A DNA stretch of 64,000 nt. It comes from Coriobacteriia bacterium. GTDB lineage: Bacteria > Actinomycetota > Coriobacteriia > Coriobacteriales > QAMH01. This document shows positions 1-64,000 of this stretch, in pieces; the first letter of the stretch is position 1, and the number at the start of each line of letters is the position of its first letter. The notes beneath the pieces are model-generated. The model worked only from the letters and a program-made list of their open reading frames with translations, had not been told where the DNA came from and searched no databases. Location of the stretch: positions 2,774 to 66,773 of the forward strand of contig QAMH01000009.1 of assembly GCA_003149935.1 (NCBI GenBank), given 5' to 3'. The translations under genes and the position numbers were made by a program.

Positions 1-2
1 GC

Positions 3-764
3 TACGACCACGACGGTTCGGCGAAGAGGCCGACCGTCACCGTGAAGTGCGGCGGCAAGACCCTCGCAGCGGGCACTGACTACGACGCCGTCTGGCCCTC
101 CGACGTCACAAACGTGGGCAAGAAGGAGGTCACCGTCACCGGCAAGGGCAACTACGCCGGCACGCTGAAGGCGAGCTACGAGATCGTCGCCGCCCCCAAG
201 CCGACACCAGACCCAACGCCCATACCCAAACCGAACCCCACGCCTACGCCCGACCCCGATCCCACCCCCACGCCGAATCCTGATCCGGAACCAACGCCGA
301 CCCCGGAGCCGAAACCCGATCCGGTTCCCACGCCAGAGCCGCAGCCCGAGCCGACGCCCACCAATGCCATGTTCCGCCTGTATAACCCAAACTCCGGCGA
401 GCACTTCTACAGCTCGTCGACCGTCGAATGCGACCACCTGGTCTCGCTGGGTTGGCAAGATGAGGGCACGGGGTGGATCGCTCCGGCATCTGGCAACGCG
501 GTCTACCGCCTGTACAACCCATATGCCGGCGAGCATCACTACACCCTGTCAGCCGCCGAGCGCGACATGTTGGTTTCGGTGGGCTGGAACGACGAGGGCA
601 TCGGCTGGTACTCTGATTCTGCACAAAGCATTCCCTTATACCGCATCTACAACCCCAACGAGTATGCCAACAACCATCACTACACCACGAGCGCTGCAGA
701 ACGTGACTTTCTACTGTCTATAGGCTGGCAAGACGAAGGCGTGAGTTGGTATGGAGTGGGGTAG
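3..764 (+). CDS. Cell-surface/cell-wall associated protein, C-terminal portion (5' end lies upstream of the window)
   Basis: Frame 3 is open from the window edge. It starts with an Ig-like surface-protein repeat (YDHDGSAKRPTVTVKCGGKTLAAGTDYDAVWPSDVTNVGKKEVTVTGKGNYAGT). A ~55-aa Pro/Thr/Asp/Glu linker follows (PKPTPDPTPIPKPNPTPTP...). Then come three tandem ~45-aa repeats Y(R)LYNPxxGEHxYT...E...L...GW.DEG.GW (DUF5648-like). Stop at 762-764. Confidence 0.7.
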   Translation, partial: YDHDGSAKRPTVTVKCGGKTLAAGTDYDAVWPSDVTNVGKKEVTVTGKGNYAGTLKASYEIVAAPKPTPDPTPIPKPNPTPTPDPDPTPTPNPDPEPTPTPEPKPDPVPTPEPQPEPTPTNAMFRLYNPNSGEHFYSSSTVECDHLVSLGWQDEGTGWIAPASGNAVYRLYNPYAGEHHYTLSAAERDMLVSVGWNDEGIGWYSDSAQSIPLYRIYNPNEYANNHHYTTSAAERDFLLSIGWQDEGVSWYGVG

Positions 765-848
765 TAGTTATCCATCAAGATGGAAACGGAGGTATAGAGC
801 CATAAAACTTATTGATCAGGCGAAACTCTTAAAACAAAGGAAGTGGCT

Positions 849-1004
849 ATGGTAAGAAAAACGAGAGGCGATTGCAGAGTTGGTACTTTCGAAGAAAAAC
901 ATGGCTTGCCCTCTGGAACAATTCGAAACGACAACGGACGTAAAACACGCAGCGATAAAAGAATAGACACTATTAGAAAAGAAAGAAGCAAGGGTAAAAG
1001 ATAA
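849..1004 (+). CDS. Candidate small basic protein (51 aa, MVRKTRGDCRVGTFEEKHGLPSGTIRNDNGRKTRSDKRIDTIRKERSKGKR)
   Basis: Below the ORF-track size cutoff. ATG at 849 is preceded by AAGGAAG at 7 nt spacing, and a GC hairpin follows 13 nt after the stop. It competes with the antisense 60-aa ORF 809-991, which has no obvious RBS. No homology could be checked. Confidence 0.3.
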   Translation: MVRKTRGDCRVGTFEEKHGLPSGTIRNDNGRKTRSDKRIDTIRKERSKGKR

Positions 1005-1017
1005 TCAAGTTTGACAA

Positions 1018-1041
1018 GGGGAGGGGCATCTACCCCTCCCC
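1018..1041. terminator. Perfect 9-bp GC hairpin (GGGGAGGGG-catcta-CCCCTCCCC) between convergent genes
   Basis: Read directly from the sequence. It overlaps the stop codon (1030-1032) of the minus-strand 215-aa gene and follows the small plus-strand ORF. There is no strong U-tract on the plus strand and a moderate T-rich tail on the minus strand. Confidence 0.4.
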
Positions 1042-1677
1042 CGCCTCCAGCTTAGATGTTTGGCGACATTCAAATAAACATTTAGCTGACCGTTCTTCGT
1101 GTTCGTTTTCACTGACAAAGCACGCCATGCCTCCATATGCAATGGCACCTTTATCAATCGTCCTATCACATTCAGGATGCTCCTCAAGGAAAGATTGGAC
1201 CGCACTTTCAACATACGAAACAAAGCGTGTGAGATTTAGGGTAAGGTGCCGCCCTTCCTTCTCTTTATTCTCTTTGTCCTTCGTGCTGTATACCCCATAG
1301 CCGACAACCAGGGGATTCTCGAATGAGAAAACATGGAATCGGACATTGTGATAGTGAGTGAGCTTCCCAGCATCCAATGCTAATGAACCATTATGGAGTA
1401 CAGCATTTCTAATTTGATAAATGTCATTACTGCCAATGCTGTTGCATTCATCATGATAAGACGGGTCGTTTTTAATGATGGGCATCAGATAGTCGTCAGT
1501 CCATCCCATGTACTTTTCAGCATTCGTACGGCAATTACCATCAAGAGAAGAAGCGCACACATCGGGGAGAATAAGTGCGTTGTTTAGTGCTGATATATAC
1601 AATCTTGCGTCCATCGCCGCCACCATTTCAGTGCAATAATCACTGGGTTTCATGCCAATCACTTTCCACGCAGGCAT
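1030..1677 (-). CDS. Hypothetical protein with HEPN-like Rx4H motif (QIRNAVLHNG)
   Basis: 215-aa ORF in an AT-richer island. ATG 1677 is preceded by GGAGAGGGGG. The gene is divergent from the recombinase. Functional assignment rests only on the RNxxxH motif and the defence-island context. Confidence 0.6.
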   Translation of the reverse strand: MPAWKVIGMKPSDYCTEMVAAMDARLYISALNNALILPDVCASSLDGNCRTNAEKYMGWTDDYLMPIIKNDPSYHDECNSIGSNDIYQIRNAVLHNGSLALDAGKLTHYHNVRFHVFSFENPLVVGYGVYSTKDKENKEKEGRHLTLNLTRFVSYVESAVQSFLEEHPECDRTIDKGAIAYGGMACFVSENEHEERSAKCLFECRQTSKLEAGEG

Positions 1678-1753
1678 GTATACCCCCTCTCCGCTAAGCC
1701 CAAACAGCTGTCATATTCATTCTCTTCTGGCAGAGGCGTTGAAAGGAACGAAC

Positions 1754-2716
1754 GTGACAGATTTAATGATAGAGGACATCTTACAGCGCATGAGCAGGGT
1801 CCTCTCATGCACGCAGCTTAAGGTTTTGAAAGCGGAGCTTCAGGCAATGCAGAGCTCTCATGTTGCGCATAAGAACGATAGCGATTTGCTGGAACTCTTT
1901 CTCACCGCTAAAGAAGTTGAAGGATGCTCGCCGAAAACGCTTGTGTATTACGAAAAAACAATTAGCAAAATGAATGCTGCGCTCGCCAAGCCTTATACGC
2001 AACTAACCACAGATGATCTTCGCAAATATCTCAGCGACTACGAAAATGAACGAGGCTCAAGCAAGGTCACCATAGACAATATCCGACGCATCTTTTCAAG
2101 TTTTTTCTCTTGGCTCGAAGACGAAGACTACATTGTGAAAAGCCCCGCACGACGTATTCATCATGTAAAAACACCTGCTCTTGTCAAAGAAACATTAAGC
2201 GATGAAGATCTAGAGACGCTACGCGATGGATGCAGATGCGATCGTGATCTTGCCATTATCGACATGCTCGCCTCTACAGGAATGCGCGTTGGCGAACTCG
2301 TTCGCCTCGACAGGGCAGATCTCGATTTACACGAACGAGAATGTCTGGTTCTTGGAAAGGGAAATAAGCAACGTCCGGTCTACTTCGATGCGCGAACGAA
2401 ACTGCATTTGAAGAACTATCTCGCCTCACGAACTGATGATAATCCTGCTCTCTTCGTAAGTTTGAGTGGAAGACGCGAGCGTCTGAGCATTAGCGGAGTC
2501 GAACTGCGCTTGAGGCAACTAGGAAGAAGACTGCTCCCCCAACGCGTTCACCCTCACAAATTCCGGCGAACACTTGCCACGAATGCAATAGACAAGGGAA
2601 TGCCTGTCGAACAAGTGCAAAAGCTCCTCGGTCATGCAAGAATAGACACGACCATGCATTATGCAATGGTAAACCAGAATAACGTTAAAGCTTCGCATAG
2701 AAGGTATTTGGAATGA
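1754..2716 (+). CDS. Tyrosine recombinase / phage-type integrase (XerC/D-like)
   Basis: The C-terminal catalytic region is typical of the family (RVGELVRLDRADLDL..., HKFRRTLATNAIDKGMPVEQVQKLLGHARIDTTMHYAMV). The start is uncertain: GTG 1754 has AAGGAA 6 nt upstream, and alternatives are ATG 1766 or ATG 1652. Stop TGA overlaps the hsdS ATG (ATGA). Confidence 0.85.
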   Translation: MTDLMIEDILQRMSRVLSCTQLKVLKAELQAMQSSHVAHKNDSDLLELFLTAKEVEGCSPKTLVYYEKTISKMNAALAKPYTQLTTDDLRKYLSDYENERGSSKVTIDNIRRIFSSFFSWLEDEDYIVKSPARRIHHVKTPALVKETLSDEDLETLRDGCRCDRDLAIIDMLASTGMRVGELVRLDRADLDLHERECLVLGKGNKQRPVYFDARTKLHLKNYLASRTDDNPALFVSLSGRRERLSISGVELRLRQLGRRLLPQRVHPHKFRRTLATNAIDKGMPVEQVQKLLGHARIDTTMHYAMVNQNNVKASHRRYLE

Positions 2717-3951
2717 AACTTGGCGAACTGTGTATAAAGATTGGCAGCGGCGCCACCCCGCGAGGTGGCAAAAAATCCTATAGGTCATTCGGCATTCCTA
2801 TTATAAGGAGCCAAAATATTCACGATTGGACATTCAGTAGTGACGGCTTGGCTTTTTTGGACGAAACGCAGGCGAATTCTTTGTCAAATGCTGAAGTAAT
2901 GCCGGGCGATATCCTTCTCAACATAACTGGCGATTCTGTCGCGCGGTCTTGCATGGTTCCACAACACTATACCCCGGCGCGCGTGAATCAACATGTCTTG
3001 ATAATCCGGCCTAACGAAATGCTTAATCCGATATACCTTCTTTGTTTTCTGCAACATATCAAGTCATATCTGCTCAACCTCGCCTCCTCCGGTGCAACGC
3101 GTAACGCGTTGACAAAAGGCATGATTGAGAATTTAGACATCGAGCTTCCCTCATTTGAAACTCAGCAGGCTATCGCCTCTGTAATCGAGAAGTTTCTAGA
3201 TAAGATTGCCATTAACAATCAGATAAATGATTATTTGTACGAGTGTTGCACGGCAAAGATGCAAGAGATAGTCGCTGAGTCGACAGGAACTATAACCGTT
3301 GATGATTGCTGCGATGCGATTTACAGCGGCGGGACACCGTCAACAAAAAAGCCAGCATATTGGGACGGCGGTCTTCCATGGCTGTCGTCAGGCGAAACTA
3401 GATCGAGATTCATTATTGATACAGAGAAGACCATTACAGAACTTGGTGTAAATGAATCGTCTACTAAACTGGCAAAGGCTGGCGATGTTGTGATGGCCTC
3501 GGCTGGCCAGGGTTTTACCAGAGGCCAAACGTCGATGCTGTTCTTCGATACGTACGTAAATCAGTCGGTCGTTGTTATGCGGCCAAAACAATTCTATGGC
3601 GCATATTTGCTGCTTATGTTGGCTTCGCAGTACGACTCGTTGAGGGCATGGTCAGATTCGACCTCAACTAGGGGAAGCATGTCGGGTAAACTCCTTCGGC
3701 AGTTCGATATTCCATCGATTGATTCAGACCGGGCGAGAGAGCTTACAGATTCCGCAGCACCGATATTTGCCTTGATTGAAAACAACTTGCGCGAATCGAA
3801 GTCCTTAGGGCAAACCAGAGACGCATTATTACCCAAGCTCATGTCTGGCGAAATCGACGTTTCGAAAGTCGACGTCACGCAGCTAAATAATCATTTTCCC
3901 TGCATCGCCGATGCCCTTGGCGTCAGCGTAAAATCACTTGTCGAGTTCTAG
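2713..3951 (+). CDS. hsdS: Type I restriction-modification specificity subunit HsdS (intact, two TRDs)
   Basis: Two target-recognition domains, each containing ...VNQ(H/S)V(L/V)(I/V)(I/M)RP.... They are separated by a central conserved region (FETQQAIASVIEKFLDKIAINNQINDYL). A C-terminal conserved helix is present (RDALLPKLMSGEIDV). Translationally coupled to the recombinase. Confidence 0.9.
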   Translation: MKLGELCIKIGSGATPRGGKKSYRSFGIPIIRSQNIHDWTFSSDGLAFLDETQANSLSNAEVMPGDILLNITGDSVARSCMVPQHYTPARVNQHVLIIRPNEMLNPIYLLCFLQHIKSYLLNLASSGATRNALTKGMIENLDIELPSFETQQAIASVIEKFLDKIAINNQINDYLYECCTAKMQEIVAESTGTITVDDCCDAIYSGGTPSTKKPAYWDGGLPWLSSGETRSRFIIDTEKTITELGVNESSTKLAKAGDVVMASAGQGFTRGQTSMLFFDTYVNQSVVVMRPKQFYGAYLLLMLASQYDSLRAWSDSTSTRGSMSGKLLRQFDIPSIDSDRARELTDSAAPIFALIENNLRESKSLGQTRDALLPKLMSGEIDVSKVDVTQLNNHFPCIADALGVSVKSLVEF

Positions 3952-5330
3952 TCAGGCGTAGTCATCTTTCCCTCTGACACCATCCGCTGCGCGAAATCGC
4001 GCGTCCTCTTCTCCACCGCGCAATCCTCTTCCTCGCTTGACCAACGAGCTTCGGGAGGGTCGGCGAAAGTGCATGCATAATGCTCCTCGACCCATGCGGA
4101 AAAGCGCTCAATCTGCTCTTTTTCGTCCAATAATCCAGGACAGTCCACTTGAGAACCACCATGCGTCATACGCTCCCATTGCAACCGCAATGCGTCAATC
4201 CACTCATCGATCCTCTGCTCAATCTCCGACGCGCCACCATCCGAAAGCCATGACTCGAGGCGCCCCTCGACCCAAGCTTCGGTTATATGTCGCGCAGTCT
4301 CAAGACCGGGGCCATCCACGGCATAGAACTCATCGAGATGTAAGTAACGCTCGAGTCTCTCGTCAAGGGCCACTTCCTCCAGAAGTTCGAATACCGCTTG
4401 AGCGATCTCAACGAATTCCGTGCTCTGTTCCGGCGTCAGCTTCCCATCTGACATATGGGGACGATATGAAAATTCCGCAACAGCCGCTCGTAGCACCTTC
4501 GCTGTCTCGTGTACTGGTTCTAGCGACACACCCCCGCAGGCATTCCAATACAAGACCGCGAGAACGTCCTCCATGCATTTGAGGGCACTTGATGCCCATG
4601 CAAGACGAAAGGCCTCGGCGAGGGACTCGCACGCTTCGGCATCAAAAAGGCCGTCTGCGTTCTCCCCATTTTCTGTCATTTCGGCAAATGTAAAGTGGAA
4701 TGCAAGCATCTGTCCCACAGTGGGCCATCCAAATGGTTTGCTCCACGCATCGCAGAAGCGGGCGATATGAGATTTGACTAGCTCCCACGGCGCATCGGCT
4801 GGTACCTGGACAAGGCCCTCCAGCGTGTCTTGGAGCTCAGCATTGATTTTCTCGATATCGCGATCGGTATGGCTACGAGACCAGCGAATCCACTGTCTCA
4901 GATTCTTGTCCCTCTCGTAAGCATCAATGAGTCTGTCAGGACCCTCAATGCCAACGAGCTCGTCCATCAGCGATTCAGGACCCACAACTTCGAGGGCCGA
5001 GCTCAGTTCTATCTTCCTTTGGATGTGGGCATAGTCTTCCTTGAGCTCGTTTGTGCGCATTGCCACGAGCGAAGCACGTTCCGTCTCGGGAGCAGCAAGA
5101 ACTTCCTTGATTCGGTCAAGACTAAAGCCCAACTTGCGATATAGGAGGATCCCCTGGGCCCTACGAACGTCATCCATAGTGTAAAGCTTGCGATTGTTCG
5201 CAATCCCTTCGCCCGAGCGCCGTGCGACCAGAACGCCCTCCTTATCCCAGTTCTTCAGTTGAGCGGCAGTGATTCCGGTAAGTTCGTGTACCTGCGCCAC
5301 CGTAAGCAGTTTGCCATTGTCTTCGTCCAT
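3948..5330 (-). CDS. MerR-family transcriptional regulator with long C-terminal domain of unknown function
   Basis: N-terminal MerR HTH (LTVAQVHELTGITAAQLKNWDKEGVLVARRS...RKLYTMDDVRRAQGILLYRKLGFSLDRIKEVL). 460 aa. The stop overlaps the hsdS stop by 4 nt (convergent). Confidence 0.8.
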   Translation of the reverse strand: MDEDNGKLLTVAQVHELTGITAAQLKNWDKEGVLVARRSGEGIANNRKLYTMDDVRRAQGILLYRKLGFSLDRIKEVLAAPETERASLVAMRTNELKEDYAHIQRKIELSSALEVVGPESLMDELVGIEGPDRLIDAYERDKNLRQWIRWSRSHTDRDIEKINAELQDTLEGLVQVPADAPWELVKSHIARFCDAWSKPFGWPTVGQMLAFHFTFAEMTENGENADGLFDAEACESLAEAFRLAWASSALKCMEDVLAVLYWNACGGVSLEPVHETAKVLRAAVAEFSYRPHMSDGKLTPEQSTEFVEIAQAVFELLEEVALDERLERYLHLDEFYAVDGPGLETARHITEAWVEGRLESWLSDGGASEIEQRIDEWIDALRLQWERMTHGGSQVDCPGLLDEKEQIERFSAWVEEHYACTFADPPEARWSSEEEDCAVEKRTRDFAQRMVSEGKMTTPD

Positions 5331-5404
5331 GCTTCACCTCCTCGCAGGGCACTTTAAACCCAGACACTATATCCAGGTCAAGGTGAAAACACGATTGGAT
5401 GGAA

Positions 5405-5525
5405 AGATTTCTCGACTTCACTCGAAATGATAAAGGGGAGGCACAGGCCTCCCCTTTGATGGTGGGATTTCTCGACTTCGCTCGAAATGACAGAAGAATC
5501 GCTCGGCTTCGGTCGAAATGACAAG
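5405..5525. repeat. Three copies (two full, one partial) of the dispersed GATTTCTCGACT..GCTCGAAATGACA element
   Basis: Copies at 5405-5432, 5465-5493 and 5500-5525 were read directly. The same element occurs at 12150, 33638-33799, 38591 and 56758. Confidence 0.7.
5432..5457 (-). terminator. Rho-independent terminator of the infC-rpmI-rplT operon
   Basis: Perfect 11-bp stem AAAGGGGAGGC/GCCTCCCCTTT with a 4-nt loop, 75 nt downstream of the rplT stop. On the minus strand it is followed by UUUAUCAUUU. Confidence 0.6.
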
Positions 5526-5531
5526 CAGCGC

Positions 5532-5888
5532 TTATGCAGCAGCCTTCTGGGCAATCTTGCACAGCTCGGCGAAACCCTGCGGGTCATTGACGGCCATATC
5601 GGCAAGCACCTTGCGGTCGAGCTCGATGCCAGCCGTCTTGAGGCCATGCATGAAGACCGAATAGGACAGGCCGTTGATGCGAGCAGCCGCGTTGATGCGG
5701 GTGATCCAGAGACGGCGAATCTCGCGCTTCTTGTTGCGACGGTCGCGATAGGCATACTGCAGCGAATGCTGGACCTGCTCTTTAGCCGCACGATACTGAC
5801 GGGACTTAGCACCGTAGTAACCCTTTGCGCGTTTGAATACGGTACGACGCTTCTTCTTGGCGTTAACTGCGCGCTTGACACGTGCCAT
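5532..5888 (-). CDS. rplT: 50S ribosomal protein L20
   Basis: [39 protein letters not shown]... is canonical L20. ATG 5888 is preferred over the in-frame TTG at 5897. Confidence 0.95.
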
Positions 5889-5936
5889 GTTTATCAACTC
5901 CTACTAACAACTGAAACGGATACGGGCTTGCGCGCT

Positions 5937-6134
5937 TTACGCCTTGCCCAGATTCTTCTTGACGACCTTCACATCGGCCTCGGCGACGACCGTCTCGTGA
6001 CGGAAGTTACGCTTACGCTTCTGGGACTTCTTGGTCATGATGTGGCTCTTGAAAGCCTTGCCGCGCATGATCTTGCCCGACCCCGTGGTGCGGAAGCGCT
6101 TGGCAGTGCCCTTGTGGGTCTTCATCTTAGGCAT
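5937..6134 (-). CDS. rpmI: 50S ribosomal protein L35
   Basis: [32 protein letters not shown]... is canonical L35. Confidence 0.95.
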
Positions 6135-6138
6135 GGTG

Positions 6139-6693
6139 CTACTCCTTGTCTTCGTTTTCCTTGCCGGAATTCTTGCGTGCGTCCTTGGGAAGCGGCGCCA
6201 CCATCATGTGCATGTTGCGCCCTTCCATCTTTGGCTGCTGTTCTACGACGGCGAGGTCCTTGAGGTCGTCGGCAAGCCTCTCGAGAATGGTCAGCCCCTG
6301 CTCGGGGTGGGCCATCTCGCGACCGCGGAACATGATGGTGATCTTGACCTTGTTGCCCTTGCCGAGGAAGCGAAGCACGTGACCCTTCTTGGTCTCGTAG
6401 TCGCCCGTATCGATCTTGGGGCGGAACTTCATCTCCTTGACCTCGATCTTGGTCTGGTTCTTGCGCGCCTTCTTGGCCTTGACCGCCTGCTCGTACTTGT
6501 ACTTGCCGTAATCCATAACGCGGCAAACGGGCGGATCGGCATTGGGAGCGACCTCTACCAGATCGAGACCCTGGTCTTCGGCAAAGCGTTGTGCCGCATC
6601 GTTGGCCATCTCGTACTTGGTGCCATCGACACCGATGACGAGGAGCTGCGGCGCATGAATCTCACCGTTGATCCGTGTGTCCTGAGCTGCTAT
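6139..6693 (-). CDS. infC: Translation initiation factor IF-3 (probable non-canonical AUA start)
   Basis: ...[63 protein letters not shown]... is canonical IF-3. The track start (GTG 6702) abuts the AGGAGG SD (6703-6708). The in-frame ATA at 6693 lies 9 nt from the SD. Confidence 0.9.
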
Positions 6694-6707
6694 GACAAAC
6701 ACCTCCT

Positions 6708-6743
6708 AATAAAAAACCTGCCGAGCTGCATTCAGCCGACAGG
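6708..6743 (-). promoter_or_regulatory. Terminator-like hairpin plus U-tract immediately upstream of the infC SD (L20-leader-type attenuator candidate)
   Basis: The minus-strand RNA CCUGUCGGCUGAAUGCAGCUCGGCAGG is followed by UUUUUUAUU, then AGGAGG. No room remains for a promoter between the hairpin and the SD, so infC must be transcribed through it. Confidence 0.45.
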
Positions 6744-6893
6744 CACACACAAAGACCCCCGAAGAGCGAATTGTAAGTGACCAGACAACTGAGCGCTTGC
6801 TCGTCGAAAGGTGGAAGGTAGCTTGCGCACCTTCACTTCGTAGATACGGACGCATAGTTTACACGTGCCCACGGGCACATGCAAGAAGTATTT

Positions 6894-8024
6894 CTAGCGT
6901 AGGTCGACGCTCAGCGTGCGGATGACGCTGTTATCACCCACCGTAACGCCAGCCGTGTGATCGTACGTCTCGGTCACCTTCCAGGTGCCGGGAACGCCCT
7001 CGATGTTGGTGGGGCCGGTGAACTCGGCCACCTCCTGGGCGCTCGTGTCGCGCGAGAGCACCGCCTGGGGGTTTTCGACGATAGTGAGCTGTGCGGACTC
7101 GACGGCGGCAGGATCAAGGCCGATGCCCGCGAGAATCGAGGAGGCGACCACCTTGGAGGCGATGAGCTCGTCGAACTTCGCATCGGCGACGCCAAAGGCA
7201 TCGAGGTCGAATGATGCGAAGATGTAATCGATGTCGCCCGCCGCATTGAGACCGAAGGTGATGCTCGCAAGCGTCTCGCCGTTGGGGCCGACAAGCCATC
7301 CATTGCGCGTCCTCACGACATTGGGCAGCGTCGCATCCGAGGCAGCCGTCGCCTCGGCATCGAGAGCAATCGAGTTGCCGCTTGCCTCGACAGCGGCCTC
7401 GGGCGTCATGCCGAAGTAGGTGATGAGATCGGGGATACGCGCAGCATCGATTGCCTGGAATTGCGCGGCGTTTGTACCCGCCGTCGAGGTTTGCAGAACA
7501 TCGGAGTCCGGCTGCTTAACGCCCGGCGGTGTGCTGTTGCGCCAGATGAACAGGCCGATGACGGCGATAAGGACAAGCAGGATGATGATGAAGAAGACGA
7601 GCAGGTTGCGCAGACGGCGTCTGCTACGCATCGCGCGTTCGGCAGAAAACTCGTCATCGTCCTCGACATATTCGACCGTTTCCTGCTCGGTAATGTTGAT
7701 GGACTCGGAAAGCTCGTCAAGATCGGCGCTCTCAGTGAGACGGTCCCCCTTGCTGCGAGCCGCGACCACGTCGTCTACGTTGACGACGGCATCGGAAGAC
7801 ATATCCCCCGGATCGAAGTCATCGGCATCGGCGGCAGCTGCAGCGCTTATGCCATAGAGGCTATCGGACTTGATGTCATCGAGCATGGACTCGGCGGCCT
7901 CGCCGAAATCCACCGTGATCTCTCCCTGCGGAGTTTCCTCGGCAGGGCGACCGTCGTTAAAGTCCTCCTCCGCGAAGAGGTGGACCTCGACCTCGTTTTG
8001 CTCGTCGTTCTCGCGCTTATCCAT
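6894..8024 (-). CDS. Single-pass membrane protein, acidic N-terminal region, unknown extracytoplasmic domain
   Basis: 376-aa ORF with one TM segment (LLVFFIIILLVLIAVIGLFIW). No recognisable catalytic motifs. Confidence 0.6.
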   Translation of the reverse strand: MDKRENDEQNEVEVHLFAEEDFNDGRPAEETPQGEITVDFGEAAESMLDDIKSDSLYGISAAAAADADDFDPGDMSSDAVVNVDDVVAARSKGDRLTESADLDELSESINITEQETVEYVEDDDEFSAERAMRSRRRLRNLLVFFIIILLVLIAVIGLFIWRNSTPPGVKQPDSDVLQTSTAGTNAAQFQAIDAARIPDLITYFGMTPEAAVEASGNSIALDAEATAASDATLPNVVRTRNGWLVGPNGETLASITFGLNAAGDIDYIFASFDLDAFGVADAKFDELIASKVVASSILAGIGLDPAAVESAQLTIVENPQAVLSRDTSAQEVAEFTGPTNIEGVPGTWKVTETYDHTAGVTVGDNSVIRTLSVDLR

Positions 8025-8032
8025 ATGCGTCC

Positions 8033-8308
8033 CTATACGAAGTGAACCCAGCTATTAACAATATACAGTATTGCGACAATTACGACGACGACTGCGACGA
8101 CAATCAACGCCTTGTGTCCAGCTCCCATGGGCGGCGTCGATGCCAGCCCGTGGAACTCCTCTTCCTGCTCGGCGCTCATGTCGCCTTGCTCGGAAACGGG
8201 CTGTTCTGGCACTGCAGCCTCAGGCTCTGGTGCGACGGTCTGCGTCACGGTTTGCCGTGCCTGCTGTGCGCGACGCTCGACGTCTTCGATATGGCTGAGC
8301 TTGCTCAT
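8033..8308 (-). CDS. Small tail-anchored membrane protein
   Basis: 91-aa ORF with a C-terminal TM (ALIVVAVVVVIVAILYIV). Tightly spaced between the GT2 gene and the 376-aa gene. Confidence 0.5.
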   Translation of the reverse strand: MSKLSHIEDVERRAQQARQTVTQTVAPEPEAAVPEQPVSEQGDMSAEQEEEFHGLASTPPMGAGHKALIVVAVVVVIVAILYIVNSWVHFV

Positions 8309-8336
8309 CGTGCCTCCTCGCCTCGCAAAGAGCCGA

Positions 8337-9812
8337 TTATCCCTTGCTCACGACGTCGGCAACCGAGCGCACGACATTATGCGTGATCGGCTTCCACTCG
8401 ACCTTCTTGAAGACGGCAATGAGGGCGATGGGGACGTAGGTGAGCATGAAGATCGGGAAGGTGAACAGATACTTGATCTTATCGGAATTCTTCGCGTGGA
8501 TGTGATTCCACTCGGTGATCGTCGTAAGCGTGCCAAACACGAGCATGACGACCGCGAAGCTCAGGAAGCAGCCGGCAAGGGAGAGCACCGAGGTAACGAT
8601 GGTCGCGCGTGCCTCGGCATAGGCGAGCACGGTCGAAACCTGGCTGATGTTGAAGGAGCTCAGCGGGTCGCCCTCGAAGACGGAGCCACTCATCATGCCC
8701 GTGGCCATCGAGAACCAATTGGGGTCGCTCGCCACGACACCAGCGCCCCCCGAGGTACTCGCGGCAACCGTTTGCACCGATGCCGCAATGCCTGCCATCT
8801 GCACGATGCCGGTGAGGCAGAAGACGAGGTTGACGGCGACGCCGGCCAAGGTGAGCAGCATGGCCGGCGCAATGGTCATGAACATGTCGTAGCAGGCGAA
8901 ACGGCCCTGCTTGCCACGGAAAATGCCGTTGAAGAGGAAGGAGCCGTACTTGAGTAGCACCTGGTAGAAGCCCTTGGCCCAACGCATGCGCTGACGCCAG
9001 GAATCCTTCATCGTCGTGGGCTGCTCGTCGTAGACGTAGGCATCGGCGCAGTAGCCGATGCGGATGCCATGCGCGATGCAATCCGTCGAGAACTCGATGT
9101 CCTCGGTGAGCAGATGATGAATCCATCCGCCATTGGATTCGAGGATATCGGCGCTGATCATGAAGCCCGTGCCGCTAATGGCGCACGAGCTACCCATCAT
9201 GTAGCGGGCATTGGAGAGGAACTTGGCCTCGCGCAAGAACCACAGGGCACTGCCAGCGGAGATCCAGTTGGAGTCGTAGTTCTTCGAGTTGCGATAGCAG
9301 GTGAGCACCTGGTAGCCGCGATTCACGCCGCGGTTCATCGCCGCGATGAATCCGGGATCGAGCACGTTGTCGGCATCGAAGACGAAGTAGGCGTCATAAT
9401 CCGTACGCCCCGAACAATCGCCGTAGAGCACGCGGATGCGATTGAGCGCGAAGTCGAGCGCATGGCTCTTGCCGACGACCAGGCGGTCGTTGCGTACGAG
9501 CACCTCGGCGCCAGCCTCCTCGGCTACCTGCGCCGTGTTGTCGGTGCAGTTGTCGGCAATGACGAAGATGTCGATGAGCTCTTCGGGGTAGTCCTGGTTC
9601 TTGATGCTGCGCACGAGCTCGCCGATAACGGCCTCCTCGTTGCGACCAGCAATCATCACGGCAAACTTGTGCAGCGGCTCGTCTTGCACGGGCGTGATCT
9701 TGCGTCGATGGTCCTTTACCAAGACAATGACGGCATAGACGGCCTGATACATGTAGCAAAGGCTGAATACGAAGAACAGAAACAGGTTAAAGGTGTTGAC
9801 GAATGTCGCCAT
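8337..9812 (-). CDS. Membrane-embedded family 2 glycosyltransferase (processive, PgaC/cellulose-synthase-like)
   Basis: FAVMIAGRNEEAVIGELVRSIKNQDYP...IFVIADNCTDNT, FDADNV, and the QxxRW motif (WRQRMRWAKGF), with flanking TM segments. The start is either ATG 9812 (MATFVN...) or the upstream ATG 9911. Confidence 0.85.
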   Translation of the reverse strand: MATFVNTFNLFLFFVFSLCYMYQAVYAVIVLVKDHRRKITPVQDEPLHKFAVMIAGRNEEAVIGELVRSIKNQDYPEELIDIFVIADNCTDNTAQVAEEAGAEVLVRNDRLVVGKSHALDFALNRIRVLYGDCSGRTDYDAYFVFDADNVLDPGFIAAMNRGVNRGYQVLTCYRNSKNYDSNWISAGSALWFLREAKFLSNARYMMGSSCAISGTGFMISADILESNGGWIHHLLTEDIEFSTDCIAHGIRIGYCADAYVYDEQPTTMKDSWRQRMRWAKGFYQVLLKYGSFLFNGIFRGKQGRFACYDMFMTIAPAMLLTLAGVAVNLVFCLTGIVQMAGIAASVQTVAASTSGGAGVVASDPNWFSMATGMMSGSVFEGDPLSSFNISQVSTVLAYAEARATIVTSVLSLAGCFLSFAVVMLVFGTLTTITEWNHIHAKNSDKIKYLFTFPIFMLTYVPIALIAVFKKVEWKPITHNVVRSVADVVSKG

Positions 9813-9982
9813 ATTCCCGCTGCGGTACCCCTCCAGGTATTGTCTGCAGATTCGTTGTTGCATTGTAATGCAAGCTGTTAGCAAGCGCCAATCGCTCCAC
9901 AGTTTGTGCACGGGATGTTAAGGGAGCATTCAGGTGAGCAAATTGTGAACTTTCTCTCGCACCCGAGTTGCGCTTCGCACTC

Positions 9983-10376
9983 GAGTTGCAGCTCGCACCG
10001 GCAAGCTGCAACGCTCCGACGGTCGCTTCCCGACAGCCCGCTTCGCGGTCTTTACGGCGCGCTCCCTTGAACCTCCGCTTTACAGCTTGCCGGTGCGCTC
10101 AGACAGTCCTCGCAAGACCGCATCGAGCTCAGCGCAACTCTGCCCGAGATGTCCGCAATTCGCTCGCCTTCATTTTTGTAAGTTGTAGCTCGCATTGGCA
10201 AGCTGCATCGCTCCGACGGTCGCTTCCCGACAGCCCGCTTCGCGGTCTTTACGGCGCGCTCCCTTGGACCTCCGCTTTGCAGCTTGCCAGCGCGCTCAGA
10301 TAGTTCCCTTAGAGCCATATCGAGCTCAGCGCGGCTATGCTCGAGATGTCCGCATTTGCTCACCTTCATTTTTGTG
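9983..10376. repeat. Tandem duplication, 2 x 197 bp, each unit with a 13-15 bp stem enclosing ~65 nt
   Basis: Unit 1 spans 9983-10179 and unit 2 spans 10180-10376. The period was established from GGCAAGCTGCA at 10000 and 10197. The end of unit 2 overlaps the last codons of rsmA. Confidence 0.8.
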
Positions 10377-11259
10377 AATTATGTTCTAAGAACGCGTGGG
10401 CCATTTGCAAATAGACATCGGGCGCGAGGGTTTCGCCACGCACCGTGGGGGCGATGTCGCATTCGGCGAGCAGACGGTCGACGACATCCTTGGGATAGCG
10501 GCTGCTCATGGAGTTGCGGATGGTCTTGCGTCGCTGGGCGAAGGCCGCATCGGCCAGAGTGCTCGCAACTTCGAGTAGCTCGGGGGCCGGTGCATCCTCA
10601 TTGCGCTCGATGCGAATGACGGCACTCTCGACGTGCGGCGCGGGCATGAAGCAACCTGGGGGCACCTGGAAGCGATCGGTTACGTGCGCACGCAGGCGCA
10701 GCTTGACCGTGTAGGCGCCATAGTTCTTGGTGCCCACCTCGGCGCACATGCGATCGGCGACCTCGCTTTGCACCATGACCGTCATGGCATCGAGAAACTC
10801 GAAGCGCTCGAGCCAATCGAGCACCACCGTGGCGGCAATACCGTAGGGCAGGTTGGAGACGAGTTGGTGCGGTAAGGGCGCATCAAGGGCCGTGGCGGCT
10901 AGCTCGACCTCGTCACGCGTCAGCTTCAATGCGTCCTTCTCGATAAGGACAAGACGATGGGAAAGGTCGGCGGTCGTCTGCGCGAGCACATCGAGAAGAT
11001 CACGGTCTCGTTCGACAGCGATGAGCTTGGCCCGTTCGAGCAGTGCGATGGTGAGCGTGCCGATACCCGGTCCAATCTCGAGCAGCGTGGGCAGTTCTTC
11101 GTCCGGCTGCGGGTCATCGAGATGCGCGAGGTGCAGGATATTGCCGATGACGTTATCATCCACCAGAAAGTTCTGGCCAAGCGCATGCTTGGCGCTCAGG
11201 CCGAACTCCTGCAAAACGCCCCTGGTCGCCCGGGGATTCGCCAGCGACGAGTACGACAT
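10366..11259 (-). CDS. rsmA: 16S rRNA (adenine1518/1519-N6)-dimethyltransferase
   Basis: HALGQNFLVDDNVIGNIL...LEIGPGIGTLTIALLE...VSNLPYGIA is canonical KsgA/RsmA. Confidence 0.95.
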   Translation of the reverse strand: MSYSSLANPRATRGVLQEFGLSAKHALGQNFLVDDNVIGNILHLAHLDDPQPDEELPTLLEIGPGIGTLTIALLERAKLIAVERDRDLLDVLAQTTADLSHRLVLIEKDALKLTRDEVELAATALDAPLPHQLVSNLPYGIAATVVLDWLERFEFLDAMTVMVQSEVADRMCAEVGTKNYGAYTVKLRLRAHVTDRFQVPPGCFMPAPHVESAVIRIERNEDAPAPELLEVASTLADAAFAQRRKTIRNSMSSRYPKDVVDRLLAECDIAPTVRGETLAPDVYLQMAHAFLEHNSQK

Positions 11260-12344
11260 CAGCGACTCCTCGGTACGTCGGCCCGCACGGCACCGGCCAC
11301 CTGGACGGCATAGGACAAGTCAAAGGCGTCGCCGATAAGGCGATGGATACGCTGGGGTTCGATACGCAAATCGGCGCAGTTGAGGGCCGAGGTGCATATG
11401 GTTTCGAGGGGCTCGGTGCCAAAGGGGTCTCCGCCATCGCCGATGACGACGAGGTGGGCCGGCCGCTTGCGCGGAATCCAATTCCTGAGCACGTACTTGC
11501 GCGCCCAGTACATCTGGCAACGGTCAAGGGCGGCCTTGAGCCAACCGGAAGGTCCCGCAAAGTAGACAGGCGCAATGACGACGAGCGCCGCGCAGGAGTT
11601 CATGTGCCGCGAAAGCACGTTCCACGAATCGCCCTTGATACAACACTCACCGGTCTGGCTGCACACGCCACAACCCGTGCAAGCGGCAATCGGATACTTC
11701 GAAATCTCGAACAGCGTGACGGCAAAACCTGATAGGCGCAGATATTCCCTGAGCTTGCGACCGAAGAGGGCCGACTTACCATCGCGATGCGGAGAGCCCA
11801 CGAGAATGAGCACCTCGGGCGGCCTGGAGGCGTCGTCGGGCTCTGAGTCGGGTTCGGGCTCTGAGTCGGGGCGAACGGGGACGCCCTCGGTATCTACGCC
11901 GGTGCTGCCCGCATCAGAGGTATGCACGACAGGTTCGTCGTTGAGCTGGGTAAGGGGCTTCGCGTTGACCTGATTCAGGAAGCTCTGGGGTGACTCTCCG
12001 AAGAGCTCCTCGAAGCTTTCCTCGTCCAGGGCACCTTCAGGAGGCGTTTCGTCATCATCAACGTTTCCGGTGCCGGTGACATCTCCGGCAAGCGAAACCG
12101 ATATGCCACCATCGACGTTATATGTGGATCGGGCCGTGTCCTCGGTGGCGAGATTTCTCGACTCCGCTTCGCTTCGCTCGAAATGACAGTGGGGCGCTTC
12201 GCTGCGGTCGGAATGGGAATCAGATGCTTCGCTGCGGTCGGAATGAGAATCGGGGGCGTCCCCCGATTCACCCGGTTTGGGGGCACTCAGCTTCTCGAGG
12301 TCCTTCTCGGTTGGGAGCTTCTGTCGACGCGACTTCTTTGCCAT
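11259..12344 (-). CDS. Iron-sulfur flavoprotein-like (flavodoxin-fold FMN reductase) with ~170-aa disordered N-terminal extension
   Basis: The C-terminal domain VLILVGSPHRDGKS... carries the compact Cys motif CTGCGVCSQTGEC (CX2CX2CX5C). ATG 12344 is preceded by GGAGGGGG. There is no internal ATG before the flavodoxin domain. Confidence 0.75.
   Translation of the reverse strand: MAKKSRRQKLPTEKDLEKLSAPKPGESGDAPDSHSDRSEASDSHSDRSEAPHCHFERSEAESRNLATEDTARSTYNVDGGISVSLAGDVTGTGNVDDDETPPEGALDEESFEELFGESPQSFLNQVNAKPLTQLNDEPVVHTSDAGSTGVDTEGVPVRPDSEPEPDSEPDDASRPPEVLILVGSPHRDGKSALFGRKLREYLRLSGFAVTLFEISKYPIAACTGCGVCSQTGECCIKGDSWNVLSRHMNSCAALVVIAPVYFAGPSGWLKAALDRCQMYWARKYVLRNWIPRKRPAHLVVIGDGGDPFGTEPLETICTSALNCADLRIEPQRIHRLIGDAFDLSYAVQVAGAVRADVPRSR
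12150..12253. repeat. Dispersed element copy plus two 30-bp tandem derivative units, located inside the flavoprotein ORF
   Basis: 12150-12189 is GAGATTTCTCGACTCCGCTTCGCTTCGCTCGAAATGACAG. 12196-12223 and 12226-12253 are GCTTCGCTGCGGTCGGAATG(G/A)GAATC... The translation is SDSHSDRSEA x2 followed by PHCHFERSEAESRNL. Confidence 0.75.
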
Positions 12345-12353
12345 ACCCCCTCC

Positions 12354-13421
12354 TCAAGCACGCTTGGCATCGAGCAAATCGTGAGCGTTCTGGAAAACGC
12401 GCTCGGCGAACTGCGCCTCGGTGAGCCCCCGTTGCAGGACCGCGTAGTCTGGCATCGACGTCACCGGCGCCACGGCGCCCTTGTCGATGTCGCTTTGGCG
12501 CGGCTGCAGAAGCCCGAAGGCGCGCTCAGCCCCCGCATATCCAAAGCAATCGAGCAGCTCGCGCAAGGTGAAGACGGTCTGACTCGGCGTGCAGACCGTG
12601 CCGCGCAAGGGCTCGGGAGCCATGTAGGGAGCATCGGTTTCGGTAAGAAGACGGTCCAGTGGCACGTCGAGGGCAGCCGCACGCGTCTCCCAGCTCTTCT
12701 TGAAAGTGAGCGGCCCGCCAAAGGCAACGTAGCAGCCGAGTTCGAGAAACGGGGCCAGCGTTTGGGCGTCAAGGTTGAAGCAGTGCACGATGCAGCCAGC
12801 TTTGGGGACGCCCGTCTCGTGCAAGATGGCGAGCGCGTCATCATGGGCCTCGCGCAGATGCAGGCTTACTGGAAGCCCGTGCTCCTGTGCCGTTTGCAGT
12901 TGCGCGGCAAAGACCTCGCGCTGCACGTCACGCGGGCTGAAATCGTAATGGTAATCGAGCCCCACCTCGCCCAGGCAGCTCGTCTCGGGACGGGCAAGCA
13001 GGGCGGCGAGCTCGTCACGCGCATCATCAAAGTACTTGGCGTTGTGCGGATGCACGCCACAGGCAAAGCGAACGCGTGGCATGACGGCCTGCGCCATCCC
13101 CCACTCCTCGAGCAATGCCGCGGCATCATCAAACCACGAGCCGAGCCCGTCGTAGGTATCACGCGCCGTCCGTCGCGTCACGTCTCCGTCGTCGCCGTCA
13201 AGCTCGGGTCTTGTCGGGTCGGTCATGCAGCAGATGAAGTCGACGCCATGGGCCGCTGCCTGCGCAAGCGTGAGCCCCGGTTCGGGAAACATGCCCAGGT
13301 GACAATGCGTGTCGGCAACAAGCGTACCGTACGGCAATTCGGGAGCAGACTTGACCTTGCCCTTCGAGTTGCGAAAGAGCGCGTCACGTTCGTCGAAGTG
13401 TTTGAAGTCGTTGTAGCCCAT
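12354..13421 (-). CDS. tatD: TatD-family metal-dependent hydrolase/DNase
   Basis: The motifs ADTHCHL, ...VHPHNA..., CLGEVGLDYHYD and ...SLHLREAHDD... are typical of TatD. The ATG overlaps the metG stop. Confidence 0.9.
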   Translation of the reverse strand: MGYNDFKHFDERDALFRNSKGKVKSAPELPYGTLVADTHCHLGMFPEPGLTLAQAAAHGVDFICCMTDPTRPELDGDDGDVTRRTARDTYDGLGSWFDDAAALLEEWGMAQAVMPRVRFACGVHPHNAKYFDDARDELAALLARPETSCLGEVGLDYHYDFSPRDVQREVFAAQLQTAQEHGLPVSLHLREAHDDALAILHETGVPKAGCIVHCFNLDAQTLAPFLELGCYVAFGGPLTFKKSWETRAAALDVPLDRLLTETDAPYMAPEPLRGTVCTPSQTVFTLRELLDCFGYAGAERAFGLLQPRQSDIDKGAVAPVTSMPDYAVLQRGLTEAQFAERVFQNAHDLLDAKRA

Positions 13422-14965
13422 TACTTCTCGAGACGCGGGAAGAGAGCATCACCCTTGGTGACCTCGTTGCCGGCAGGAAGCCCGCCCCACAGCGCGAGCT
13501 CGGCGGCGTTGTCGACAGCGCACGGGTCTTCCAAGCCCAGGCGCCTCCACAGCTCCGTCGACGTATTGGGCATGAAGGGGGCAAGGAGCAGCGCGGCGAT
13601 GCGGCAGGTCTCCAGTGCGTTGTAGAGCACGAACGCTAGCTCGCCCTGGGTCTCCTCGCTTTTGGCGAGATTCCATGGCGCACTTTCCTCGACGTAGAGG
13701 TTTGCGCGATGCAGAAGCTCCATGACATGAGCGGACGCCCCACCGAAGTCGATGTCGTTCATGCACGCGGCGTAGCGTTCGTAGAGCCCCTCGGCAATCT
13801 CCGAGAGCGGATTTTCCTCCAGACCGAACTCGGCGGGTACCTCGGGCACCTGTCCGTCGAAGTACTTGATGACCATATTGCTCACGCGGCTGAAGAGGTT
13901 GCCGTAGGTGTTGGCCAGGTCGGCGTTGTAAACCTGCGTGATGCGATCGTGACCAATATTGGCATCGGAACCAAAGGTCACGTCACTCAGAAAGTAGTAG
14001 CGATAGGCGTCCACACCGTAGCGCTCGATGAGGTCGCGCGGATAGAGCGCATTGCCCTTCGATTTGCTCATCTTGGAGCCATCGGCCGCCATGAGGAAGC
14101 CGTGCGCGAAGACGTGGCGCGGGCACTCCATGCCGGCGGCCATGAGCATGGCCGGCCAAATCACGCAGTGAAAGCGGATGATGTCCTTGCCGACGAAGTG
14201 GAAGTTCGCCGGCCAGAAGCGCTCGAGCAGCGTGATGTCGTCGCTGCCGTAGCCGAGCGCGGTGAGGTAATTGATGAGGGCGTCGACCCACACGTAGGTG
14301 ACATGCTCGGGGTCGAACGGCAGCGGGATGCCCCAGTCGAACGCCGTGCGGCTCACGGACAGGTCATGCATGCCGCCTTCGATGAAGGAGCGGATCTCGT
14401 TTTCGCGAATCTGCGGGCGGATGAAGTTGGGGTGTTCGTCGTAGTACGCGAGCAACTTGTCGCCAAACTCGGAGAGCTTGAAGAACCAGTTCTCCTCGTG
14501 GATGACCTTGACCTCACGCCCGCAATCGGGGCACTTGCCGTCAACCAGATCGCCCTCGGTGAACTGCGTCTCGCACGGCGTGCAGTAGTAGCCGTCGTAG
14601 GTTCCCTTGTAGAGATAGCCATTGTCATGGAGCTTCTGCATGAAGTCCTGGACGCCCTTAACGTGATGCGGCTGCGTCGTGCGGATGAAGTCGTCGTTGG
14701 TGATGTCGAGCTCGTGCCACAGGTCGGTGAACTGCGTGACCTGGCTGTCGCACCACTCCTGCGGCGTCATGCCGTGCTCGGCGGCCGCCTCGGCGACCTT
14801 CTCGCCATGCTCGTCCATGCCGGTGAGGAAGAAGACGTCGCGCCCGTCCATGCGTGCGAAGCGCGCAGTGGCATCGGCCGCGACGGTGGTGTACGCGGTG
14901 CCGATGTGCGGCTCGCCGTTGACGTAGTAGATGGGTGTGGTGACGTAGAAGCTGTCTTTGGTCAT
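13421..14965 (-). CDS. metG: Methionine--tRNA ligase
   Basis: FYVTTPIYYVNGEPHIGTAYTTV (HIGH region), KMSKSKGN (KMSKS), and a Zn knuckle CTPCE...CPDCG. Confidence 0.97.
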   Translation of the reverse strand: MTKDSFYVTTPIYYVNGEPHIGTAYTTVAADATARFARMDGRDVFFLTGMDEHGEKVAEAAAEHGMTPQEWCDSQVTQFTDLWHELDITNDDFIRTTQPHHVKGVQDFMQKLHDNGYLYKGTYDGYYCTPCETQFTEGDLVDGKCPDCGREVKVIHEENWFFKLSEFGDKLLAYYDEHPNFIRPQIRENEIRSFIEGGMHDLSVSRTAFDWGIPLPFDPEHVTYVWVDALINYLTALGYGSDDITLLERFWPANFHFVGKDIIRFHCVIWPAMLMAAGMECPRHVFAHGFLMAADGSKMSKSKGNALYPRDLIERYGVDAYRYYFLSDVTFGSDANIGHDRITQVYNADLANTYGNLFSRVSNMVIKYFDGQVPEVPAEFGLEENPLSEIAEGLYERYAACMNDIDFGGASAHVMELLHRANLYVEESAPWNLAKSEETQGELAFVLYNALETCRIAALLLAPFMPNTSTELWRRLGLEDPCAVDNAAELALWGGLPAGNEVTKGDALFPRLEK

Positions 14966-15151
14966 GGGATATCGGTCCTCACTCGTACGGGTGTGCTGGA
15001 GGAGATTATAGCGGCTTGCGCAGGGCGCAGGCTGTTTAGATTGAATGCAAAATGCTTAGATGAAACGTGGGCATGTCCGATGAGCTTGGGCATTCAACAC
15101 TCACGGCCTGTCCGCCGCCCGCTAGCGGCCATAGAGGAGCACGATGCATTG

Positions 15152-15928
15152 CTATCTCAATCGGTATTCCCACTTATCGAGCCAGTTGGTTCTGACGCGT
15201 TCAGCTACTCCATTCTCAACAACTAACATGGAGCCATCCCCGACTGGTTGCATGCGACTAGTAAGTGAGAAGGTATCGCACAGCCATATATCATCTCTTT
15301 TTGACCGCAGCTTCATACATGTTTCTACAGGCGTGTGCCCCACAATTTGGTTCACTCGAGATGCAGCGTCCGCCTGCAGATCGCGTTTGTCGGCCCAAAG
15401 CGGCGATGGCAGCTCACAACCTCCCCTTGATGGACCACAAGATGCAAGTGCCCGCCAGTCGTAGTATGACCCATCGAAATACATTTCATTGATTCTTGTC
15501 GCCAAGCTCTCTGTATTGTCAGCTCTTGGCGCGTACTCGTTCCTCCATTCTTCAGTCACCCCCGCATGCGTGATGAGATGCCCATCGCAGGAAATTGCAG
15601 CGCACATTTTAAATTGGCCGAGAAGCTCACGGATACTGTCCATCGCTTCAAGATGGGTACCCGAGCATCCCTCACCAAGCAAATACTCAAAGTCGTGATT
15701 GCCCAATACAAGAATGACCTCGATATCTCTAGTCGCGGCTAACTTAATCCACCGTGCCTGAACATCAAGTGCGTCTATTACGTCTTTTGCCGTCGTATTC
15801 CACTCATCTACGTAATCACCCAGGAAGATGATTCTGCTTGGTTCAAAACATGAGACTACCTCATCCACCAAAGGGAGGACTATCCTTTGTTTGCAGTGCA
15901 TATCACCAACGATAAGAGTTTTTGACAT
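15152..15928 (-). CDS. Calcineurin-like metallophosphoesterase
   Basis: Motifs GDMHC, GDYVDEW, GNHDF, THAG and GHTP occur in canonical order. The gene sits in the AT-richer island. Confidence 0.8.
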   Translation of the reverse strand: MSKTLIVGDMHCKQRIVLPLVDEVVSCFEPSRIIFLGDYVDEWNTTAKDVIDALDVQARWIKLAATRDIEVILVLGNHDFEYLLGEGCSGTHLEAMDSIRELLGQFKMCAAISCDGHLITHAGVTEEWRNEYAPRADNTESLATRINEMYFDGSYYDWRALASCGPSRGGCELPSPLWADKRDLQADAASRVNQIVGHTPVETCMKLRSKRDDIWLCDTFSLTSRMQPVGDGSMLVVENGVAERVRTNWLDKWEYRLR

Positions 15929-15995
15929 GAGGCTCCTCAGGACTACGCGTATTGTATCGACTTCGCGAGCGGCAGCATATCAGCATTGTTATAAG

Positions 15996-16345
15996 GCAAC
16001 CAGATAAATGATTATTTAGCTGCGTTGCTTTCAAGCGAATTTGCTCAGAGATTTACGGCAAATACGCCAACTGCTCCACTAGGTGAAGTTCTTGCCATTT
16101 CGACGAAAACTCTAAACCCGCGCGGCTGTGCAGGTGAGATATGGGAACATTACAGTATCCCCGCCTTTGATGAGAGCCATTGGCCTGTCTTTGAGCCGGC
16201 AGAAAACATCAAAAGCAATAAGTACATTATTGACACTGATTGCATTCTGATATCTAAGCTGAATCCATCTATGAAGCGAATGTGGGTACCACCTTGTGTA
16301 TCAGACAAAGCGGTTTGTTCAACGGAATTCATTGTTTATAAGGGT
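15996..16345 (+). pseudogene. hsdS: Promoterless half-hsdS cassette (central conserved region plus most of one TRD), 3' end cut by IS256-family element
   Basis: It begins with (N)QINDYL, sharing the 17-bp CAGATAAATGATTATTT with hsdS 3220-3236, immediately after an in-frame stop. TRD-like sequence follows (LGEVLAIS...EHYSIPAFD...ILISKLNP...CSTEFIVYKG) and runs into the IS inverted repeat. Confidence 0.75.
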
Positions 16346-17790
16346 AGTGTCCCGAATGTTGGTGTAGGCACCTAGAATCTGGTTCGTATTCTAGCCCATC
16401 ATCTAGGCGGCCCTCCTTCCAATCGGATTATCGGCGACCACGACATCGATGATCCGCCTCGCATGCTCTTCGGCGGTTCCCTCGTATGCAGGCGCAGGAG
16501 CGGTCGGCTTTGACGGAGCCGTTGCCTGAGCGATCGATTCCTCCGTGAACCATCTCCTGCTCGCCCAATCCTCGTCCATCTCGGAGAACACGGCTCCCAG
16601 CATCCGGATCAGCGACTTTCTGGATGGGAATACCTGCACTACGCGGCTCCTCCTCTTGAGCTCGCGGTTGGCACGCTCCTGCACGTTGTTGGTGCGAAGG
16701 CGCCTGTGGTGGGCATAGGGAAAATCGAGATAGGCGAGGGCATCCGCCTCTGCCTCCTCCAAAAGCTCCGCCGCCTTCGGACAGAAGCTGGAGACCTCCT
16801 CGCATGCAAGATGGTAGAGCTCGCGCACGAGATCCGGGTCGCGCTCGTCGAAGACGGCGTGCAGGATGGCGAGCACAGCCGCCCTCTTTTGCCTCGTGGG
16901 TGCACTTGATGCGGCATTCCTCATCAAGTGCACGATGCAGCGTTGCCAAGCAGCTCCTGGAAAGACCTCCTCTATCGCACGCCTCAGTCCCTCATGGGCA
17001 TCGGAGGTCACGCAGGCTACACCGTCTACCCCTCTCTCGCGAAGCGACCTCAAGAATGAGATCCAGCCTGCATAGGTCTCCGTATCGATGGCATCAAGGC
17101 TCAGCAGGCGCCTATAACCATCAGCGCCGACACCAATCGCGGTAACGAGGGCGCAAGAGGAGACATGACCTTCATCACGGCATTTGATATAGGTGGCATC
17201 GAGCCAGATGTAGGGATATGCCACCTCCGAAAGATCGCGGCTCTGCAAATCGGCCACGATGTCATCCAAGGACTCGCAGATCCGCGACACTTGGCTTGAG
17301 CTCATGCGCTCGATGCCCATAGTGTGAGCTACGCGCTCGACCTTCCTTGTTGACACACCATTTGTCACCATTTCCGATATCGCCGCGATTACCGCACGAT
17401 CCACCCGTGAATAACGCACTATCAGATCCTCTGGGAAATAGCTGCCTCGCCTGAGTTTTGGGATGCGCAGGTTGATCGTGCCAACACTGGTGTGAAGCAT
17501 CCGCTCGCGATATCCGTTTCTCCGGTTGCCATCGGCGCAGGCGTCTTCTGCCTGCGCGTCCATTATCTCGTTTACAAGCGATTCGGCCATGATGCGGATG
17601 AGCTCTTGGATGTTGACCATCCCGTCATCGAATCTCGGTAAATCTTGGCAAAGTGCTTGCTGCTGCTCTAAACTGTTCATTGCGGTCATCCCTTTCATCT
17701 CGAACTTCAGCAATTCAAGATTCTAGGCGATGACCGTTTCTTATGTTTCAATCGAAACGGTTCTTACACCAACATTTGGGACATGATCCC
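16342..17790 (-). mobile_element. IS256-family insertion sequence (~1.45 kb)
   Basis: Imperfect terminal inverted repeats TGTCCC(G/A)AATGTTGGTGTA(G/A)G(C/A)ACC lie at 16348-16374 and 17764-17790. Exact outer ends are uncertain by a few bp. A single mutator-type transposase ORF is present. The flanks show no direct target duplication. Confidence 0.85.
16403..17713 (-). CDS. IS256-family (mutator-type) transposase
   Basis: ...YIWLDATYIKCRDEGHV...DGYRRLLSLDAIDTETYAGWISFLRSLRERGVDGVACVTSDAHEGLRRAIEEVFPGAAWQRCIVHLMRN... is the canonical IS256 DDE region. Confidence 0.9.
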   Translation of the reverse strand: MLKFEMKGMTAMNSLEQQQALCQDLPRFDDGMVNIQELIRIMAESLVNEIMDAQAEDACADGNRRNGYRERMLHTSVGTINLRIPKLRRGSYFPEDLIVRYSRVDRAVIAAISEMVTNGVSTRKVERVAHTMGIERMSSSQVSRICESLDDIVADLQSRDLSEVAYPYIWLDATYIKCRDEGHVSSCALVTAIGVGADGYRRLLSLDAIDTETYAGWISFLRSLRERGVDGVACVTSDAHEGLRRAIEEVFPGAAWQRCIVHLMRNAASSAPTRQKRAAVLAILHAVFDERDPDLVRELYHLACEEVSSFCPKAAELLEEAEADALAYLDFPYAHHRRLRTNNVQERANRELKRRSRVVQVFPSRKSLIRMLGAVFSEMDEDWASRRWFTEESIAQATAPSKPTAPAPAYEGTAEEHARRIIDVVVADNPIGRRAA

Positions 17791-18074
17791 TTGCTTGTCC
17801 CTTGAACAACGTGCGCATGATTATTGACGCGAAATTTACCAGCGACCATATTGGCAATAGGCTGTTTTCTAGAACGAAGGTTCTCCCCATCTTCCGCAAC
17901 CAACAAATACTCGCCTTCGTACGAGTAGTCATCTAGATAATCAACAATGCCCTGTGCTCCATAGTATGGATATATTCCAGCTCGCGTTTCGCGCTGCCTT
18001 GCAGAAAGTGGCTCTCTGAGCGAGTCGCAAATCTCAACAACATCTCCCAAGGAAATGTTACATCCCATACCCAA
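17791..18074 (-). pseudogene. hsdS: 5' fragment (~95 codons) of the hsdS gene belonging to the hsdM-hsdR operon, truncated by the IS
   Basis: The start overlaps the hsdM 3' end. The N-terminal TRD sequence ISLGDVVEICDSLREPLSA...YPYYGAQGIVDYLD...FRVNNHAHVVQG runs directly into the IS inverted repeat. Confidence 0.8.
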
Positions 18075-19566
18075 TCGCCTCCAGATTCTTCTTAATCTGT
18101 TCTTGCAAGCGATTGGATTCTTCGAAGCACTTCGCCAACTCGCCGGTCAAGCGTTCCATCTTTTCCTCGAAAGGTTCACCATCATCTTCGACATCGGCGA
18201 TGCCCACATAACGCCCGGGCGTAAGGATGTAATCCTGCTTTGCGATGTCATCGATAGTGGCTATCGCACTGAAGCCCTTTTCTTCTTCAAGCTTGCCCTC
18301 CCTGAAAGCGTCGAATGCTCTGGCGACTCTCGCGATATCCTCATCGGTAAACTCACGCAACCTGCGGCTCACCATCGTGCCCATCTCGCGGGCATCGATG
18401 AAAAGCGTCTCTCCTGGTCGAGACTTTCCCTTCGAAATGATCCAGAGACTAACGGGAATGCCCGTGCTGTAGAAAAGCTTGTCAGGCATGGCTACGATAC
18501 CCTCAACCAAATCGGCATCGACGATGGCTTTTCTGATGTCACCTTCACCGCCCGATTGACTCGATAATGAGCCATTGGCAAGCACCATTCCCATGCGGCC
18601 GCCTTGGGCAAGATGGTGAATCATGTGCTGCACCCATGCGAAGTTCGCATTTCCTTCAGGAGGGGTGCCAAATTCCCATCGCGGATCATTCGCAAGTTCC
18701 TTGCCTCCCCAATCTTTCAAATTGAACGGAGGGTTAGCCAGGATGAAGTCGAAGTCCTCGAACTTGTGAACATCATCAAAGAACGTATCTTTATTCGCTG
18801 GTCCAAGGTTCGCATCAATACCCCTGATGGCAAGGTTCATTGTCGCCATTTTCCAAGTGGTCGGATTGCTCTCCTGACCATAAATAGACAAATCGTCAAT
18901 GTTGCCTTGGTGACGCTTGACGAACTCGGCCGACTGCACGAACATCCCGCCACTTCCACAGCAAGGGTCGTATACGCGCCCATGATAGGGCTCGATAATC
19001 TCGACGAGCGTCTTCACGATACACGCCGGCGTGTAGAATTCGCCAGCGTTCTTTCCCTCGGCTTCGGCAAACTTGCTCAGGCAGTACTCATAAGTTCGAC
19101 CAAGAATATCCCTCGTATCGCCTTTCTCAGCCATTTGAACATTGGTGAAAAGGTCCACCACATCGCCAAGGCGGCGCTTATCCAGTTCTTGCCGGGCAAA
19201 GTTCTTGGGAAGGATATTCTTGAGCTTCGGATTTTCGGCTTCGATTTGGCGCATGGCCTCGTCGATGACTTTGCCAATCTCCGGCTCATGCGCAGCTGCG
19301 GCTATTTCAGACCAGCGAGCGCTTGCGGGGACATAGAAAATGTTTCTATAGCTGTATTCATCTCTGTCTTCCTCAAAACCATCGCCCTCGTCGACAAGCT
19401 CCTGATAGCGTTCGTCAAACTTGTCGGAAATGTATTTCAGGAAGATTAGACCCAAGATAACGCTTTTGTACTCCGAAGCATCTAGGTTGCCGCGAAGCTT
19501 GTCGGCCGCCTTCCAAATTTGCTCCTCGAAACCTATCTCCGCGGTATTCTCGCTCTTTTTTGCCAT
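18058..19566 (-). CDS. hsdM: Type I restriction-modification DNA methyltransferase subunit HsdM
   Basis: HsdM N-terminal domain (LWKAADKLRGNLDASEYKSVILGLIFLKYISD), SAM motif DPCCGSGGM, and catalytic NPPF (ILANPPFNLKDW). Confidence 0.95.
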   Translation of the reverse strand: MAKKSENTAEIGFEEQIWKAADKLRGNLDASEYKSVILGLIFLKYISDKFDERYQELVDEGDGFEEDRDEYSYRNIFYVPASARWSEIAAAAHEPEIGKVIDEAMRQIEAENPKLKNILPKNFARQELDKRRLGDVVDLFTNVQMAEKGDTRDILGRTYEYCLSKFAEAEGKNAGEFYTPACIVKTLVEIIEPYHGRVYDPCCGSGGMFVQSAEFVKRHQGNIDDLSIYGQESNPTTWKMATMNLAIRGIDANLGPANKDTFFDDVHKFEDFDFILANPPFNLKDWGGKELANDPRWEFGTPPEGNANFAWVQHMIHHLAQGGRMGMVLANGSLSSQSGGEGDIRKAIVDADLVEGIVAMPDKLFYSTGIPVSLWIISKGKSRPGETLFIDAREMGTMVSRRLREFTDEDIARVARAFDAFREGKLEEEKGFSAIATIDDIAKQDYILTPGRYVGIADVEDDGEPFEEKMERLTGELAKCFEESNRLQEQIKKNLEAIGYGM

Positions 19567-19574
19567 GCTCGTCC

Positions 19575-22500
19575 TTACTCGTGAATCTTGTTATCAGCCC
19601 AAAGCTCGCACTGGGCCATGACGGTCTCGAGGGCGCCTGCCGCTTCCTCAGGTGGGTACTTGTACTTTTTCAGCAGCCTCTTGATAGCACGCCTCATGCC
19701 CGCTCTCGCACTCTCCTTCTTCTGCCAGTCTATCGTCGCGCTTCTCTGCAACGTATCCGTTAACTCGCGGCTTATCGCGACAAGCTGATCGTTGTCGTAG
19801 AAATCCTTGACGGCCTGTGGTTTGGTGATGGCATCATAGAATGCCATCTCCTCATCGGTAAGTCCCAGCGCCTTGGCGTCGAATCGATCCTGCATCATCT
19901 CGCGTGCCATCTTCAGAAGCTCTTCTATGACTTCGGCATTGGTGAGCATCCCGTTTAGATAGGCGTTGAGTGTTTTTTGGAGCATGTCGCTGAATTTCTC
20001 CGACTTGACGACACTCGTGCGTTGGTATGTCTTCACTTGCTCCTTGATAAGACGCTTCAGACTTTCGAGGGCGACGTTCTTCTGTTTCATGTCTGCGATT
20101 TCGCGTAAAAACGCCTCGTCGAAAAGCGATATCTCGACTTTGTCTTTGTCGAAGAGATTGATGACACCTTCGACTTTAACCGTTTGGTTCATGATCTCGG
20201 TAACGCGCTTGTTGAACTCTGCGTAGCTCATGCCCTTGCCACCGCTGCCATTTCGGCCCTCGATACGCAGAATCTGCACGCGCAGAACAGAGAAAAAGGC
20301 AGCCTCATGCTGATCTTTCTCATCTACGAGGCTTTTGCAAAGGCTCAGGGCCTGATTCATAAGCTGGCACTGCCTGATGAAATCTTCCTTATCATACTCA
20401 CGCTTTGGATTGAGTAGCCAGTCGGTACCATCGGCAATTGCCATCGCAAGATCTGATTTGCTTCCGCTGAATATTTGTGTTTCGTACTTGAAGCCAAACA
20501 GAAGATCCCGGCAAACGCGAAGCTTCTCTTGGAACTTCGGAAGAGCCGTAAGGGCGATGTCCATATCACCGTAATTGGCCTGATCTCGATTCGTATAGTC
20601 CTTCATCGCTCGTTTGAGCGCGTTGGCAATGCCAATGTAGTCGACGACAAGACCACCCTCCTTGCCCTTGCACACACGATTAACGCGCGCAATAGCTTGC
20701 ATGAGGTTATGTCCGGACATGGGTTTGAACACGTACATCGTGGAAAGGCTCGGCACGTCAAATCCGGTAAGCCACATATCGACGACGATGGCAATCTTCA
20801 GAGGATCATCGTCGGTCTTGAACTTTCGTTCCATTTCTTTCTTGTGAGTTGTCCCGCCGCAAACTTCGAACCACTCTTCCGGGTCTTGGTTAGACATCGT
20901 CATCACGACGCCGACTTTCTCTTTCCAATTAGGCCGCAATGCAAGGATCTGATGGTATATCTTCATTGCAATAGGACGGCTATAGGCAACGATGAGTGCC
21001 TTTCCGGCCAGAATATCCTCGCGATTGTTCTCATAATGCTCAACGATGTCCTTACAGAGAGATTCGATGGTTTCCGGCGTGTCGAACAGCGCATCCAATC
21101 CGACATGGTCGCGCTTTGCCTTCTCGACGCTTACCTCATCTGCCTCGGCGGTGAACTCGTTATAGGCGTTATCAAGCTGTTTGAGCGCATCCTCATTGAG
21201 ACTTAGAGCGACAACGCGGCTTTCGTAAAACACCGGTTTGGTGGAATTGTCCTCGACGGACTGTGTCATGTCGTACACATCGATGTAGTCGCCGAATATC
21301 TCGCGAGTGTTCTTATCCTCCGTTGAGATGGGCGTGCCTGTAAAACCAATATAGGAAGCATTGGGAAGCGCCTTTCGCACGACCCTCGCCGCTCCCACGA
21401 TGATGTTTCCCTCGACATCCATGCGCTCAGTGAGTCCATATTGGCCTCGATGTGCTTCATCAACCATGACAACTACGTTTGGTCTGTCGCAAAGAGGCTC
21501 ATCACTGTCGATAAACTTCTGCATGGTGGTGAAGATAATGCCATTTGCTTCGCGCCCCTCAAGTAGCTTCTTCAGGCTCGTCTGATCCTTCGGATTCGCC
21601 TGACTCGTTGCTTGAACAGGTTGCTGGCGCAAGAACTGACTGCATCGGGAGAATTGACCATATAGTTGGTCATCAAGGTCGTTTCTGTCTGTGATAACGA
21701 CAATTGTCGGGCTATCAAGTCGTTCCTGAAGCAAGTGCGCAAGAAAGACCATGGAAAGCGATTTACCGCTCCCCTGCGTATGCCAGAAAACGCCAATCTT
21801 GCCATCACCCTCGACAGCTTCTTCGGTTCTCAAAGCCGCCTTCTTCACAGCGAAATACTGATGATAGGCAGCGAGAATTTTGATTACCTGCCTCGAAGTA
21901 TTGCTAAAGCAAATGAAGTTTTTGACAATATCCAAAAGGCGGTATTTCGACATCATGCCATCGAGCATGGTTTTCCATGTAGCCAATGCGGTTTCGGAAT
22001 AATCTCCGTCAACAGATTTCCAAGCGACGAAGCGGTCTTCGTCAGCTGTAATCGTGCCCACTCTCGTCTCTGCCATATCGCTCATCACGCAGAAGGCGTT
22101 GGGCACAAAAAGGCCCGGAATGTGTTGCATGTAGTTGCGAAGCTGCAGGTATGCCTCGGAAGCATCCGTCTCTTCGCGCGATGGGCTCTTGAGTTCGAAT
22201 ATGACAAGAGGCATTCCGTTGACGAACGCAATGATATCCGGACGCTTCTCCGAATATTCGACGTATGTCCACTGATTTACTACATGGAAGTCGTTGTTCT
22301 CAGGATCGCTGTAATCAATGAGGTAGATGATATCGTCACGTTCCTCTTTGCCATCAAAATAGCGAACCTCAACGCCGTTCTGAAGGTAATCCATGAAGGT
22401 TTCGTTTCTGTGCTGAAGCGAATCGCCCTCAACATTCAAGATCTTCAATATGGCTTCTTGAATCGCGGCCTCTGGTACACCCTTGTTGATGCGAGAAAGC

Positions 22501-22682
22501 GCTCGTGGCAGGACATCCGGAAGAAAAACGTCATCGTATTTATCACTGGTTCTACGAACGTCTGGGCCATGAAGGTAAGTATAGCCGAGCCTATCTCGTA
22601 GGTGTTCAATCACGACGTCCTCGAAGAACTCTTCGTTTATTGGCATCTTGCTGTATGCGTAGTCAACGCCCTTAATCTGCAT
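19575..22682 (-). CDS. hsdR: Type I restriction enzyme endonuclease/translocase subunit HsdR
   Basis: N-terminal PD-(D/E)xK region (PDIIAFVNGMPLVIFELK), helicase motif I (HTQGSGKS), DEAH (VVMVDEAHRGQ), and later SF2 motifs. ATG 22682 is preceded by GAGGAG. The longer track ORF starts at 22733. Confidence 0.95.
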   Translation of the reverse strand: MQIKGVDYAYSKMPINEEFFEDVVIEHLRDRLGYTYLHGPDVRRTSDKYDDVFLPDVLPRALSRINKGVPEAAIQEAILKILNVEGDSLQHRNETFMDYLQNGVEVRYFDGKEERDDIIYLIDYSDPENNDFHVVNQWTYVEYSEKRPDIIAFVNGMPLVIFELKSPSREETDASEAYLQLRNYMQHIPGLFVPNAFCVMSDMAETRVGTITADEDRFVAWKSVDGDYSETALATWKTMLDGMMSKYRLLDIVKNFICFSNTSRQVIKILAAYHQYFAVKKAALRTEEAVEGDGKIGVFWHTQGSGKSLSMVFLAHLLQERLDSPTIVVITDRNDLDDQLYGQFSRCSQFLRQQPVQATSQANPKDQTSLKKLLEGREANGIIFTTMQKFIDSDEPLCDRPNVVVMVDEAHRGQYGLTERMDVEGNIIVGAARVVRKALPNASYIGFTGTPISTEDKNTREIFGDYIDVYDMTQSVEDNSTKPVFYESRVVALSLNEDALKQLDNAYNEFTAEADEVSVEKAKRDHVGLDALFDTPETIESLCKDIVEHYENNREDILAGKALIVAYSRPIAMKIYHQILALRPNWKEKVGVVMTMSNQDPEEWFEVCGGTTHKKEMERKFKTDDDPLKIAIVVDMWLTGFDVPSLSTMYVFKPMSGHNLMQAIARVNRVCKGKEGGLVVDYIGIANALKRAMKDYTNRDQANYGDMDIALTALPKFQEKLRVCRDLLFGFKYETQIFSGSKSDLAMAIADGTDWLLNPKREYDKEDFIRQCQLMNQALSLCKSLVDEKDQHEAAFFSVLRVQILRIEGRNGSGGKGMSYAEFNKRVTEIMNQTVKVEGVINLFDKDKVEISLFDEAFLREIADMKQKNVALESLKRLIKEQVKTYQRTSVVKSEKFSDMLQKTLNAYLNGMLTNAEVIEELLKMAREMMQDRFDAKALGLTDEEMAFYDAITKPQAVKDFYDNDQLVAISRELTDTLQRSATIDWQKKESARAGMRRAIKRLLKKYKYPPEEAAGALETVMAQCELWADNKIHE

Positions 22683-23068
22683 GGTGCTCCTCACGCAACA
22701 ATCCGCTCGAAACAAAGGCGCGTTACAGCGCATTATCGTAATCCGAGAAAATGCTGATATCTTGCGATTATACTTCGTGATTCTACTGCTAGCCGATACG
22801 AACGACTGGTATCAAACTCCAACGCGCGAATGGTGCACTCCGACTACATGCTATGCGACAGGAATAGCCTGCTCCGATGCAGAGAAATGACCGATTGAAA
22901 ATTGCAAATCAGCCCGTATGGACATACGGATGCATCTTCAGTTCTATTAATATACGAATTGGCATGAACTGGATTGCCGCAGGCACTCGAAAGACTGCTG
23001 GTAAAACGCGCGAAACGCAGTCAATATACAGGATAGACGTGCCCTCATCCTTGAATGGTGAATGGATT

Positions 23069-23458
23069 ATGGTAAATCCGAAAGGGAAAATAATTATCGA
23101 ACCAGGGCTGAATATCTGGCCGCACGAACTCAAAACAGCAGAAGCACTAGCCGCCGCTGGTTATACCGTCGAGTTTATTCGTAAAAGCGATGTCGAATAT
23201 GAAAAGACAGCAGACGTGCTAATTGATGGCGTGCAGTGGGAAATGAAAGCGCCTAAATCAGGAAAGACAGATATGATTTTAAAGAACTTGCGTCGTGCGC
23301 TCCATCAATCCTGCTGTGTTGTTTTTGATGCTCGCCGCATGAAGAATTTGCCTAACCAGATAATAGAGCGTGAAGTACGCGCACGCGCCCATGACTTGAA
23401 ATCACTGAGGCATTTAATCTATATCAATCGCTATGGGGAAGTTGTGACAATCAGATAA
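23069..23458 (+). CDS. Small protein with PD-(D/E)xK-like signature (possible restriction-endonuclease-fold nuclease/toxin domain)
   Basis: HELKTAEALAAAGYTVEFIRKS....KTADVLIDGVQWEMKAPKSGK gives the D...E-x-K arrangement. The track ORF begins at 22877, but ATG 23069 (MVNPKGK...) fits the compact domain better. The function is an inference only. Confidence 0.5.
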   Translation: MVNPKGKIIIEPGLNIWPHELKTAEALAAAGYTVEFIRKSDVEYEKTADVLIDGVQWEMKAPKSGKTDMILKNLRRALHQSCCVVFDARRMKNLPNQIIEREVRARAHDLKSLRHLIYINRYGEVVTIR

Positions 23459-23600
23459 CCCGTGTTAGACTACGTAATGTCAAAGCGCTCGAACGGTGCA
23501 TATTGTACCTTCCTCGGGCGCTTTCTTGCTCTCTTGGCACTCGTTGAGCATCCGAAATCCGTTGCACAAGACGTCGTCTTTACTTACTCAAACCAAACCG

Positions 23601-24431
23601 TTACTTCTCCTCACGGCGATACACGCTGTCGAGCGTTTGGTTCTGATCGTTTACCCACTCAATCCAGCCATTCTGACTGCCCCCAAGCACAAAGACAGCA
23701 GCGGCGCTTGGACTCGGGAACTCATAGTCCTCCTCGTGCGTGACGACTTCGTCCGCATTGCCGAAAATCTGCTTGCGTTTCTCATCCACACCGGTATTTT
23801 TCGTTATCGCATGGGTAAGGTCAATCTGGGAACCAGCTAGGACTGTAAACCGACCCGAGTTCTTGTCATATTTACCGATGCCCTTGATGCCATTGCGTCG
23901 TGTATGGAATACCGGGCTAATCTCAGGACCAGCATAAACCCGATCAAGGTCGAGGCCCAAAGCGGCCATCCGGAACAACACGTCATCGTGCAATCTCTCG
24001 ATGTAGTCTTCGGAATATGGGCTCACGTAAGGCTTGGGAACTTCCGAATTCACCGAGCTGTATGAACCATGCTCAAGAATATATGCAATCGCCTTTGCTT
24101 CGAGCCCGTTGAGAGCATCCTGGCTGAGGTTCTGGTTATCTGTCAGGAACATGACGGCTTTGTTCCAGAAGTCTTTCTTCGCCTTATGGTCATCAAGACG
24201 TCTGATGCCCTGCACGGTCTGTCCGGCATACACGCTACTAATCACTCCATGATCTTCATCAAGCAGATAGTAGATGCCGCGCGAGGGAATGTCGGGAAGT
24301 CGCTTGGCTTCAGGGAGCATAGCTCGCGGTATGACAATGGTCATAAGTGATTCGCCCTCGACGCGGCAGATCCGAATGCCCTCCGGATCACTGTTAATGA
24401 GCTGCATGATTATAGTTTTGAGCTTTATCAC
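23601..24431 (-). CDS. GIY-YIG nuclease domain protein with C-terminal DUF4357-like domain
   Basis: GIYYLLDEDHGVISSVYAGQTVQGIRRLDDHKAKKDFW...LEAKAI is GIY-YIG. The C-terminus is FPSPSAAAVFVLGGSQNGWIEW (DUF4357-like). AT-richer sequence. Confidence 0.8.
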   Translation of the reverse strand: MIKLKTIIMQLINSDPEGIRICRVEGESLMTIVIPRAMLPEAKRLPDIPSRGIYYLLDEDHGVISSVYAGQTVQGIRRLDDHKAKKDFWNKAVMFLTDNQNLSQDALNGLEAKAIAYILEHGSYSSVNSEVPKPYVSPYSEDYIERLHDDVLFRMAALGLDLDRVYAGPEISPVFHTRRNGIKGIGKYDKNSGRFTVLAGSQIDLTHAITKNTGVDEKRKQIFGNADEVVTHEEDYEFPSPSAAAVFVLGGSQNGWIEWVNDQNQTLDSVYRREEK

Positions 24432-24463
24432 TTGTTATCCCATCTGTTAAGCAGCCGTTATTG

Positions 24464-25300
24464 CTACATCCCTAAAATCAGCTCGTAGAGCTTGTTTTTG
24501 GGAAGGCCAAGTTCGCGGGCGAGCTGCTTGGCGAGAGCGGATTTTGGTGTGCCAGCGGCGAGCTCGGCGGCGATGCGTTCGTGCAAGGCGGGATCATCAA
24601 GCGAGGCCGCCTGTTGCGCGCGGACATCTGGCGGTGCGATGACCAGGGCAATCTCGCCCTTGACCACATCACGGGTGACGAGGTTTGCAGCAAGTTCGTC
24701 AGCAGGAAGGCGCAATACCTCCTCGTGAAGCTTGGTGAGCTCGCGGCACAGTGCAACCGGACGGGAGCCATATGCCTGTGCGATAGACGCGACGGACGCA
24801 GCGACGCGATGGGGCGATTCGTAAAAGACGAGCGCGGCATCGAGGTTTGCCAGCGATTCGAGAAGCGCGGTGCGCTCGGCCTCCTTACGTGGCAAAAAGC
24901 CTCCGAAATAGAAGGCGTTGTACTTGAATCCCGAGGCAACAAGTGCGGTCGTCACGGCCGACGGCCCCGGCAAGACATCCACCGGCACGCCCGCCTCACG
25001 CGCGGCGTCGACGAGCACACAGCCCGGATCGCTGATGCCCGGCATGCCCGCATCCGAGCAAAACGCCACTGTCTCGCCATCGAGCATGCGGGAGACAAGA
25101 GTGGGAGACTTGGCGGCGATGACGTTCTCGTCGCAGCGCTCGAGACGATTCTCGATACCGAAATGCGCCAGCAATTTGCCGGTCACGCGCGTGTCCTCGG
25201 CACAGACGACATCGGCCTGCTCGAGCGCCTCGAGCGCACGGGCAGTCATGTCGCCCAGGTTGCCCAGCGGCGTGGGCACTATGATCAGCTTTCCGGTCAT
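24464..25300 (-). CDS. rsmI: 16S rRNA (cytidine1402-2'-O)-methyltransferase
   Basis: KLIIVPTPLGNLGDMTARALEALEQADVVCAEDTRVTGKLL... is canonical RsmI. ATG 25300 is preferred, because the track start 25312 is a TTG. Confidence 0.9.
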   Translation of the reverse strand: MTGKLIIVPTPLGNLGDMTARALEALEQADVVCAEDTRVTGKLLAHFGIENRLERCDENVIAAKSPTLVSRMLDGETVAFCSDAGMPGISDPGCVLVDAAREAGVPVDVLPGPSAVTTALVASGFKYNAFYFGGFLPRKEAERTALLESLANLDAALVFYESPHRVAASVASIAQAYGSRPVALCRELTKLHEEVLRLPADELAANLVTRDVVKGEIALVIAPPDVRAQQAASLDDPALHERIAAELAAGTPKSALAKQLARELGLPKNKLYELILGM

Positions 25301-25314
25301 CGTCGCCTGCAAAT

Positions 25315-25351
25315 AAAATGAGACAGTTGCTCAGAGCAACTGTCTCATTTT
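25315..25351 (-). terminator. Rho-independent terminator downstream of gap
   Basis: Perfect 16-bp stem AAAATGAGACAGTTGC / GCAACTGTCTCATTTT with a 5-nt loop, and U-rich on both strands. Confidence 0.7.
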
Positions 25352-25365
25352 CATGGATTCGGCAC

Positions 25366-26370
25366 TTATGCCACCAGGAACTTGGCAAGGTCAATGCAGC
25401 GTGCGGAATAGCCCATCTCGTTGTCGTACCAGGAAATGCACTTCACGAAGTTACCCTCGCCGCCAAGCACCTTGGTGAGCCTGGAGTCGAAAATCGAGGA
25501 ATGCAGGTCGCCGATGATGTCGCAGCTGACGATGGGGTCGACACAGTACTCGAGAATGCCCTTCATGGGGCCTTCGGCAGCGGTCTTCATGGCGGCGTTG
25601 ATCTCGTCGACGGTCACGTCGCGCTCGAGCTCGGCCGTGAGGTCGACCATCGAACCCGTCGGGGTGGGAACGCGGGTCGCGAAGCCGTCGAGCTTGCCTT
25701 GCAGGCTGGGAAGCACCAGGCCGACAGCCTTGGCGGCACCGGTGGAGGTGGGAATCATGGAAAGCGCAGCAGCACGCGAGCGACGGAAATCCTTGTGGTG
25801 CACATCGAGGATCTTCTGGTCGTTGGTGTATGCGTGAATGGTGTTCATCAAACCACGCTTGATGCCAAAGGAATCATTGAGGACCTTGGCAAACGGCGCA
25901 AGGCAGTTGGTGGTGCACGACGCATTGGAGACGATGTTCATCGTCGCCGGATCATAGATGTCCTGGTTGACACCCATAACGATGGTGGCGTCCACGTCCG
26001 TACCCGGAGCGGAGATGACGACCTTCTTGGCGCCGTTATCGAGATGCACCTGGCAGGCTTCGCCGGTCTTGAGGCGACCCGTGGACTCGATGACGACCTC
26101 TGCGCCAACGGAAGCCCAGTCGAGCTCCTTGGGTTCGCGCGTCTGGAACGCCTTGATCTCGTGACCTTCGACGACGAGCGCGCCCTCCTTGGCGTAGCAC
26201 TCCTCGAAGACACGGCCCTGGCTGGAATCGTACTTGGTCAGATACGCCGCGCACTCGAGATCGCTCGGGTTGTTGATGGCGACGACTTCGACGTCCGGAT
26301 CAAGCTCTGCAAGACGGAAGACCAGACGACCGATGCGGCCAAAGCCATTGATGCCGATTTTGAGAGACAT
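25366..26370 (-). CDS. gap: Glyceraldehyde-3-phosphate dehydrogenase
   Basis: KIGINGFGRIGRLVFR...SNASCTTNCLAP...WYDNEMGYS is canonical GAPDH. Confidence 0.97.
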   Translation of the reverse strand: MSLKIGINGFGRIGRLVFRLAELDPDVEVVAINNPSDLECAAYLTKYDSSQGRVFEECYAKEGALVVEGHEIKAFQTREPKELDWASVGAEVVIESTGRLKTGEACQVHLDNGAKKVVISAPGTDVDATIVMGVNQDIYDPATMNIVSNASCTTNCLAPFAKVLNDSFGIKRGLMNTIHAYTNDQKILDVHHKDFRRSRAAALSMIPTSTGAAKAVGLVLPSLQGKLDGFATRVPTPTGSMVDLTAELERDVTVDEINAAMKTAAEGPMKGILEYCVDPIVSCDIIGDLHSSIFDSRLTKVLGGEGNFVKCISWYDNEMGYSARCIDLAKFLVA

Positions 26371-26469
26371 TCCAGATTCACCTTCCCTGAAAGGTTACAT
26401 AACGACATAAGTATAGCGGTGCTACTTTGGTCTCGCCGCAATCGTTCGGCAGGCGGGATAAATGTTGAG

Positions 26470-26700
26470 CGCGCAAAAAGCCCGGAAGTCTAGGATGCCA
26501 CGAATTCATATGCGCATTTTCTGCGAGAGTCTAGGGTTTGCAGCCCTTTGCAGGAGCAAACTCCTAGACATCCGCAAGAAATGCGCATTCTCACATGCGC
26601 AATCCTAGACTTCCGGGCTTTTTGCGCACGATTCGCTCTGGCAACTCGAATGGCCACTGCAAATCCTAGACTTTGGCGATTTCTGCGCATTGAGTCCTAG
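26470..26700. repeat. Cluster of five 25-bp TGCGCA..GTCTAGG units (2 forward, 3 reverse; 41-bp spacing) forming a ~160-bp nested palindrome
   Basis: Units lie at 26470-26494, 26511-26535 (forward) and 26563-26587, 26604-26628, 26665-26689 (reverse). Unit 1 and unit 4 are 24/25 reverse complements. A central small hairpin spans 26536-26562. Confidence 0.8.
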
Positions 26701-27767
26701 AAGATAACGAGCTCGTCGCGATTGATGAACTCGCGGGCCCCGTGCTTCCCGAGCAAACCCTCGAGCTCGTCGGCACCATAGCCAGCAAGACCACGCCCAA
26801 TGATGCGTCCCTGCAAATCGACGACGTCGACCGGATCACCTGCCTCGAACGTGCCCTCAACCGCGACGATGCCCACGGGCAACAGCGAGCCGCCGTGATT
26901 GAGCAGCGCATTGCAAGCGCCATCATCGCAGGTAACGCGGCCCTTCACCTTGCCACCGAGTGCAATCCACGACTTACGTGCCGCAAGACCGTTCGAGCTC
27001 TCGTCGAAGAAGGTCGTTCCGACCTGGCGCCCATGCACCGCATCGGTAATGGCTCCACGACGATGCCCCTCGCAGATGACCATCGGAATGCCTGCTGCCA
27101 TGAGCACGCGCGCGGCGGCAATCTTGGTGAGCATGCCGCCCGAACCGCTGCGGCTGCCAACGCCACCGGCACCATTCTCGATCTCCTCGCTCATCTTGCT
27201 CACGGTGTTGAGCAGCTCGGCGTCCTCGTTCTTGCGCGGATCAGCCGTGTACAGGCCGTCGATGTCGCTGAGCAGCACCACGAGGTCGGCGTTGATGGAT
27301 GTCGCGACCATGGCCGCGAGCGTGTCGTTGTCGCCAAAGCGAATCTCTTCGACGGCAACGGTGTCGTTTTCGTTGATGATGGGCACCACGCCCAGCTCGA
27401 GCAGACGCTCGATCGTGTCGCGTGCGTGCAAGTACGATTCGCGCTGCCCGGTGGTCGCGCGCGTCATGAGGATCTGTCCCACCGTCACGCCAAAGCAGGC
27501 GAAGGTGTCGGTGTACTGGCGGATGAGGCCAACCTGGCCGATGGAAGCAGCGGCCTGCAAGGTGGGCATGTCATCGGGGCGTTCGCCGTGAATGCCGAGC
27601 ACTTCGAGACCCAACGCGATAGATCCCGAAGACACGATGATGGGTTGGACGTCCTCGTCATGTATGAGGTTGGCGCACTCGGAGGCAAGATGCCCCACGA
27701 AGACGGCATCAACCTTGCCATCCTTCACGAGAGTGGACGAACCGATCTTGATTACCACGCGCTTCAT
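26697..27767 (-). CDS. proB: Glutamate 5-kinase (with PUA domain)
   Basis: RVVIKIGSSTLV...NENDTVAVEEIRFGDNDTLAA... plus a C-terminal PUA-like region. Confidence 0.95.
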   Translation of the reverse strand: MKRVVIKIGSSTLVKDGKVDAVFVGHLASECANLIHDEDVQPIIVSSGSIALGLEVLGIHGERPDDMPTLQAAASIGQVGLIRQYTDTFACFGVTVGQILMTRATTGQRESYLHARDTIERLLELGVVPIINENDTVAVEEIRFGDNDTLAAMVATSINADLVVLLSDIDGLYTADPRKNEDAELLNTVSKMSEEIENGAGGVGSRSGSGGMLTKIAAARVLMAAGIPMVICEGHRRGAITDAVHGRQVGTTFFDESSNGLAARKSWIALGGKVKGRVTCDDGACNALLNHGGSLLPVGIVAVEGTFEAGDPVDVVDLQGRIIGRGLAGYGADELEGLLGKHGAREFINRDELVIF

Positions 27768-27770
27768 CGC

Positions 27771-29180
27771 CTAGCCCTCTCGATCAATGATGTTATCGAA
27801 CTCATCATCACCCCAGCCCGCAGGCTCGAACTCGAAGGCGATGTCCATGATGCGCACCTCGTCGCCGGCATGCGCCCCCGCTGCGGTAAGCGCGCGCTCG
27901 ACACCAGCACGCTCCATGCGGCGCTGCAGGAAGGCGACGGCTTCGTCGTTGTCCCACTCGGTCTGGACGACCATGCGCTCGACGCCCTTGCCGTGCACAC
28001 GCCATGCATGCGGCCCCTCTTCCTCGACCTCGATGGCGCGATCGCGCTCGAGGCGCTTGTGCTCCCAAATCTGGTCGTACTCGGGCATTGGGTCTTCGGC
28101 CGCTTGCTCACGCAAGCGATGGACCTCGGTCGCGGTTGCCGCGATGAGCGAGTCGATGCCCGTTTGCGTTACGGCGCTCACCGCGAAAAACGGGATGGGA
28201 TTGGGAATGTCTATGCCGTCGTCGAGCAGGCGCTCGGAGAGCTCCTCGCTCTCGGCCTTCACGTGCGCGCGCAGGCGCTCGAGATTCTCCTCGGTCCCGG
28301 GCACGTCGACCTTGTTGCCCACGACGATGACGGGGCGGTCGGCGAGCTCGGGGGCGTACAGAGCCAGCTCGCGTTTGATGATCTCGTAATCCTCGACCGG
28401 ATCGCGTCCCTCGAGGCCGCCCGTCAAATCGACGACGTGCAAGATGAGGGCCGTGCGCTCGACATGACGCAGGAACTCGTGACCCAGGCCCTTGCCCTCG
28501 GCGGCACCTTCGATGAGACCGGGGACGTCTGCCACCGTGAAGCTCAGGTCCCCGTAGCGAACCATGCCCAGATTGGGCGTGAGCGTAGTGAACGGGTAAT
28601 CGGCAATCTTGGGGCGTGCGGCCGACATGCAGGCGATGAGCGAGCTCTTGCCCACCGATGGCATGCCCACAAGCGCGGCATCTGCCATGAGCTTCATCTC
28701 GAGCTCGATCCAGAACGGCTCGGTCGGCTCGCCCAGCTCGGAGAACGACGGGGCGCGCCTCGTGGGCGTGACGAAGTGCGTGTTGCCACGGCCACCACGG
28801 CCACCCTTGGCGACGATGACGCGCTCGCCGTTATGGGTGAGGTCGGCGATTTCCTCGCATGGCTCCAAATCCTCATCGAGCAGACGCACGACCGTGCCCA
28901 CGGGCACTTTGAGGATGAGGTCCTCGCCGTTTGCGCCGTGCATGCGCTTGCCCTGCCCATGCGTGCCCTTCTGCGCCTTGAAATGGTGCTTGTAGCGATA
29001 GTCGATGAGCGTGGAAACCGTGGCATCCGCAACGATGATGATGTCGCCACCGCGGCCACCATCGCCGCCGTCAGGACCACCCTTGGGAACATGGGCCTCG
29101 CGACGAAACGAGGTGCATCCGGCACCGCCGTTGCCAGATTTGACCTGTATGCGAACCTGATCGGTGAAGGTTCCCGCCAT
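27771..29180 (-). CDS. obg: GTPase Obg/CgtA
   Basis: MAGTFTDQVRIQVKSGNGGAGCTSFRREAHVPKGGPDGGDGGRGG (Obg fold), G-motifs GMPSVGKSS and DVPGLIEGA, and a C-terminal OCT domain. ATG 29180 lies 1 nt after the upstream stop. Confidence 0.95.
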   Translation of the reverse strand: MAGTFTDQVRIQVKSGNGGAGCTSFRREAHVPKGGPDGGDGGRGGDIIIVADATVSTLIDYRYKHHFKAQKGTHGQGKRMHGANGEDLILKVPVGTVVRLLDEDLEPCEEIADLTHNGERVIVAKGGRGGRGNTHFVTPTRRAPSFSELGEPTEPFWIELEMKLMADAALVGMPSVGKSSLIACMSAARPKIADYPFTTLTPNLGMVRYGDLSFTVADVPGLIEGAAEGKGLGHEFLRHVERTALILHVVDLTGGLEGRDPVEDYEIIKRELALYAPELADRPVIVVGNKVDVPGTEENLERLRAHVKAESEELSERLLDDGIDIPNPIPFFAVSAVTQTGIDSLIAATATEVHRLREQAAEDPMPEYDQIWEHKRLERDRAIEVEEEGPHAWRVHGKGVERMVVQTEWDNDEAVAFLQRRMERAGVERALTAAGAHAGDEVRIMDIAFEFEPAGWGDDEFDNIIDREG

Positions 29181-29181
29181 G

Positions 29182-30417
29182 TTAGATCCCCTTGAAGTCC
29201 ATGAGCGGTTCGAGATAATCCGCTTCGACGCCCAGGCCATCGGGTGCAATCTGGAAGAGCAGCCCAATCCAGCTCTCGAGCGTACGGCCATAGATCACGG
29301 CATCGAGCTCATCGGTAATCACAGCATCGATGGCATCCTCGACACTTTGCTCGGTATAGGGCCAAATGCCATCCTCGCCCACTCCGAGCGCGCGTTCAAT
29401 GATGTCGAGATTGGTCTCGCCATAGAAAATGCCCTTGATGAGCGCGGCATATCCGAGCGCAACGTCAAAAGGCACCGAGTCGCCCTGACGAATCTCGACG
29501 TAGCGCTTGAGGCGCACGTCTGGCCACACCATGCTGAACAGGTGCTCGATATCGGCCTTGTCCATAGGCGCATCCGCATAGGCTTCGGCCGCGGTCATCG
29601 TTCCCGTGGAATGCACGTCAGGGCGCGTGATGAAGATAGGCGGAACGGAGAGCAGCCAATCCGCGTAGGCGGCAAAGCCGAATCCCTCGTCGAAGAGGCC
29701 CGGAATGGCACCGCAACGAGCAGGATCGACCTCACGCCACACCTTCATGCGACGAAGCGGCGTAGAGTTGGGCTCGCCTTCGAAGACAGGAACGTTATCG
29801 AGCAGATATGAGAAGACGGGACCAAGCAAAGTGGCGATGCGCAGCTTGCGCACGGCGTCGGCCTCGTTCGCGAAATCAATGGAAACCTGCATGGAGGTGG
29901 TCGCGCGCATCATGCGCTCGGCGTGCATGCCAGGTAGCTTCGAGAAGTACTCGTCCATGAAGTGATAGCGCGGCTTGGGGATGATGGGGAGATCTGCCGC
30001 ATGATTCTTGGGGTCGTAGCCCAGTGGGACGAGCGTGTAGTCGAAGGGCTTGAGGATCTGCTTCATGCGCAAGGCGAAGTTGTCGTACTCGTGCTCGACA
30101 TCTGCTAGCGAGAGCATAGGCGATATGGAGACCTCAAGCTGCGCCGCAGGCTCAATGGTCACGTTGGAATCGAGGCGGAACAGCGACAGGATGTCGCCCT
30201 CCTCGTTGCGCACGACCTCGGAATAGTACGGACTTAGCTGCTCGAGAATGTCGCGCACGCCCAGACGGCCGTGCTTCTCGATGTAGGGTACACGATCGCC
30301 GTCCTCGTCGAGCACGAACTGCTCGATCTCGACGCCGATGTAGCCCATGTCACCGCCCTTGCACCCCGATTCGAGGTACTCGATGATTAACTCGCGATTG
30401 TCGAATTGGTCGCTCAT
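29182..30417 (-). CDS. Glutamate--cysteine ligase family protein
   Basis: YIGVEIEQFV... and TIEPAAQLEVS resemble the GCL GxExE / EPGGQxExS motifs. ATG 30417 (MSDQFDNREL) is preferred over the longer track ORF. Confidence 0.65.
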   Translation of the reverse strand: MSDQFDNRELIIEYLESGCKGGDMGYIGVEIEQFVLDEDGDRVPYIEKHGRLGVRDILEQLSPYYSEVVRNEEGDILSLFRLDSNVTIEPAAQLEVSISPMLSLADVEHEYDNFALRMKQILKPFDYTLVPLGYDPKNHAADLPIIPKPRYHFMDEYFSKLPGMHAERMMRATTSMQVSIDFANEADAVRKLRIATLLGPVFSYLLDNVPVFEGEPNSTPLRRMKVWREVDPARCGAIPGLFDEGFGFAAYADWLLSVPPIFITRPDVHSTGTMTAAEAYADAPMDKADIEHLFSMVWPDVRLKRYVEIRQGDSVPFDVALGYAALIKGIFYGETNLDIIERALGVGEDGIWPYTEQSVEDAIDAVITDELDAVIYGRTLESWIGLLFQIAPDGLGVEADYLEPLMDFKGI

Positions 30418-30466
30418 GACAGCCTCATTCGTTGACGTTGTAGTTAACCCGATATGGTACCGCAAC

Positions 30467-31393
30467 TCACTCACCCAGATACCTCGCAACGAGCGGATTG
30501 CTCTTGATGACGGCACGCAGGTTGTCGATGTAAGACGCGAGCAGACCGTCGAGCACACGATCCCTATGGATGAGATATCCCACAGTCATGGTGATATCAG
30601 TATCAAGCGGAATGGAGACGATGCCGTCCTGCATCTCGGGCGTGAGTATGCCCGTCGAAAGCGTGTAGCCATCGAAGTCAGTGAGCAGACTCGTGAGCGT
30701 CGCGCGATCGGAAATGCGAATCTTGCGCTTGTGCGGCACCTCGGAGAGCGGTTCTTCCGAGAAGAAGAACGAGTTGGCGACGCCCTGCTCGAACGAATAG
30801 CGCGGGTAATCTTCCAGCTCATCGAGCGTAAGCATCTCACGATGCGCCAGTGGATGGTGCTCGCCCACAAAAACGTTGACGGGTGCCTCGAAGAGCGGCG
30901 TGAACACGAGCTGGGCATCTTCGAAGGCGCTGCGCAGCACGCGCGCATTGTGCCGGTCAATGTAGAGAATACCGATGTCAGAGCGATGCGTGCGCACGTC
31001 ATCGATAATCTCGCCAGTCGCCGCCTCGCGCATGATGAAGTCGTATTCCTCGTCATCGCAGCTATCCACCGTGTCGATGAACGCGCGGACGCAAAACGCG
31101 TAATGCTGTGTCGAGACCGAGAAACGCGCCTCGTGGCTTTTGCTCGCGTAATGCTCCTCGAGCATGTTTGCCTGCTCGACGATTTGTCGCGCGTAGGCAA
31201 GCAGTTCGTTTCCCTCGTTGGTGAGTGCCACACCACGATTGGTACGCGTGAATATCTCGATGCCAAACTCGCGCTCGAGTTCCTTGACGGCAATCGAAAG
31301 ATTCGATTGAGATGCGTACATGTGCTTGGCCGCTGCGCTCATGGATCCGGTCTCGGCAATTGCGATGAGATAACGAAGCTGTTGGAGGGTCAT
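30467..31393 (-). CDS. LysR-family transcriptional regulator
   Basis: MTLQQLRYLIAIAETGSMSAAAKHMYASQSNLSIAVKELEREFGIEIFTRTNRGVALTNEG is a LysR HTH, followed by a substrate-binding domain. Divergent from the ligase gene. Confidence 0.9.
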   Translation of the reverse strand: MTLQQLRYLIAIAETGSMSAAAKHMYASQSNLSIAVKELEREFGIEIFTRTNRGVALTNEGNELLAYARQIVEQANMLEEHYASKSHEARFSVSTQHYAFCVRAFIDTVDSCDDEEYDFIMREAATGEIIDDVRTHRSDIGILYIDRHNARVLRSAFEDAQLVFTPLFEAPVNVFVGEHHPLAHREMLTLDELEDYPRYSFEQGVANSFFFSEEPLSEVPHKRKIRISDRATLTSLLTDFDGYTLSTGILTPEMQDGIVSIPLDTDITMTVGYLIHRDRVLDGLLASYIDNLRAVIKSNPLVARYLGE

Positions 31394-31553
31394 GGTTTCC
31401 TTCAATCGTATATATTGCTTGTCAATCTATTTTATCAATAGCAAGGTATCGAAACTACGCATGGGCAAAACTCTATGCAACGAAGTCGAAGAGTGGTGAA
31501 ATAGCGGACGTCTATCCGAGAGCAAGATCGATACCACACGAAAGGAGCTCGGC

Positions 31554-32897
31554 ATGGCAAAGAAGAACGTTCCATATGACCAGGAGTACTACGACAAAGA
31601 GATCGAGACCATGCCGCGCGAGCAGCTTGAGGAGTTGCAGCTTGGCTATCTCAAAGACGAGCTGAAATTCGCCTACGACAACTGCCCCTATTACAAGCGC
31701 GCCTGGGACGAGGCCGGCGTCTCGCCCGAGATCGAGACCCTCGCCGACCTGCAGAAGTTCCCCTTCATCAACAAGCAGACGGAGCGTGACACGCAAGGTG
31801 TCGGCAGTTTCTTCGGCGAGCTGTGCGGTGTGCCCGAAGACGACGTCGTCTACATGGCCACTTCCTCGGGTTCGACCGGCGTGCCCACGATGAGCCCCTT
31901 TACCCAAGGTGATTTCGAGGACTTCATGAAAGCCGAAAGCCGCTTGTTCTGGCAGGCAGGCATGCGTCCCAACGATCGCTACCTGCACGGCATGAACTTC
32001 GCGCTCTACGTCGGCGGCCCTTGCGTCATCGGCGCCCAGGAGCTCGGCGCGCTCGGCATCTGGGTCGGCGCTGTTCCAAGCGATCGCCTGCTGTGGGCGA
32101 TGAAGCAGTATCAGCCCACGTTCTTCTGGTCGTCGCCCTCTTATGCCTGGCAGCTCGGCCAGAAGGCCATCGAGAAGGGTTATGACCCCAAGACGGACTT
32201 CGCTTCGCTCAAGCACATCATCATATCCGGCGAGCCCGGCGGCTCCATCGAGTCAACGCGCAAAGCCATCGAGGAGATCTGGGACGCGAGCGTCTACGAC
32301 TTCTTCGGCCTCTCCGACATCTACGGCGCCTGCGCCGCCATGTGCGACGCCAAGGACGGCCTGCACATCATCGAGGACCAGATTCTCGTCGAGGTCGTCG
32401 ACCCCGTCACGGGCGAGGTCCTGCCCGATGGCGAACGCGGCGAAATCGTCTACACCACGCTTAAGAAGCGCGCCCGTCCGATGATCCGCTTCCGCAGCGG
32501 CGACATCGGTCACGTCAACCGCGAGACCTGCGAGTGCGGCCGCACCATGACCCGCATCTACATCCAGGGTCGCAAGGATGAAATGTTCATCGTGAGCGCC
32601 GTCAACGTGTTCCCGAGCGATATCGAATACATCGTCCGCAACGAAAAGGGGCTGTCGGGCGAGTACCTCATCCGCGTGTACGACGAGAACTACACGACGC
32701 GTTACGAAGTCTCCGTCGAGCGTGCGTTTGGCTCCGACGAGGCGTACGATGAGATTGCCAAGCGCGTCGAAAACGAACTCAAGACCCATACAGGCGTACG
32801 TCCGGCCAAGGTTCTCGTGTTCGACACCGACAAGTTGGGCACCTCAAGTGAGCACAAGGCCAAGCGCTTCATCGACGAGCGCCACCAGAACGCGTAG
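31554..32897 (+). CDS. Phenylacetate-CoA ligase-like adenylate-forming enzyme (PaaK / F390 synthetase family)
   Basis: MATSSGSTGVPT (AMP-binding P-loop), ...ISGEPGG..., FRSGDIG. The ~440-aa size is typical of the PaaK family. Confidence 0.85.
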   Translation: MAKKNVPYDQEYYDKEIETMPREQLEELQLGYLKDELKFAYDNCPYYKRAWDEAGVSPEIETLADLQKFPFINKQTERDTQGVGSFFGELCGVPEDDVVYMATSSGSTGVPTMSPFTQGDFEDFMKAESRLFWQAGMRPNDRYLHGMNFALYVGGPCVIGAQELGALGIWVGAVPSDRLLWAMKQYQPTFFWSSPSYAWQLGQKAIEKGYDPKTDFASLKHIIISGEPGGSIESTRKAIEEIWDASVYDFFGLSDIYGACAAMCDAKDGLHIIEDQILVEVVDPVTGEVLPDGERGEIVYTTLKKRARPMIRFRSGDIGHVNRETCECGRTMTRIYIQGRKDEMFIVSAVNVFPSDIEYIVRNEKGLSGEYLIRVYDENYTTRYEVSVERAFGSDEAYDEIAKRVENELKTHTGVRPAKVLVFDTDKLGTSSEHKAKRFIDERHQNA

Positions 32898-32915
32898 GAA
32901 GGCAGGGGATCAACT

Positions 32916-33569
32916 ATGACCAAGAAATTCGCAATCTCCGGACAGCACTATCTGTTCGATGTTCAATCCTTCGCGGCGCTCGTCCTCGCACTTGGCGGCG
33001 ATGATTACGAGTACGCGCTGCGTGACCGCACGACCAAGCGTGTCATCGAAGACGTCGCGAATGGCGAGAGCGAGATCGGTGTGCTCGTTGAGACCACACG
33101 CTCGGCGGCCGGCCTCGAGGAGGCCTTCGCGGAGGCAGGCGTGGAGTTCGTCGAGCTCATCGAATCGACGCCGCGCGTCGCCCTGCCCAAGAGCCATCCG
33201 TTCGTGAACGCCGAATCGCTCACGCTCGATCAGCTCGAGGACTATCCGTACATCTACTTCGAGCAGGAGGAGGACGCCCCGGTGTGCTTTGCCGAGGAGG
33301 CCCTTGCCGACGAAGCGCGGCATAAGAGCATCGCCTGCACGGACCGCGCCTCGCTCTCCGAGCTCATCGTCGCGCTCAATGGCTATACGGTGACGAGCGG
33401 CATTCTCGTCGGCATCTCGGATGGCGCCTCTCTCGCCACGGTACGTCTCGACACGGACGTGACGCTGCATCTGGGCTACATCATCAAGAAGGGCGTGAAG
33501 CTCTCCGACACGGCCAAGAAGTTCATCGAGAAGCTCGAGGGCAATCTCAAGAAGTACGCGAAGTTCTAA
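32916..33569 (+). CDS. Stand-alone LysR-type substrate-binding domain protein (no HTH)
   Basis: It aligns by eye with the effector domain of the divergent LysR (FAISGQHYLFDVQSFAALV...DYEYALRDRTTKRVIEDVANGESEIGVL vs FSVSTQHYAFCVRAFIDTV...EYDFIMREAATGEIIDDVRTHRSDIGIL). It starts directly at that domain. Confidence 0.7.
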   Translation: MTKKFAISGQHYLFDVQSFAALVLALGGDDYEYALRDRTTKRVIEDVANGESEIGVLVETTRSAAGLEEAFAEAGVEFVELIESTPRVALPKSHPFVNAESLTLDQLEDYPYIYFEQEEDAPVCFAEEALADEARHKSIACTDRASLSELIVALNGYTVTSGILVGISDGASLATVRLDTDVTLHLGYIIKKGVKLSDTAKKFIEKLEGNLKKYAKF

Positions 33570-33600
33570 AGACGCAGCTCACTGACTCGGCAGTTGCGCA

Positions 33601-33631
33601 GGGGCGGCACATAAGGGCCGCCCCTTTTTTT
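33601..33631 (+). terminator. Rho-independent terminator
   Basis: GGGGCGGC-acataagg-GCCGCCCC followed by TTTTTTT. Confidence 0.8.
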
Positions 33632-33637
33632 GATGCT

Positions 33638-33799
33638 CTGTCATCTCGACTGGAGCGGCCGCCAGGCCGCGGAACGGAGAGATCTCTCGGGAGATTTCTC
33701 GACTCCGCGACCTTCGGTCGCTCCGCTCGAAATGACAAGAGGGGATGTCTTCGCTCACTCGAAATGACAAGGCAGCTTCGCTTCGCTCGAAATGACAGG
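33638..33799. repeat. Cluster of 3-4 copies/part-copies of the GAGATTTCTCGAC...GCTCGAAATGACA element
   Basis: The full copy spans 33691-33737. 3' half copies lie at 33749-33772 and 33776-33799. Inverted or degenerate pieces occupy 33638-33690. Confidence 0.75.
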
Positions 33800-33806
33800 G
33801 GGAAGA

Positions 33807-34250
33807 TCAATCGTCGCTTATCCCGAGCAGCTCGATTTCGTACTCGAGCGTCTTGCCGGCAAAGGGATGGTTGAAGTCGACTTGGATGAAGTCCTCTGTC
33901 GCCTTCGTGCAGATGGCCGGAATCCTGCGCTGGGAAACCGGATTGACCCAACTGCCCACGAAACCTTCGTAGATGTCGTCACCATTGGGAAAATCACGTC
34001 GCAGAAAACGCTGCACGCCAGCCGGATCATGCTCTCCGTAGGCTTTCTCGGGCTCGATTACGACGGTGCGCACCTCGCCGATCTCCATGTCATAGAGTGC
34101 CTCGTCGATGCCGCGTATGACCTCACCCACACCCATGCGGATGGTCGTGGGCTCATCCCAGCAGACATCCTCGGGAGGTTGCCCCTGTACACCACCTCGA
34201 TAACGCACGTGCGCCGTCTTCCCTGACCGCTCGATATTAGGAAGCGTCAT
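33807..34250 (-). CDS. FKBP-type peptidyl-prolyl cis-trans isomerase (SlyD-like)
   Basis: VIRGIDEALYDMEIGEVRTVVIEPEKAYGEHD...DFNHPFAGKTLEYEIELLGI. ATG 34250 is preceded by AGGAGG. Confidence 0.85.
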   Translation of the reverse strand: MTLPNIERSGKTAHVRYRGGVQGQPPEDVCWDEPTTIRMGVGEVIRGIDEALYDMEIGEVRTVVIEPEKAYGEHDPAGVQRFLRRDFPNGDDIYEGFVGSWVNPVSQRRIPAICTKATEDFIQVDFNHPFAGKTLEYEIELLGISDD

Positions 34251-34305
34251 AAAGACCTCCTTGCAGAGACGGAGTGCCCCTTTCAATGACACTCCGTCTT
34301 CGTTT

Positions 34306-34668
34306 CTATTCCCTCAGCTTTTCGTATGGTTTGTAGACCGGCGTGAAAATGACCTGACGTCGCTGTCCGTCCATCTTCTGCGCAAGCTCGGTGACTGGCC
34401 CGTAATACATCACGTTGGCCAGACAGTGATGCACGCAAATGGGCTCTCGGCCGCGGCTCGTGCGATCGATGCACAAGTCGCACAGATCCGTCGGCACCGG
34501 AATCTTGTTCCAGTTGTAGTGACCGGGCTCAATCTCCCATGGGCCATCATCAAGCACGCGGATGCCCCATTTGCCCACGGGGTAATCGTGCTCTTCCTTG
34601 CATGACACCTCGCATGATTGGCAACCCGTGCACAGTTCGTAATCGATAAGCAGTCCCGTTGCTTCCAT
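34306..34668 (-). CDS. 4Fe-4S dicluster ferredoxin-type subunit
   Basis: CTGCQSCEVSC plus CDLC...CVHHC cysteine motifs. It lies 2 nt downstream of the molybdoenzyme gene. Confidence 0.85.
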   Translation of the reverse strand: MEATGLLIDYELCTGCQSCEVSCKEEHDYPVGKWGIRVLDDGPWEIEPGHYNWNKIPVPTDLCDLCIDRTSRGREPICVHHCLANVMYYGPVTELAQKMDGQRRQVIFTPVYKPYEKLRE

Positions 34669-34670
34669 GG

Positions 34671-37052
34671 CTACCTCAACTCCCCGAATTTATCCTGGAT
34701 AAGCTGCATGTCCGTATCAAAGTTCTCATCCGTGCCTTCGATATTGCAGAGCATGCATTTGAACGGTGCGCCGAAGCCCAGCTTACCGACATGAAAATTC
34801 GGGATGAGATTGTTGATGTTGGAGCGGTATACACCGTAGTTATGCGGCGCATTACCGTCCTCCTCCGGGAACCACCAGCCGTGCTGCGCATGAATCACAT
34901 CGGGCTTCACGGACACCGTCAGCTTCGCCTTGAGATAGGCCTCGCCGAACTGGTTGTACACACGGCACCATTGCCCATCAACGATGCCAAGCTTCTTGGC
35001 CGTCTCGGGATTAATTTCCACGAGCGGATTGGGGTTCAACTCGCGAAGGCGCGGAATCTGGCGATGCTCCGAGTGGAAGAACGCGTAGGTGCGCGCACCA
35101 GTCGTGAGCACGAACGGATAGTCTTTCAGGAGCTCCGGCGTGCTGATGGGGCTGAAATCGGGTTCCTCGTAATACGGCAGCGGGTCGTCGCCGAACTGTT
35201 GGAAGCCCAGATTGTAGAGCTCGACGCGGCCGGTCGGCGTATTGAAGCCAGGTGCGCCGTCAGGACGCATCAGACCCTTCTCGTACTTGTAGTACTCGTT
35301 CTTGCTCTGGATGCACACCTGCTCGCGCAGTTCCTCGAACGTGCGGCTCTTGCCGAAACGCAGGAATTGCAACAGGTCATAGTAGCTATCAAACTCCTCG
35401 AAGCGCTTGGGGTTGAGACGCTTGCCGAGGATGTAGAGCAGCTCGAGATCACCGCGGCAATCGCCCTCGTCAACGCATTTGTTCTGCGTGCCGAAGTACA
35501 GGGGCGCCGATCCATATGCGGCAGCCACCGTGCTGTCGCGCTCGACGACCGTGGCCAGCGGCAAGACGATGTCGCAGACTGCCTGGATGGACGGCGTCAT
35601 GAAGCAGTCGAATCCGATGACGAACTCGAGTGAGCGGTTGATGGCCGCTTCCCAACGCTTGGGCTCAGCCGACGTGCAGGCAAGCAGGTTGTTGCCCGCA
35701 AAGGCGCCGATGCGCAGAGGATACGGATCGTCGGTCTCCATGCAGCGCAGCGTGAGGTCGGCGTGCGAGTTCTGGCTCATGCCGCAGTATGCCGGGTACT
35801 CCTTGAGACCTATCATCTTGGCGCGCAGCTCGTCGTCGTCAAGTGCCATGTAGGGCATGTACTCGTCGTCTTCCTCGGTGTCGGCGTCGAGCGCGACAGC
35901 GCCGCCTGTGGTTATCTGACCGCCGGGACGGTCGATGTTACCCGTGATGGCCATGAGGGCGATGATGCACTGCGCCTGCTGCATGCCGTTGGTCTTCTGG
36001 TCGGTCGCAAGACCCCACTGGATCGTGGCGGCCTCGGCGTTGGCGTACATGCGCGCCGCTCCGATGATGTCCTCGGCGGGAATGCCGCAGATCTCGGCAG
36101 CCTTCTCGGGCGGCATGGTGGCAACACGCTCGGCGAGCTGCTCGAAGCCGTAACACCACTTCTCAACGAACTCATGGTCGTAGAGACCCTCGCGGATTAT
36201 CACGTCGAGCATCGCCATGGCAATGGCCGTGTCGGTGCCGGGGCGCAATTGCAGGTGATAGGCCGCGCGCGTCGTGAGCCAGTTGACGCGCGAGTCGACC
36301 ATAATGAGCTTGCTGCCACGCTTCATGAGGTCGATAACCGCGTGACCAAACGCACCGTCCGGATTCGATACCGTGGGCACCTTGCCCCACAGCACGACTG
36401 CCTCGGGGATGTGGTACTCGGGATCCTCGTAGCGGCCAGGCAGACAACCCGCGTAGTCCATCTCAGGGTAGACCAAGCCAGCAGACATGGTGCCAGCAGC
36501 CAGACGTGGGAAATAACACGCGTACCCTGACTGCGTATAGCAGGCGTTGGGCGTTTGCCACACCATCGCAGTGTAGGTCATGCACGAGACGCCGCCCTCG
36601 CGCCCAGTGCCTCCGAAGTTCACGAAGCTTTCCTTGCCGTACTTGCTCGTGATCTCGGTGTAGCGCTTCTCGATGAGATCAAGCGCCTCATCCCAGGTAA
36701 TCTTCTCCCACGCGTCTGCCTGCCCGCGCTTGTCGCGATCACGCTTCATCGGATGCAGAATGCGGGAGTTGTTGTACTCGTAGTCCTTCAGCGCAATGCA
36801 GCGTACGCAGAGGCGCCCCTGGGTGACGGGATGGTTCTCGTCTCCTTCGACCTTGACGAGGCGCCCGTTCTCGTCGGTATAGAGCTTGAGACCACAGCCA
36901 ACCGGATGACAACCCGGTGGTGACCACACGCAGCTCCTCGTAACGGTTAGCCCCGTGTCCTCATCTGTGAACCTCCAGGGCTTACCCAGGTCGTTCACGT
37001 CAGAGAGACTGTCCAGCTTGACAGCTGGCGACGCGGTCTTTCTTAACGCCAT
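34671..37052 (-). CDS. Molybdopterin (bis-MGD) oxidoreductase catalytic subunit, DMSO-reductase superfamily, no Tat signal
   Basis: N-terminal Cys cluster (SCVWSPPGCHPVGCG...RLCVRC) and conserved molybdopterin-binding blocks through ~790 aa. ATG 37052 is preceded by GAGGAG. The N-terminus MALRKTASPAVK... lacks a twin-arginine motif. Confidence 0.9.
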   Translation of the reverse strand: MALRKTASPAVKLDSLSDVNDLGKPWRFTDEDTGLTVTRSCVWSPPGCHPVGCGLKLYTDENGRLVKVEGDENHPVTQGRLCVRCIALKDYEYNNSRILHPMKRDRDKRGQADAWEKITWDEALDLIEKRYTEITSKYGKESFVNFGGTGREGGVSCMTYTAMVWQTPNACYTQSGYACYFPRLAAGTMSAGLVYPEMDYAGCLPGRYEDPEYHIPEAVVLWGKVPTVSNPDGAFGHAVIDLMKRGSKLIMVDSRVNWLTTRAAYHLQLRPGTDTAIAMAMLDVIIREGLYDHEFVEKWCYGFEQLAERVATMPPEKAAEICGIPAEDIIGAARMYANAEAATIQWGLATDQKTNGMQQAQCIIALMAITGNIDRPGGQITTGGAVALDADTEEDDEYMPYMALDDDELRAKMIGLKEYPAYCGMSQNSHADLTLRCMETDDPYPLRIGAFAGNNLLACTSAEPKRWEAAINRSLEFVIGFDCFMTPSIQAVCDIVLPLATVVERDSTVAAAYGSAPLYFGTQNKCVDEGDCRGDLELLYILGKRLNPKRFEEFDSYYDLLQFLRFGKSRTFEELREQVCIQSKNEYYKYEKGLMRPDGAPGFNTPTGRVELYNLGFQQFGDDPLPYYEEPDFSPISTPELLKDYPFVLTTGARTYAFFHSEHRQIPRLRELNPNPLVEINPETAKKLGIVDGQWCRVYNQFGEAYLKAKLTVSVKPDVIHAQHGWWFPEEDGNAPHNYGVYRSNINNLIPNFHVGKLGFGAPFKCMLCNIEGTDENFDTDMQLIQDKFGELR

Positions 37053-37188
37053 GTCCTGCTCCTCTCGCTCGAAATGCACAATGATTCGCCATAACGCAAG
37101 CATATGAGCGTGAAGGGGTACCGAAAAGCTATCGCGTGGTGCCGTATGGCTGGACAGACCCGAACGCTGCGGCCAGTTGCGATGAGAC

Positions 37189-37205
37189 CCGTACTCAGAG
37201 TACGG
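37189..37205. promoter_or_regulatory. Palindromic operator candidate CCGTAC-TCAGA-GTACGG
   Basis: A perfect 6-N5-6 palindrome in the divergent intergenic region, repeated with the same half-sites at 37298-37314. Confidence 0.4.
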
Positions 37206-37297
37206 ATTAGACAACATTTTCCTGCCTCCGAGTACAAGTGTCTACGGATATTTCCAGGTGATAGCTATAATTTTACCGAGAGTCCGTGCGTTCGATT

Positions 37298-37314
37298 CCG
37301 TACCAATCGTACGG
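37298..37314. promoter_or_regulatory. Palindromic operator candidate CCGTAC-CAATC-GTACGG (extended ATTCCGTAC..GTACGGAAT)
   Basis: A perfect 6-N5-6 palindrome, 21 nt upstream of the PucR-type regulator ATG. Confidence 0.4.
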
Positions 37315-37334
37315 AATAAGTGAAATGAGATGGT

Positions 37335-38564
37335 ATGTTCCTGAGCATGGAGATACTGGCAGGCGACCTTGCACAATGGCATGCGTCTGCACATGTGCGC
37401 AATGCGGAAGGGAGCAGGCAGATTCGCTATGTGACACCTGCTGGCGCTCTGCCGCTTGATGATGCCACCGCCTTGTATGCCATGCGCGCAAACGAACTTG
37501 CAAGTTGCGCGTCCCGGGCTAAGGATGGCACCAACCTATTGTGTGTGGGCATTCCTGATGAAGAAGACCTGCTTGCATGCGAAGCGCTCAACGTCCTGAT
37601 ACTCGATGCGCCGGAAAGTGACTTTGATCGTGCCCTCAAAGACTGCGCCGAGGCCATCGCCTGGTATGCGGACGGCTTTACGAACCTTGCCGATGCTGTT
37701 GAGCGTGGCGACGAGGAGGCGATGCGCCGTGCGGCTGCGCTCTTGCGCTATTGTCTGCATGATGAACCGACGCAGGATGCCGATCCGAGCGCCTTGGCCG
37801 AGCAACTTAACTTACTGCTGCATCGCAACATAACCTCGTGGCAACTGCTCGAGGACACCATTGCCGATTGGGGTTGGGATCTGCTCGATGAGTACCTTTG
37901 CGTAACGAGCACAATTCCCGACGGGGCGTTTCGCTCAATGCTCGCAACCATTCAACCCGAGGCGACGGACAATACACCTGCGCAGGTGTATTTGCCTCAA
38001 GAGGAGTATCTAGTCGTCGTCGTGAATCTCACGCATGCCAAGATGGGGTATCGCGAGGCGGCATCCGAGATTGCCGTTCGCCTGCACGCACTCTCAAAAG
38101 AAGCGCGCGTTGGGGCGAGCAATCCATTCAGCGAGCTGCAGGATCTCTACTACTACGGCCAGCAGGCCAAGTCAGCCGTGCAGATGAGCATCGCGTTGAG
38201 CGCCGACGAGGACGTGTCGATCTTTCACGACCGCTTCCTTGATTTCGTGGCGCTGCATCTACTGGAGACGTGCCCACCGACGACGCTGTTTCCACCAGGG
38301 TACAGCCGCCTGCGTAATTACGAGCATGGCCAGGCGCGCACGAGTTCACTGCTGCACTTCCTCGATAGCTATATCGAGCATGACTTCCAGATGAAGCCCA
38401 CGGTTGCGGCAGAATATTGCTCGCGCACGACAGCATTCGACAAGTTACGCAAGATCAAGCAAATTACGGGCATGGATCTCGATGACCCCAATACGCGCGC
38501 AGCGCTGCGCCTGGCAACGCATGCGATACGGCTCTCGAAGATATCGCCTCGTCAGCCGGAGTAG
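37335..38564 (+). CDS. PucR/CdaR-family transcriptional regulator
   Basis: The C-terminal PucR-type HTH (LLHFLDSYIEHDFQMKPTVAAEYCSRTTAFDKLRKIKQITGMDLDDPNTRAALRLA). Divergent from the molybdoenzyme operon. Confidence 0.8.
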   Translation: MFLSMEILAGDLAQWHASAHVRNAEGSRQIRYVTPAGALPLDDATALYAMRANELASCASRAKDGTNLLCVGIPDEEDLLACEALNVLILDAPESDFDRALKDCAEAIAWYADGFTNLADAVERGDEEAMRRAAALLRYCLHDEPTQDADPSALAEQLNLLLHRNITSWQLLEDTIADWGWDLLDEYLCVTSTIPDGAFRSMLATIQPEATDNTPAQVYLPQEEYLVVVVNLTHAKMGYREAASEIAVRLHALSKEARVGASNPFSELQDLYYYGQQAKSAVQMSIALSADEDVSIFHDRFLDFVALHLLETCPPTTLFPPGYSRLRNYEHGQARTSSLLHFLDSYIEHDFQMKPTVAAEYCSRTTAFDKLRKIKQITGMDLDDPNTRAALRLATHAIRLSKISPRQPE

Positions 38565-38590
38565 GCGAGGCGAAGCTCCGGTTGAGCGAG

Positions 38591-38630
38591 GAGATCTCTC
38601 GACTCCGCTTCCCTCCGCTCGAAATGACAG
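38591..38630. repeat. Single copy of the dispersed element (GAGATCTCTCGACTCCGCTTCCCTCCGCTCGAAATGACAG)
   Basis: Read directly. It lies between the convergent stops of the PucR regulator and the AAA-MTase gene. Confidence 0.75.
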
Positions 38631-38635
38631 CGGGG

Positions 38636-40882
38636 CTATTTGCGTGCGTTGAACGCCACTGCCTCGAAGCGGACCGTTTCGGTAGTTGGAACGGTCTCGA
38701 CCACCGTACTCGAGGTGAAGCCGCGATCGGCTTCGACCGAATACAAGTCGACGACCTCGACATCCGCGAATCCCGCGGCCTCCATCTGGCTACGCAGCAG
38801 ATCTTCGGGGCGTGCCGCTTGGATGCTGTTGCCGATGTTGCGAGCAGCCTCGACTACTGCCTCGTCGCGCGTCACGTCCGACACGATCGTCTCGCAGATA
38901 AGCAAGCCACCGGGCTTGAGCACGCGATAAAACTCCTCGAGCGCCTTTTGCTGATCGTAGAGCAGTGTCATAACGTTGTTGATGTAGACGACGTCAACAG
39001 TCCCCTCTCCGATGCCAGCCTGCATGAGATCCTCGGGGTAGGCAACCTTGAAGCTCATGTTATTGGCCTTGAGGCCGTTCTTGCGCCACGCCTTCTCGGA
39101 ATCGACAATGGCCTCCTCGATGTAGCTCGGCGACCAGTCGACGCCGATGACGTGACCCGTACCGCCCACCTTCGCGCTGAACTTGAAACAGCCCTTGCCA
39201 CGCCTGCACGCCACATCGAGCACGGTCTTGCCCTTGAGCTGCGCAGCATCGGGCAGGGTCATCTTGCTCATGGACGCAAAGCCATACTCGAACTGCTTGC
39301 CGCCGTAGTACTCGGCGATCGTCTGGCCACCCGTCGCGGCAGTCTCGCCCGGCTGCATGGCCTCCTCGGCGTTGATGTCGAGCGTACGCACGCGCTCAGC
39401 GAGGCTACGGCGATGTTCATCAACCTGGAGCTCGTCATTGTGCGCGTAATACTCCTCATTGCCATAGTGAGCGATGAACTGAGTGGTCGTTTGGCGCGTC
39501 GTAATCTCGGCGATCGCAACGAGCATCTCGCGTCCGTTGCCCCAGGCCTCCTCGATGAACTTGATCGCATTGGTCATCTGCGTGTCCGCCGTCTTGACGA
39601 GCGGATCGATTGCGTTGACCTCATCGCGGTACGCATCGCTGATGGTCGCGAAGGCATCCTCGCCAGCCACCGTACCCGCAAGTCTGCACTGCTCCACGAG
39701 GCGTTTGAGCTTGGCGATGACGAGACCCTCCTTGCGCTCGAAGCTCGGCTTGGCAGTGCCGGAAGCAACCTTGCGCGCCAAGCTCTGCTCGCGCGCCGAG
39801 ATGACGACTCCAACGGTATCATCCACCGCTGCCCCTTCGAGCAATCTCGGCTTGGCATCGCGCAGGATGTCGCGCAGCTCGATGACGACCTCCTCCTGCT
39901 CAAGGGCATGCGCACACGACGTAGAGACTGCATCGAGCATGAGGCCTAGCAACGCCACGCGCTCATCAAACTCGGCACCACGCGCACGGTTAATGATATC
40001 GAGTCCCGCCTCACCGGCGAGAATGCTCATGATCTGGTAGTCAGAGCGGTACTTGTCGAAGAGGTTGTAGTACACCGAGAAGCTATCGGCGATGTCGTCG
40101 TCGCGCAGGAACTGCCCGATGAGATCGCGGCTGATCGGCTTGCTCATTTCCTCGTAGAGCGCAATGGCCTCGGCCAAATCCTCCCAACCGCGTGCGGTGA
40201 CGAAGCTCTTGCCACCACCGGGCTTGGACTGCACGAGGTAGAAGCAGTCGGGCTTGGCCTCGAGGAAGGTCGTTACCACCGGATGTATGCCCTTCTGCGT
40301 GGCGTAGCGCTTCCATGCGGCATACTCGGGCTCGACTTCGATTTCGCGTAAGCGGTCGAGCGTAACGATGTCGAATTCATGTACCGATTTGTTGTACTCG
40401 GGCGGGTTTCCCGCGCAGACGATGATCCAATCATGCGGAATGCGGTGACGGCCAAAGGTCTTGAACTGCAGGAACTGGAGCATCGAAGGATATAGCGTCT
40501 CGGAGACGCAGTTGATCTCGTCGAGGAACAGGATGCCCGCATGCAGGCCCGTCTCGCTCATGTAATCGTAGATGGACGAGACGATCTCGCTCATCGTGTA
40601 CTCGGAGGAGTCGTACTCGAAGCCCTCAAACTCGTTATGCACGATGCGTGGCAGGCCCAGTGCGCTTTGACGCGTGTGATGTGTCATGGAGTACGAAACG
40701 ATGCCGATCTGAAGTTCCTGGGCAATCTGCTCCATGATGGCGGTCTTGCCAATACCAGGTGCGCCAATGAGGAAGATTGGCCGTTGGCGCGCGGGGTTGA
40801 TCTTGTACATTCCCGCGTCATCCTTGAGAAGGTAGGCCTCGACGGAGTCCTTGATCTGTTCCTTTGCGTCGGCAATGTTCAT
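38636..40882 (-). CDS. MoxR/AAA_5-type ATPase fused to a C-terminal class I SAM-dependent methyltransferase
   Basis: Walker A is LIGAPGIGKT and Walker B is ILFLDEIN, with ...IVCAGNPPEYN.... A ~270-aa helical middle region follows. The C-terminal MTase (VLDVACRRGKGCFKF...GHVIGVDW...LKPGGLLICE) is paralogous to 44898-45656. Confidence 0.85.
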   Translation of the reverse strand: MNIADAKEQIKDSVEAYLLKDDAGMYKINPARQRPIFLIGAPGIGKTAIMEQIAQELQIGIVSYSMTHHTRQSALGLPRIVHNEFEGFEYDSSEYTMSEIVSSIYDYMSETGLHAGILFLDEINCVSETLYPSMLQFLQFKTFGRHRIPHDWIIVCAGNPPEYNKSVHEFDIVTLDRLREIEVEPEYAAWKRYATQKGIHPVVTTFLEAKPDCFYLVQSKPGGGKSFVTARGWEDLAEAIALYEEMSKPISRDLIGQFLRDDDIADSFSVYYNLFDKYRSDYQIMSILAGEAGLDIINRARGAEFDERVALLGLMLDAVSTSCAHALEQEEVVIELRDILRDAKPRLLEGAAVDDTVGVVISAREQSLARKVASGTAKPSFERKEGLVIAKLKRLVEQCRLAGTVAGEDAFATISDAYRDEVNAIDPLVKTADTQMTNAIKFIEEAWGNGREMLVAIAEITTRQTTTQFIAHYGNEEYYAHNDELQVDEHRRSLAERVRTLDINAEEAMQPGETAATGGQTIAEYYGGKQFEYGFASMSKMTLPDAAQLKGKTVLDVACRRGKGCFKFSAKVGGTGHVIGVDWSPSYIEEAIVDSEKAWRKNGLKANNMSFKVAYPEDLMQAGIGEGTVDVVYINNVMTLLYDQQKALEEFYRVLKPGGLLICETIVSDVTRDEAVVEAARNIGNSIQAARPEDLLRSQMEAAGFADVEVVDLYSVEADRGFTSSTVVETVPTTETVRFEAVAFNARK

Positions 40883-40912
40883 GGCCTTGATCCTTTCTTC
40901 GAGACCGTCTTA

Positions 40913-42595
40913 TCACGAATGGGCGCGCTCGGCGCTCTTGAATCGGTTGATGCCGTCCTCATCTATCACGACGCGCATGGTCCACGGCGGCACACTTGGC
41001 AGATGCGTCTCGCCGTTGTCGATGAAGACGAACGCCACGTCATACGGTGGCATCTTGTCGGGGTAATAGCCCAAACCGTCCGTAAAGTACAAAAGTCCCT
41101 GCAAGTTTTCGAGCTCTCCACGGTCTTGCAAGTCGGACACATAATCGAAGACCGGTCTGAAATCGGTGCCGCCGAAGCCCCGCACATAGAAGTTGGCGAG
41201 GTACTCCTTGAGCTGCTCAGGGTTCGTGATCTTGGTGTCAGATTGCACGCGCGCATCGCATTGGATGATGTGGATGTTCACCTTGGTACCGAATTCCTCG
41301 GAGTTCATGAGAATGTCAAAGGTGTGCTCGATGAAACGCTTGCAAAGATCGCCGCTCACAGACTCGGAGGTATCGATGGCGATGACGAAGTCACGCACGC
41401 TCTTCGTCTCCTTGTACTCAAGCGGCTCGACAAGTGGCATATTGCCGTAGAGTTCCAGCCCGTAGGTGTAGAAGATGTAATCGAACTCATCGTCATTGAT
41501 GCGCATGTCCTCGTGCACTGTCGCGAAACGACGCAGGAAATCGCTGTAGTCGTAGGTCTTGCGGTTGGCGATAGCCAAACTCGAGATGAGATCACGCGCC
41601 TCGTCGCCCCATTCCTTGGAGAAGGTCTCGAGGTTCATCTCGATCTGACGACTGATCTCCTCCCACTCCTTTTCCTCGTGAGCATTCTCGTCGTTGACCT
41701 GCTGTTCCGTGTCAGTCTCGCTGCTCGAACCCTCAAGCTCGTCATCACTCGTATCGAGCCCCGAGCCATCGACGTTAGAGCTCGCGTCCTCGGCATCGTC
41801 GTCTTCGGAAGCCTGCTCGTCATCACCATCATCCTGACCTTCTTGTTTCTGGTCGGAGGAGGGATCGGACTGGCTCATGTCCATATCGCTCGTCGACTGC
41901 AGGCTCTGGTCGCTCGTATCCGCCACCTCGTCGGCGTTGTCGTCCTCCTCGCCAATCTCCTCGATATCACCAGGCTTTTCTTCGCCCTCCTGGTCATTGA
42001 AGGCTGGCCACGACTCATGGTTGTCGCGTTCGAACAGTGCCTGCATCTCGACGATGTTGCTCTTCGAGTAGCTGAAGTAGCTCGTCCCCTCCGGATTCTT
42101 CATGATGCGGTCGAACAGGTGGTAGAGCTTGGCCGGCATGAGCGTGCCCACGGTCTGCCTTACCTGCGAGAGATATTGCTCGCGGTCCGCATCCTGCTCG
42201 CTTGTGAAGCGCGTCGCGCACATCTCCATGGCAACGCTTTCGACGATGACGTCGCAGGCTAGCGACCATGCCTCTCGGTTGCGTAGATAGTCGCGATTAT
42301 ACGGATGGCGAAAAATGCAGTGCAGGACCAGGTGCAGGTAATCACGCACCGCCTCGTCGAAGGACTCTTCAAAGCGCGCCAACACGCTGTAAGGTTCAAA
42401 ATAGATGTTCTTGCCGTCCGTCGAGAGTGGATAGCGGGCATGCGCGTGCACGGGAACGAGCTCCATGCGCCATAACGCAAGGTCGAGAAAGCGGAACTTG
42501 AGCATGAGCTGGACGCGACATTCCTCGATGATATCGGTGGCGAGACGCGCAGCCCGATTGAAGCGCTCGGTCTTCTCGTCGGTAATGTGCGCCAC
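40913..42595 (-). CDS. DUF2201-type protein: metallopeptidase-like N-domain, poly-acidic linker, vWA domain
   Basis: The N-domain contains YLHLVLHCIFRHPY. Residues ~201-312 are a D/E/S-rich linker. The C-terminal vWA has a MIDAS-like AIDTSESVSG and GGTDF. GTG 42595 is preceded by AGGGGA. Confidence 0.8.
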   Translation of the reverse strand: MAHITDEKTERFNRAARLATDIIEECRVQLMLKFRFLDLALWRMELVPVHAHARYPLSTDGKNIYFEPYSVLARFEESFDEAVRDYLHLVLHCIFRHPYNRDYLRNREAWSLACDVIVESVAMEMCATRFTSEQDADREQYLSQVRQTVGTLMPAKLYHLFDRIMKNPEGTSYFSYSKSNIVEMQALFERDNHESWPAFNDQEGEEKPGDIEEIGEEDDNADEVADTSDQSLQSTSDMDMSQSDPSSDQKQEGQDDGDDEQASEDDDAEDASSNVDGSGLDTSDDELEGSSSETDTEQQVNDENAHEEKEWEEISRQIEMNLETFSKEWGDEARDLISSLAIANRKTYDYSDFLRRFATVHEDMRINDDEFDYIFYTYGLELYGNMPLVEPLEYKETKSVRDFVIAIDTSESVSGDLCKRFIEHTFDILMNSEEFGTKVNIHIIQCDARVQSDTKITNPEQLKEYLANFYVRGFGGTDFRPVFDYVSDLQDRGELENLQGLLYFTDGLGYYPDKMPPYDVAFVFIDNGETHLPSVPPWTMRVVIDEDGINRFKSAERAHS

Positions 42596-42606
42596 GCCGC
42601 GTCCCC

Positions 42607-44895
42607 TTACAAGTCGAAGTCCACGGCGCTTCGTTGGAACAGCCGCCGTTTTATCTCAAGAAGGTATCCCGTCATTGCCGCATCTTGAAGCTTGCCGATG
42701 TGGTCAATGACATCAAGCAGATTATCCTTGTTCAGAATCTCCAATTCAAGAAGCTCGTCAATTGCCGTGCGATCGTCATGGCGCGTAATCGCCTCGCACA
42801 CTTCCTCAAGGTTTTTGGTAAGGACTTGCGTGAGCATAATCTTGTTGGTGCTGCTCATGAGGATGGGATCAGCCAGGCGCTCTATCGCGAGTTTGGCCTG
42901 CCCGTATACGTCGAAATCATCGTGCGCACCACTCGTCTTCTTGTCGAATTCGTGCATGTTGACAATCGCGCTGTCGTAGTGCTTGAAAATGCGCGCCAGG
43001 TCGACCGAGCTGCTCAGGTTAAACGCAAGCTGGATTTCGTGCGCGCTACGCGGGGCATCCGGAAAGTAGAAATCGAAGCTTGCATGGCCCTCATGGGGCT
43101 CGTCCAGATCGATGTGGAAGTGCTCCACAAAGCAATCGAGGCTCAATCCGCGCATGCCGACGTGCCGAATGCGATCGCTTAGAAACAGCTCACGCAGATG
43201 ACGAGCGCCGCCAAAGGCATAGGGATCGATGGCGCTCACATCCTCGGGAATCCTCACGCTTTCAACGCCATCGGCATAGACGACGACGTGCGAGCCACCC
43301 TCATCATGGCGCTCGATGAGCAGCCCGGGGACAGAATAGAAGCGCTCGTTGCCCTCCTCGACGCCGATGCTCGTGAGGGAAGGGGCCTCGTCACCGTTGT
43401 GCGCGCCATGCGTGATGAGCGCGGTGTTGCCAAGGCGCTTCAGCTTGCGGGGAATGAAGGCGCGCGAAAGCGAGGTGTCGAGGAAGGCCTCGTCGCCCAC
43501 CTCCTCGAGCGTCGAGGGAAAGTCGGCGATGGCAAGCTCGTGGCAATCGCGGAAGGCCGCATCCCCGATGCGCAGCAAGCCCTCGGGCAGCGTGACCTTC
43601 GTGACGTGCGCATGATGCGCGAAGGCATGCGGCTCGATTTCGATCGTGCCGGGCTGCACCGCGTACTCACGTGCCTTGTCATCGAGCAGATGCACGAAGT
43701 GCTTGCCCTCGGGCGTGTTGCGATACAGACCGCCCTCGCGGTCGATTTCGAGAATGCCACCTGCGGCGATGGAAAAGCCCGCATCATCCCCGGAAAAGCC
43801 GAGCTTGGTGTCGGCCGCGATGCTATTGCCCAGCGTCTCGAGCGTCGCGGGCACGCGCAAGGTCTCGATACCCGTCCCGGTGAACGCGTCGTCGCCGATG
43901 GACACGAGCCCTTCGTCGAGGGTGACCTGGGTGAGCTTGCGGCAGCGGAAGAAGGCGCGCTCGCCGATGGTGCGCAGGTCGCGCGGAGACGTGAAGCTCT
44001 CGAGACCCGAATAGGAGAACGCGTAGTCCTCGATCGTGGTGATGGTGTCGGGGAGCTCGACTTCGTAGAGCTCGGAGCGATTCGCAAAGGCCTTCTTCTC
44101 GATGACCTGACAACCATCGGGCACGACGTAGCGCTCGCAAGACAGCGCCAGCACTCGCAGGTGCGCACCCTCGTGTGCGAAGATGGCTTGCCCGTCGGTC
44201 GTTATGTAGGGGTTCTCGTCATCGATGCGGATGCTCTCGAGCTTGCCCTGGGCAAAGAGACCCGGCGCGAAGTCGTAGGTGGCAAAGCCGATGACGAGTG
44301 TGCGCAGCTGACCCTCGTCGAAGATGCTCGAAGTGACGCGCGCGAGCATGCCGGGCAAGACGAGCTCCGCGAGCTCACGACAACCGCGAACCCACGACGA
44401 GTCATAGGTCTCGACGTTGCGGGGTAAGACGAGGCGCTCGAGCTTCATGCACGAGCGAAACGCGCAGTTGCCGATCTTCTCGATCTGCGGCGAGCAGATG
44501 ATCTCGCGCACCGATTCGAGATACGAGCACGCATCGACGGCTAGCTCGGCCACCGGTTTGTCCTCGATGGTGGCGGGAATCTCGAGCGTGGTGGCATCGG
44601 TCTTGCAGCCGATGATGCGCACGTACTCGTCATGCACGGTCACGTACTCCCACAGCGTACCGTCATCGAGCATGAGCGCGCGCTCCTCCGAGCACGCAGC
44701 CGCATCCTCGCGAACGAGACGCTCGTGTTCGTCGTGGTTGCGCGCGAAGATCTCCTGCATGCGCTCGACTTCCTCGACGCTTCTCAATCCATCGCTCAGA
44801 GCCACGACAGCCACTTCCTTGATTCTCGAGAACTCCTCGTCGCCTTCGGCGTCAAGGCCACCAGTCATAACCGGCATTTCCCTACCCCAGCCCAT
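42607..44895 (-). CDS. Intracellular BspA-type leucine-rich repeat (LRR_5) protein with helical C-terminal domain
   Basis: Many repeats of the type I(G/E)..AF..C..L..V.LP..(L/V)..IG..AF. The N-terminus is acidic, with no signal peptide and no TM. The exact start is uncertain (ATGs at 44895, 44877, 44868). Confidence 0.85.
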   Translation of the reverse strand: MGWGREMPVMTGGLDAEGDEEFSRIKEVAVVALSDGLRSVEEVERMQEIFARNHDEHERLVREDAAACSEERALMLDDGTLWEYVTVHDEYVRIIGCKTDATTLEIPATIEDKPVAELAVDACSYLESVREIICSPQIEKIGNCAFRSCMKLERLVLPRNVETYDSSWVRGCRELAELVLPGMLARVTSSIFDEGQLRTLVIGFATYDFAPGLFAQGKLESIRIDDENPYITTDGQAIFAHEGAHLRVLALSCERYVVPDGCQVIEKKAFANRSELYEVELPDTITTIEDYAFSYSGLESFTSPRDLRTIGERAFFRCRKLTQVTLDEGLVSIGDDAFTGTGIETLRVPATLETLGNSIAADTKLGFSGDDAGFSIAAGGILEIDREGGLYRNTPEGKHFVHLLDDKAREYAVQPGTIEIEPHAFAHHAHVTKVTLPEGLLRIGDAAFRDCHELAIADFPSTLEEVGDEAFLDTSLSRAFIPRKLKRLGNTALITHGAHNGDEAPSLTSIGVEEGNERFYSVPGLLIERHDEGGSHVVVYADGVESVRIPEDVSAIDPYAFGGARHLRELFLSDRIRHVGMRGLSLDCFVEHFHIDLDEPHEGHASFDFYFPDAPRSAHEIQLAFNLSSSVDLARIFKHYDSAIVNMHEFDKKTSGAHDDFDVYGQAKLAIERLADPILMSSTNKIMLTQVLTKNLEEVCEAITRHDDRTAIDELLELEILNKDNLLDVIDHIGKLQDAAMTGYLLEIKRRLFQRSAVDFDL

Positions 44896-44897
44896 CT

Positions 44898-45656
44898 CTA
44901 GCGAAAATCGCTCATGTCCTTGAGCAGGAAGGCCTGGTAGTCGAAGCCACCGAGCTTCTCGACGTTCACGACGCAGCTCGTGAAGCGCGCCTCCTCGTCC
45001 GTCTCGACAATGGGCGCCTGCCCGTCTGCGGCCACGGCGTCGCAGGGCTGGATGGGACGCGCCTCGAGCGTCTCGTAGGTGGGCATGTCCATACCGGCGT
45101 TATGCAGCCAGAGCGCGAAGTTCTTGCGATTCGGGGCCGCCTGGACGACGTTTCCGATTGCGCGCGCCTCGGCGATGACCTTCTTGTCGCGCGGTGTCGT
45201 GGCGAGCACCGTCTGACACACGAGTTTGCCGCCCGGTACGAGCAGGCGGCCGATGAGCTTGATGACGTACGCCGGATCGTAGAAAAGGTTGAGGGCGCTA
45301 TTGACATAGACGTAATCGAGGCTGCCCTCCTCGATGCCGATCTGGTCGATCATCTCAGGATACGCGACGACGAATTCCATGTTGCTCTCGGTGAGCTTGT
45401 TCTTCTCGACTGCATGAGCCTCACCCTCGCGGGCGCGCTCGATGAAGGGCTTGCGCCAATCGATGCCGATGACGTGACCGGCCGGACCCACGTGATCAGA
45501 GAGCTTGTAGGCGCCCTTGCCGCGGCGGCATGCCAAGTCGAGGACGGTCTGATCGTTCAAGCCGCCGGGAACGAACATCTCGCAGCGACTATCGAGGCCA
45601 CCTGCCTCGGGAAGCTGCGCGTAATATGCCGCAAGATCGTCGAGCGTGAACGCCAT
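44898..45656 (-). CDS. Class I SAM-dependent methyltransferase
   Basis: VLDLACRRGKGAYKLSDHVGPAGHVIGIDW...LDYVYVNSALNLF...LVPGGKLVCQ. ATG 45656 is preceded by AGGAGG. Confidence 0.85.
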   Translation of the reverse strand: MAFTLDDLAAYYAQLPEAGGLDSRCEMFVPGGLNDQTVLDLACRRGKGAYKLSDHVGPAGHVIGIDWRKPFIERAREGEAHAVEKNKLTESNMEFVVAYPEMIDQIGIEEGSLDYVYVNSALNLFYDPAYVIKLIGRLLVPGGKLVCQTVLATTPRDKKVIAEARAIGNVVQAAPNRKNFALWLHNAGMDMPTYETLEARPIQPCDAVAADGQAPIVETDEEARFTSCVVNVEKLGGFDYQAFLLKDMSDFR

Positions 45657-45670
45657 AGATGCCTCCTAGA

Positions 45671-45694
45671 AGAAAAAGGCCCGCGACGCGGGCC
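45671..45694 (-). terminator. Hairpin plus U-tract downstream of tRNA-Thr
   Basis: GGCCCGC-gtc-GCGGGCC is followed on the minus strand by UUUUUCU. It lies 13 nt after the tRNA 3' end and 15 nt before the MTase ATG. Confidence 0.6.
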
Positions 45695-45706
45695 CCAGGT
45701 TTTTGA

Positions 45707-45782
45707 TGGTGCCGACGAAGAGACTCGAACTCTTGACCCCCGCATTACGAGTGCGGTGCTCTACCAGCTGAGCTACATCGGC
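45707..45782 (-). tRNA. tRNA-Thr (anticodon CGU), CCA encoded
   Basis: Manual cloverleaf of the minus strand: GCCGATG-TA-GCTC-AGCTGGTA-GAGC-A-CCGCA-CTCGTAA-TGCGG-GGGTC-AAGAG-TTCGAGT-CTCTT-CGTCGGC-ACCA. Confidence 0.95.
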
Positions 45783-45906
45783 CTACGCGTTTCGCGCAGT
45801 TGCACAGTCTATCAGACTCATGTGCGTTTGTGGGAACAAACCCGGCAATTGGTAACGAGGAGGTTTTATCAGAATCAAGTGGCTGTCTCGCTTGTAGCAG
45901 GCAAAT

Positions 45907-46127
45907 AATTTTCGATTATGTGTAACCGAGAAAAGCAACATGCAGAAAAAATGCGATTATGTGTAATCGGGAGCCAACAGCGTGTAGATAATTTTCGATT
46001 GTGTGGGAGCCGCTGCGTATTCATCCCACATAATCGAAAAAAACATGTAATTGAATCCGAACCATCACACATAATCGAAAAAAACGTGCAGCTGATCCCC
46101 CGTGATTACACGAAATCACAAAAAACG
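45907..46127. repeat. Array of six ~20-bp units (TTTTCGATTATGTGT; 3 forward plus 3 reverse) with 41-42 bp spacing, forming a nested palindrome
   Basis: Forward units are at 45907, 45946 and 45990. Reverse units are at 46024, 46065 and 46106. The inner pair 45992-46008 / 46024-46040 matches 16/17 as a reverse complement. Confidence 0.75.
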
Positions 46128-46139
46128 TCCCTGTTGTCC

Positions 46140-46748
46140 TTAGTCGCGTTTCTCGAACTCGCGGATGAAGGCGCGCAGCGCCTCGCCACGATGGGAGATA
46201 GCATCCTTTTGCTCGGAGGGCACCTCGGCTGTGGTGAGCTTGCCGTCAAAGGCATCGGCATAGAAGAGTGGGTCGTAGCCAAAGCCGTTGTTGCCGCGCT
46301 CCTCGTAGCCAATCCTTCCCTCGCAGCTACCGTGCGCCACGATTTCGGAATCGTCCGTATCGACGAAGACGAGCGTGCAGACGAAGCGCGCCGTGCGCTC
46401 GTCATCGGGCACGTCTGCCAGCAGTTCGAGCAGCTTGGCGTTGTTGTCGGCATCGGTCGCGTCTTCGCCTGCGAAGCGGCTCGAGAAGACGCCGGGTGCG
46501 CCGTCGAGCGCATCGACGACCAGGCCACTGTCGTCGGCAAGTGCGGGAAGCCCCGTGTTATCACGCGCGGCCAACGCCTTGATGCGGGCGTTCCCCTCGA
46601 AGTCATCGGCATCTTCGACGGGCTCCGGATACGTGCCGCAGTCCTTGAAGCTCACGAATTCCCATCCCGTGACCGGGGCGAGCATGCGAGAAATCTCCTC
46701 GAGCTTATGAGCGTTATTCGTTGCGATAACGACCTTCTTCGTAGCCAT
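46140..46748 (-). CDS. rdgB: dITP/XTP pyrophosphatase (RdgB/HAM1 family)
   Basis: VVIATNNAHKLEEI...ALADDSGLVVDALDGAPGVFSSRF...GFGYDPLF...ISHRG. Confidence 0.9.
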   Translation of the reverse strand: MATKKVVIATNNAHKLEEISRMLAPVTGWEFVSFKDCGTYPEPVEDADDFEGNARIKALAARDNTGLPALADDSGLVVDALDGAPGVFSSRFAGEDATDADNNAKLLELLADVPDDERTARFVCTLVFVDTDDSEIVAHGSCEGRIGYEERGNNGFGYDPLFYADAFDGKLTTAEVPSEQKDAISHRGEALRAFIREFEKRD

Positions 46749-46750
46749 GC

Positions 46751-47485
46751 CTATTCCTCCAAGGCTCTTCTTTGGTCTGCGAGCAGCTCCTCAATGCCAA
46801 TGGTCGCGACGTCGAGCATCTTGTTGAGCTTGCTGCGATCGAAGGAGCACTGCTCACCCGTGCCCTGGACCTCGATGATCTCGCCACGCGCGTTCATGAT
46901 GAGGTTGAGGTCGACCTCGGCGCGCGAGTCCTCCTGGTAGTCCAGGTCGAGCAGGATGCGTCCGTCCACCTGGCCAACGCTGATGGCGGCGACTTGGTCG
47001 ATGATGGGACTCGTCTTGATCTTGCCGGCGTTCTGCCACATCTCGAGCGCGTCGTGCAGCGCGACCCACGCCCCCGTGATGGCCGCCGTGCGCGTACCGC
47101 CGTCCGCCTGCAGCACGTCGCAGTCAACGGTGAAGGTGACCTCGCCGCCCAAGCCGGTCATATCGACTGCCGAGCGCAGGCTGCGTCCGATGAGGCGCTC
47201 GATCTCCATGCTACGGCCCTTACGCGTAAGGTGCTCGCGCGACGTGCGCTTGGCAGTTGACGCCGGAAGCATTGCGTACTCGGCGGTTATCCAGCCGGCA
47301 CCGGCGCCTTTGCGCCACGCCTTGACACGCTCCTCGATGCTGACCGCACACAAAACCTTAGTCGCGCCCGTCTCGATGAGGCACGAGCCGGGGACGTTAT
47401 CGAGAAAGTGCCGCGTGATCTTAGTGGGGCGTTTCTCCTCGGGACCGCGCCCGTAGGAGCGTCCCAAACCGATATTGAACGTCAT
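46751..47485 (-). CDS. rph: Ribonuclease PH
   Basis: GRSYGRGPEEKRPTKITRHFLDNVPGSCLIETGATKVLCAVS...DCDVLQADGGTRTAAITGA. Confidence 0.95.
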   Translation of the reverse strand: MTFNIGLGRSYGRGPEEKRPTKITRHFLDNVPGSCLIETGATKVLCAVSIEERVKAWRKGAGAGWITAEYAMLPASTAKRTSREHLTRKGRSMEIERLIGRSLRSAVDMTGLGGEVTFTVDCDVLQADGGTRTAAITGAWVALHDALEMWQNAGKIKTSPIIDQVAAISVGQVDGRILLDLDYQEDSRAEVDLNLIMNARGEIIEVQGTGEQCSFDRSKLNKMLDVATIGIEELLADQRRALEE

Positions 47486-47497
47486 ATTCTCTCCTGT

Positions 47498-48358
47498 CTA
47501 GAGTTCGTTGACACCCACATAGGTAAGGTCCTCGATAGGCTGGCCGAAGATATGCCCACCGATGGTGCGAAAATCGTCCAAATCCTCACCCGTGGTATAG
47601 AAACTGCTATGTTGCGGTATCGAGCCGTCGGCCAGATGACCACGATAGGAAAGCGTCTCGACGACCTCCTTGGCTGTCTCCTCCGACGAGGAAATGATGG
47701 AGACGTTTTCACCCACGGCTTGCTGAATAAGCGGGGCAAGCACCGGGTAGTGCGTGCAGCCTAGGACAAGCGTGTCGACGCCGGCCTTCTTGATGGGATC
47801 GAGATAATCGCGCGCGATCGTCTGGAATGCCGGGCGCAGGTACACGTCACTTGCCTCGGCTGTGAGCCGCTCGATGGGACTATTGGAGCGACGGATACCG
47901 TCCTCGACAATTTCGACGAAGCGCGGCGTTGCCGTGGAAAACGCGGTCACTCCCGCATCGAGATTGCGAATCGTGTCCGGATAGATACCCGAATCAATCG
48001 TCGCCTGCGTAGCAATGACACCCACGCGGCGGTTGCGCGTCATGCGAACAGCCCCGCGCGCCCCTGGTTCGACCACGCCGATGACCGGCACGTCAAACTC
48101 CATCTGAGCAAGCGCGAGTCCGGCCGCCGTTGCCGTATTGCATGCGATGATGATGAGCTTCACATCGTGCTGGGAAAGCCAGCTGCCAATCTGATGCACG
48201 AAACCACGCACCTCGCGCAAATCGCGCGGACCATAGGGGCAACGTGCCGTGTCGCCAAAGAAGATGAGCGACTCCTGTGGCAAGCGCTCGTGGACGGCGC
48301 GCGCGACGGTGAGACCACCAAAGCCGGAATCGAATATGCCAATCGGGGCGTTGTTCAT
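47498..48358 (-). CDS. murI: Glutamate racemase
   Basis: IGIFDSGFGGLTV...IIACNTATA...LVLGCTHYP. Confidence 0.95.
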   Translation of the reverse strand: MNNAPIGIFDSGFGGLTVARAVHERLPQESLIFFGDTARCPYGPRDLREVRGFVHQIGSWLSQHDVKLIIIACNTATAAGLALAQMEFDVPVIGVVEPGARGAVRMTRNRRVGVIATQATIDSGIYPDTIRNLDAGVTAFSTATPRFVEIVEDGIRRSNSPIERLTAEASDVYLRPAFQTIARDYLDPIKKAGVDTLVLGCTHYPVLAPLIQQAVGENVSIISSSEETAKEVVETLSYRGHLADGSIPQHSSFYTTGEDLDDFRTIGGHIFGQPIEDLTYVGVNEL

Positions 48359-48365
48359 AACCCCG

Positions 48366-50159
48366 TTATCTTAGCGCATCAGCTAGCTCATCGATAAGCT
48401 CATCGAAGTAGGCAAGCGCCGCCGCCGTCGGCTCGGGCGTAGTCATGTCCACTCCCGCTCCCTTGAGGAGCTCGATGGGCGTTTTGCTTGAGCCGCCGGA
48501 CAAGAAGCCAAGATAGTCGGCCACGGCGGGAGCGCCCTCATTGAGGATGCGGTTCGACAGCGCAATGGCGGCAGAGAAGCCCGTCGCGTATTGATACACG
48601 TAATACTGGTAGTAAAAATGCGGGATACGTGCCCACTCGACGGCAATCTGGTCATCCACGACAATGTCCGGGCCATAGTAGCTGGCGTTTAGTTCGCGGT
48701 AGATCTCGCCCAATGCCTCGGCAGTGATGCCCTCGCCTCGGGCGGCGATTTCGTTGAAGGCGAGCTCGAATTCGGCAAACATCGTCTGACGGTACAGCGT
48801 ACCCTTAAATTGCTCGAGGAAATGATTAAGAATGTAGGCACGTTCGCGTGAATCGGTGCGTGTCTTGAGCAGATGCTGGGTGAGCAGAGCCTCGTTAACC
48901 GTCGAAGCGACCTCGGCCACGAAGATCACGTAATCGGAATACACGGCGGGCTGGCCCTTGCAGCTCAGGTACGTGTGGATGGAATGGCCCATCTCGTGGA
49001 TGAGCGTGAAGACGTCATCGAGCTGCCCCTGGAAGTTCATGAGTATGACCGGATGCATGCCGTAGCCACCGGCAGAATACGCGCCGCTGCGCTTGCCGGG
49101 CGTCTCGTAGACGTCGATCCAGCGCTGCGACAGACCCTCGCGCACGATGGCCAGGTAGTCCTCCCCAAGCGGCGCAAGCGCCTCGAGGATGAGGTCGCAT
49201 GCCTCCTCGTAGGTGAACTCCATGTCGACATCCTCGACGATGGGCACGTAAAGGTCGTAGAAGTGCAGCTCGTCGACGCCCAGTACCTGCTTGCGCAGCT
49301 CGACGTACTTGTGCATGGGCGCGAAATGCTCGTGCACGCAGGAGATGAGGTTGGTGTAGACCTCGGTGGGCACCTCGTTTTGGTCGAGGCAATACTCGAG
49401 TGCCGTGGGATACTTGCGCGCGTCCGTGTAGAACTTGAGCTGCTTTGCCTGCGCTCCCAGCGTCGCGGCTGCCGTGTTGCGGAATTGCGTATACGCTGCA
49501 TACAGGGAGGTATAGGCCGACTTACGTAGCACGCGGTCATCCGACATCATGAGCGGGACGTAGCTGCCATGGGTAACGGGGTGGGTCTCGCCTTGCGCGT
49601 CGATGGCGTCCTCGAACGTGAGGTCGGCATCGTTGAAGAGCGAGAAGATGTGCTCGGGCTGCATGGCCATGTCCTGTGCGCGGGCAAGCAGTTCTTCTTC
49701 GGCATCGCCCAGAATGTGGCCGCGCTGGCGGAACACGACGTCAAGCGCGCGGCGATACAGCACGAGGTCCGGACAGCTAGCGTAGAAGCGTTCGATCTGC
49801 TCGTCATCGAGCTTCAGAATCTCCGGCGCAAACCAGCTCGTGGCAGACGAGACCTCAGTGTAGACAGAGATAACCTGCGCGGAGTAATCCTGATAGGTGG
49901 CATTGCGCGTGTCCTCATCGAGCTTGCGCTGCGCATAGTTCACGAACTTGCCGAGCTCGATGCCCACCTCGTCGCTCAGCCGCAGATAGGCAAGCAGATC
50001 CTCGGCCGACTTCGAAACCTTGCCGCGAAATGCAGCGAGCGTGGCCGCATAGCCTTTCGCTTCCTCGAGTGCGACGAGGAACGCCTCGTCACCGGCATAG
50101 ATGCTGGAAAGATCCCAGCGATAGCGCTCGTCGATTTCATCACGCGATTGATAAGCCAT
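48366..50159 (-). CDS. pepF: Oligoendopeptidase F (M3B)
   Basis: The ~600-aa size, the HEMGHSIH zinc motif, and N-terminal ...RWDLSSIY.... Confidence 0.9.
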   Translation of the reverse strand: MAYQSRDEIDERYRWDLSSIYAGDEAFLVALEEAKGYAATLAAFRGKVSKSAEDLLAYLRLSDEVGIELGKFVNYAQRKLDEDTRNATYQDYSAQVISVYTEVSSATSWFAPEILKLDDEQIERFYASCPDLVLYRRALDVVFRQRGHILGDAEEELLARAQDMAMQPEHIFSLFNDADLTFEDAIDAQGETHPVTHGSYVPLMMSDDRVLRKSAYTSLYAAYTQFRNTAAATLGAQAKQLKFYTDARKYPTALEYCLDQNEVPTEVYTNLISCVHEHFAPMHKYVELRKQVLGVDELHFYDLYVPIVEDVDMEFTYEEACDLILEALAPLGEDYLAIVREGLSQRWIDVYETPGKRSGAYSAGGYGMHPVILMNFQGQLDDVFTLIHEMGHSIHTYLSCKGQPAVYSDYVIFVAEVASTVNEALLTQHLLKTRTDSRERAYILNHFLEQFKGTLYRQTMFAEFELAFNEIAARGEGITAEALGEIYRELNASYYGPDIVVDDQIAVEWARIPHFYYQYYVYQYATGFSAAIALSNRILNEGAPAVADYLGFLSGGSSKTPIELLKGAGVDMTTPEPTAAALAYFDELIDELADALR

Positions 50160-50204
50160 GATTCACCGCTTTCCTAATGTTTTTGGTGTTGCAAGACATT
50201 GTAG

Positions 50205-50245
50205 ATATAAAAAGACGAACTATCCCCATACGAAGATAGCTCGTC
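50205..50245 (-). terminator. Rho-independent terminator of ssrA
   Basis: The minus-strand stem GACGAGCUAUC / GAUAGUUCGUC (one G-U pair) is followed by UUUUUAUAU, 12 nt after the tmRNA CCA end. Confidence 0.6.
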
Positions 50246-50257
50246 ATCTTCTTGTAC

Positions 50258-50639
50258 TGGTGGAGGTGCGGAGAATCGAACTCCGGTCCACGATAATCCT
50301 GCGAAAGGTGTCTCCAAGCTCAGTCGATGTTCAGTAGGAAACCGCCAAGCACATCGACAAGCGAAAACGGTTTCCTGTCGGTTCGGTCTTAGCCCGGGGC
50401 ATACCGTCTACGTCCCCGGGAGCAACCTCCTTTAAATGATCCCGTGCAGATGCCAGAGGTTTAGCAGCTGGTTGGGAGGGCTGAACCTAAATTAGGCAGC
50501 CAGGGCGACAGGCTGAGCCTGCGCACCCTTGAAAGAAACAACTTTGCCAGTTAATTGGCTTTACCCCTGTTTAACGTGGCGAGGAGACCACGGCCTGCTG
50601 CCCTTCGCTCAAACTATCCTGTCGAAACCAGTCACCCCC
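50258..50639 (-). ncRNA. ssrA: tmRNA (SsrA)
   Basis: The 5' end is GGGGGTGACTGGTTTCGACAGG. The 3' end is CGGAGTTCGATTCTCCGCACCTCCACCA. The internal tag reading frame is GKVVSFKGAQAQPVALAA-stop. Confidence 0.95.
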
Positions 50640-50685
50640 AGTTTCAAACCCTTTTCAAAGTCCACCCGCCTCAAGCGGATTTCCC

Positions 50686-50714
50686 AGTATACGCCCCGCT
50701 TACGAGGACCTCAA
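50686..50714 (-). promoter_or_regulatory. Candidate sigma-70-type promoter for ssrA
   Basis: The minus strand reads TTGAGG-17 nt-TATACT, about 45 nt upstream of the mature tmRNA 5' end. Confidence 0.4.
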
Positions 50715-50787
50715 GCAACAGGTACGCGACAATGTAATCTAGCAGCACCCGATCTTCAGGCAATGCGGTTTCGCTCGCATCCGCACG

Positions 50788-50940
50788 CTGCCAAGAATGC
50801 ATAGTCAGTGACCATCTATAGCGTCTTTGTGCCAAAGATGCGGGTCAGTGACCAGATTATCTGGCATCTTGCCAAAGATGCGAGTCAGTGACCCGGTAAC
50901 TTGGCACTTTGCAGTCAGGCGCGTTGCTTCTTGGCACATC
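50788..50940. repeat. Direct tandem array, about 3.5 units of 40-41 bp, each with palindromes TGGCA-N3-TGCCA and GTCAGTGAC
   Basis: GCCAA(A/G)(G/A)ATGC(G/A)(G/T)(G/A)GTCAGTGACC occurs at 50790, 50831 and 50871, with a degenerate unit at 50911. The array lies between the smpB stop and ssrA. Confidence 0.8.
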
Positions 50941-50943
50941 GCC

Positions 50944-51426
50944 TCAGCGGTTACGTGCCTTCATGGAGCGGGCGATCTCGCGCTTGGCGTCGCGTTCCTT
51001 GATGGAGGCACGCTTGTCGTAGAGCTTCTTGCCCTTGCAGACGCCAACCTCGACCTTCACGCGGCCTTCCTCGGTGAAATACATGGAAAGCGGAATGAGG
51101 GAATAGCCTTGCTGTGAGGCCTCTTGCTCGAGCTTGAGGATCTCCTTCTTGTGCAGCAAAAGCTTGCGGCGGCGTTCGGGCTCGACGTTGAAGATGGACC
51201 CGTTGCTGTAAGGGGCTATGTGCACGCCGTTGAGCCAGGCCTCGCCTTTGCGGATCGTGATGAAGCAATCGCGCAGCTGCGCCGAGTTCTCTCGTAGCGA
51301 GCGTACTTCGGTACCAGTAAGTACGATGCCAGCCTCGACGCGATCCTCGACGAAGTAATCGTGTAGTGCCTTACGGTTCTTGGCGATATATGTCCGTTCC
51401 TTTTTCACGTGCCGTCCGCCTGTCAT
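50944..51426 (-). CDS. smpB: SsrA-binding protein
   Basis: IAKNRKALHDYFVEDRVEAGIVLTGTEVRSLRE...LLLHKKEI... is canonical SmpB. Confidence 0.95.
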   Translation of the reverse strand: MTGGRHVKKERTYIAKNRKALHDYFVEDRVEAGIVLTGTEVRSLRENSAQLRDCFITIRKGEAWLNGVHIAPYSNGSIFNVEPERRRKLLLHKKEILKLEQEASQQGYSLIPLSMYFTEEGRVKVEVGVCKGKKLYDKRASIKERDAKREIARSMKARNR

Positions 51427-51624
51427 GTTTATCCGTACGTCATGTAAGCCATTCTAGAATACTATCCCCCGTTTACGGCTCAAAACCGCCCGTAAATTGT
51501 TTGCGAATCGTTTTATCTCTGCAACAGAATGAGGTTTCTTTATAGTAGGTTCGGTGTCATAGCTTCGCTGCGATTTCGTGTGAGGGGCACGCGCGGCGAG
51601 TTTGATTGGAAGATGGAGGTATCT

Positions 51625-52887
51625 ATGCAAGATTCGTTTATCGAGTCGCTTGAGTCGCGTGGTTTGACACGTCGCGCCTTTCTCGGCTTCTGTGGCACGA
51701 TTGCAGCTGCAATCGGCATTGAAGGCGTAACGGCTGCCGATGTTGCCGAAGCCATCGAGAGCAACTCCCTTATCGGTACGAACGGAGGTTTGGGCCAAGG
51801 CGGCCTCGCACCAGTCATCTGGATGGAGCTTGGTTCCTGCACCGGTTGCACCGAGTCTTTTGCCCAGTCTGATAACCCCGATCCGGCAACGCTGCTCCTC
51901 GAGTATCTCGCGCTCAACTACGCCGAGACCCTCTCTGCCGCTGCTGGCTACTCCCTCGAGGAAGCTCGCGAGGAGACGATCGAGGCTGCTAAGGGCAAGT
52001 ACGTCGTCGTCATCGAGGGTGCTGTCATGACCCGCTACGATGGCGAGATTCTGCGCATCGCGGGTGCCCCCACCTGCGCTCCGCACGAGAGCCACCTGCT
52101 CCACACCTGCAAGAACGCTGCTGCCGTCATCGCCGCAGGTTCCTGCGCTGTCGACGGTGGTTTCTGCGCGGCATATCCCAACCCGGGCAATGCCGAGGGT
52201 ATCCAGAAGTACCTCAAGGACAATGGTGTGTCGACTCCCGTCGTCAACCTTCCCTCTTGTCCCGTCAATCCCGCTAACCTGGTTGCAGTCATCGTTCAGT
52301 ACCTGCTGCTGGGAGCCGAGTCCGTCGTTGCCGGTCTCAACGAGTTCAACATGCCGAGCTCCATGTATGGCCAGACCATCCATGACAACTGCGAGCGTCG
52401 CGGCCACTTCGAGAACGGCGAGTTCGTCTACGAGTTCGGCAGCGAAGAAGAGGCCAAGGGCTACTGCCTGTACGCTCTCGGCTGCAAGGGTCCACAGACC
52501 AAGGCCAACTGCCCGCAGGTTCGCTGGAACCGTCGCGTGAGCTGGTGCGTCGCCTCTGGTGCTCCCTGCATCGGCTGCTGCAACGGCGACCCGCGCGTCA
52601 CGGTCCGCAACTGGATCGACGTTGACTCCCCGTTCCTGGGCCGTCTCAAGACCCTCAGGCTCGGCAGCATCGCATTCCAGCCGACCCCGATCGCACTCGG
52701 CGTCACCGGTCTTCTGACCGCCGCCCTCGTCGTCCATGGTATCGGCATGAAGGCTACGGGCCGCACCAAGGGCGGTGCTCCGTTCGAGAAGGAGCGCGAG
52801 TGGGACGTCAAGCACGGCAAGAAGGAACCCTCCACCGTACCTGTCGTCGAAGAGCAGGTCATCGTTGACATTGAGGAGGGTAAGTAA
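51625..52887 (+). CDS. [NiFe] uptake hydrogenase small subunit (Tat signal, C-terminal TM anchor)
   Basis: MQDSFIESLESRGLTRRAFLGFCG has the twin-arginine motif. Fe-S Cys motifs CTGCTES and ...GCKGPQT.ANCP...GAPCIGC are present. ATG 51625 is preceded by GGAGG. Confidence 0.9.
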   Translation: MQDSFIESLESRGLTRRAFLGFCGTIAAAIGIEGVTAADVAEAIESNSLIGTNGGLGQGGLAPVIWMELGSCTGCTESFAQSDNPDPATLLLEYLALNYAETLSAAAGYSLEEAREETIEAAKGKYVVVIEGAVMTRYDGEILRIAGAPTCAPHESHLLHTCKNAAAVIAAGSCAVDGGFCAAYPNPGNAEGIQKYLKDNGVSTPVVNLPSCPVNPANLVAVIVQYLLLGAESVVAGLNEFNMPSSMYGQTIHDNCERRGHFENGEFVYEFGSEEEAKGYCLYALGCKGPQTKANCPQVRWNRRVSWCVASGAPCIGCCNGDPRVTVRNWIDVDSPFLGRLKTLRLGSIAFQPTPIALGVTGLLTAALVVHGIGMKATGRTKGGAPFEKEREWDVKHGKKEPSTVPVVEEQVIVDIEEGK

Positions 52888-52889
52888 AC

Positions 52890-54611
52890 ATGGCTAAGCA
52901 TTCTATTATCGATCCGGTTGATCGTATCGAGGGCCACCTGCGCGTCGAGATGGAAGTCGAGAACGGCGTCGTCACTGACGCTTGGGTCTCCGGCGGCCTT
53001 TTCCGTGGCCTCGAGCTCATCGCCGAGGGTCGCGATCCCTATGACGCGGCCATGCTCGCCCAGCGCGTCTGCGGCGTCTGCCCTGTCTCGCACTGCCACA
53101 CCTCCGTTTTCGCGGCTGAGGAGGCCTACGGCATCCAGATTCCCGAGGGCGGCCGTCTGGTCCGCAATCTCATCGAGGGTGCGCAGTTCATGCACAGCCA
53201 CATCCTGTGGTTCTATCAGCTGAGCGCGCTCGACTACGTCAACCCGCTGCACGCACTTGAGGCTGACGTCAACAAGACCTATGCCCTGTGCGAGACCCTC
53301 GGTCTTGCTCAGACCGACTTCGCCGCGCTCAAGGATCGCCTCGCGAAGTTCGCCGAGAATGGCCAGTACTCCTGGCTGTCCGGCGGCTGGTTCATGGAGG
53401 GCCTGGCACCCGAAGCCTACAAGCTTCCGGCCGAGGTCGACCTCATCGCCACGGCGCACTACATCGAGGCCATCGACATGCAGGCAACTGCCGACGAGAT
53501 CTCCGCGATCATCGGTGGCAAGATGCCGCACGTTCAGACCTCGATTCCCGGTGGCACCGCCTGGTACCCGAGCGTCGAGAAGCTCGATGACATCCTGTTC
53601 CGTGCCAAGAAGCTCAAGGACTGGGTCGACAACGTCATGATCCCCGACGCCATCGCCATCGCGAGCGTCTACCTCAATGACGTCGCCACCATCGGTAACA
53701 ACAAGCATGGCAACTTCATGGCCTACGGCGTCTTCGACCGTCCGTCGCGTGAGCTCGAAGACCGTTTCTTCCCCGCGGGCATCGTCCGCATGAAGAGCGG
53801 CGCTCCGGTTCTCGAGCCGTTCGATGGTGCCTACATCACCGAGGGCACGACGCATGCCTACTACAAGGACAGCGGCGAGCCGCTGCATCCCACGGTTGGC
53901 GTAACCGAGCTCCCCGAGACCTTCCCCGGCTACTACAAGAACGAGGCCGAGGAAATCGTCAACGACAAGTACACCTGGTCCAAGGCTCCTCGCTACGACG
54001 GTGAGCCCATGGAGGTTGGCCCGCTCGCTCGCGTGCTCGTCTCCTACATGAGCGGCAACCCGGAGATCATCGCCGGCGTCAACACCGTTCTCGCTGGCCT
54101 CAACCTTCCGCTGACCCCGGCCAGCATCATGGGCCTCAACTCCGCGCTTGGCCGCCTGGCCGCCCGCCCCGTCGAGGCTTCCGCTGTCGCTGGCTACATG
54201 ATCGACTGGTGCGGCGAGCTCGTCGAGCTCCTCGGCCTCATCGAGGCCGGCGCCGTCGAGGGCAACCCCTGGTTCGCCGAGCGTGTCCGTGACACGGGCC
54301 TGGGCGAGGGCTTCTGGGAGGCTCCGCGTGGCGCTCTCTACCACACCGAGACCCTCTCCGGCAATACGATCACGCACTATCAGGAGGTCGTCCCCACCAC
54401 GTGGAACATCTCCCCGCGTGACGAGTACGGCGTGCCTGGCACCATCGAGCAGGGCCTCATCGGCACCCCTGTTGCCAACATCGAGGCTCCGATCAACGCC
54501 CTGCGCATCGTCCACGGATATGACCCGTGCGTTGCCTGCGCGGTCCATATCGTCGAGCCCAAGACGGGTCGCGAGTTCAAGATGCACACGAGTCCTTGGG
54601 GAGGTCGATAA
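52890..54611 (+). CDS. [NiFe] hydrogenase large subunit
   Basis: RIEGHLRVEMEV, RVCGVCPVSH (N-terminal CxxC) and DPCVACAVH (C-terminal CxxC). Confidence 0.95.
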   Translation: MAKHSIIDPVDRIEGHLRVEMEVENGVVTDAWVSGGLFRGLELIAEGRDPYDAAMLAQRVCGVCPVSHCHTSVFAAEEAYGIQIPEGGRLVRNLIEGAQFMHSHILWFYQLSALDYVNPLHALEADVNKTYALCETLGLAQTDFAALKDRLAKFAENGQYSWLSGGWFMEGLAPEAYKLPAEVDLIATAHYIEAIDMQATADEISAIIGGKMPHVQTSIPGGTAWYPSVEKLDDILFRAKKLKDWVDNVMIPDAIAIASVYLNDVATIGNNKHGNFMAYGVFDRPSRELEDRFFPAGIVRMKSGAPVLEPFDGAYITEGTTHAYYKDSGEPLHPTVGVTELPETFPGYYKNEAEEIVNDKYTWSKAPRYDGEPMEVGPLARVLVSYMSGNPEIIAGVNTVLAGLNLPLTPASIMGLNSALGRLAARPVEASAVAGYMIDWCGELVELLGLIEAGAVEGNPWFAERVRDTGLGEGFWEAPRGALYHTETLSGNTITHYQEVVPTTWNISPRDEYGVPGTIEQGLIGTPVANIEAPINALRIVHGYDPCVACAVHIVEPKTGREFKMHTSPWGGR

Positions 54612-54613
54612 TC

Positions 54614-55345
54614 ATGGCACATCTCGTACACTATCCTGAGGCACATCCGTTCGTCTTCCGCTTTACCCACTGGGTCAACCTCATCTGCATGCTTCTCCTT
54701 ATCCTCTCGGGTATCGAGATTCACTACCCGGTTGTTCCCGGCCTGATGGGCATGGCTCGTGGCGTGCACATGTTCTGCGCGTTTGTGATCCTCATCAACC
54801 TCATCTTCCGTATTGTCGCCGCTGGCTTCATCAAGTCCGCTCCGGCTTACGGCACCCGTGAGACCAAGCTGGATATGTACACGTTCTTCCCGCAGAAGGA
54901 CAACCGCCACCAGCTCTGGCCGTGGATCAAGTACTATCTCTTCTTCAAGAAGGACCATCCCCTGGGTGGCAAGTACGGCGTACCGCAGAAGCTGTCCTAC
55001 ATCCTCATCGCTGTAGCTCTCCTCTTCATGGGCTACACGGGCTTCTGCCTGTGGGTTCCGACGATGAACATCCCGTTCTTCGCTGGCTTCACTGCGCTCG
55101 TCGGTGGTCTGATGAAGGTGCGCGTCATCCACTACTTCATGATGTTCTTCTTCATCTGCTTCACGCTCATCCACATCTACCTCGCCAACATCGAGGGTAT
55201 CGATCCGACCAAGGTCATGCTGCTTGGTTCCAAGCCGCATGGTGGTCTGACCTACAGCCTGGAGACCATGAACGTCTCCGGTTACGATCCCATGGACGAG
55301 GAGATCATCGTCATGGAGGACAAGGTGGTCCTCGAGAAGGAGTAA
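54614..55345 (+). CDS. Ni/Fe-hydrogenase b-type cytochrome subunit
   Basis: MAHLVHYPEAHPFVFRFTHWVN..., with four TM segments bearing conserved His. ATG 54614 is preceded by GGAGG. Confidence 0.9.
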   Translation: MAHLVHYPEAHPFVFRFTHWVNLICMLLLILSGIEIHYPVVPGLMGMARGVHMFCAFVILINLIFRIVAAGFIKSAPAYGTRETKLDMYTFFPQKDNRHQLWPWIKYYLFFKKDHPLGGKYGVPQKLSYILIAVALLFMGYTGFCLWVPTMNIPFFAGFTALVGGLMKVRVIHYFMMFFFICFTLIHIYLANIEGIDPTKVMLLGSKPHGGLTYSLETMNVSGYDPMDEEIIVMEDKVVLEKE

Positions 55346-55369
55346 GCGCTTCTCCACAAGATGACGACC

Positions 55370-55406
55370 GGGGCCCGCGGGAAATCCTGCGGGCCCCTTC
55401 CTTTTT
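55370..55406 (+). terminator. Rho-independent terminator after the hydrogenase structural genes
   Basis: GGGGCCCGC-gggaaatcct-GCGGGCCCC followed by TTCCTTTTT. Confidence 0.8.
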
Positions 55407-55413
55407 CGAAGCG

Positions 55414-55602
55414 TGCGCATTTCTGGCGGATGTCTAGCGACGAAAAGCGATTGCAAGCGCAGAAATCGCGAAAGTCTAGGATTTAAACGCTTGAACCCTA
55501 GACTTTCCTCATAAATGCGCACGCAGGTAAGCCAAATCCTAGAGATTCGCGAAAAGTGCGCAACGCAGAGCAACAAGGCTAGACATCCGCCAGAAACGCG
55601 CA
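55414..55602. repeat. Cluster of five 25-bp TGCGCA..GTCTAG units (2 forward, 3 reverse; 40-42 bp spacing) forming a ~190-bp nested palindrome
   Basis: Units lie at 55414-55438, 55456-55480 (forward) and 55497-55521, 55538-55562, 55578-55602 (reverse). The outer units are 24/25 reverse complements. The units match those at 26470-26700 at 23/25. Confidence 0.8.
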
Positions 55603-55659
55603 TCCCTTCGCATGGGCAGCGGTAACAGCGAGCATCTCGTTGGTGATAAGATTGTGCCC

Positions 55660-56181
55660 ATGCAAAAACACGACAACATCACGCTCATTGGCATGCCCGG
55701 TGCTGGCAAAAGCACGCTCGGCGTTGTGCTCGCCAAGAAGCTCGGGTATCGCTTTGTCGATACCGACCTGCTCATCCAGGAAGGCGAGGGCATGTTGCTC
55801 TCGGAGATACTGGAAGCACGCGGCACTGAAGGCTTCATTGCCTGCGAGAACGAGTTGCTCGCGAATCTCTCGTGCGCTCGCCACGTCATCGCGACAGGCG
55901 GCTCGGCCGTGTATGGTACCGACGCCGTTGCAAACCTGAAGTCGCTGGGAACCGTCGTCTTCCTCGACTTGAGCCTCGACGAAATCTCCCGTCGGCTTTC
56001 ACCCGACCTACTCGACCGTGGGGTCGTCATCCACCAGGGAAGCACGCTCGCTGACCTCTACGCAGAGCGTCATCCGCTCTATGTGCAGGCAGCTGATCTC
56101 ACCGTAAAGCTCGACGGTCTCAGTACGCTCGAATCGGTCGAAAAGCTCACGGCAGAGCTTGCGTTGTACCTGCAAGCATAA
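55660..56181 (+). CDS. aroK: Shikimate kinase
   Basis: MQKHDNITLIGMPGAGKSTLGVVLAKKLGYRFVDTDLLIQ... The track ORF begins at 55612. Confidence 0.9.
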   Translation: MQKHDNITLIGMPGAGKSTLGVVLAKKLGYRFVDTDLLIQEGEGMLLSEILEARGTEGFIACENELLANLSCARHVIATGGSAVYGTDAVANLKSLGTVVFLDLSLDEISRRLSPDLLDRGVVIHQGSTLADLYAERHPLYVQAADLTVKLDGLSTLESVEKLTAELALYLQA

Positions 56182-56194
56182 CGAAGGAGACATT

Positions 56195-56752
56195 GTGGAA
56201 GATATCAAGCAGATGGTCGTCTGCGTGGGAAACATGCTCATGCTCGACGAGGGTTTTGGCTCGCACATGGCCAAGGTACTGACTAATTACGATGTCGCCC
56301 GAGAAGCCTTCGATGATGCCCATGCCCGGACGCTTGTCGAAACCTTTCGCGAATACGATGCCCATGACGACGACGGAGCTGACGAACGCATCCCCGTCAT
56401 GGATGCTGGCACCATGGGCATGGGGCTCATCCCGTACATTCGTGATTTCGACCGCCTGGTCATCGTAGATGCCGTGGATTGCGGACCCGATGCGGCTCCC
56501 GGCACCTGTTACACCTTCACACCCGAGGATATGGCAGCCTATAGCATCATGCACTCGCTGCACGACATGCGCGTCTCGGACGTGCTCAATAACGCACGTC
56601 TGGCTGGGCATGACTGTGACATCCGCTGCGTGGGCGTGCAGAAGAAGGACATCTGCCCACGAGATTTCACCATCGACCTTACCCCCGAGGTGAAGGCGGC
56701 CGTGCCCTACGCGGTCGATGCGGTGCTCGAGCTACTGGAAATCAGCCTGTAG
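56195..56752 (+). CDS. Hydrogenase maturation endopeptidase (HyaD/HybD family)
   Basis: VVCVGNMLMLDEGFGSHMAKVL...LVIVDAVD. GTG 56195 is preceded by GAAGGAG. Confidence 0.85.
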   Translation: MEDIKQMVVCVGNMLMLDEGFGSHMAKVLTNYDVAREAFDDAHARTLVETFREYDAHDDDGADERIPVMDAGTMGMGLIPYIRDFDRLVIVDAVDCGPDAAPGTCYTFTPEDMAAYSIMHSLHDMRVSDVLNNARLAGHDCDIRCVGVQKKDICPRDFTIDLTPEVKAAVPYAVDAVLELLEISL

Positions 56753-56757
56753 GTGCT

Positions 56758-56798
56758 GAGATTTCTCGACTCCGCTACGCTCCGCTCGAAATGACAAG
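56758..56798. repeat. Single copy of the dispersed element (GAGATTTCTCGACTCCGCTACGCTCCGCTCGAAATGACAAG)
   Basis: Read directly, 6 nt after the maturation protease stop. Confidence 0.75.
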
Positions 56799-56836
56799 AA
56801 CGAGCGCTCAGTTGAAAGACACAAAAAAGGGGCTCG

Positions 56837-56872
56837 CAACAAGAAGGCCCGCAGATGCGGGCCTTCTTGTTG
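56837..56872. terminator. Bidirectional terminator between the convergent hydrogenase protease and rpsI
   Basis: Perfect 16-bp stem CAACAAGAAGGCCCGC / GCGGGCCTTCTTGTTG with a 4-nt loop. Confidence 0.75.
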
Positions 56873-56891
56873 CATATATGTCTCTCGAAAC

Positions 56892-57293
56892 TTAGCGCTT
56901 GGAGAACTGCGGACGCTTGCGAGCCTTCTTGAGACCGTACTTCTTGCGCTCGACCATACGCGGATCGCGCGTGAGGAAGCCAGCCTTCTTGAGCTCGGCA
57001 CGATAGTCGCCAGCCTCAAGCAGCGCACGGGCGATGCCGTGACGCAGAGCACCAGCCTGACCGGAGATGCCGCCACCATTGAGCGTGGCAATGACGTCGA
57101 AATGCTTGACCGTACCCGTCACGGTGAAGGGAGTCATCGCATACTCGACGAGCGCCTTGCGGCCGAAGTAATCCTCGGCGTCGCGCTTGTTAACGGTGAC
57201 CTTACCGGTGCCGGGGACGAGACGAACGCGCGCGATGGCGTTCTTGCGGCGACCGGTGCCATAGTAGATGGCTTCTTTCTTGGTATCTGCCAT
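56892..57293 (-). CDS. rpsI: 30S ribosomal protein S9
   Basis: ...[16 protein letters not shown]...[19 protein letters not shown]...[12 protein letters not shown]. Confidence 0.97.
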
Positions 57294-57296
57294 GGG

Positions 57297-57731
57297 TTAT
57301 GCCTCCAGGTCAATCTTGCGGGGATTCTGCGCCTGATGCGGATGCTCGGGGCCTACATAGACCTTGAGCTTCTTAGCCATCTGACGTCCGAGCGTGTTCT
57401 TGGGGAGCATGCCCTTGACGGCGTGCTCGATGACGCGCTCGGGATGCTTCTCCATTGCCTCCTGGAAGGTCTCCTGACGCACGCCGCCGGGATAGCCCGT
57501 GATGCGGGTGTACACCTTATCGGTGACCTTGGCGCCAGTCACTTTGATCTTGTCGCAGTTGATGACGACAACGAAGTCGCCCGTGTCAACGTGCGGCGTG
57601 TACGTCGGCTTGTTCTTGCCGCGCAGAATCTGCGCAACGGCGGAAGCAAGACGACCAAGGGTCATGTCGGTCGCATCGACCAGAAGCCACTCGCGCTGGA
57701 CTTCGCCGGGCTTCGCATAGTAGGTCTTCAC
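57297..57731 (-). CDS. rplM: 50S ribosomal protein L13
   Basis: (V)[59 protein letters not shown] 57731 is preceded by GGAGG, and the track ORF extends to 57770. Confidence 0.95.
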
Positions 57732-57868
57732 GTGTGTTCCTCCAACTAAACTACCATGTTGTTCAATCACAGAGTTTCACGGGGCTCTGAAAGCGAACCC
57801 GTTAAGAATACTCGTGGTGCGACACGAAAGCAATAAAAATATGCTAAGTGGATGGTGCTTTTTACCCT

Positions 57869-59209
57869 CTAGAGCTTGTCCTCAGACTGACGCTCCGTCA
57901 TCTCCTCCTCTTCGGAGACGACAAGATTGGGATCGACATCGTCGACAAACGGCGACGCATCTGCATCCTTCGCGTCGTCACCCGCCTCAAGCGCAGCCTC
58001 GGGATGCTCCGCATCTTCTTCCGCGGCGATAATGCCAGCCGCCGCCTCCTCGGGCTCGGCCAACTCGGGATCGACAACGTCGACGTGCGTTGCCTCATCG
58101 CTCACGTTGTCATCAGCCGCATCGGATGCAGGCAGCTCGGGCTCGGCGTCAAGTGCCTCGGCGACCACCACGGGATTGAGCGCCGCAGGAACCTCAGGCG
58201 CAGCTGCAGAAGCTGGTTGCGGAGTAGCGACGTTCACGGGTTCGCCCGTGGGCGGAGCGGGCATATCGCCAGATGCAGCCGGAGCATGGGGCGGATGGGG
58301 CGCATCGGGCTGTCCACCGGCAACCTCAAAGGGCAGCGGGTCATCCTTCGTACCCCAAGCAGACACGTCAAACTGACGCGTCCAGTAACCTACCGCCCTG
58401 GCAACGAGCAGTTCTATAAATGCGCTGTACACAAACCAGACGTAGGAAAGGACGAGGACAACGGGGAACATCGTCATGATGAGGGTCAGGACATAGCCGA
58501 ACATCGCCGAGTCAGAGTACATGCCGTTACTCGACATGAAAATGAGCGGTGCAACGGTAGCACCGAGCACGGCCACCACGATGATGAGAGCAACGATGCC
58601 GATGATGATGCCACCGACAAGGTCGAAGAGAATCGCCATGCCGAAGATGCGCATGAGGCCGCCGAAGTCCTTTTTGATCATGGTCCAGATCTTGCCGAAT
58701 TGCAGGCCCGTACCCAGGCGATCGTACATGGTCATGCGGATGGTGCCCACCCAGATCATGACGCTGGCAAAGACGGTGAGTACGATACCGGCAACGTAGA
58801 GAATCCAGCCGATGCCAGCAAAGACGAAGTTGCCCGGCGTGACGACCATGTAGCGGCCCGTTGCCGTGTAGATACCGGTCTCCATGCCCATCGAGCTAAA
58901 CCAGCCGCCGATTGACAAGACGATGCCCGGAATGATGGTCATCACGATTGCGATGACGAGCGCAAACCAGCCCCAACGCAGCATCTTGCTACCCGGACGA
59001 CCGTAAATCTTCTTGGGCATGGGCGATTCGACACCCCATGCCGCCTTGTGTGCCCACTCCCAGGCGTACCCATAGACAGTCATCTGGCCGAATATGGGGA
59101 TAAACGAGATGAGGCCGAGCAGACAGATCTTGCCAAACCAGCCCTTCGATGACTTGATGTCACCATAGCTCGTACGGAAATACTTCCCGCTGTAGTTCGT
59201 CTGATCCAT
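57869..59209 (-). CDS. Polytopic membrane protein (DUF4013-like N-terminal region) with acidic/Pro-rich C-terminal tail
   Basis: Multiple TM segments, the N-terminal motif GWFGKICLLGLISFIPIFGQMTVYGYAWEW, and a low-complexity C-terminal ~150 aa. The family assignment is tentative. Confidence 0.65.
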   Translation of the reverse strand: MDQTNYSGKYFRTSYGDIKSSKGWFGKICLLGLISFIPIFGQMTVYGYAWEWAHKAAWGVESPMPKKIYGRPGSKMLRWGWFALVIAIVMTIIPGIVLSIGGWFSSMGMETGIYTATGRYMVVTPGNFVFAGIGWILYVAGIVLTVFASVMIWVGTIRMTMYDRLGTGLQFGKIWTMIKKDFGGLMRIFGMAILFDLVGGIIIGIVALIIVVAVLGATVAPLIFMSSNGMYSDSAMFGYVLTLIMTMFPVVLVLSYVWFVYSAFIELLVARAVGYWTRQFDVSAWGTKDDPLPFEVAGGQPDAPHPPHAPAASGDMPAPPTGEPVNVATPQPASAAAPEVPAALNPVVVAEALDAEPELPASDAADDNVSDEATHVDVVDPELAEPEEAAAGIIAAEEDAEHPEAALEAGDDAKDADASPFVDDVDPNLVVSEEEEMTERQSEDKL

Positions 59210-59229
59210 AATTTCCTCCGTTTAAACGG

Positions 59230-59988
59230 TTATGAGATTAGTCTTTGCTTCATAGTATCATGAGCTGCGTCTTCAAGAGCATCATCAAGACGAGAAAGCT
59301 GCACCCCGGGATATCTGCGTTGCAGCGCAAGCTCGATGAGCGCATCTGCCACACGTGGATTTTTGGGCAGAAGCGGGCCATGGCTGTAGGTCGCAATGAC
59401 ATTGCGGTAGCGTAGGCCCTCGGTGCCGTCCTCGCCATTGTTGCCGAAACCCTTCACCACCGTGCCGAGCGCTCGTGCCCCCTCGCGCAGATGCGTGCGG
59501 CCTGCATGGTTCTCGAACCCGACGACCACGGGCGCGCCCTCGATGGCGTCTGCCGTGAAGACGATGTTGCCGATGAGACGCGTATCACCCGCCTCGGTAT
59601 ACATGGGCAGCGCGCCGATATAGGAAGCCTCGTGGCCTTCGTGATCGACATAATACTCGCCGAGAATCTGGTAACCGCCACATATGGCGAGTACGGGGAC
59701 ATCGTTCTCGATGGCCCGCTGCAAACGCGAGGCCTTAGAGCCGGCAACTCCCACGCCCAGATCTGCCAACAGCGTGCGCTGGTCAAAGTCCTGGCCACCC
59801 CCGATAAAGAAGAGGTCGATATCCTCGAAATCCGCATCCTGGCCTGCGCCCAGGTCAACCACCTGCGCATCGATGTCACGCCATTCGCAGCGCTTGGTGA
59901 GCGCAATTGTGTTGCCACGGTCTCCGTAGAGATTGAGCAGGTCGGGGTAGAGATGTCCGATCGTGATGTGCATGCGCCCGTCAGTCAC
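59230..59988 (-). CDS. gatD: Lipid II isoglutaminyl synthase, glutamine amidotransferase subunit GatD
   Basis: HLYPDLLNLYGDRGN...FIGGGQDFDQ...LAICGGYQILG...VGFENHAGRT...GTYSHGPLLPKNP. It lies directly downstream of murT. Confidence 0.85.
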   Translation of the reverse strand: MTDGRMHITIGHLYPDLLNLYGDRGNTIALTKRCEWRDIDAQVVDLGAGQDADFEDIDLFFIGGGQDFDQRTLLADLGVGVAGSKASRLQRAIENDVPVLAICGGYQILGEYYVDHEGHEASYIGALPMYTEAGDTRLIGNIVFTADAIEGAPVVVGFENHAGRTHLREGARALGTVVKGFGNNGEDGTEGLRYRNVIATYSHGPLLPKNPRVADALIELALQRRYPGVQLSRLDDALEDAAHDTMKQRLIS

Positions 59989-59991
59989 TGC

Positions 59992-61359
59992 CTAGCCCTC
60001 CCAGAATCCCGCGAGGCCCAGAACGCTTGCCGCTTTCGCGCGAAAGCCGAGCATCGCCGAGTAGTTGGCGACGACCGTCACCGCATGGTCCATGCGATTA
60101 AGCTCCTCGATGAGCTCGCCATAATCGTGGATGATGCGGATGCCGGAGGCGGGCATCCCCGCATACTTGAGGCGCAGCGCCATGTCCTCGGCGCGGTCGC
60201 CACTGCAGATGGTCTCGGACTTGCGTGCGCAGATCGCCTCCCAGCCGGCATCGTAAATCCACGAGACATCCGTCCCGTCGCATTCCTGGTCATTGAGTAT
60301 GCATACGAGACCCATACCCTCGTCGGTCTCGTTGAGCAGCAGGTTGATAATCTGATTGCAGCCTGCCGGATTCTTCATGAGCATGAGACGCACCTTGGTG
60401 CCGTTGATGTCGAGGACCTCCGAGCGACCGAAACCGTGCTTGAATTTGCCAAGCGCCTCGAAGGCCTGCTCCTTGGAAAAACCAAACGCCAAAAGACCAG
60501 CCACGACGCATGCACAATTGTAGATATCGTAGCTTGCAGGCACATCGACCGGCACCGCCGAGCTTACGCCGTCAACGCTGATCTCGAGCACGCAGCTATC
60601 GCTGTGTCGCTCGAGGATCTTTTCCACCGCGACTGCGGGAACGGGACGAGCATAGCCGCAAGCCGGGCAGCGAAATCCGCCCAGATGTGCAAACGTGACA
60701 TAGTCGTAGGCATATTCGGCACCGCACATGATGCAGTGCGTCGCATCCGAAAGGTCGGCTACGCGCTCGGGGTAAATCTCGCAGCTCACGCCATAGAAAA
60801 TGACATCGTTATCAACCTTGTCGGCAATCGAGGCAACCATCGAGTCATCTGCGTTGAGGCACAGCGTCGCATGCGGAGAATTCGTCACGCCCGCCATGAT
60901 GTTCTCGAGCGTGTGAGTGACCTCGCCGTAGCGGTCGAGCTGGTCACGGAAGACGTTCGTGACCACGAGCACGGCCGGGTCAAGCTGCTTGCACACGCGC
61001 CGCAACGCGCCCTCATCGCACTCGATGGCGGCAAGCTTGTAGCGTGGCTTGCCCGTGATGCTCGAACGGATCGCAAACTCCGTCGTGATGCCCTGGATGA
61101 GGTTTGCGCCACTACGGTTATAGAACGCTTGCTCGCCCATGTTCTCGAGTGCCTGGGCAACGATATGCGTGGACGTCGTCTTGCCGTTGGTTCCCGTGAT
61201 CACGATGGTGCGCACGCCACGACTCAGGCGGTGCAGATATTCGGGATCAATCTTGAGGGCAAGCTTACCGGGCAGCGAGGTGCCACCACGTCCGAGCAGG
61301 CGTAGCATATGGTACGTCGCCTTGCAGACGAGCGCCGCACAGACCGTCCTGGCACTCAT
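59992..61359 (-). CDS. murT: Lipid II isoglutaminyl synthase, Mur-ligase-like subunit MurT
   Basis: ITGTNGKTTSTHIV, a Cys4 ribbon CIMCGAEYAY...FRCPACG, and a C-terminal DUF1727-like region. Confidence 0.9.
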   Translation of the reverse strand: MSARTVCAALVCKATYHMLRLLGRGGTSLPGKLALKIDPEYLHRLSRGVRTIVITGTNGKTTSTHIVAQALENMGEQAFYNRSGANLIQGITTEFAIRSSITGKPRYKLAAIECDEGALRRVCKQLDPAVLVVTNVFRDQLDRYGEVTHTLENIMAGVTNSPHATLCLNADDSMVASIADKVDNDVIFYGVSCEIYPERVADLSDATHCIMCGAEYAYDYVTFAHLGGFRCPACGYARPVPAVAVEKILERHSDSCVLEISVDGVSSAVPVDVPASYDIYNCACVVAGLLAFGFSKEQAFEALGKFKHGFGRSEVLDINGTKVRLMLMKNPAGCNQIINLLLNETDEGMGLVCILNDQECDGTDVSWIYDAGWEAICARKSETICSGDRAEDMALRLKYAGMPASGIRIIHDYGELIEELNRMDHAVTVVANYSAMLGFRAKAASVLGLAGFWEG

Positions 61360-61362
61360 GAG

Positions 61363-61836
61363 CTAGTCCTCGTCCACCGTGTCCTGGCTTGCGCCTTCGG
61401 CACGCTCGAGGAGACGCGCGATGCGCTCGGTGTAAACGGGGTCCTCGATGCCCGCGAGAGCGACATCCACGGTGGGAGCCGCATCCCAAAGTTGCTCAAG
61501 ACGGTAGTAATCACGCGGACCAGGCTGGAAGATATGCACGACGATAGGACCGTAGTCCATGAGCACCCACTCGCTCTCGTCGAGGCCCTCGATGCTCACC
61601 GGCTTGATGCCGAAATCCTTGAAAAGCTGCTCCTCGACTTCCTCGGCAATCGCATCGACGCGACGATTATTGGCTGCCGTGCAGATTACGAAATAGTCGG
61701 TGACATTGAGAAGGTCTGACACATCCTGGATGACTATGTCGGTGCCCTTCTTCTCGTCGATGGCGCGCGCGGCAACGAGTGCCTGCTCCTTGAATGCGCT
61801 GTGCTCGGTCAACGTGCCCCCTTTACGGACATGCAA
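61363..61836 (-). CDS. rsfS: Ribosome silencing factor RsfS (iojap)
   Basis: KKGTDIVIQDVSDLLNVTDYFVICTAANNRRVDAIAEEV...EWVLMDYGPIVVHIF. Confidence 0.9.
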   Translation of the reverse strand: MHVRKGGTLTEHSAFKEQALVAARAIDEKKGTDIVIQDVSDLLNVTDYFVICTAANNRRVDAIAEEVEEQLFKDFGIKPVSIEGLDESEWVLMDYGPIVVHIFQPGPRDYYRLEQLWDAAPTVDVALAGIEDPVYTERIARLLERAEGASQDTVDED

Positions 61837-61866
61837 GTTTGCTTGCGTTAATGATAGCGAATTGTA

Positions 61867-62571
61867 TTACAAGACGACGTCGGGGTCGCCCTGACGCGAC
61901 TTGTCGATGGAATGATGGCGCTCGACCAGGCTGTTCCAGATGTCGAGAGCAACCGGGTCAATGAAACGCTTGCGCTCGATGAGCGACACCATCGTCGTTG
62001 CATAGGCCTCGAAATACAGCTCGTCGAGCGATGCCTCGCCTACCATCTTGCGTAGCCGCTTGATCTGCGGGCGTCCCTTCGTCTTTCGAAGCGGCTCAAT
62101 CATATCGGCCGTGAAGATGATGATATCCAGATCGCTCATTTCGAAATCACCCAGCGTATGCTTGTGAATGGCGCTGATGATATCATCGCTGAGCTCGGGG
62201 AACTCGCGCTTGACGGCGGCAGCGCCCGTGAAAGAGTGCAAGACCGGATACAGGTACTCGATGTTTGCGGGACGTTCGATGCCCAGCTCGTCAAGACGCG
62301 CCGGTAATTCGTCATCGGTCAGCAGCTTGTCCCAATCATGCAACAGCCCCGCGATGCGAGCATCGAATTCGTTGGCTCCGTATATACATGCAAGCTTGGC
62401 AGCGCACTCGGAAACCGAATGAACGTGCTCGAGACGCTTGCCCGACAAGCGCTTGTCCACTGCCTTGGTCACGCGCTTCAGTAGTTTCTTGTCTTCCTTC
62501 ACGTTCGAAAACCTTCTCTCTCGATGTGCCAGCCGGGCGGGATGAGGTAGATGCCGCCGGGGACCAGACAA
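61867..62571 (-). CDS. yqeK: HD-domain phosphohydrolase YqeK (nadD-associated)
   Basis: RLEHVHSVSECAAKLA...AGLLHDWDK. Located in the nadD-yqeK-rsfS gene order. The true start may be the internal GTG at 62502. Confidence 0.8.
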   Translation of the reverse strand: MSGPRRHLPHPARLAHRERRFSNVKEDKKLLKRVTKAVDKRLSGKRLEHVHSVSECAAKLACIYGANEFDARIAGLLHDWDKLLTDDELPARLDELGIERPANIEYLYPVLHSFTGAAAVKREFPELSDDIISAIHKHTLGDFEMSDLDIIIFTADMIEPLRKTKGRPQIKRLRKMVGEASLDELYFEAYATTMVSLIERKRFIDPVALDIWNSLVERHHSIDKSRQGDPDVVL

Positions 62572-62616
62572 AACTCGCCGGGTAGAATTGTCTGGTTTCC
62601 GGTCAATCGTTTCACA

Positions 62617-63228
62617 TCAGACATTCCGGTACAGCTCCGTCCGCGCGATATATGCCCCGACGGGCGCCGGGATCATGTCGCTCACGTCCCTGCCACATGC
62701 CATGTCCTCGCGTAACTGGGTCGAGGACACGTCAATCTGCGGAACGTCGAGATACATGACATCGAAGTCGACGGGGCTTGTCCCAAGGGCCTCGCGCACG
62801 CGCTCAGTGGATTGCCCCGGGCGCTTCGCCACGACGATGGTGCACAGCCGCGCGACATCATCGGCTCGCTTCCAGCCTGGCAAGGTAATTGCCGAATCGG
62901 TGCCCATGATGAAGAAGAGCCGCGCACCCTCATAGCGCTGTGCCAGCTCTTCGAGCGTGTCAGCCGTATAGGTGATGCCCCCGCGTTCGACTTCGCAGAG
63001 GTCAAGCGCAAAGAGCGAGTCATCCGCAATCGCGAGCGCGACCATGTCGGCACGCTGCGATGCGGGCGTAACCTCTTGATCCTGCTTGAAATGAGGATTA
63101 CCCGCCGGAATGAAAAGCACGCGGCTGAGCTCAAGTTGCTCGGCAGCGCTGCGCGCGATGACGAGATGCCCATTGTGCACCGGATCGAAGGTGCCACCCA
63201 TAATGCCTATGCGTGCGTCTTTCTCCAC
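62617..63228 (-). CDS. nadD: Nicotinate-nucleotide adenylyltransferase
   Basis: IGIMGGTFDPVHNGHL...ISSTQLR-like motif (VSSTQLRED). Confidence 0.95.
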   Translation of the reverse strand: MEKDARIGIMGGTFDPVHNGHLVIARSAAEQLELSRVLFIPAGNPHFKQDQEVTPASQRADMVALAIADDSLFALDLCEVERGGITYTADTLEELAQRYEGARLFFIMGTDSAITLPGWKRADDVARLCTIVVAKRPGQSTERVREALGTSPVDFDVMYLDVPQIDVSSTQLREDMACGRDVSDMIPAPVGAYIARTELYRNV

Positions 63229-63231
63229 ACC

Positions 63232-64000
63232 CTAGCCTCGAATCTGGCCCTCACCGCTCACGAGATACTTGACCGATGTAAGCGCAGCCGCACCCATGGG
63301 TCCGCGTGCGTGAAGCTTCTGGGTGCTGATGCCAATCTCGGCGCCTAGCCCGAACTCGCCACCGTCGGTAAAGCGCGTCGAGGCGTTGGCATAGACAACA
63401 GCCGCATCGACCTGACGCTGAAACGCGTCAACGGCACTCACGTCCTGAGAGATGATGCTCTCCGAGTGGCCCGTGCCATATGCGTTGATATGTGCAATCG
63501 CCTCCTCGACACCGGTGACGCACTTGACGCTGATCTCCATGTCGAGGTACTCGGTGCCCCAATCCTCCTCGGTCGCGGCAGTGGTTTCGATGCCGTGCGC
63601 GGAAGCAATGGCAGCGGCAGGAGCATCGGCGTGGATGACGACGCCTGCGCGGGCAAGTGCCATAAGCAACGTGGGCAGGAAGATCTCGGCGACCTCTTCG
63701 TCGATGAGGATGCTCTCGCAGGCATTGCAGACACCGGGGCGCTGCGTCTTCGCGTTCATGATGATAGGCTCGACATAGGCGGGGTCGGCCTGCTTGTGAA
63801 TGTAGACGTGACAATTACCCGTGCCCGTCTCGATGACGGGAACGGTCGCGTTCTTCACGCAGTGCTGGATAAGGCCGGCGCCACCACGCGGAATGAGCAC
63901 GTCGACCAAACCGGCGAGACTCATGAGCTCATCGGTTGCCTCGCGGCCAGGGTCCTCGATGCTCTGGATGCAGTCAACGGGCAGGCCGGCACTGGCTGCC
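63232..64000 (-). CDS. proA: Gamma-glutamyl phosphate reductase, C-terminal part (5' end beyond window)
   Basis: ...[35 protein letters not shown]...CNACESILI...HTDAI-like region. The ORF is open to the window end. Confidence 0.9.

Follow-up and report, generated by a model that had tools for sequence, protein, structure and literature searches.

A conserved LRR, DUF2201/vWA and MoxR-type ATPase gene triad of Coriobacteriia and Clostridia that looks more like an enzyme-maturation device than a phage defence system

What is the role of a compact operon in which a MoxR-type ATPase and a vWA protein are combined with an intracellular leucine-rich repeat (LRR) protein and two methyltransferases (MTases)? 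Such an operon was found in a stretch of 64,000 nucleotides from a Coriobacteriia bacterium (contig QAMH01000009.1; hereafter the window), and an earlier note made from the sequence had proposed that it encodes an uncharacterised NTPase-driven system, preferably with a role in defence. All four genes are on the minus strand, encoding the stand-alone MTase-like protein MT1 (44,898 to 45,656; 252 aa), the LRR protein (42,607 to 44,895; 762 aa), the DUF2201/vWA protein (40,913 to 42,595; 560 aa, with a GTG start) and a fusion of the ATPase to an MTase (38,636 to 40,882; 748 aa), with gaps of 2, 11 and 30 nt between them. The operon proved to be as the earlier note described it in its ORFs, gaps, domains and motifs, and the motifs quoted there (YLHLVLHCIFRHP, DTSES, GAPGIGKT and ILFLDEIN) were all recovered. 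Regarding the Shine-Dalgarno sequences proposed for the internal starts, those of the vWA gene (AAGGGGA) and the ATPase gene (AAAGGA) are plausible, but that of the LRR gene is weak (GAG only); MT1 has a strong one (AGGAGG). The absence of a signal peptide and TM segment from the LRR protein was also borne out and extends to the whole operon, as no signal-like N-terminus and no TM-grade hydrophobic segment (maximum KD19 at most 1.56) was observed in any of the four proteins.

Our comparative analyses revealed that the conserved unit consists of three genes rather than four, with an LRR_5 protein gene followed by a DUF2201 protein gene and the gene of a MoxR-clade ATPase of about 500 aa. Among the informative Eggerthellaceae loci, the LRR gene is upstream of the vWA gene in 63 of 63 and the AAA gene is downstream of and adjoining the vWA gene in 68 of 68, while the part encoding the C-terminal tail of the LRR protein adjoins the vWA gene in 73 of 74 loci. 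The triad is also present in Lachnospiraceae and other Clostridia, where its genes overlap and no MTase is found; in eight Clostridia contexts it is self-contained, with unrelated flanks. As this arrangement recurs in all of these informative loci and in Clostridia, it is far beyond chance. The ATPase core is approximately 70% identical across phyla, and clustering of its family at 50% identity gives 492 clusters, almost all with members of about 500 aa. The dN/dS values of the operon genes range from 0.01 to 0.26, indicating purifying selection on all of them, with the strongest on the ATPase. Thus, an NTPase-driven, uncharacterised system is retained from the earlier proposal, but with three conserved genes. 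The possibility raised there that only the AAA/vWA pair is conserved applies to the MTases, which are lineage-specific, and not to the LRR protein, which is an obligatory partner rather than an incidental neighbour, with its family-specific C-terminal tail kept across two phyla.

The ATPase starts with a MoxR-clade AAA+ module (aa 1-300; 39,983 to 40,882, minus strand), which was recognised by Pfam as AAA_5 at residues 36-176 (8.4e-8) and carries the Walker A motif GAPGIGKT and the Walker B motif ILFLDEIN; the patterns GxPGIGKT and ILF[LI]DEIN are found in 238 of 240 homologues, and the dN/dS of the gene is only 0.01-0.04. Midasin was its best PDB profile match (6e-9), and the top Foldseek matches were NorQ hexamers, NorQ-NorD complexes and CbbQ, with a modest fold likeness to NorQ (TM 0.4-0.47, 14-16% identity); a weak Pfam match to bpMoxR (23.7 bits) falls under the cutoff of 27. 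The module is followed by a middle domain (aa 301-530; 39,293 to 39,982, minus strand), predicted to be all-helical (AF2 pLDDT 86-97) and conserved in alignments with the Clostridia ATPases of about 500 aa.

The third protein matches DUF2201 (Pfam, 2.2e-12, 47.6 bits), and its N-domain scanned alone passes the DUF2201_N cutoff (28.7 versus 23.2 bits). This zincin-like domain (41,996 to 42,595, minus strand) keeps three His in the motif H88-x3-H92-C93-x3-H97 and has lost the catalytic Glu, with HLVLHC in the window, H[LM]xLHC in Lachnospiraceae and a family-wide replacement of Glu by Leu or Met. The N-domain, described earlier as metallopeptidase-like, matches DUF2201_N but does not have the HExxH motif of a catalytically competent metallopeptidase. 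A predicted disordered, poly-acidic linker follows (aa 201-305, 40% D/E; 41,681 to 41,995, minus strand; AF2 pLDDT about 30), and the C-terminal part comprises a hairpin and the vWA domain (40,913 to 41,680, minus strand), as delimited by invariant columns, the AF2 model and Foldseek, which retrieved canonical vWA domains including the MDN1 MIDAS. The DTSES motif indeed belongs to a complete MIDAS (D408-T-S-E-S412, T477 and D506) with invariant columns. The hairpin (aa ~359-400) is conserved and of low pLDDT in the AF2 model, and is the only candidate for a pore 'finger'. The vWA domain forms the C-terminus of the protein, and the zincin-like domain is its sole extra domain. The same two-domain architecture characterises canonical DUF2201 proteins of phages, plasmids and proteobacteria, with full-length fold matches to the phage proteins (E down to about 1e-13). 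However, the canonical proteins keep HExxH (HEVLHCGNGH in Simplicispira). In the present family, the motif reads H[LM]xLHC, an LRR partner is present and the genomic context is chromosomal and conserved.

The LRR protein is cytoplasmic and consists of an N-terminal region with a BspA/LRR_5 repeat array (aa 1-620; 43,036 to 44,895, minus strand; Pfam LRR_5, 8e-56), with a dN/dS of 0.09-0.13 for the array, and a helical C-terminal tail ending in F-D-L (aa 621-762; 42,607 to 43,035, minus strand). Alignments showed that the tail is family-specific and is also present in the short LRR partners of Lachnospiraceae. In some loci, the LRR gene is tandemly duplicated.

The two MTase domains differ from this core in their distribution. 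MT1 is a class I SAM-MTase-like protein of a CRRGKG subfamily (Pfam Methyltransf_31, 1.1e-16), and MT2 is the C-terminal domain of the ATPase (aa 531-748; 38,636 to 39,292, minus strand; Methyltransf_31 at residues 550-681). Their paralogy was confirmed (38% identity, E = 1e-45), and MT1 shares 34-48% identity with each of the 120 MT2 domains. An MTase is fused to the ATPase in 65 of 68 loci and is absent from the Clostridia homologues; the fusion represents one branch, confined to Coriobacteriia, of an ATPase family whose other members have about 500 aa. MT1 (dN/dS 0.11-0.23) was found in 5 of 60 loci, solely in the closest relatives of the window, and is a lineage-specific addition in this sub-lineage and not part of the conserved unit. 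Sliding-window identity and segment-wise dS place a recombination breakpoint within the LRR gene (43,300 to 43,450), which indicates that the cassette of MT1 and the LRR array has a history different from that of the rest of the operon. Directly upstream of the operon is a tRNA-Thr(CGT) gene (45,707 to 45,782, minus strand; ARAGORN and Rfam), which also precedes it in L005, L008, L009, L012 and L015, and no att-like repeat of the tRNA 3' end was detected within the window. A terminator-like hairpin with a 9-bp stem and a T-run (45,676 to 45,696, minus strand) lies between the tRNA and the ribosome-binding site of MT1, leaving about 20 nt to the AGGAGG-ATG of MT1.

Both domains have a non-canonical SAM loop, with [AC]CRRG[KR]G in place of GxGxG. 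That of MT2 is ACRRGKG, and a conservation of CRRG[KR]G of at least 95% shows MT2 to be under constraint. Judging from sequence, MT1 and MT2 are ArsM-derived and MTase-like: their best relatives in the PDB are ArsM structures (8xt7, 2.2e-16; 4fr0, 5evj and 5eg5, about 1e-13), with which they share the acidic residue ending beta-2. In the alignment, however, SNCV and GECL of ArsM have become NNVM and GNSI, with the loss of two of its As(III)-binding cysteines; these positions hold Asn and Ser across the 120 fusions, and Ser and Val in MT1. The As(III)-binding cysteines of CmArsM are Cys72, Cys174 and Cys224, and the equivalent of Cys72 is presumably replaced by Gly as well (YYGCG to YYGGK). In addition, the domains score 55.5 and 73.4 bits in NCBIfam against a PRK11873 cutoff of 263. 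An identity as ArsM arsenite methyltransferases is thus not supported. The earlier note had considered that the MTases might map, with conserved substrate residues, to a known small-molecule family; they proved to be ArsM-like with at least two substrate cysteines replaced. The PADLOC match to mad2 of MADS (methylation-associated defence system) was set aside, as the matching part is confined to the common core of MTases (profile positions 285-420 of 492, 41-47 bits), and no other mad gene was significant in the PADLOC run apart from a 13.9-bit P-loop match.

The neighbourhood of the triad offers a candidate client. In the window, a cytoplasmic acetylene-hydratase-like molybdopterin oxidoreductase is encoded at 34,671 to 37,052 (minus strand; probable start MALRKT), and no twin-arginine motif was seen in its read sequence. 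A small ferredoxin-like partner follows (34,306 to 34,668, minus strand; 120 aa; Pfam Fer4_11), as its homologues do after the oxidoreductase in other loci. The two units are parted by a PucR-type regulator gene (37,335 to 38,564, plus strand; Pfam HTH_30 and GGDEF_2), which is convergent with the triad operon and is transcribed divergently from that of the oxidoreductase. In 1.26 Mb of sampled Eggerthellaceae loci, 45 of 45 acetylene-hydratase-like oxidoreductase genes are 1.0-3.4 kb from a triad, and just two oxidoreductase genes occur in 461 kb of farther flank. At least five arrangements of triad and oxidoreductase and four paralogue types were observed. In L038, for example, the conserved paralogue has moved downstream, and L014 and L016 carry a second triad, which lacks the MTase and lies beside another paralogue. 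Since most of these adjacencies descend from one ancestral block, the independent events are few (about five). Eight Eggerthellaceae loci, among them L009, L010, L012 and L015 from close relatives of the window, have no oxidoreductase less than 10 kb away, and none was found near the Clostridia triads examined; thus a universal client, if any, would be a different one, or the clients vary by lineage. In Gordonibacter, the LRR gene is separated from the oxidoreductase block by a hairpin that is a possible terminator. Metalloenzymes are the classical field of MoxR/vWA chaperones, and the neighbourhood statistics point, tentatively, to the adjacent acetylene-hydratase-like molybdo/tungsto-enzyme as the client in Eggerthellaceae; the corresponding assignment of the enzyme at 34,671 to 37,052 in the window is possible and equally tentative.

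The same neighbourhood could also arise if the triad were a housekeeping remodeller unrelated to molybdoenzymes, with a universal client such as a protein common to Clostridia and Coriobacteriia. The oxidoreductases would then owe their position to synteny kept from an ancestor or to shared regulation, and the MTase would be a lineage-specific accessory. The self-contained triads of Clostridia, the extreme conservation of the ATPase, the nearly uniform length across its clusters, the Eggerthellaceae loci without any oxidoreductase and the possible terminator between the two blocks are all in line with this; however, synteny alone hardly accounts for an adjacency that involves four different paralogues and takes at least five forms, all the more so given their near absence from the farther flank, and we regard this explanation as rather unlikely, though not negligible. 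An alternative hypothesis makes methylation of a small molecule the function, with the ArsM-like domains acting on a metalloid or on a substrate or product of the molybdoenzyme (e.g., catechol) and the ATPase, vWA and LRR proteins as scaffold or regulator. In sequence and structure, MT1 and MT2 are closest to arsenite and phosphoethanolamine methyltransferases, oxidoreductase neighbours exist, and genes of ArsP-type permeases adjoin the triad in two Lachnospiraceae loci. Nevertheless, the two replaced cysteines and the score of 73 against 263 bits speak against it, the covalent attachment of an MTase to an AAA+ remodeller makes a macromolecule the more plausible target, and the MTase is missing from most of the family and is therefore not the core function, which renders this hypothesis improbable.

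The defence role favoured by the earlier note would make the operon an anti-phage or conflict 'ternary' vWA-MoxR system, in which the LRR protein would detect an invader, the ATPase and vWA protein would set the threshold, and the MTases would serve as enzymes of the effector step or of self-marking. The three-component layout is indeed shared, with a repeat or recognition-type third protein 5' of the MoxR and vWA pair (PMC7159879, PMC8195603), and there are weak PADLOC matches (MTase domain to mad2, P-loop to IetA), frequent DUF2201 architectures in phages, an MT1 and LRR-array cassette exchanged through recombination, tandem LRR copies and, in one lineage, GmrSD-like genes downstream. However, in place of VMAP, iSTAND/iSTAND2, TERNS3 or a beta-propeller, the third component here has LRR_5 repeats and a helical tail that is novel; no effector domain is C-terminal to the vWA domain, and no effector-associated or Death-like adaptor domain (EAD) was detected. 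Neither an LRR third component nor a methyltransferase is described in that literature (PMC7159879, PMC8195603), and the multicellular hosts of the known systems differ from the unicellular gut anaerobes found here. PADLOC gave generic domain matches only and no system, in agreement with the earlier expectation that no known defence system is present. Moreover, no plasmid carriage was found, the 'phage' records were unverified, mislabelled bacterial scaffolds with housekeeping genes, the tRNA gene carries no island scar, purifying selection prevails throughout, even on the LRR array, and the locus belongs to a conserved block beside metabolic genes. Defence thus appears to be a slender prospect. 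Still less probable is that the operon is left over from a phage-type DUF2201/MoxR module, whether domesticated or selfish, and has no function for the host. The vWA partner matches many phage proteins in fold over its full length, and canonical DUF2201 occurs on a conjugative plasmid and in phages, as would fit such a remnant, but the locus is chromosomal, shows very low dN/dS, is conserved between genera and between phyla, and is not consistently flanked by mobile-element genes.

Taken together, we give a little less than an even chance to the explanation that we prefer, a remodelling machine of the MoxR-type AAA+/vWA kind that works in the cytoplasm with an LRR partner of its own. The conservation of the triad, the invariant Walker motifs, the complete MIDAS, the purifying selection and the oxidoreductase link are in its favour, while the modest NorQ fold likeness, the non-canonical SAM loop and the oxidoreductase-free loci count against it. 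NorQD provides the template for its mechanism (PMC13036017, PMC9976466). By analogy with NorQ/NorD, the ATPase would form a hexamer and grip the vWA protein, perhaps via the hairpin, ATP hydrolysis would pull or twist the linker of the vWA protein, a client protein would be held by the LRR partner together with the MIDAS site and the N-domain with its His site, and the tethered MTase domain might methylate the client or a client-bound ligand. As in NorQ/NorD, CbbQ/CbbO and CoxD/CoxE, a MoxR-clade AAA+ protein with intact Walker motifs stands beside a vWA/MIDAS protein with a flexible linker; in most Eggerthellaceae loci a metalloenzyme gene, whose product is a candidate client, adjoins the triad. 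In contrast to NorQ/NorD, an LRR_5 protein is an obligatory third component, the N-domain of the vWA protein is zincin-like and inactivated (DUF2201_N), the ATPase has a helical extension of about 230 aa and, in Coriobacteriia, a fused MTase-like domain, and the Clostridia triads lack an adjacent metalloenzyme. Midasin/Rea1 follows the same logic of an AAA_5 motor and a MIDAS gripping an acidic residue of a partner, but as a giant eukaryotic polypeptide with six AAA modules in ribosome biogenesis, whereas two small separate proteins are involved here. The system thus resembles a device for maturing enzymes, possibly the molybdenum enzymes encoded nearby, more than it resembles phage defence, and would represent a NorQ/NorD-like machine that has here been extended by an LRR partner and a tethered MTase-like domain.

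The compact four-gene operon described in the earlier note was recovered as four minus-strand ORFs separated by gaps of 2, 11 and 30 nt. According to Pfam, which upheld the domains claimed for all four proteins, they encode a stand-alone class I methyltransferase (MT1, 44898-45656), a BspA-type LRR_5 protein (42607-44895; 8e-56), a DUF2201 vWA-like protein (40913-42595) and an AAA_5 ATPase carrying a C-terminal Methyltransf_31 domain, MT2 (38636-40882). The motifs quoted in that note were all found in the proteins, and the N-domain of the vWA protein passed DUF2201_N when scanned by itself. As proposed, MT1 and the fused MT2 are paralogous (38% identity, E = 1e-45), and neither a TM-grade hydrophobic stretch nor a signal-like N-terminus was detected in any of the four proteins. 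The Shine-Dalgarno sequences claimed for the genes were good in three cases and weak for the LRR gene. Uncultured Coriobacteriia MAGs from the human gut are the nearest relatives (98% identity; locus L005).

On the same strand, SmpB, tmRNA, PepF, MurI, RNase PH and tRNA-Thr(CGT) precede the operon, while downstream a convergent PucR-type regulator gene is followed by a cytoplasmic molybdopterin oxidoreductase (34671-37052, minus strand), accompanied by a small ferredoxin-like partner and an FKBP isomerase. In the interval 45657-45706, the terminator-like hairpin of the tRNA-Thr gene stops about 20 nt before the AGGAGG-ATG of MT1, a gap in which no promoter of its own would fit, and the operon may be transcribed by read-through from the tRNA promoter. 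The GC content of the locus is unremarkable. A unit of ~41 nt (core CGATTATGTGTAA / CACATAATCGAAAAA) is repeated in tandem about five times at 45898-46103, in the interval from the RNase PH region to tRNA-Thr; this array is the stretch least conserved relative to L005, with 66-70% identity.

Species-representative genomes were scanned with an alignment of the vWA protein, yielding 80 loci onto which the window proteins were then mapped; all belong to Eggerthellaceae or other Coriobacteriia, save a few evidently mis-binned contigs. The LRR gene was immediately upstream of the vWA gene in 63/63 loci, the LRR C-terminal tail was adjacent to it in 73 of 74, and the ATPase gene was downstream in all 68; the methyltransferase was fused to the ATPase in 65 of these 68. 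Stand-alone MT1 was present in only 5/60 loci, every one a relative of the window at ≥90% identity, and in a 75% relative (L015) the LRR gene directly follows the same tRNA-Thr with no MT1 between. MT1 is not a recent duplicate of MT2, as it shares 34-48% identity with every MT2 domain, compared with 52-97% among the MT2 orthologues themselves, and is thus an older or imported paralogue. The LRR component is duplicated in several lineages, with two tandem LRR-partner genes 5' of the vWA gene in L022, L043, L053, L060 and L070. Second, paralogous LRR–vWA–AAA triads, whose ATPases (532 and 562 aa) are without a methyltransferase, were observed in L014 (14172-18862), L016 (4100-8732) and L068 (7913-13287), in genomes that also have the methyltransferase-fused triad. 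Three contigs labelled Agathobacter rectalis, Oscillibacter sp. and Ruthenibacterium lactatiformans (L058, L067 and L071) hold a Coriobacteriia-type methyltransferase-fused triad (~48% vWA identity) and the oxidoreductase conserved among Eggerthellaceae loci; they are probably binning contamination. A 662-aa vWA homologue with internally duplicated segments (P0067), probably an assembly artefact, was left out of the alignments.

Sequence searches found no close solved relative of the ATPase, and a profile search matched Midasin (6e-9). Its AF2 model (pLDDT 79) gave NorQ hexamers, NorQ–NorD complexes, CbbQ and dynein modules as best fold matches, and its Walker motifs are invariant. The model of the vWA protein comprises a helical N-domain modelled with confidence, an acidic linker that is disordered (residues 202-301) and a canonical vWA domain with an invariant MIDAS; before this domain, a highly conserved hairpin modelled with low confidence (aa ~359-400) may, speculatively, be the counterpart of the NorD 'finger'. 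A PDB sequence search with this protein yielded nothing beyond low-complexity noise caused by the acidic linker, and when its model was compared with the PDB by Foldseek, matches to the vWA domain prevailed and left the N-domain fold unplaced; its entire two-domain architecture matches many phage proteins. The best relatives of MT2 are ArsM structures. However, two of the As-binding cysteine positions carry Asn and Ser, and the GxGxG loop reads [AC]CRRG[KR]G; these features are found in MT1 too and are ≥95% conserved among 120 fusions, and the NCBIfam scores of the methyltransferase domains are far under the ArsM cutoffs. An ArsM function is rejected on the substrate cysteines and score cutoffs; MT2 is a constrained domain, its SAM chemistry putative, and not an arsenite methyltransferase.

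Beyond Coriobacteriia, the phage matches obtained by tblastn were unverified faecal scaffolds bearing housekeeping genes (M18 peptidase, DegV, Mur ligase, aminotransferase). The triad on these scaffolds consists of a short LRR_5 protein, a DUF2201_N+DUF2201 protein and an ATPase of ~505 aa; a methyltransferase is absent. The records L085-L087 (GenBank MT835935, MT836813 and MT837836), deposited as 'UNVERIFIED: Bacteriophage sp.', contain only bacterial housekeeping genes and the triad, and look like Lachnospiraceae chromosomal fragments, bacterial rather than phage. Homologues of the scaffold ATPase were found in Lachnospiraceae ([Clostridium] hylemonae, Extibacter, Sporofaciens and Bariatricus), and in further contexts the three triad genes overlap one another and the flanks are unrelated; other members occur in Clostridiales MAGs and Ca. 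Ventricola. All 1.84 billion representatives were scanned, and 492 clusters fell in the ATPase family at E ≤ 1e-30; among the best 150 of these 492, nearly all members are ~500 aa long and the methyltransferase fusion is essentially confined to one cluster. Across phyla, the ATPase core is ~70% identical, a particular helical C-terminal tail is common to the LRR partners, and the vWA partner has H[LM]xLHC where a canonical DUF2201 protein has HExxHC. The functional unit is thus the triad, and the methyltransferase domains are lineage-specific accessories. The triad is widespread in gut Clostridia and Coriobacteriia and abundant in human and animal gut, with thousands of metagenomic members in single 90% clusters. 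In two unrelated Lachnospiraceae loci, ArsP-type permease genes (ArsP_2 at L090:10487-11326 and ArsP_1 at L095:3039-3524) adjoin the triad, an intriguing neighbourhood in view of the ArsM origin of the methyltransferase domain in Coriobacteriia, but one that may be coincidental.

In most Eggerthellaceae loci, the triad follows four genes on the same strand: those for an acetylene-hydratase-like molybdopterin oxidoreductase and a ~120-aa partner, and two small ORFs of 89 and ~111 aa that are conserved. This oxidoreductase, whose closest solved relative is acetylene hydratase (6e-69), is ~88% identical across genera and has lost its N-terminal Fe-S cysteines, as seen in Gordonibacter (L062:3999-7572) and about 47 other loci; its partner has likewise lost the ferredoxin cysteines. 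The window oxidoreductase is a paralogue and not an orthologue of it, with 46% identity as opposed to ~88% among orthologues, and it alone retains the Fe-S cysteines. Over 1.26 Mb of loci, 45/45 oxidoreductase genes detectable at E ≤ 1e-3 sit 1.0-3.4 kb from a triad gene. Only two of the 45, at 3.0 and 3.4 kb, lie in flank more than 2.5 kb from a triad, which totals 461 kb; both are part of the same conserved block. The adjacencies fall into at least five arrangements involving four paralogue types: the conserved paralogue either upstream of the triad, which is the majority arrangement, or downstream (L038), the window type beyond the regulator gene, a third paralogue downstream (L013), and a second, methyltransferase-less triad beside a fourth paralogue (L014 and L016, where triad and oxidoreductase are divergent). 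By a rough estimate, chance adjacency is ~3% per independent arrangement, and with so low a background coincidence is an unlikely explanation for the four extra independent adjacencies. In eight loci, close relatives of the window among them, there is no oxidoreductase within 10 kb, and in Gordonibacter the oxidoreductase block and the LRR gene have a hairpin between them. The Clostridia triads have no oxidoreductase neighbour, so the Mo/W enzyme cannot be a universal client.

The earlier note had favoured a defence or modification machine, and we consider a defence role very unlikely. Its expectation that the operon is not a known defence system was borne out, as PADLOC HMMs matched only a generic methyltransferase and P-loop; nothing positive for defence emerged from PADLOC, plasmids or published ternary systems. 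Descriptions of vWA–MoxR ternary systems mention neither an LRR nor a methyltransferase (PMC7159879, PMC8195603), and the third components and effector positions of those systems differ from those of the triad. Two GmrSD_N (type IV restriction-like) genes ~1.2 kb 3' of the triad in Adlercreutzia sp. ZJ176 (L003:11764-13998) are the sole defence-type neighbours among all loci. Carriage on mobile elements is rejected on the bacterial nature of the 'phage' scaffolds together with a plasmid tblastn, which gave two weak, unrelated vWA matches and no plasmid copy of the system. A tRNA-integrated island is likewise rejected, as neither a second tRNA-Thr 3' end nor flanking direct repeats were found in the window, and in relatives the triad comes straight after that tRNA, with no MT1.

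Arms-race diversification of the LRR protein might be read from the uneven identity to close relatives, but this reflects a recombination mosaic with a sharp breakpoint near 43,350 (~43300-43450), inside the LRR gene. The MT1 and LRR-array cassette is 96-99% identical to the related loci L009/L010 and ~80% to L005, whereas the opposite pattern holds for the LRR tail, vWA, AAA::MT2 and PucR, which are 93-98% identical to L005. Between segments, dS jumps while dN/dS stays low throughout (≤0.26; ATPase 0.01-0.04, vWA 0.03-0.07, LRR array 0.09-0.13, MT1 0.11-0.23), indicating purifying selection and no arms race.

The best-supported reading is that the triad would be an ATP-driven remodelling machine, with NorQ/NorD as mechanistic template (PMC13036017, PMC9976466). 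The LRR protein would serve as client adaptor, or possibly be the client, the dead-zincin His site of the vWA protein would perhaps hold a metal, and in Coriobacteriia the tethered methyltransferase-like domain would act on whatever the machine holds. For Eggerthellaceae, it is plausible, though only tentatively proposed, that the client is the adjacent Mo/W enzyme. The joint proposal, that LRR_5–DUF2201(vWA)–MoxR is an unrecognised class of ternary AAA+ remodelling machine and also a dedicated Eggerthellaceae maturation or activation factor for cytoplasmic acetylene-hydratase-like Mo/W enzymes, is doubtful; such a machine would join remodelling powered by ATP to a metallochaperone domain with a His site, descended from a dead zincin, and to a protein methyltransferase tethered to the ATPase.

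To our knowledge, the enzymes for which MoxR/vWA pairs are known to act as metal-insertion or remodelling chaperones number only a few. Literature searches on DUF2201, on MoxR/vWA with LRR and methyltransferase, and on Eggerthellaceae acetylene hydratase found nothing on this system and no experimental information on any member of the triad family. The triad shows strong conservation and is wholly uncharacterised; two of its features are undescribed for MoxR systems, namely an intracellular LRR partner that is obligatory and, in Coriobacteriia, a methyltransferase-like domain tethered covalently to the ATPase. The acetylene-hydratase-like Mo/W family includes gut catechol dehydroxylases. Should the oxidoreductase link prove non-functional, the triad would remain a well-defined, widespread 'conserved hypothetical' machine; if the link is functional, the missing maturation machinery would have been found for the enzyme class driving the metabolism of dietary and drug catechols by gut bacteria, and ATPase, MIDAS and SAM-loop mutants would provide a concrete handle on it.

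Follow-up and report, generated by a model that had tools for sequence, protein, structure and literature searches.

The 64-kb window analysed here, the whole stretch of DNA under study, carries between its NiFe-hydrogenase genes and aroK a 189-bp array in which one short sequence recurs five times, twice forward and then three times reverse. What is this array? The source organism is an uncultured member of the Coriobacteriia/Coriobacteriales from gut-type metagenomes, and its closest named relatives (Adlercreutzia) have a cytochrome b only about 57% identical. The initial annotation described a nested palindrome of 25-bp units splitting the hydrogenase cluster, and held that its likeness to a second array in the window spoke for a composite element, mobile or under functional constraint, and against chance. 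A pattern scan re-found all five units at the positions first reported (55414-55438 and 55456-55480 on the forward strand; 55497-55521, 55538-55562 and 55578-55602 on the reverse strand), and the start-to-start spacing was again 42/41/41/40 bp. Likewise reproduced were the 24/25 reverse complementarity of the outer pair and the 23/25 matches of units 1 and 2 to the reverse complements of 26563-26587 and 26665-26689, respectively. The two loci thus share the unit, although its conserved length is 28 bp and not 25, and they share the layout of two forward and three reverse units, but not the period, which in the sister array is 41/53/41/61.

The genes upstream of the array (51529-55345) encode the hydrogenase small subunit, large subunit and cytochrome b; downstream lie aroK and then the hydrogenase maturation protease gene hycI. 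The array itself has no plausible ORF, and a sigma-70 promoter scan found no promoter within either window array. Immediately ahead of the array, the terminator noted earlier proved real, with a hairpin at 55370-55397 followed by a T-run. A TAAGAT -10-like hexamer in the stretch between array and aroK, just 5' of the likely aroK start, may be a promoter element of aroK. In every relative examined, whether it has the array or not, aroK separates the cytochrome b gene from hycI (55612-56752; L096, L097, L098). Because the array-free L096, L097 and L098 keep this order, the hydrogenase cluster is interrupted by aroK and not, as had been proposed, by the array. Coordinates of the array, its sister and the features around them are collected in Table 1.

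Table 1. Coordinates of the repeat arrays, their units and associated features (window coordinates unless a locus label is given)
Feature	Position	Strand	Basis or remark
Whole array, L2 L1 / R1 R2 R3	55414..55602	+	pattern scan, weight matrix and oriented alignment
Unit L2 (left arm, outer) TGCGCATTTCTGGCGGATGTCTAGCGAC	55414..55441	+	weight matrix (PWM) 27.0 bits
Unit L1 (left arm, inner) AGCGCAGAAATCGCGAAAGTCTAGGATT	55456..55483	+	PWM 38.2 bits
Unit R1 (right arm, inner)	55494..55521	-	PWM 35.4 bits
Unit R2	55535..55562	-	PWM 38.1 bits
Unit R3 (right arm, outer)	55575..55602	-	PWM 25.3 bits; 24/25 complementary to L2
Lineage-specific segment, 247 bp (array, 6 bp left, 52 bp right)	55408..55654	.	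BLAST breakpoints
Intrinsic terminator, 12-bp stem then T-run, outside the element	55370..55406	+	end of hydrogenase genes
Unique 52-bp stretch, array to aroK	55603..55654	+	without repeats elsewhere
aroK (shikimate kinase)	55612..56181	+	start probably 55654 (GTG) or 55660 (ATG)
Sister array, L2 L1 / R1 R2 R3, spacing 41/53/41/61	26470..26689	+	pattern scan, weight matrix, oriented alignment
TTGAG, left copy of 5-bp direct repeat abutting sister array	26465..26469	+	
TTGAG, right copy of 5-bp direct repeat abutting sister array	26690..26694	+	
47-bp palindrome copies, window	12144-12195, 33691-33740, 38591-38636, 56752-56799		
47-bp palindrome copies, L030	8744-8793, 9493-9546, 11578-11627		
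47-bp palindrome copies, L065	1157-1209, 2590-2643		
47-bp palindrome copy, L074	913-965		

Aligned over 48 units, the 28-bp consensus reads TGCGCA-nWWWY-SGCGRAW-GTCTAGG-RTT. With at most one mismatch allowed, TGCGCA-N12-GTCTAG occurs at ten sites in the 64-kb window, all of them in the two arrays. A 28-bp weight matrix trained on 38 units from other loci, with the window units excluded, gave the ten array units 25-38 bits and everything else in the window 12 bits or less, the maximum of 20 shuffles being 15.5. This specificity of pattern and matrix means that the repeats are real and far beyond chance. The view that the array is ordinary spacer whose repeats arose by chance or by local duplication only can draw on low complexity in parts of the unit and on nothing further; it is refuted by the matrix specificity, by the occurrence of the element at at least 13 loci and by the homology of whole arrays described below, and its probability is negligible. 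The tetranucleotide CTAG is rare in the window (55 in 64 kb, 10 inside the arrays), and its avoidance, or that of restriction sites, was considered as an explanation and gave no mechanistic lead.

The element is present at at least 13 non-orthologous intergenic loci, orthologous copies being merged, in assemblies of uncultured human-gut Coriobacteriia/Coriobacteriales. A scan for tandem unit pairs in one genome per species returned three loci, all in two uncultured human-gut Coriobacteriia metagenome-assembled genomes (MAGs), and a looser scan of metagenome contigs returned 85 stretches, about 35 of them true members. Copies are about 70-77% alike and occur about once per 30-60 kb of the sampled DNA; solo units were essentially absent from the scans. 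The neighbours are unrelated housekeeping genes, among others pntB, a CLC channel with an ABC transporter, an Fe-hydrogenase, ligA, symporters and GNAT acetyltransferases, and most arrays lie just 3' of a gene or inside convergent spacers. A similarity search of plasmids and phages with the element gave no match, and tandem and head-to-head unit patterns matched viral contigs only once, by chance and in coding sequence. A literature search yielded no relevant report on Coriobacteriia REP sequences, Eggerthellaceae MITEs or the unit motif. This repeat family is previously undescribed; to our knowledge, interspersed repeats have hardly been described at all for the Coriobacteriia, which are common in the human gut but poorly cultured.

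Every cluster consists of a forward block followed by a reverse block, never the opposite, so that the TGCGCA ends face outward. The forms observed, as forward plus reverse units, are 2+3, 2+2, 1+3, 3+1 and 3+2. Arrays of non-orthologous loci align with one another from end to end and in a single orientation only, as the local alignment scores in the same versus the reversed orientation illustrate (61 versus 25 for winB-L076; 59 versus 30.5 for winB and the Fe-hydrogenase locus; 14.5 versus 57.5 for L030-L062a). A multiple alignment of 13 oriented arrays assigns the units to the positions L2 L1 / R1 R2 R3. The full 2+3 form is found in both window copies, in L076 and in the pntB copy, and the remaining forms are short of an outer unit or have one in addition. 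Homology of whole arrays in one orientation indicates that they share a polar composite as ancestor and were not put together independently from site to site. L040 and L076, two copies of a single locus, are distinguished by precisely one 41-bp unit, which indicates that unit number changes by slippage or unequal exchange. A CRISPR array, which would have direct repeats in one orientation and unique spacers of about 26 bp or more, was ruled out, as both orientations occur within an array and the spacers measure only 13-17 bp.

The distances between units are discrete. Units of the same orientation are spaced by 40-42 bp (25 cases), 51-52 bp (5), 61-62 bp (2) or 73 bp (1), and the forward-to-reverse junction measures 42-44 bp (11 cases), 53-54 bp (2) or 64 bp (1); no spacing between these classes occurred among the measured arrays. 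The classes correspond to whole helical turns, with steps of about 10.5 bp by which all units stay on the same side of the DNA. The rule holds in all of about ten independent length variants, for which a rough estimate puts the probability under random indels in the order of 1e-8. Of all the observations, helical phasing points most strongly to cooperative protein binding, and it would suit two rather different kinds of binder. One would be a transposase or recombinase acting on the ends of a mobile element, the reading that we favour. The other would be a host protein, nucleoid-associated, topoisomerase-type or regulatory, that occupies the phased units as a BIME-like site maintained by the host for an architectural or insulating role, whatever the origin of the array. 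Spacing quantised in whole turns agrees with such host sites, as does the position of arrays at gene 3' ends and in convergent spacers, although the flanking genes share no class, and neither the strict forward-then-reverse polarity nor the homology of whole arrays is something that this reading requires.

We examined the aroK site in relatives of the window. Among sequences with an identical hydrogenase large subunit, L001 and L003-L005 carry the array and L002 does not. L002 is 98.5% identical to the window up to position 55407 and resumes at 55655, with 44 bp in place of 247 bp. The site is also array-free in L098 (cytochrome b 94% identical) and in L096/L097 (83%), where the spacers are 94-117 bp long; the more distant L023 (93.5% identical) has the array. 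The array-free spacers of L002 and L098 contain TTGCGCTAGAATG, which includes a TAGAAT -10-like hexamer, together with a Shine-Dalgarno sequence, so that the 44-bp segment of L002 is a promoter/RBS spacer. The array-free state of L002, L098 and L096/L097 makes the array-bearing state the derived one, and L002 looks like a recombinant carrying an array-free allele. Filled and empty alleles differ not by a clean insertion but by a replacement that includes the 52 unique bp to the right of the array; inclusion of this right flank in the mobile unit was rejected, since its sequence occurs nowhere else. The alternative of an ordinary conserved spacer with no other genomic copies is contradicted by the array-free relatives and by the presence of the family at at least 13 loci, and the same two observations, dispersal over non-orthologous loci and presence/absence among relatives, bear out the initial proposal of a mobile or functionally constrained composite.

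The sister array occupies the spacer that separates the stop codon of proB from the promoter of gap, both genes being on the minus strand. Four other lineages, whose ProB is 92-96% identical, have no array there. The proB-gap spacer as a whole (window 26371-26696 compared with L100-L124) is hypervariable, ranging from 65 to 326 bp, with the gap promoter and RBS conserved. Five states of it were distinguished among lineages whose ProB is 92-97% identical to that of the window: the array (window, L042, L121 and L122), a different 47-bp repeat (L110-L113), a remnant of the 47-bp repeat (L100-L109), an unrelated 180 bp (L123 and L124) and a minimal spacer of 65 bp (L120). The check for target-site duplications suggested with the first description gave a divided answer within the window, with none at the aroK site and the 5-bp TTGAG repeat around the sister array. 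Six ProB look-ups did not find an exact empty allele matching the TTGAG duplication. Over the family, flanking direct repeats were seen at L062a (TCCG, 4 bp) and at the sister array, and at none of about ten other loci. The arrays are therefore dispensable at both window loci in close relatives, which speaks against sites maintained by the host, and the lack of a flanking duplication at the aroK site and most other loci speaks against mobility, as does the replacement, in place of a clean insertion, at the aroK site. The TTGAG and TCCG repeats speak for mobility.

The palindromic layout raises the possibility that the array works as a hairpin, either as an RNA stem-loop for transcription termination or for protection of the mRNA upstream, or as a DNA cruciform. 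Compared with shuffled sequences, the region 55405-55612 folds with z of -9 to -10 on either strand and the sister array with z of -11.8, the innermost L1/R1 pair usually offers a stem of 7-10 bp, and the arrays sit 3' of genes. The good folding of both window arrays is due to their near-identical L2/R3 (aroK site) and L2/R2 (sister) pairs, and it is not general to the family: z is only -1.3 and -1.4 at L062a and L030, the 1+3 and 3+1 forms cannot fully pair, and in the diverged orthologue L023 the outer units L2 and R3 have drifted apart independently, without compensation. Nor are the arms complementary as a rule, the N12 identity of opposite-orientation units being 6.3/12 within a locus and 5.9/12 between loci, compared with 7.5/12 for tandem neighbours. 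With arm complementarity this low across loci, the nested palindrome is a by-product of opposed oriented units and not the conserved feature. No terminator was found within the array at the aroK site, the only such site being the canonical one upstream, and Rfam searches, whether at gathering or at permissive thresholds, returned for the arrays nothing but hairpin-like matches below threshold. A functional hairpin is accordingly quite improbable.

Near-perfect 25-bp inverted repeats 139 bp apart and upstream of a gene could also mark an invertible switch, in which a recombinase would flip the segment between the outer units and so alter expression of aroK-hycI or gap. Inversion would leave the forward-then-reverse rule intact, and the window has a tyrosine recombinase gene at 1652-2716, though this adjoins a type I hsdS gene. 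Against a switch, about 27 independent assemblies covering four loci (the aroK site, pntB, CLC/ABC and the Fe-hydrogenase) show a single internal order relative to the flanks, the outer repeats are dissimilar at most loci, and several arrays lie in convergent spacers without a gene to switch. We regard inversion as very improbable.

The behaviour of the array after it is in place bears on the choice between a mobile element and a host-maintained site. In a first comparison of orthologues, variable columns made up 4.9% of the motif, 7.2% of N12 and 13.6% of the spacers (p=7e-4), as would be expected if the units were conserved as host sites. The search that supplied many of these orthologous copies required the core pentamers, so that the estimate for the core positions is biased, and conserved units were rejected as a conclusion from this comparison because its signal lies mostly at search-pattern positions and is subject to ascertainment bias. 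When positions were separated accordingly, orthologue mismatches amounted to 2.7% at core positions in the search pattern (a biased figure), 13.2% at consensus positions outside the pattern, 9.8% at variable unit positions, 19.0% in spacers and 5.2% in flanks, which are mostly coding. Orthologous arrays thus diverge faster than their flanks, and consensus positions outside the pattern are not protected. Beyond the two core pentamers, these alignments hold little sign of purifying selection in place, and the mismatch pattern outside the core fits decay after insertion better than maintenance by the host. The core figure itself, bias notwithstanding, could mean function in situ and to that extent counts against mobility, and the array at the Fe-hydrogenase locus has been kept across relatives whose loci differ in G+C (0.60 versus 0.65-0.66). 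On balance, we consider a host-maintained site possible but unlikely. A more novel reading is more doubtful still, namely that the arrays are not decaying transposon relics but serve as functional sites on which a lineage-specific complex assembles, such as a domesticated transposase-like protein or a centromere/condensin-type binder, and that this complex would require two opposed and helically phased sets of 28-bp sites. If true, it would add to this uncultured lineage of gut actinobacteria a chromosomal architectural element of a new kind. Turnover of copies favours mobility, since recent paralogues exist, with L010 and L018 90% identical over about 290 bp and L062a and L062b 89.5% identical.

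We hold with moderate confidence that the array is a lineage-specific, non-coding, non-autonomous mobile element whose arms bind a transposase acting in trans. Such an element would be about 150-230 bp long, with two distinct, facing arms of oriented 28-bp units, canonically two on the left and three on the right. As the TGCGCA ends point outward, it would start with 5'-TG and finish with CA-3'. The units would be binding sites for a transposase or recombinase supplied in trans, and the protein may assemble on both arms, along sites on one face of the helix, as at the ends of IS21, Mu and Tn7-like elements. At the aroK locus, the element would have come with, or before, the replacement of the ancestral aroK promoter/RBS spacer. 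The family, its polarity, phased spacing and dispersal, its presence/absence among relatives and the gain or loss of a 41-bp unit are observed directly; protein binding, a transposition mechanism and an autonomous partner are what these features suggest.

The ends of Mu and of Tn7-like and Tn402 elements carry a series of transposase-binding repeats in the same direction, the two ends being mutually inverted. The array resembles these ends and those of IS21, and miniature derivatives of such ends, in its opposed repeat series, its 5'-TG...CA-3' termini and its unequal arms, here of two and three units. We know of no description of regular spacing at about 41 bp, or four helical turns, as a feature of IS21, Mu or Tn7-like ends. 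Further differences are that the array has no transposase genes inside or found nearby, that most copies are without flanking duplications and that the units share no sequence similarity with any end compared. Each end of IS21 contains two or more repeats, with a catalytic CA and a stagger of 5 bp (PMC11208146), and the likeness to them extends to the 5'-TGCGCA...TGCGCA-3' termini and to the one copy with a 5-bp flanking repeat.

Among small elements, classical bacterial MITEs such as Correia, RUP and Nezha are similarly short, non-coding and dispersed between genes, with inverted ends and presence/absence among close relatives. Unlike theirs, the arms of the array are two or three phased 28-bp units rather than a simple terminal inverted repeat, target-site duplication is inconsistent, copies are only about 70-77% alike and copy number is low. 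REP sequences, BIMEs and REPINs share with it oriented short units, extragenic positions near gene 3' ends, restriction to a lineage, variable number and possible binding of protein. They differ in that the unit here is not a self-complementary hairpin: its consensus has only a weak internal dyad (TGCGC..GCGnA, with position 16 mostly a purine) and no GTAG-type head. Moreover, the two orientations form opposed blocks and do not alternate, and no RAYT gene was seen in the DNA sampled. The BOX elements of Streptococcus pneumoniae (boxA-boxBn-boxC) are also modular, polar, non-coding and interspersed, with internal modules of about 45 bp that vary in number, but they are built from three different module sequences, whereas the array uses one unit in both opposed arms, and the two have no sequence similarity. 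Interspersed non-coding repeats and MITEs are a known kind of element. In this family, a single 28-bp unit is oriented and set out as a polar 2+3 array whose spacing follows whole helical turns, a combination of which we know no description for miniature elements.

Scans of genomes, metagenomes and viral contigs, together with about 0.5 Mb of retrieved contigs, an incomplete sampling, revealed no autonomous element bounded by such units, which counts against mobility. Every tandem unit pair seen in these scans belonged to a compact array. Individual candidates were considered and dismissed. The IS256-family transposase gene in the window (16403-17713) belongs to an element whose inverted repeats (16348-16372 and 17759-17783) are unrelated to the units, and a 326-aa ORF between two L062 arrays had only a weak DUF559 match and no NCBIfam or PDB match. 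A DnaA-like AAA+ ORF adjoining the L010 array gave no IstB_IS21 match. Should a partner protein exist, its 2+3 whole-turn sites would be a ready substrate for studies of multi-site nucleoprotein assembly; should it be absent, the maintenance of phasing would need a different explanation. The family is compact and easily recognised, and since its presence and unit number vary between close strains, it could be useful for telling strains apart. The element also rewrites spacers close to promoters, as here, where the ancestral aroK-hycI promoter/RBS region is replaced.

A second, unrelated interspersed repeat was seen in the same DNA, an imperfect palindrome of about 47 bp with the structure GAGATTTCTCGACTCCGC-(GC hairpin)-GCTCGAAATGACAG (copies in Table 1), which often adjoins five-unit arrays. 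Comparison of the empty L019 with L077 and L065, which have one or two copies, shows a clean insertion right after ...TGGCAG, without duplication, the insert ending in ...ATGACAG. This behaviour resembles that of IS200/IS605 or REP elements, and the 47-bp family looks more REP-like than the five-unit arrays do.

At L062 (5549-7270) and L088 (7056-9216), a 326-aa ORF is enclosed by two or three arrays that lie within about 2 kb. The L088 arrays also bracket an A+T-rich 300 bp with repeated TTTGCA(A/T)TTTTGCAA motifs, and a replacement the size of a gene, just past the arrays, distinguishes L062 from L088.

Several other features of the window were recorded. The tyrosine recombinase gene lies directly upstream of type I hsdS, with hsdM and hsdR about 15 kb away (1652-3951 and 18058-22733), a layout typical of phase-variable type I systems. 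The IS256-family (Mutator-type) element spans 16348-17783 with 25-bp inverted repeats and adjoins the type I restriction genes in a low-G+C stretch. Between 20 and 24 kb, where G+C is also low, genes for a protein with a CdiA C-terminal toxin domain and a DUF4357 protein adjoin each other (22877-23458 and 23601-24431). A 196-bp segment occurs at 9984-10375 in two tandem copies that are 87% identical, and near-perfect intergenic palindromes of 37-38 bp (95-97%) at 25315-25351 and 56836-56873 are probably terminators. A tmRNA gene adjoining smpB (50258-50639) and a tRNA gene (45710-45782) are both on the minus strand.
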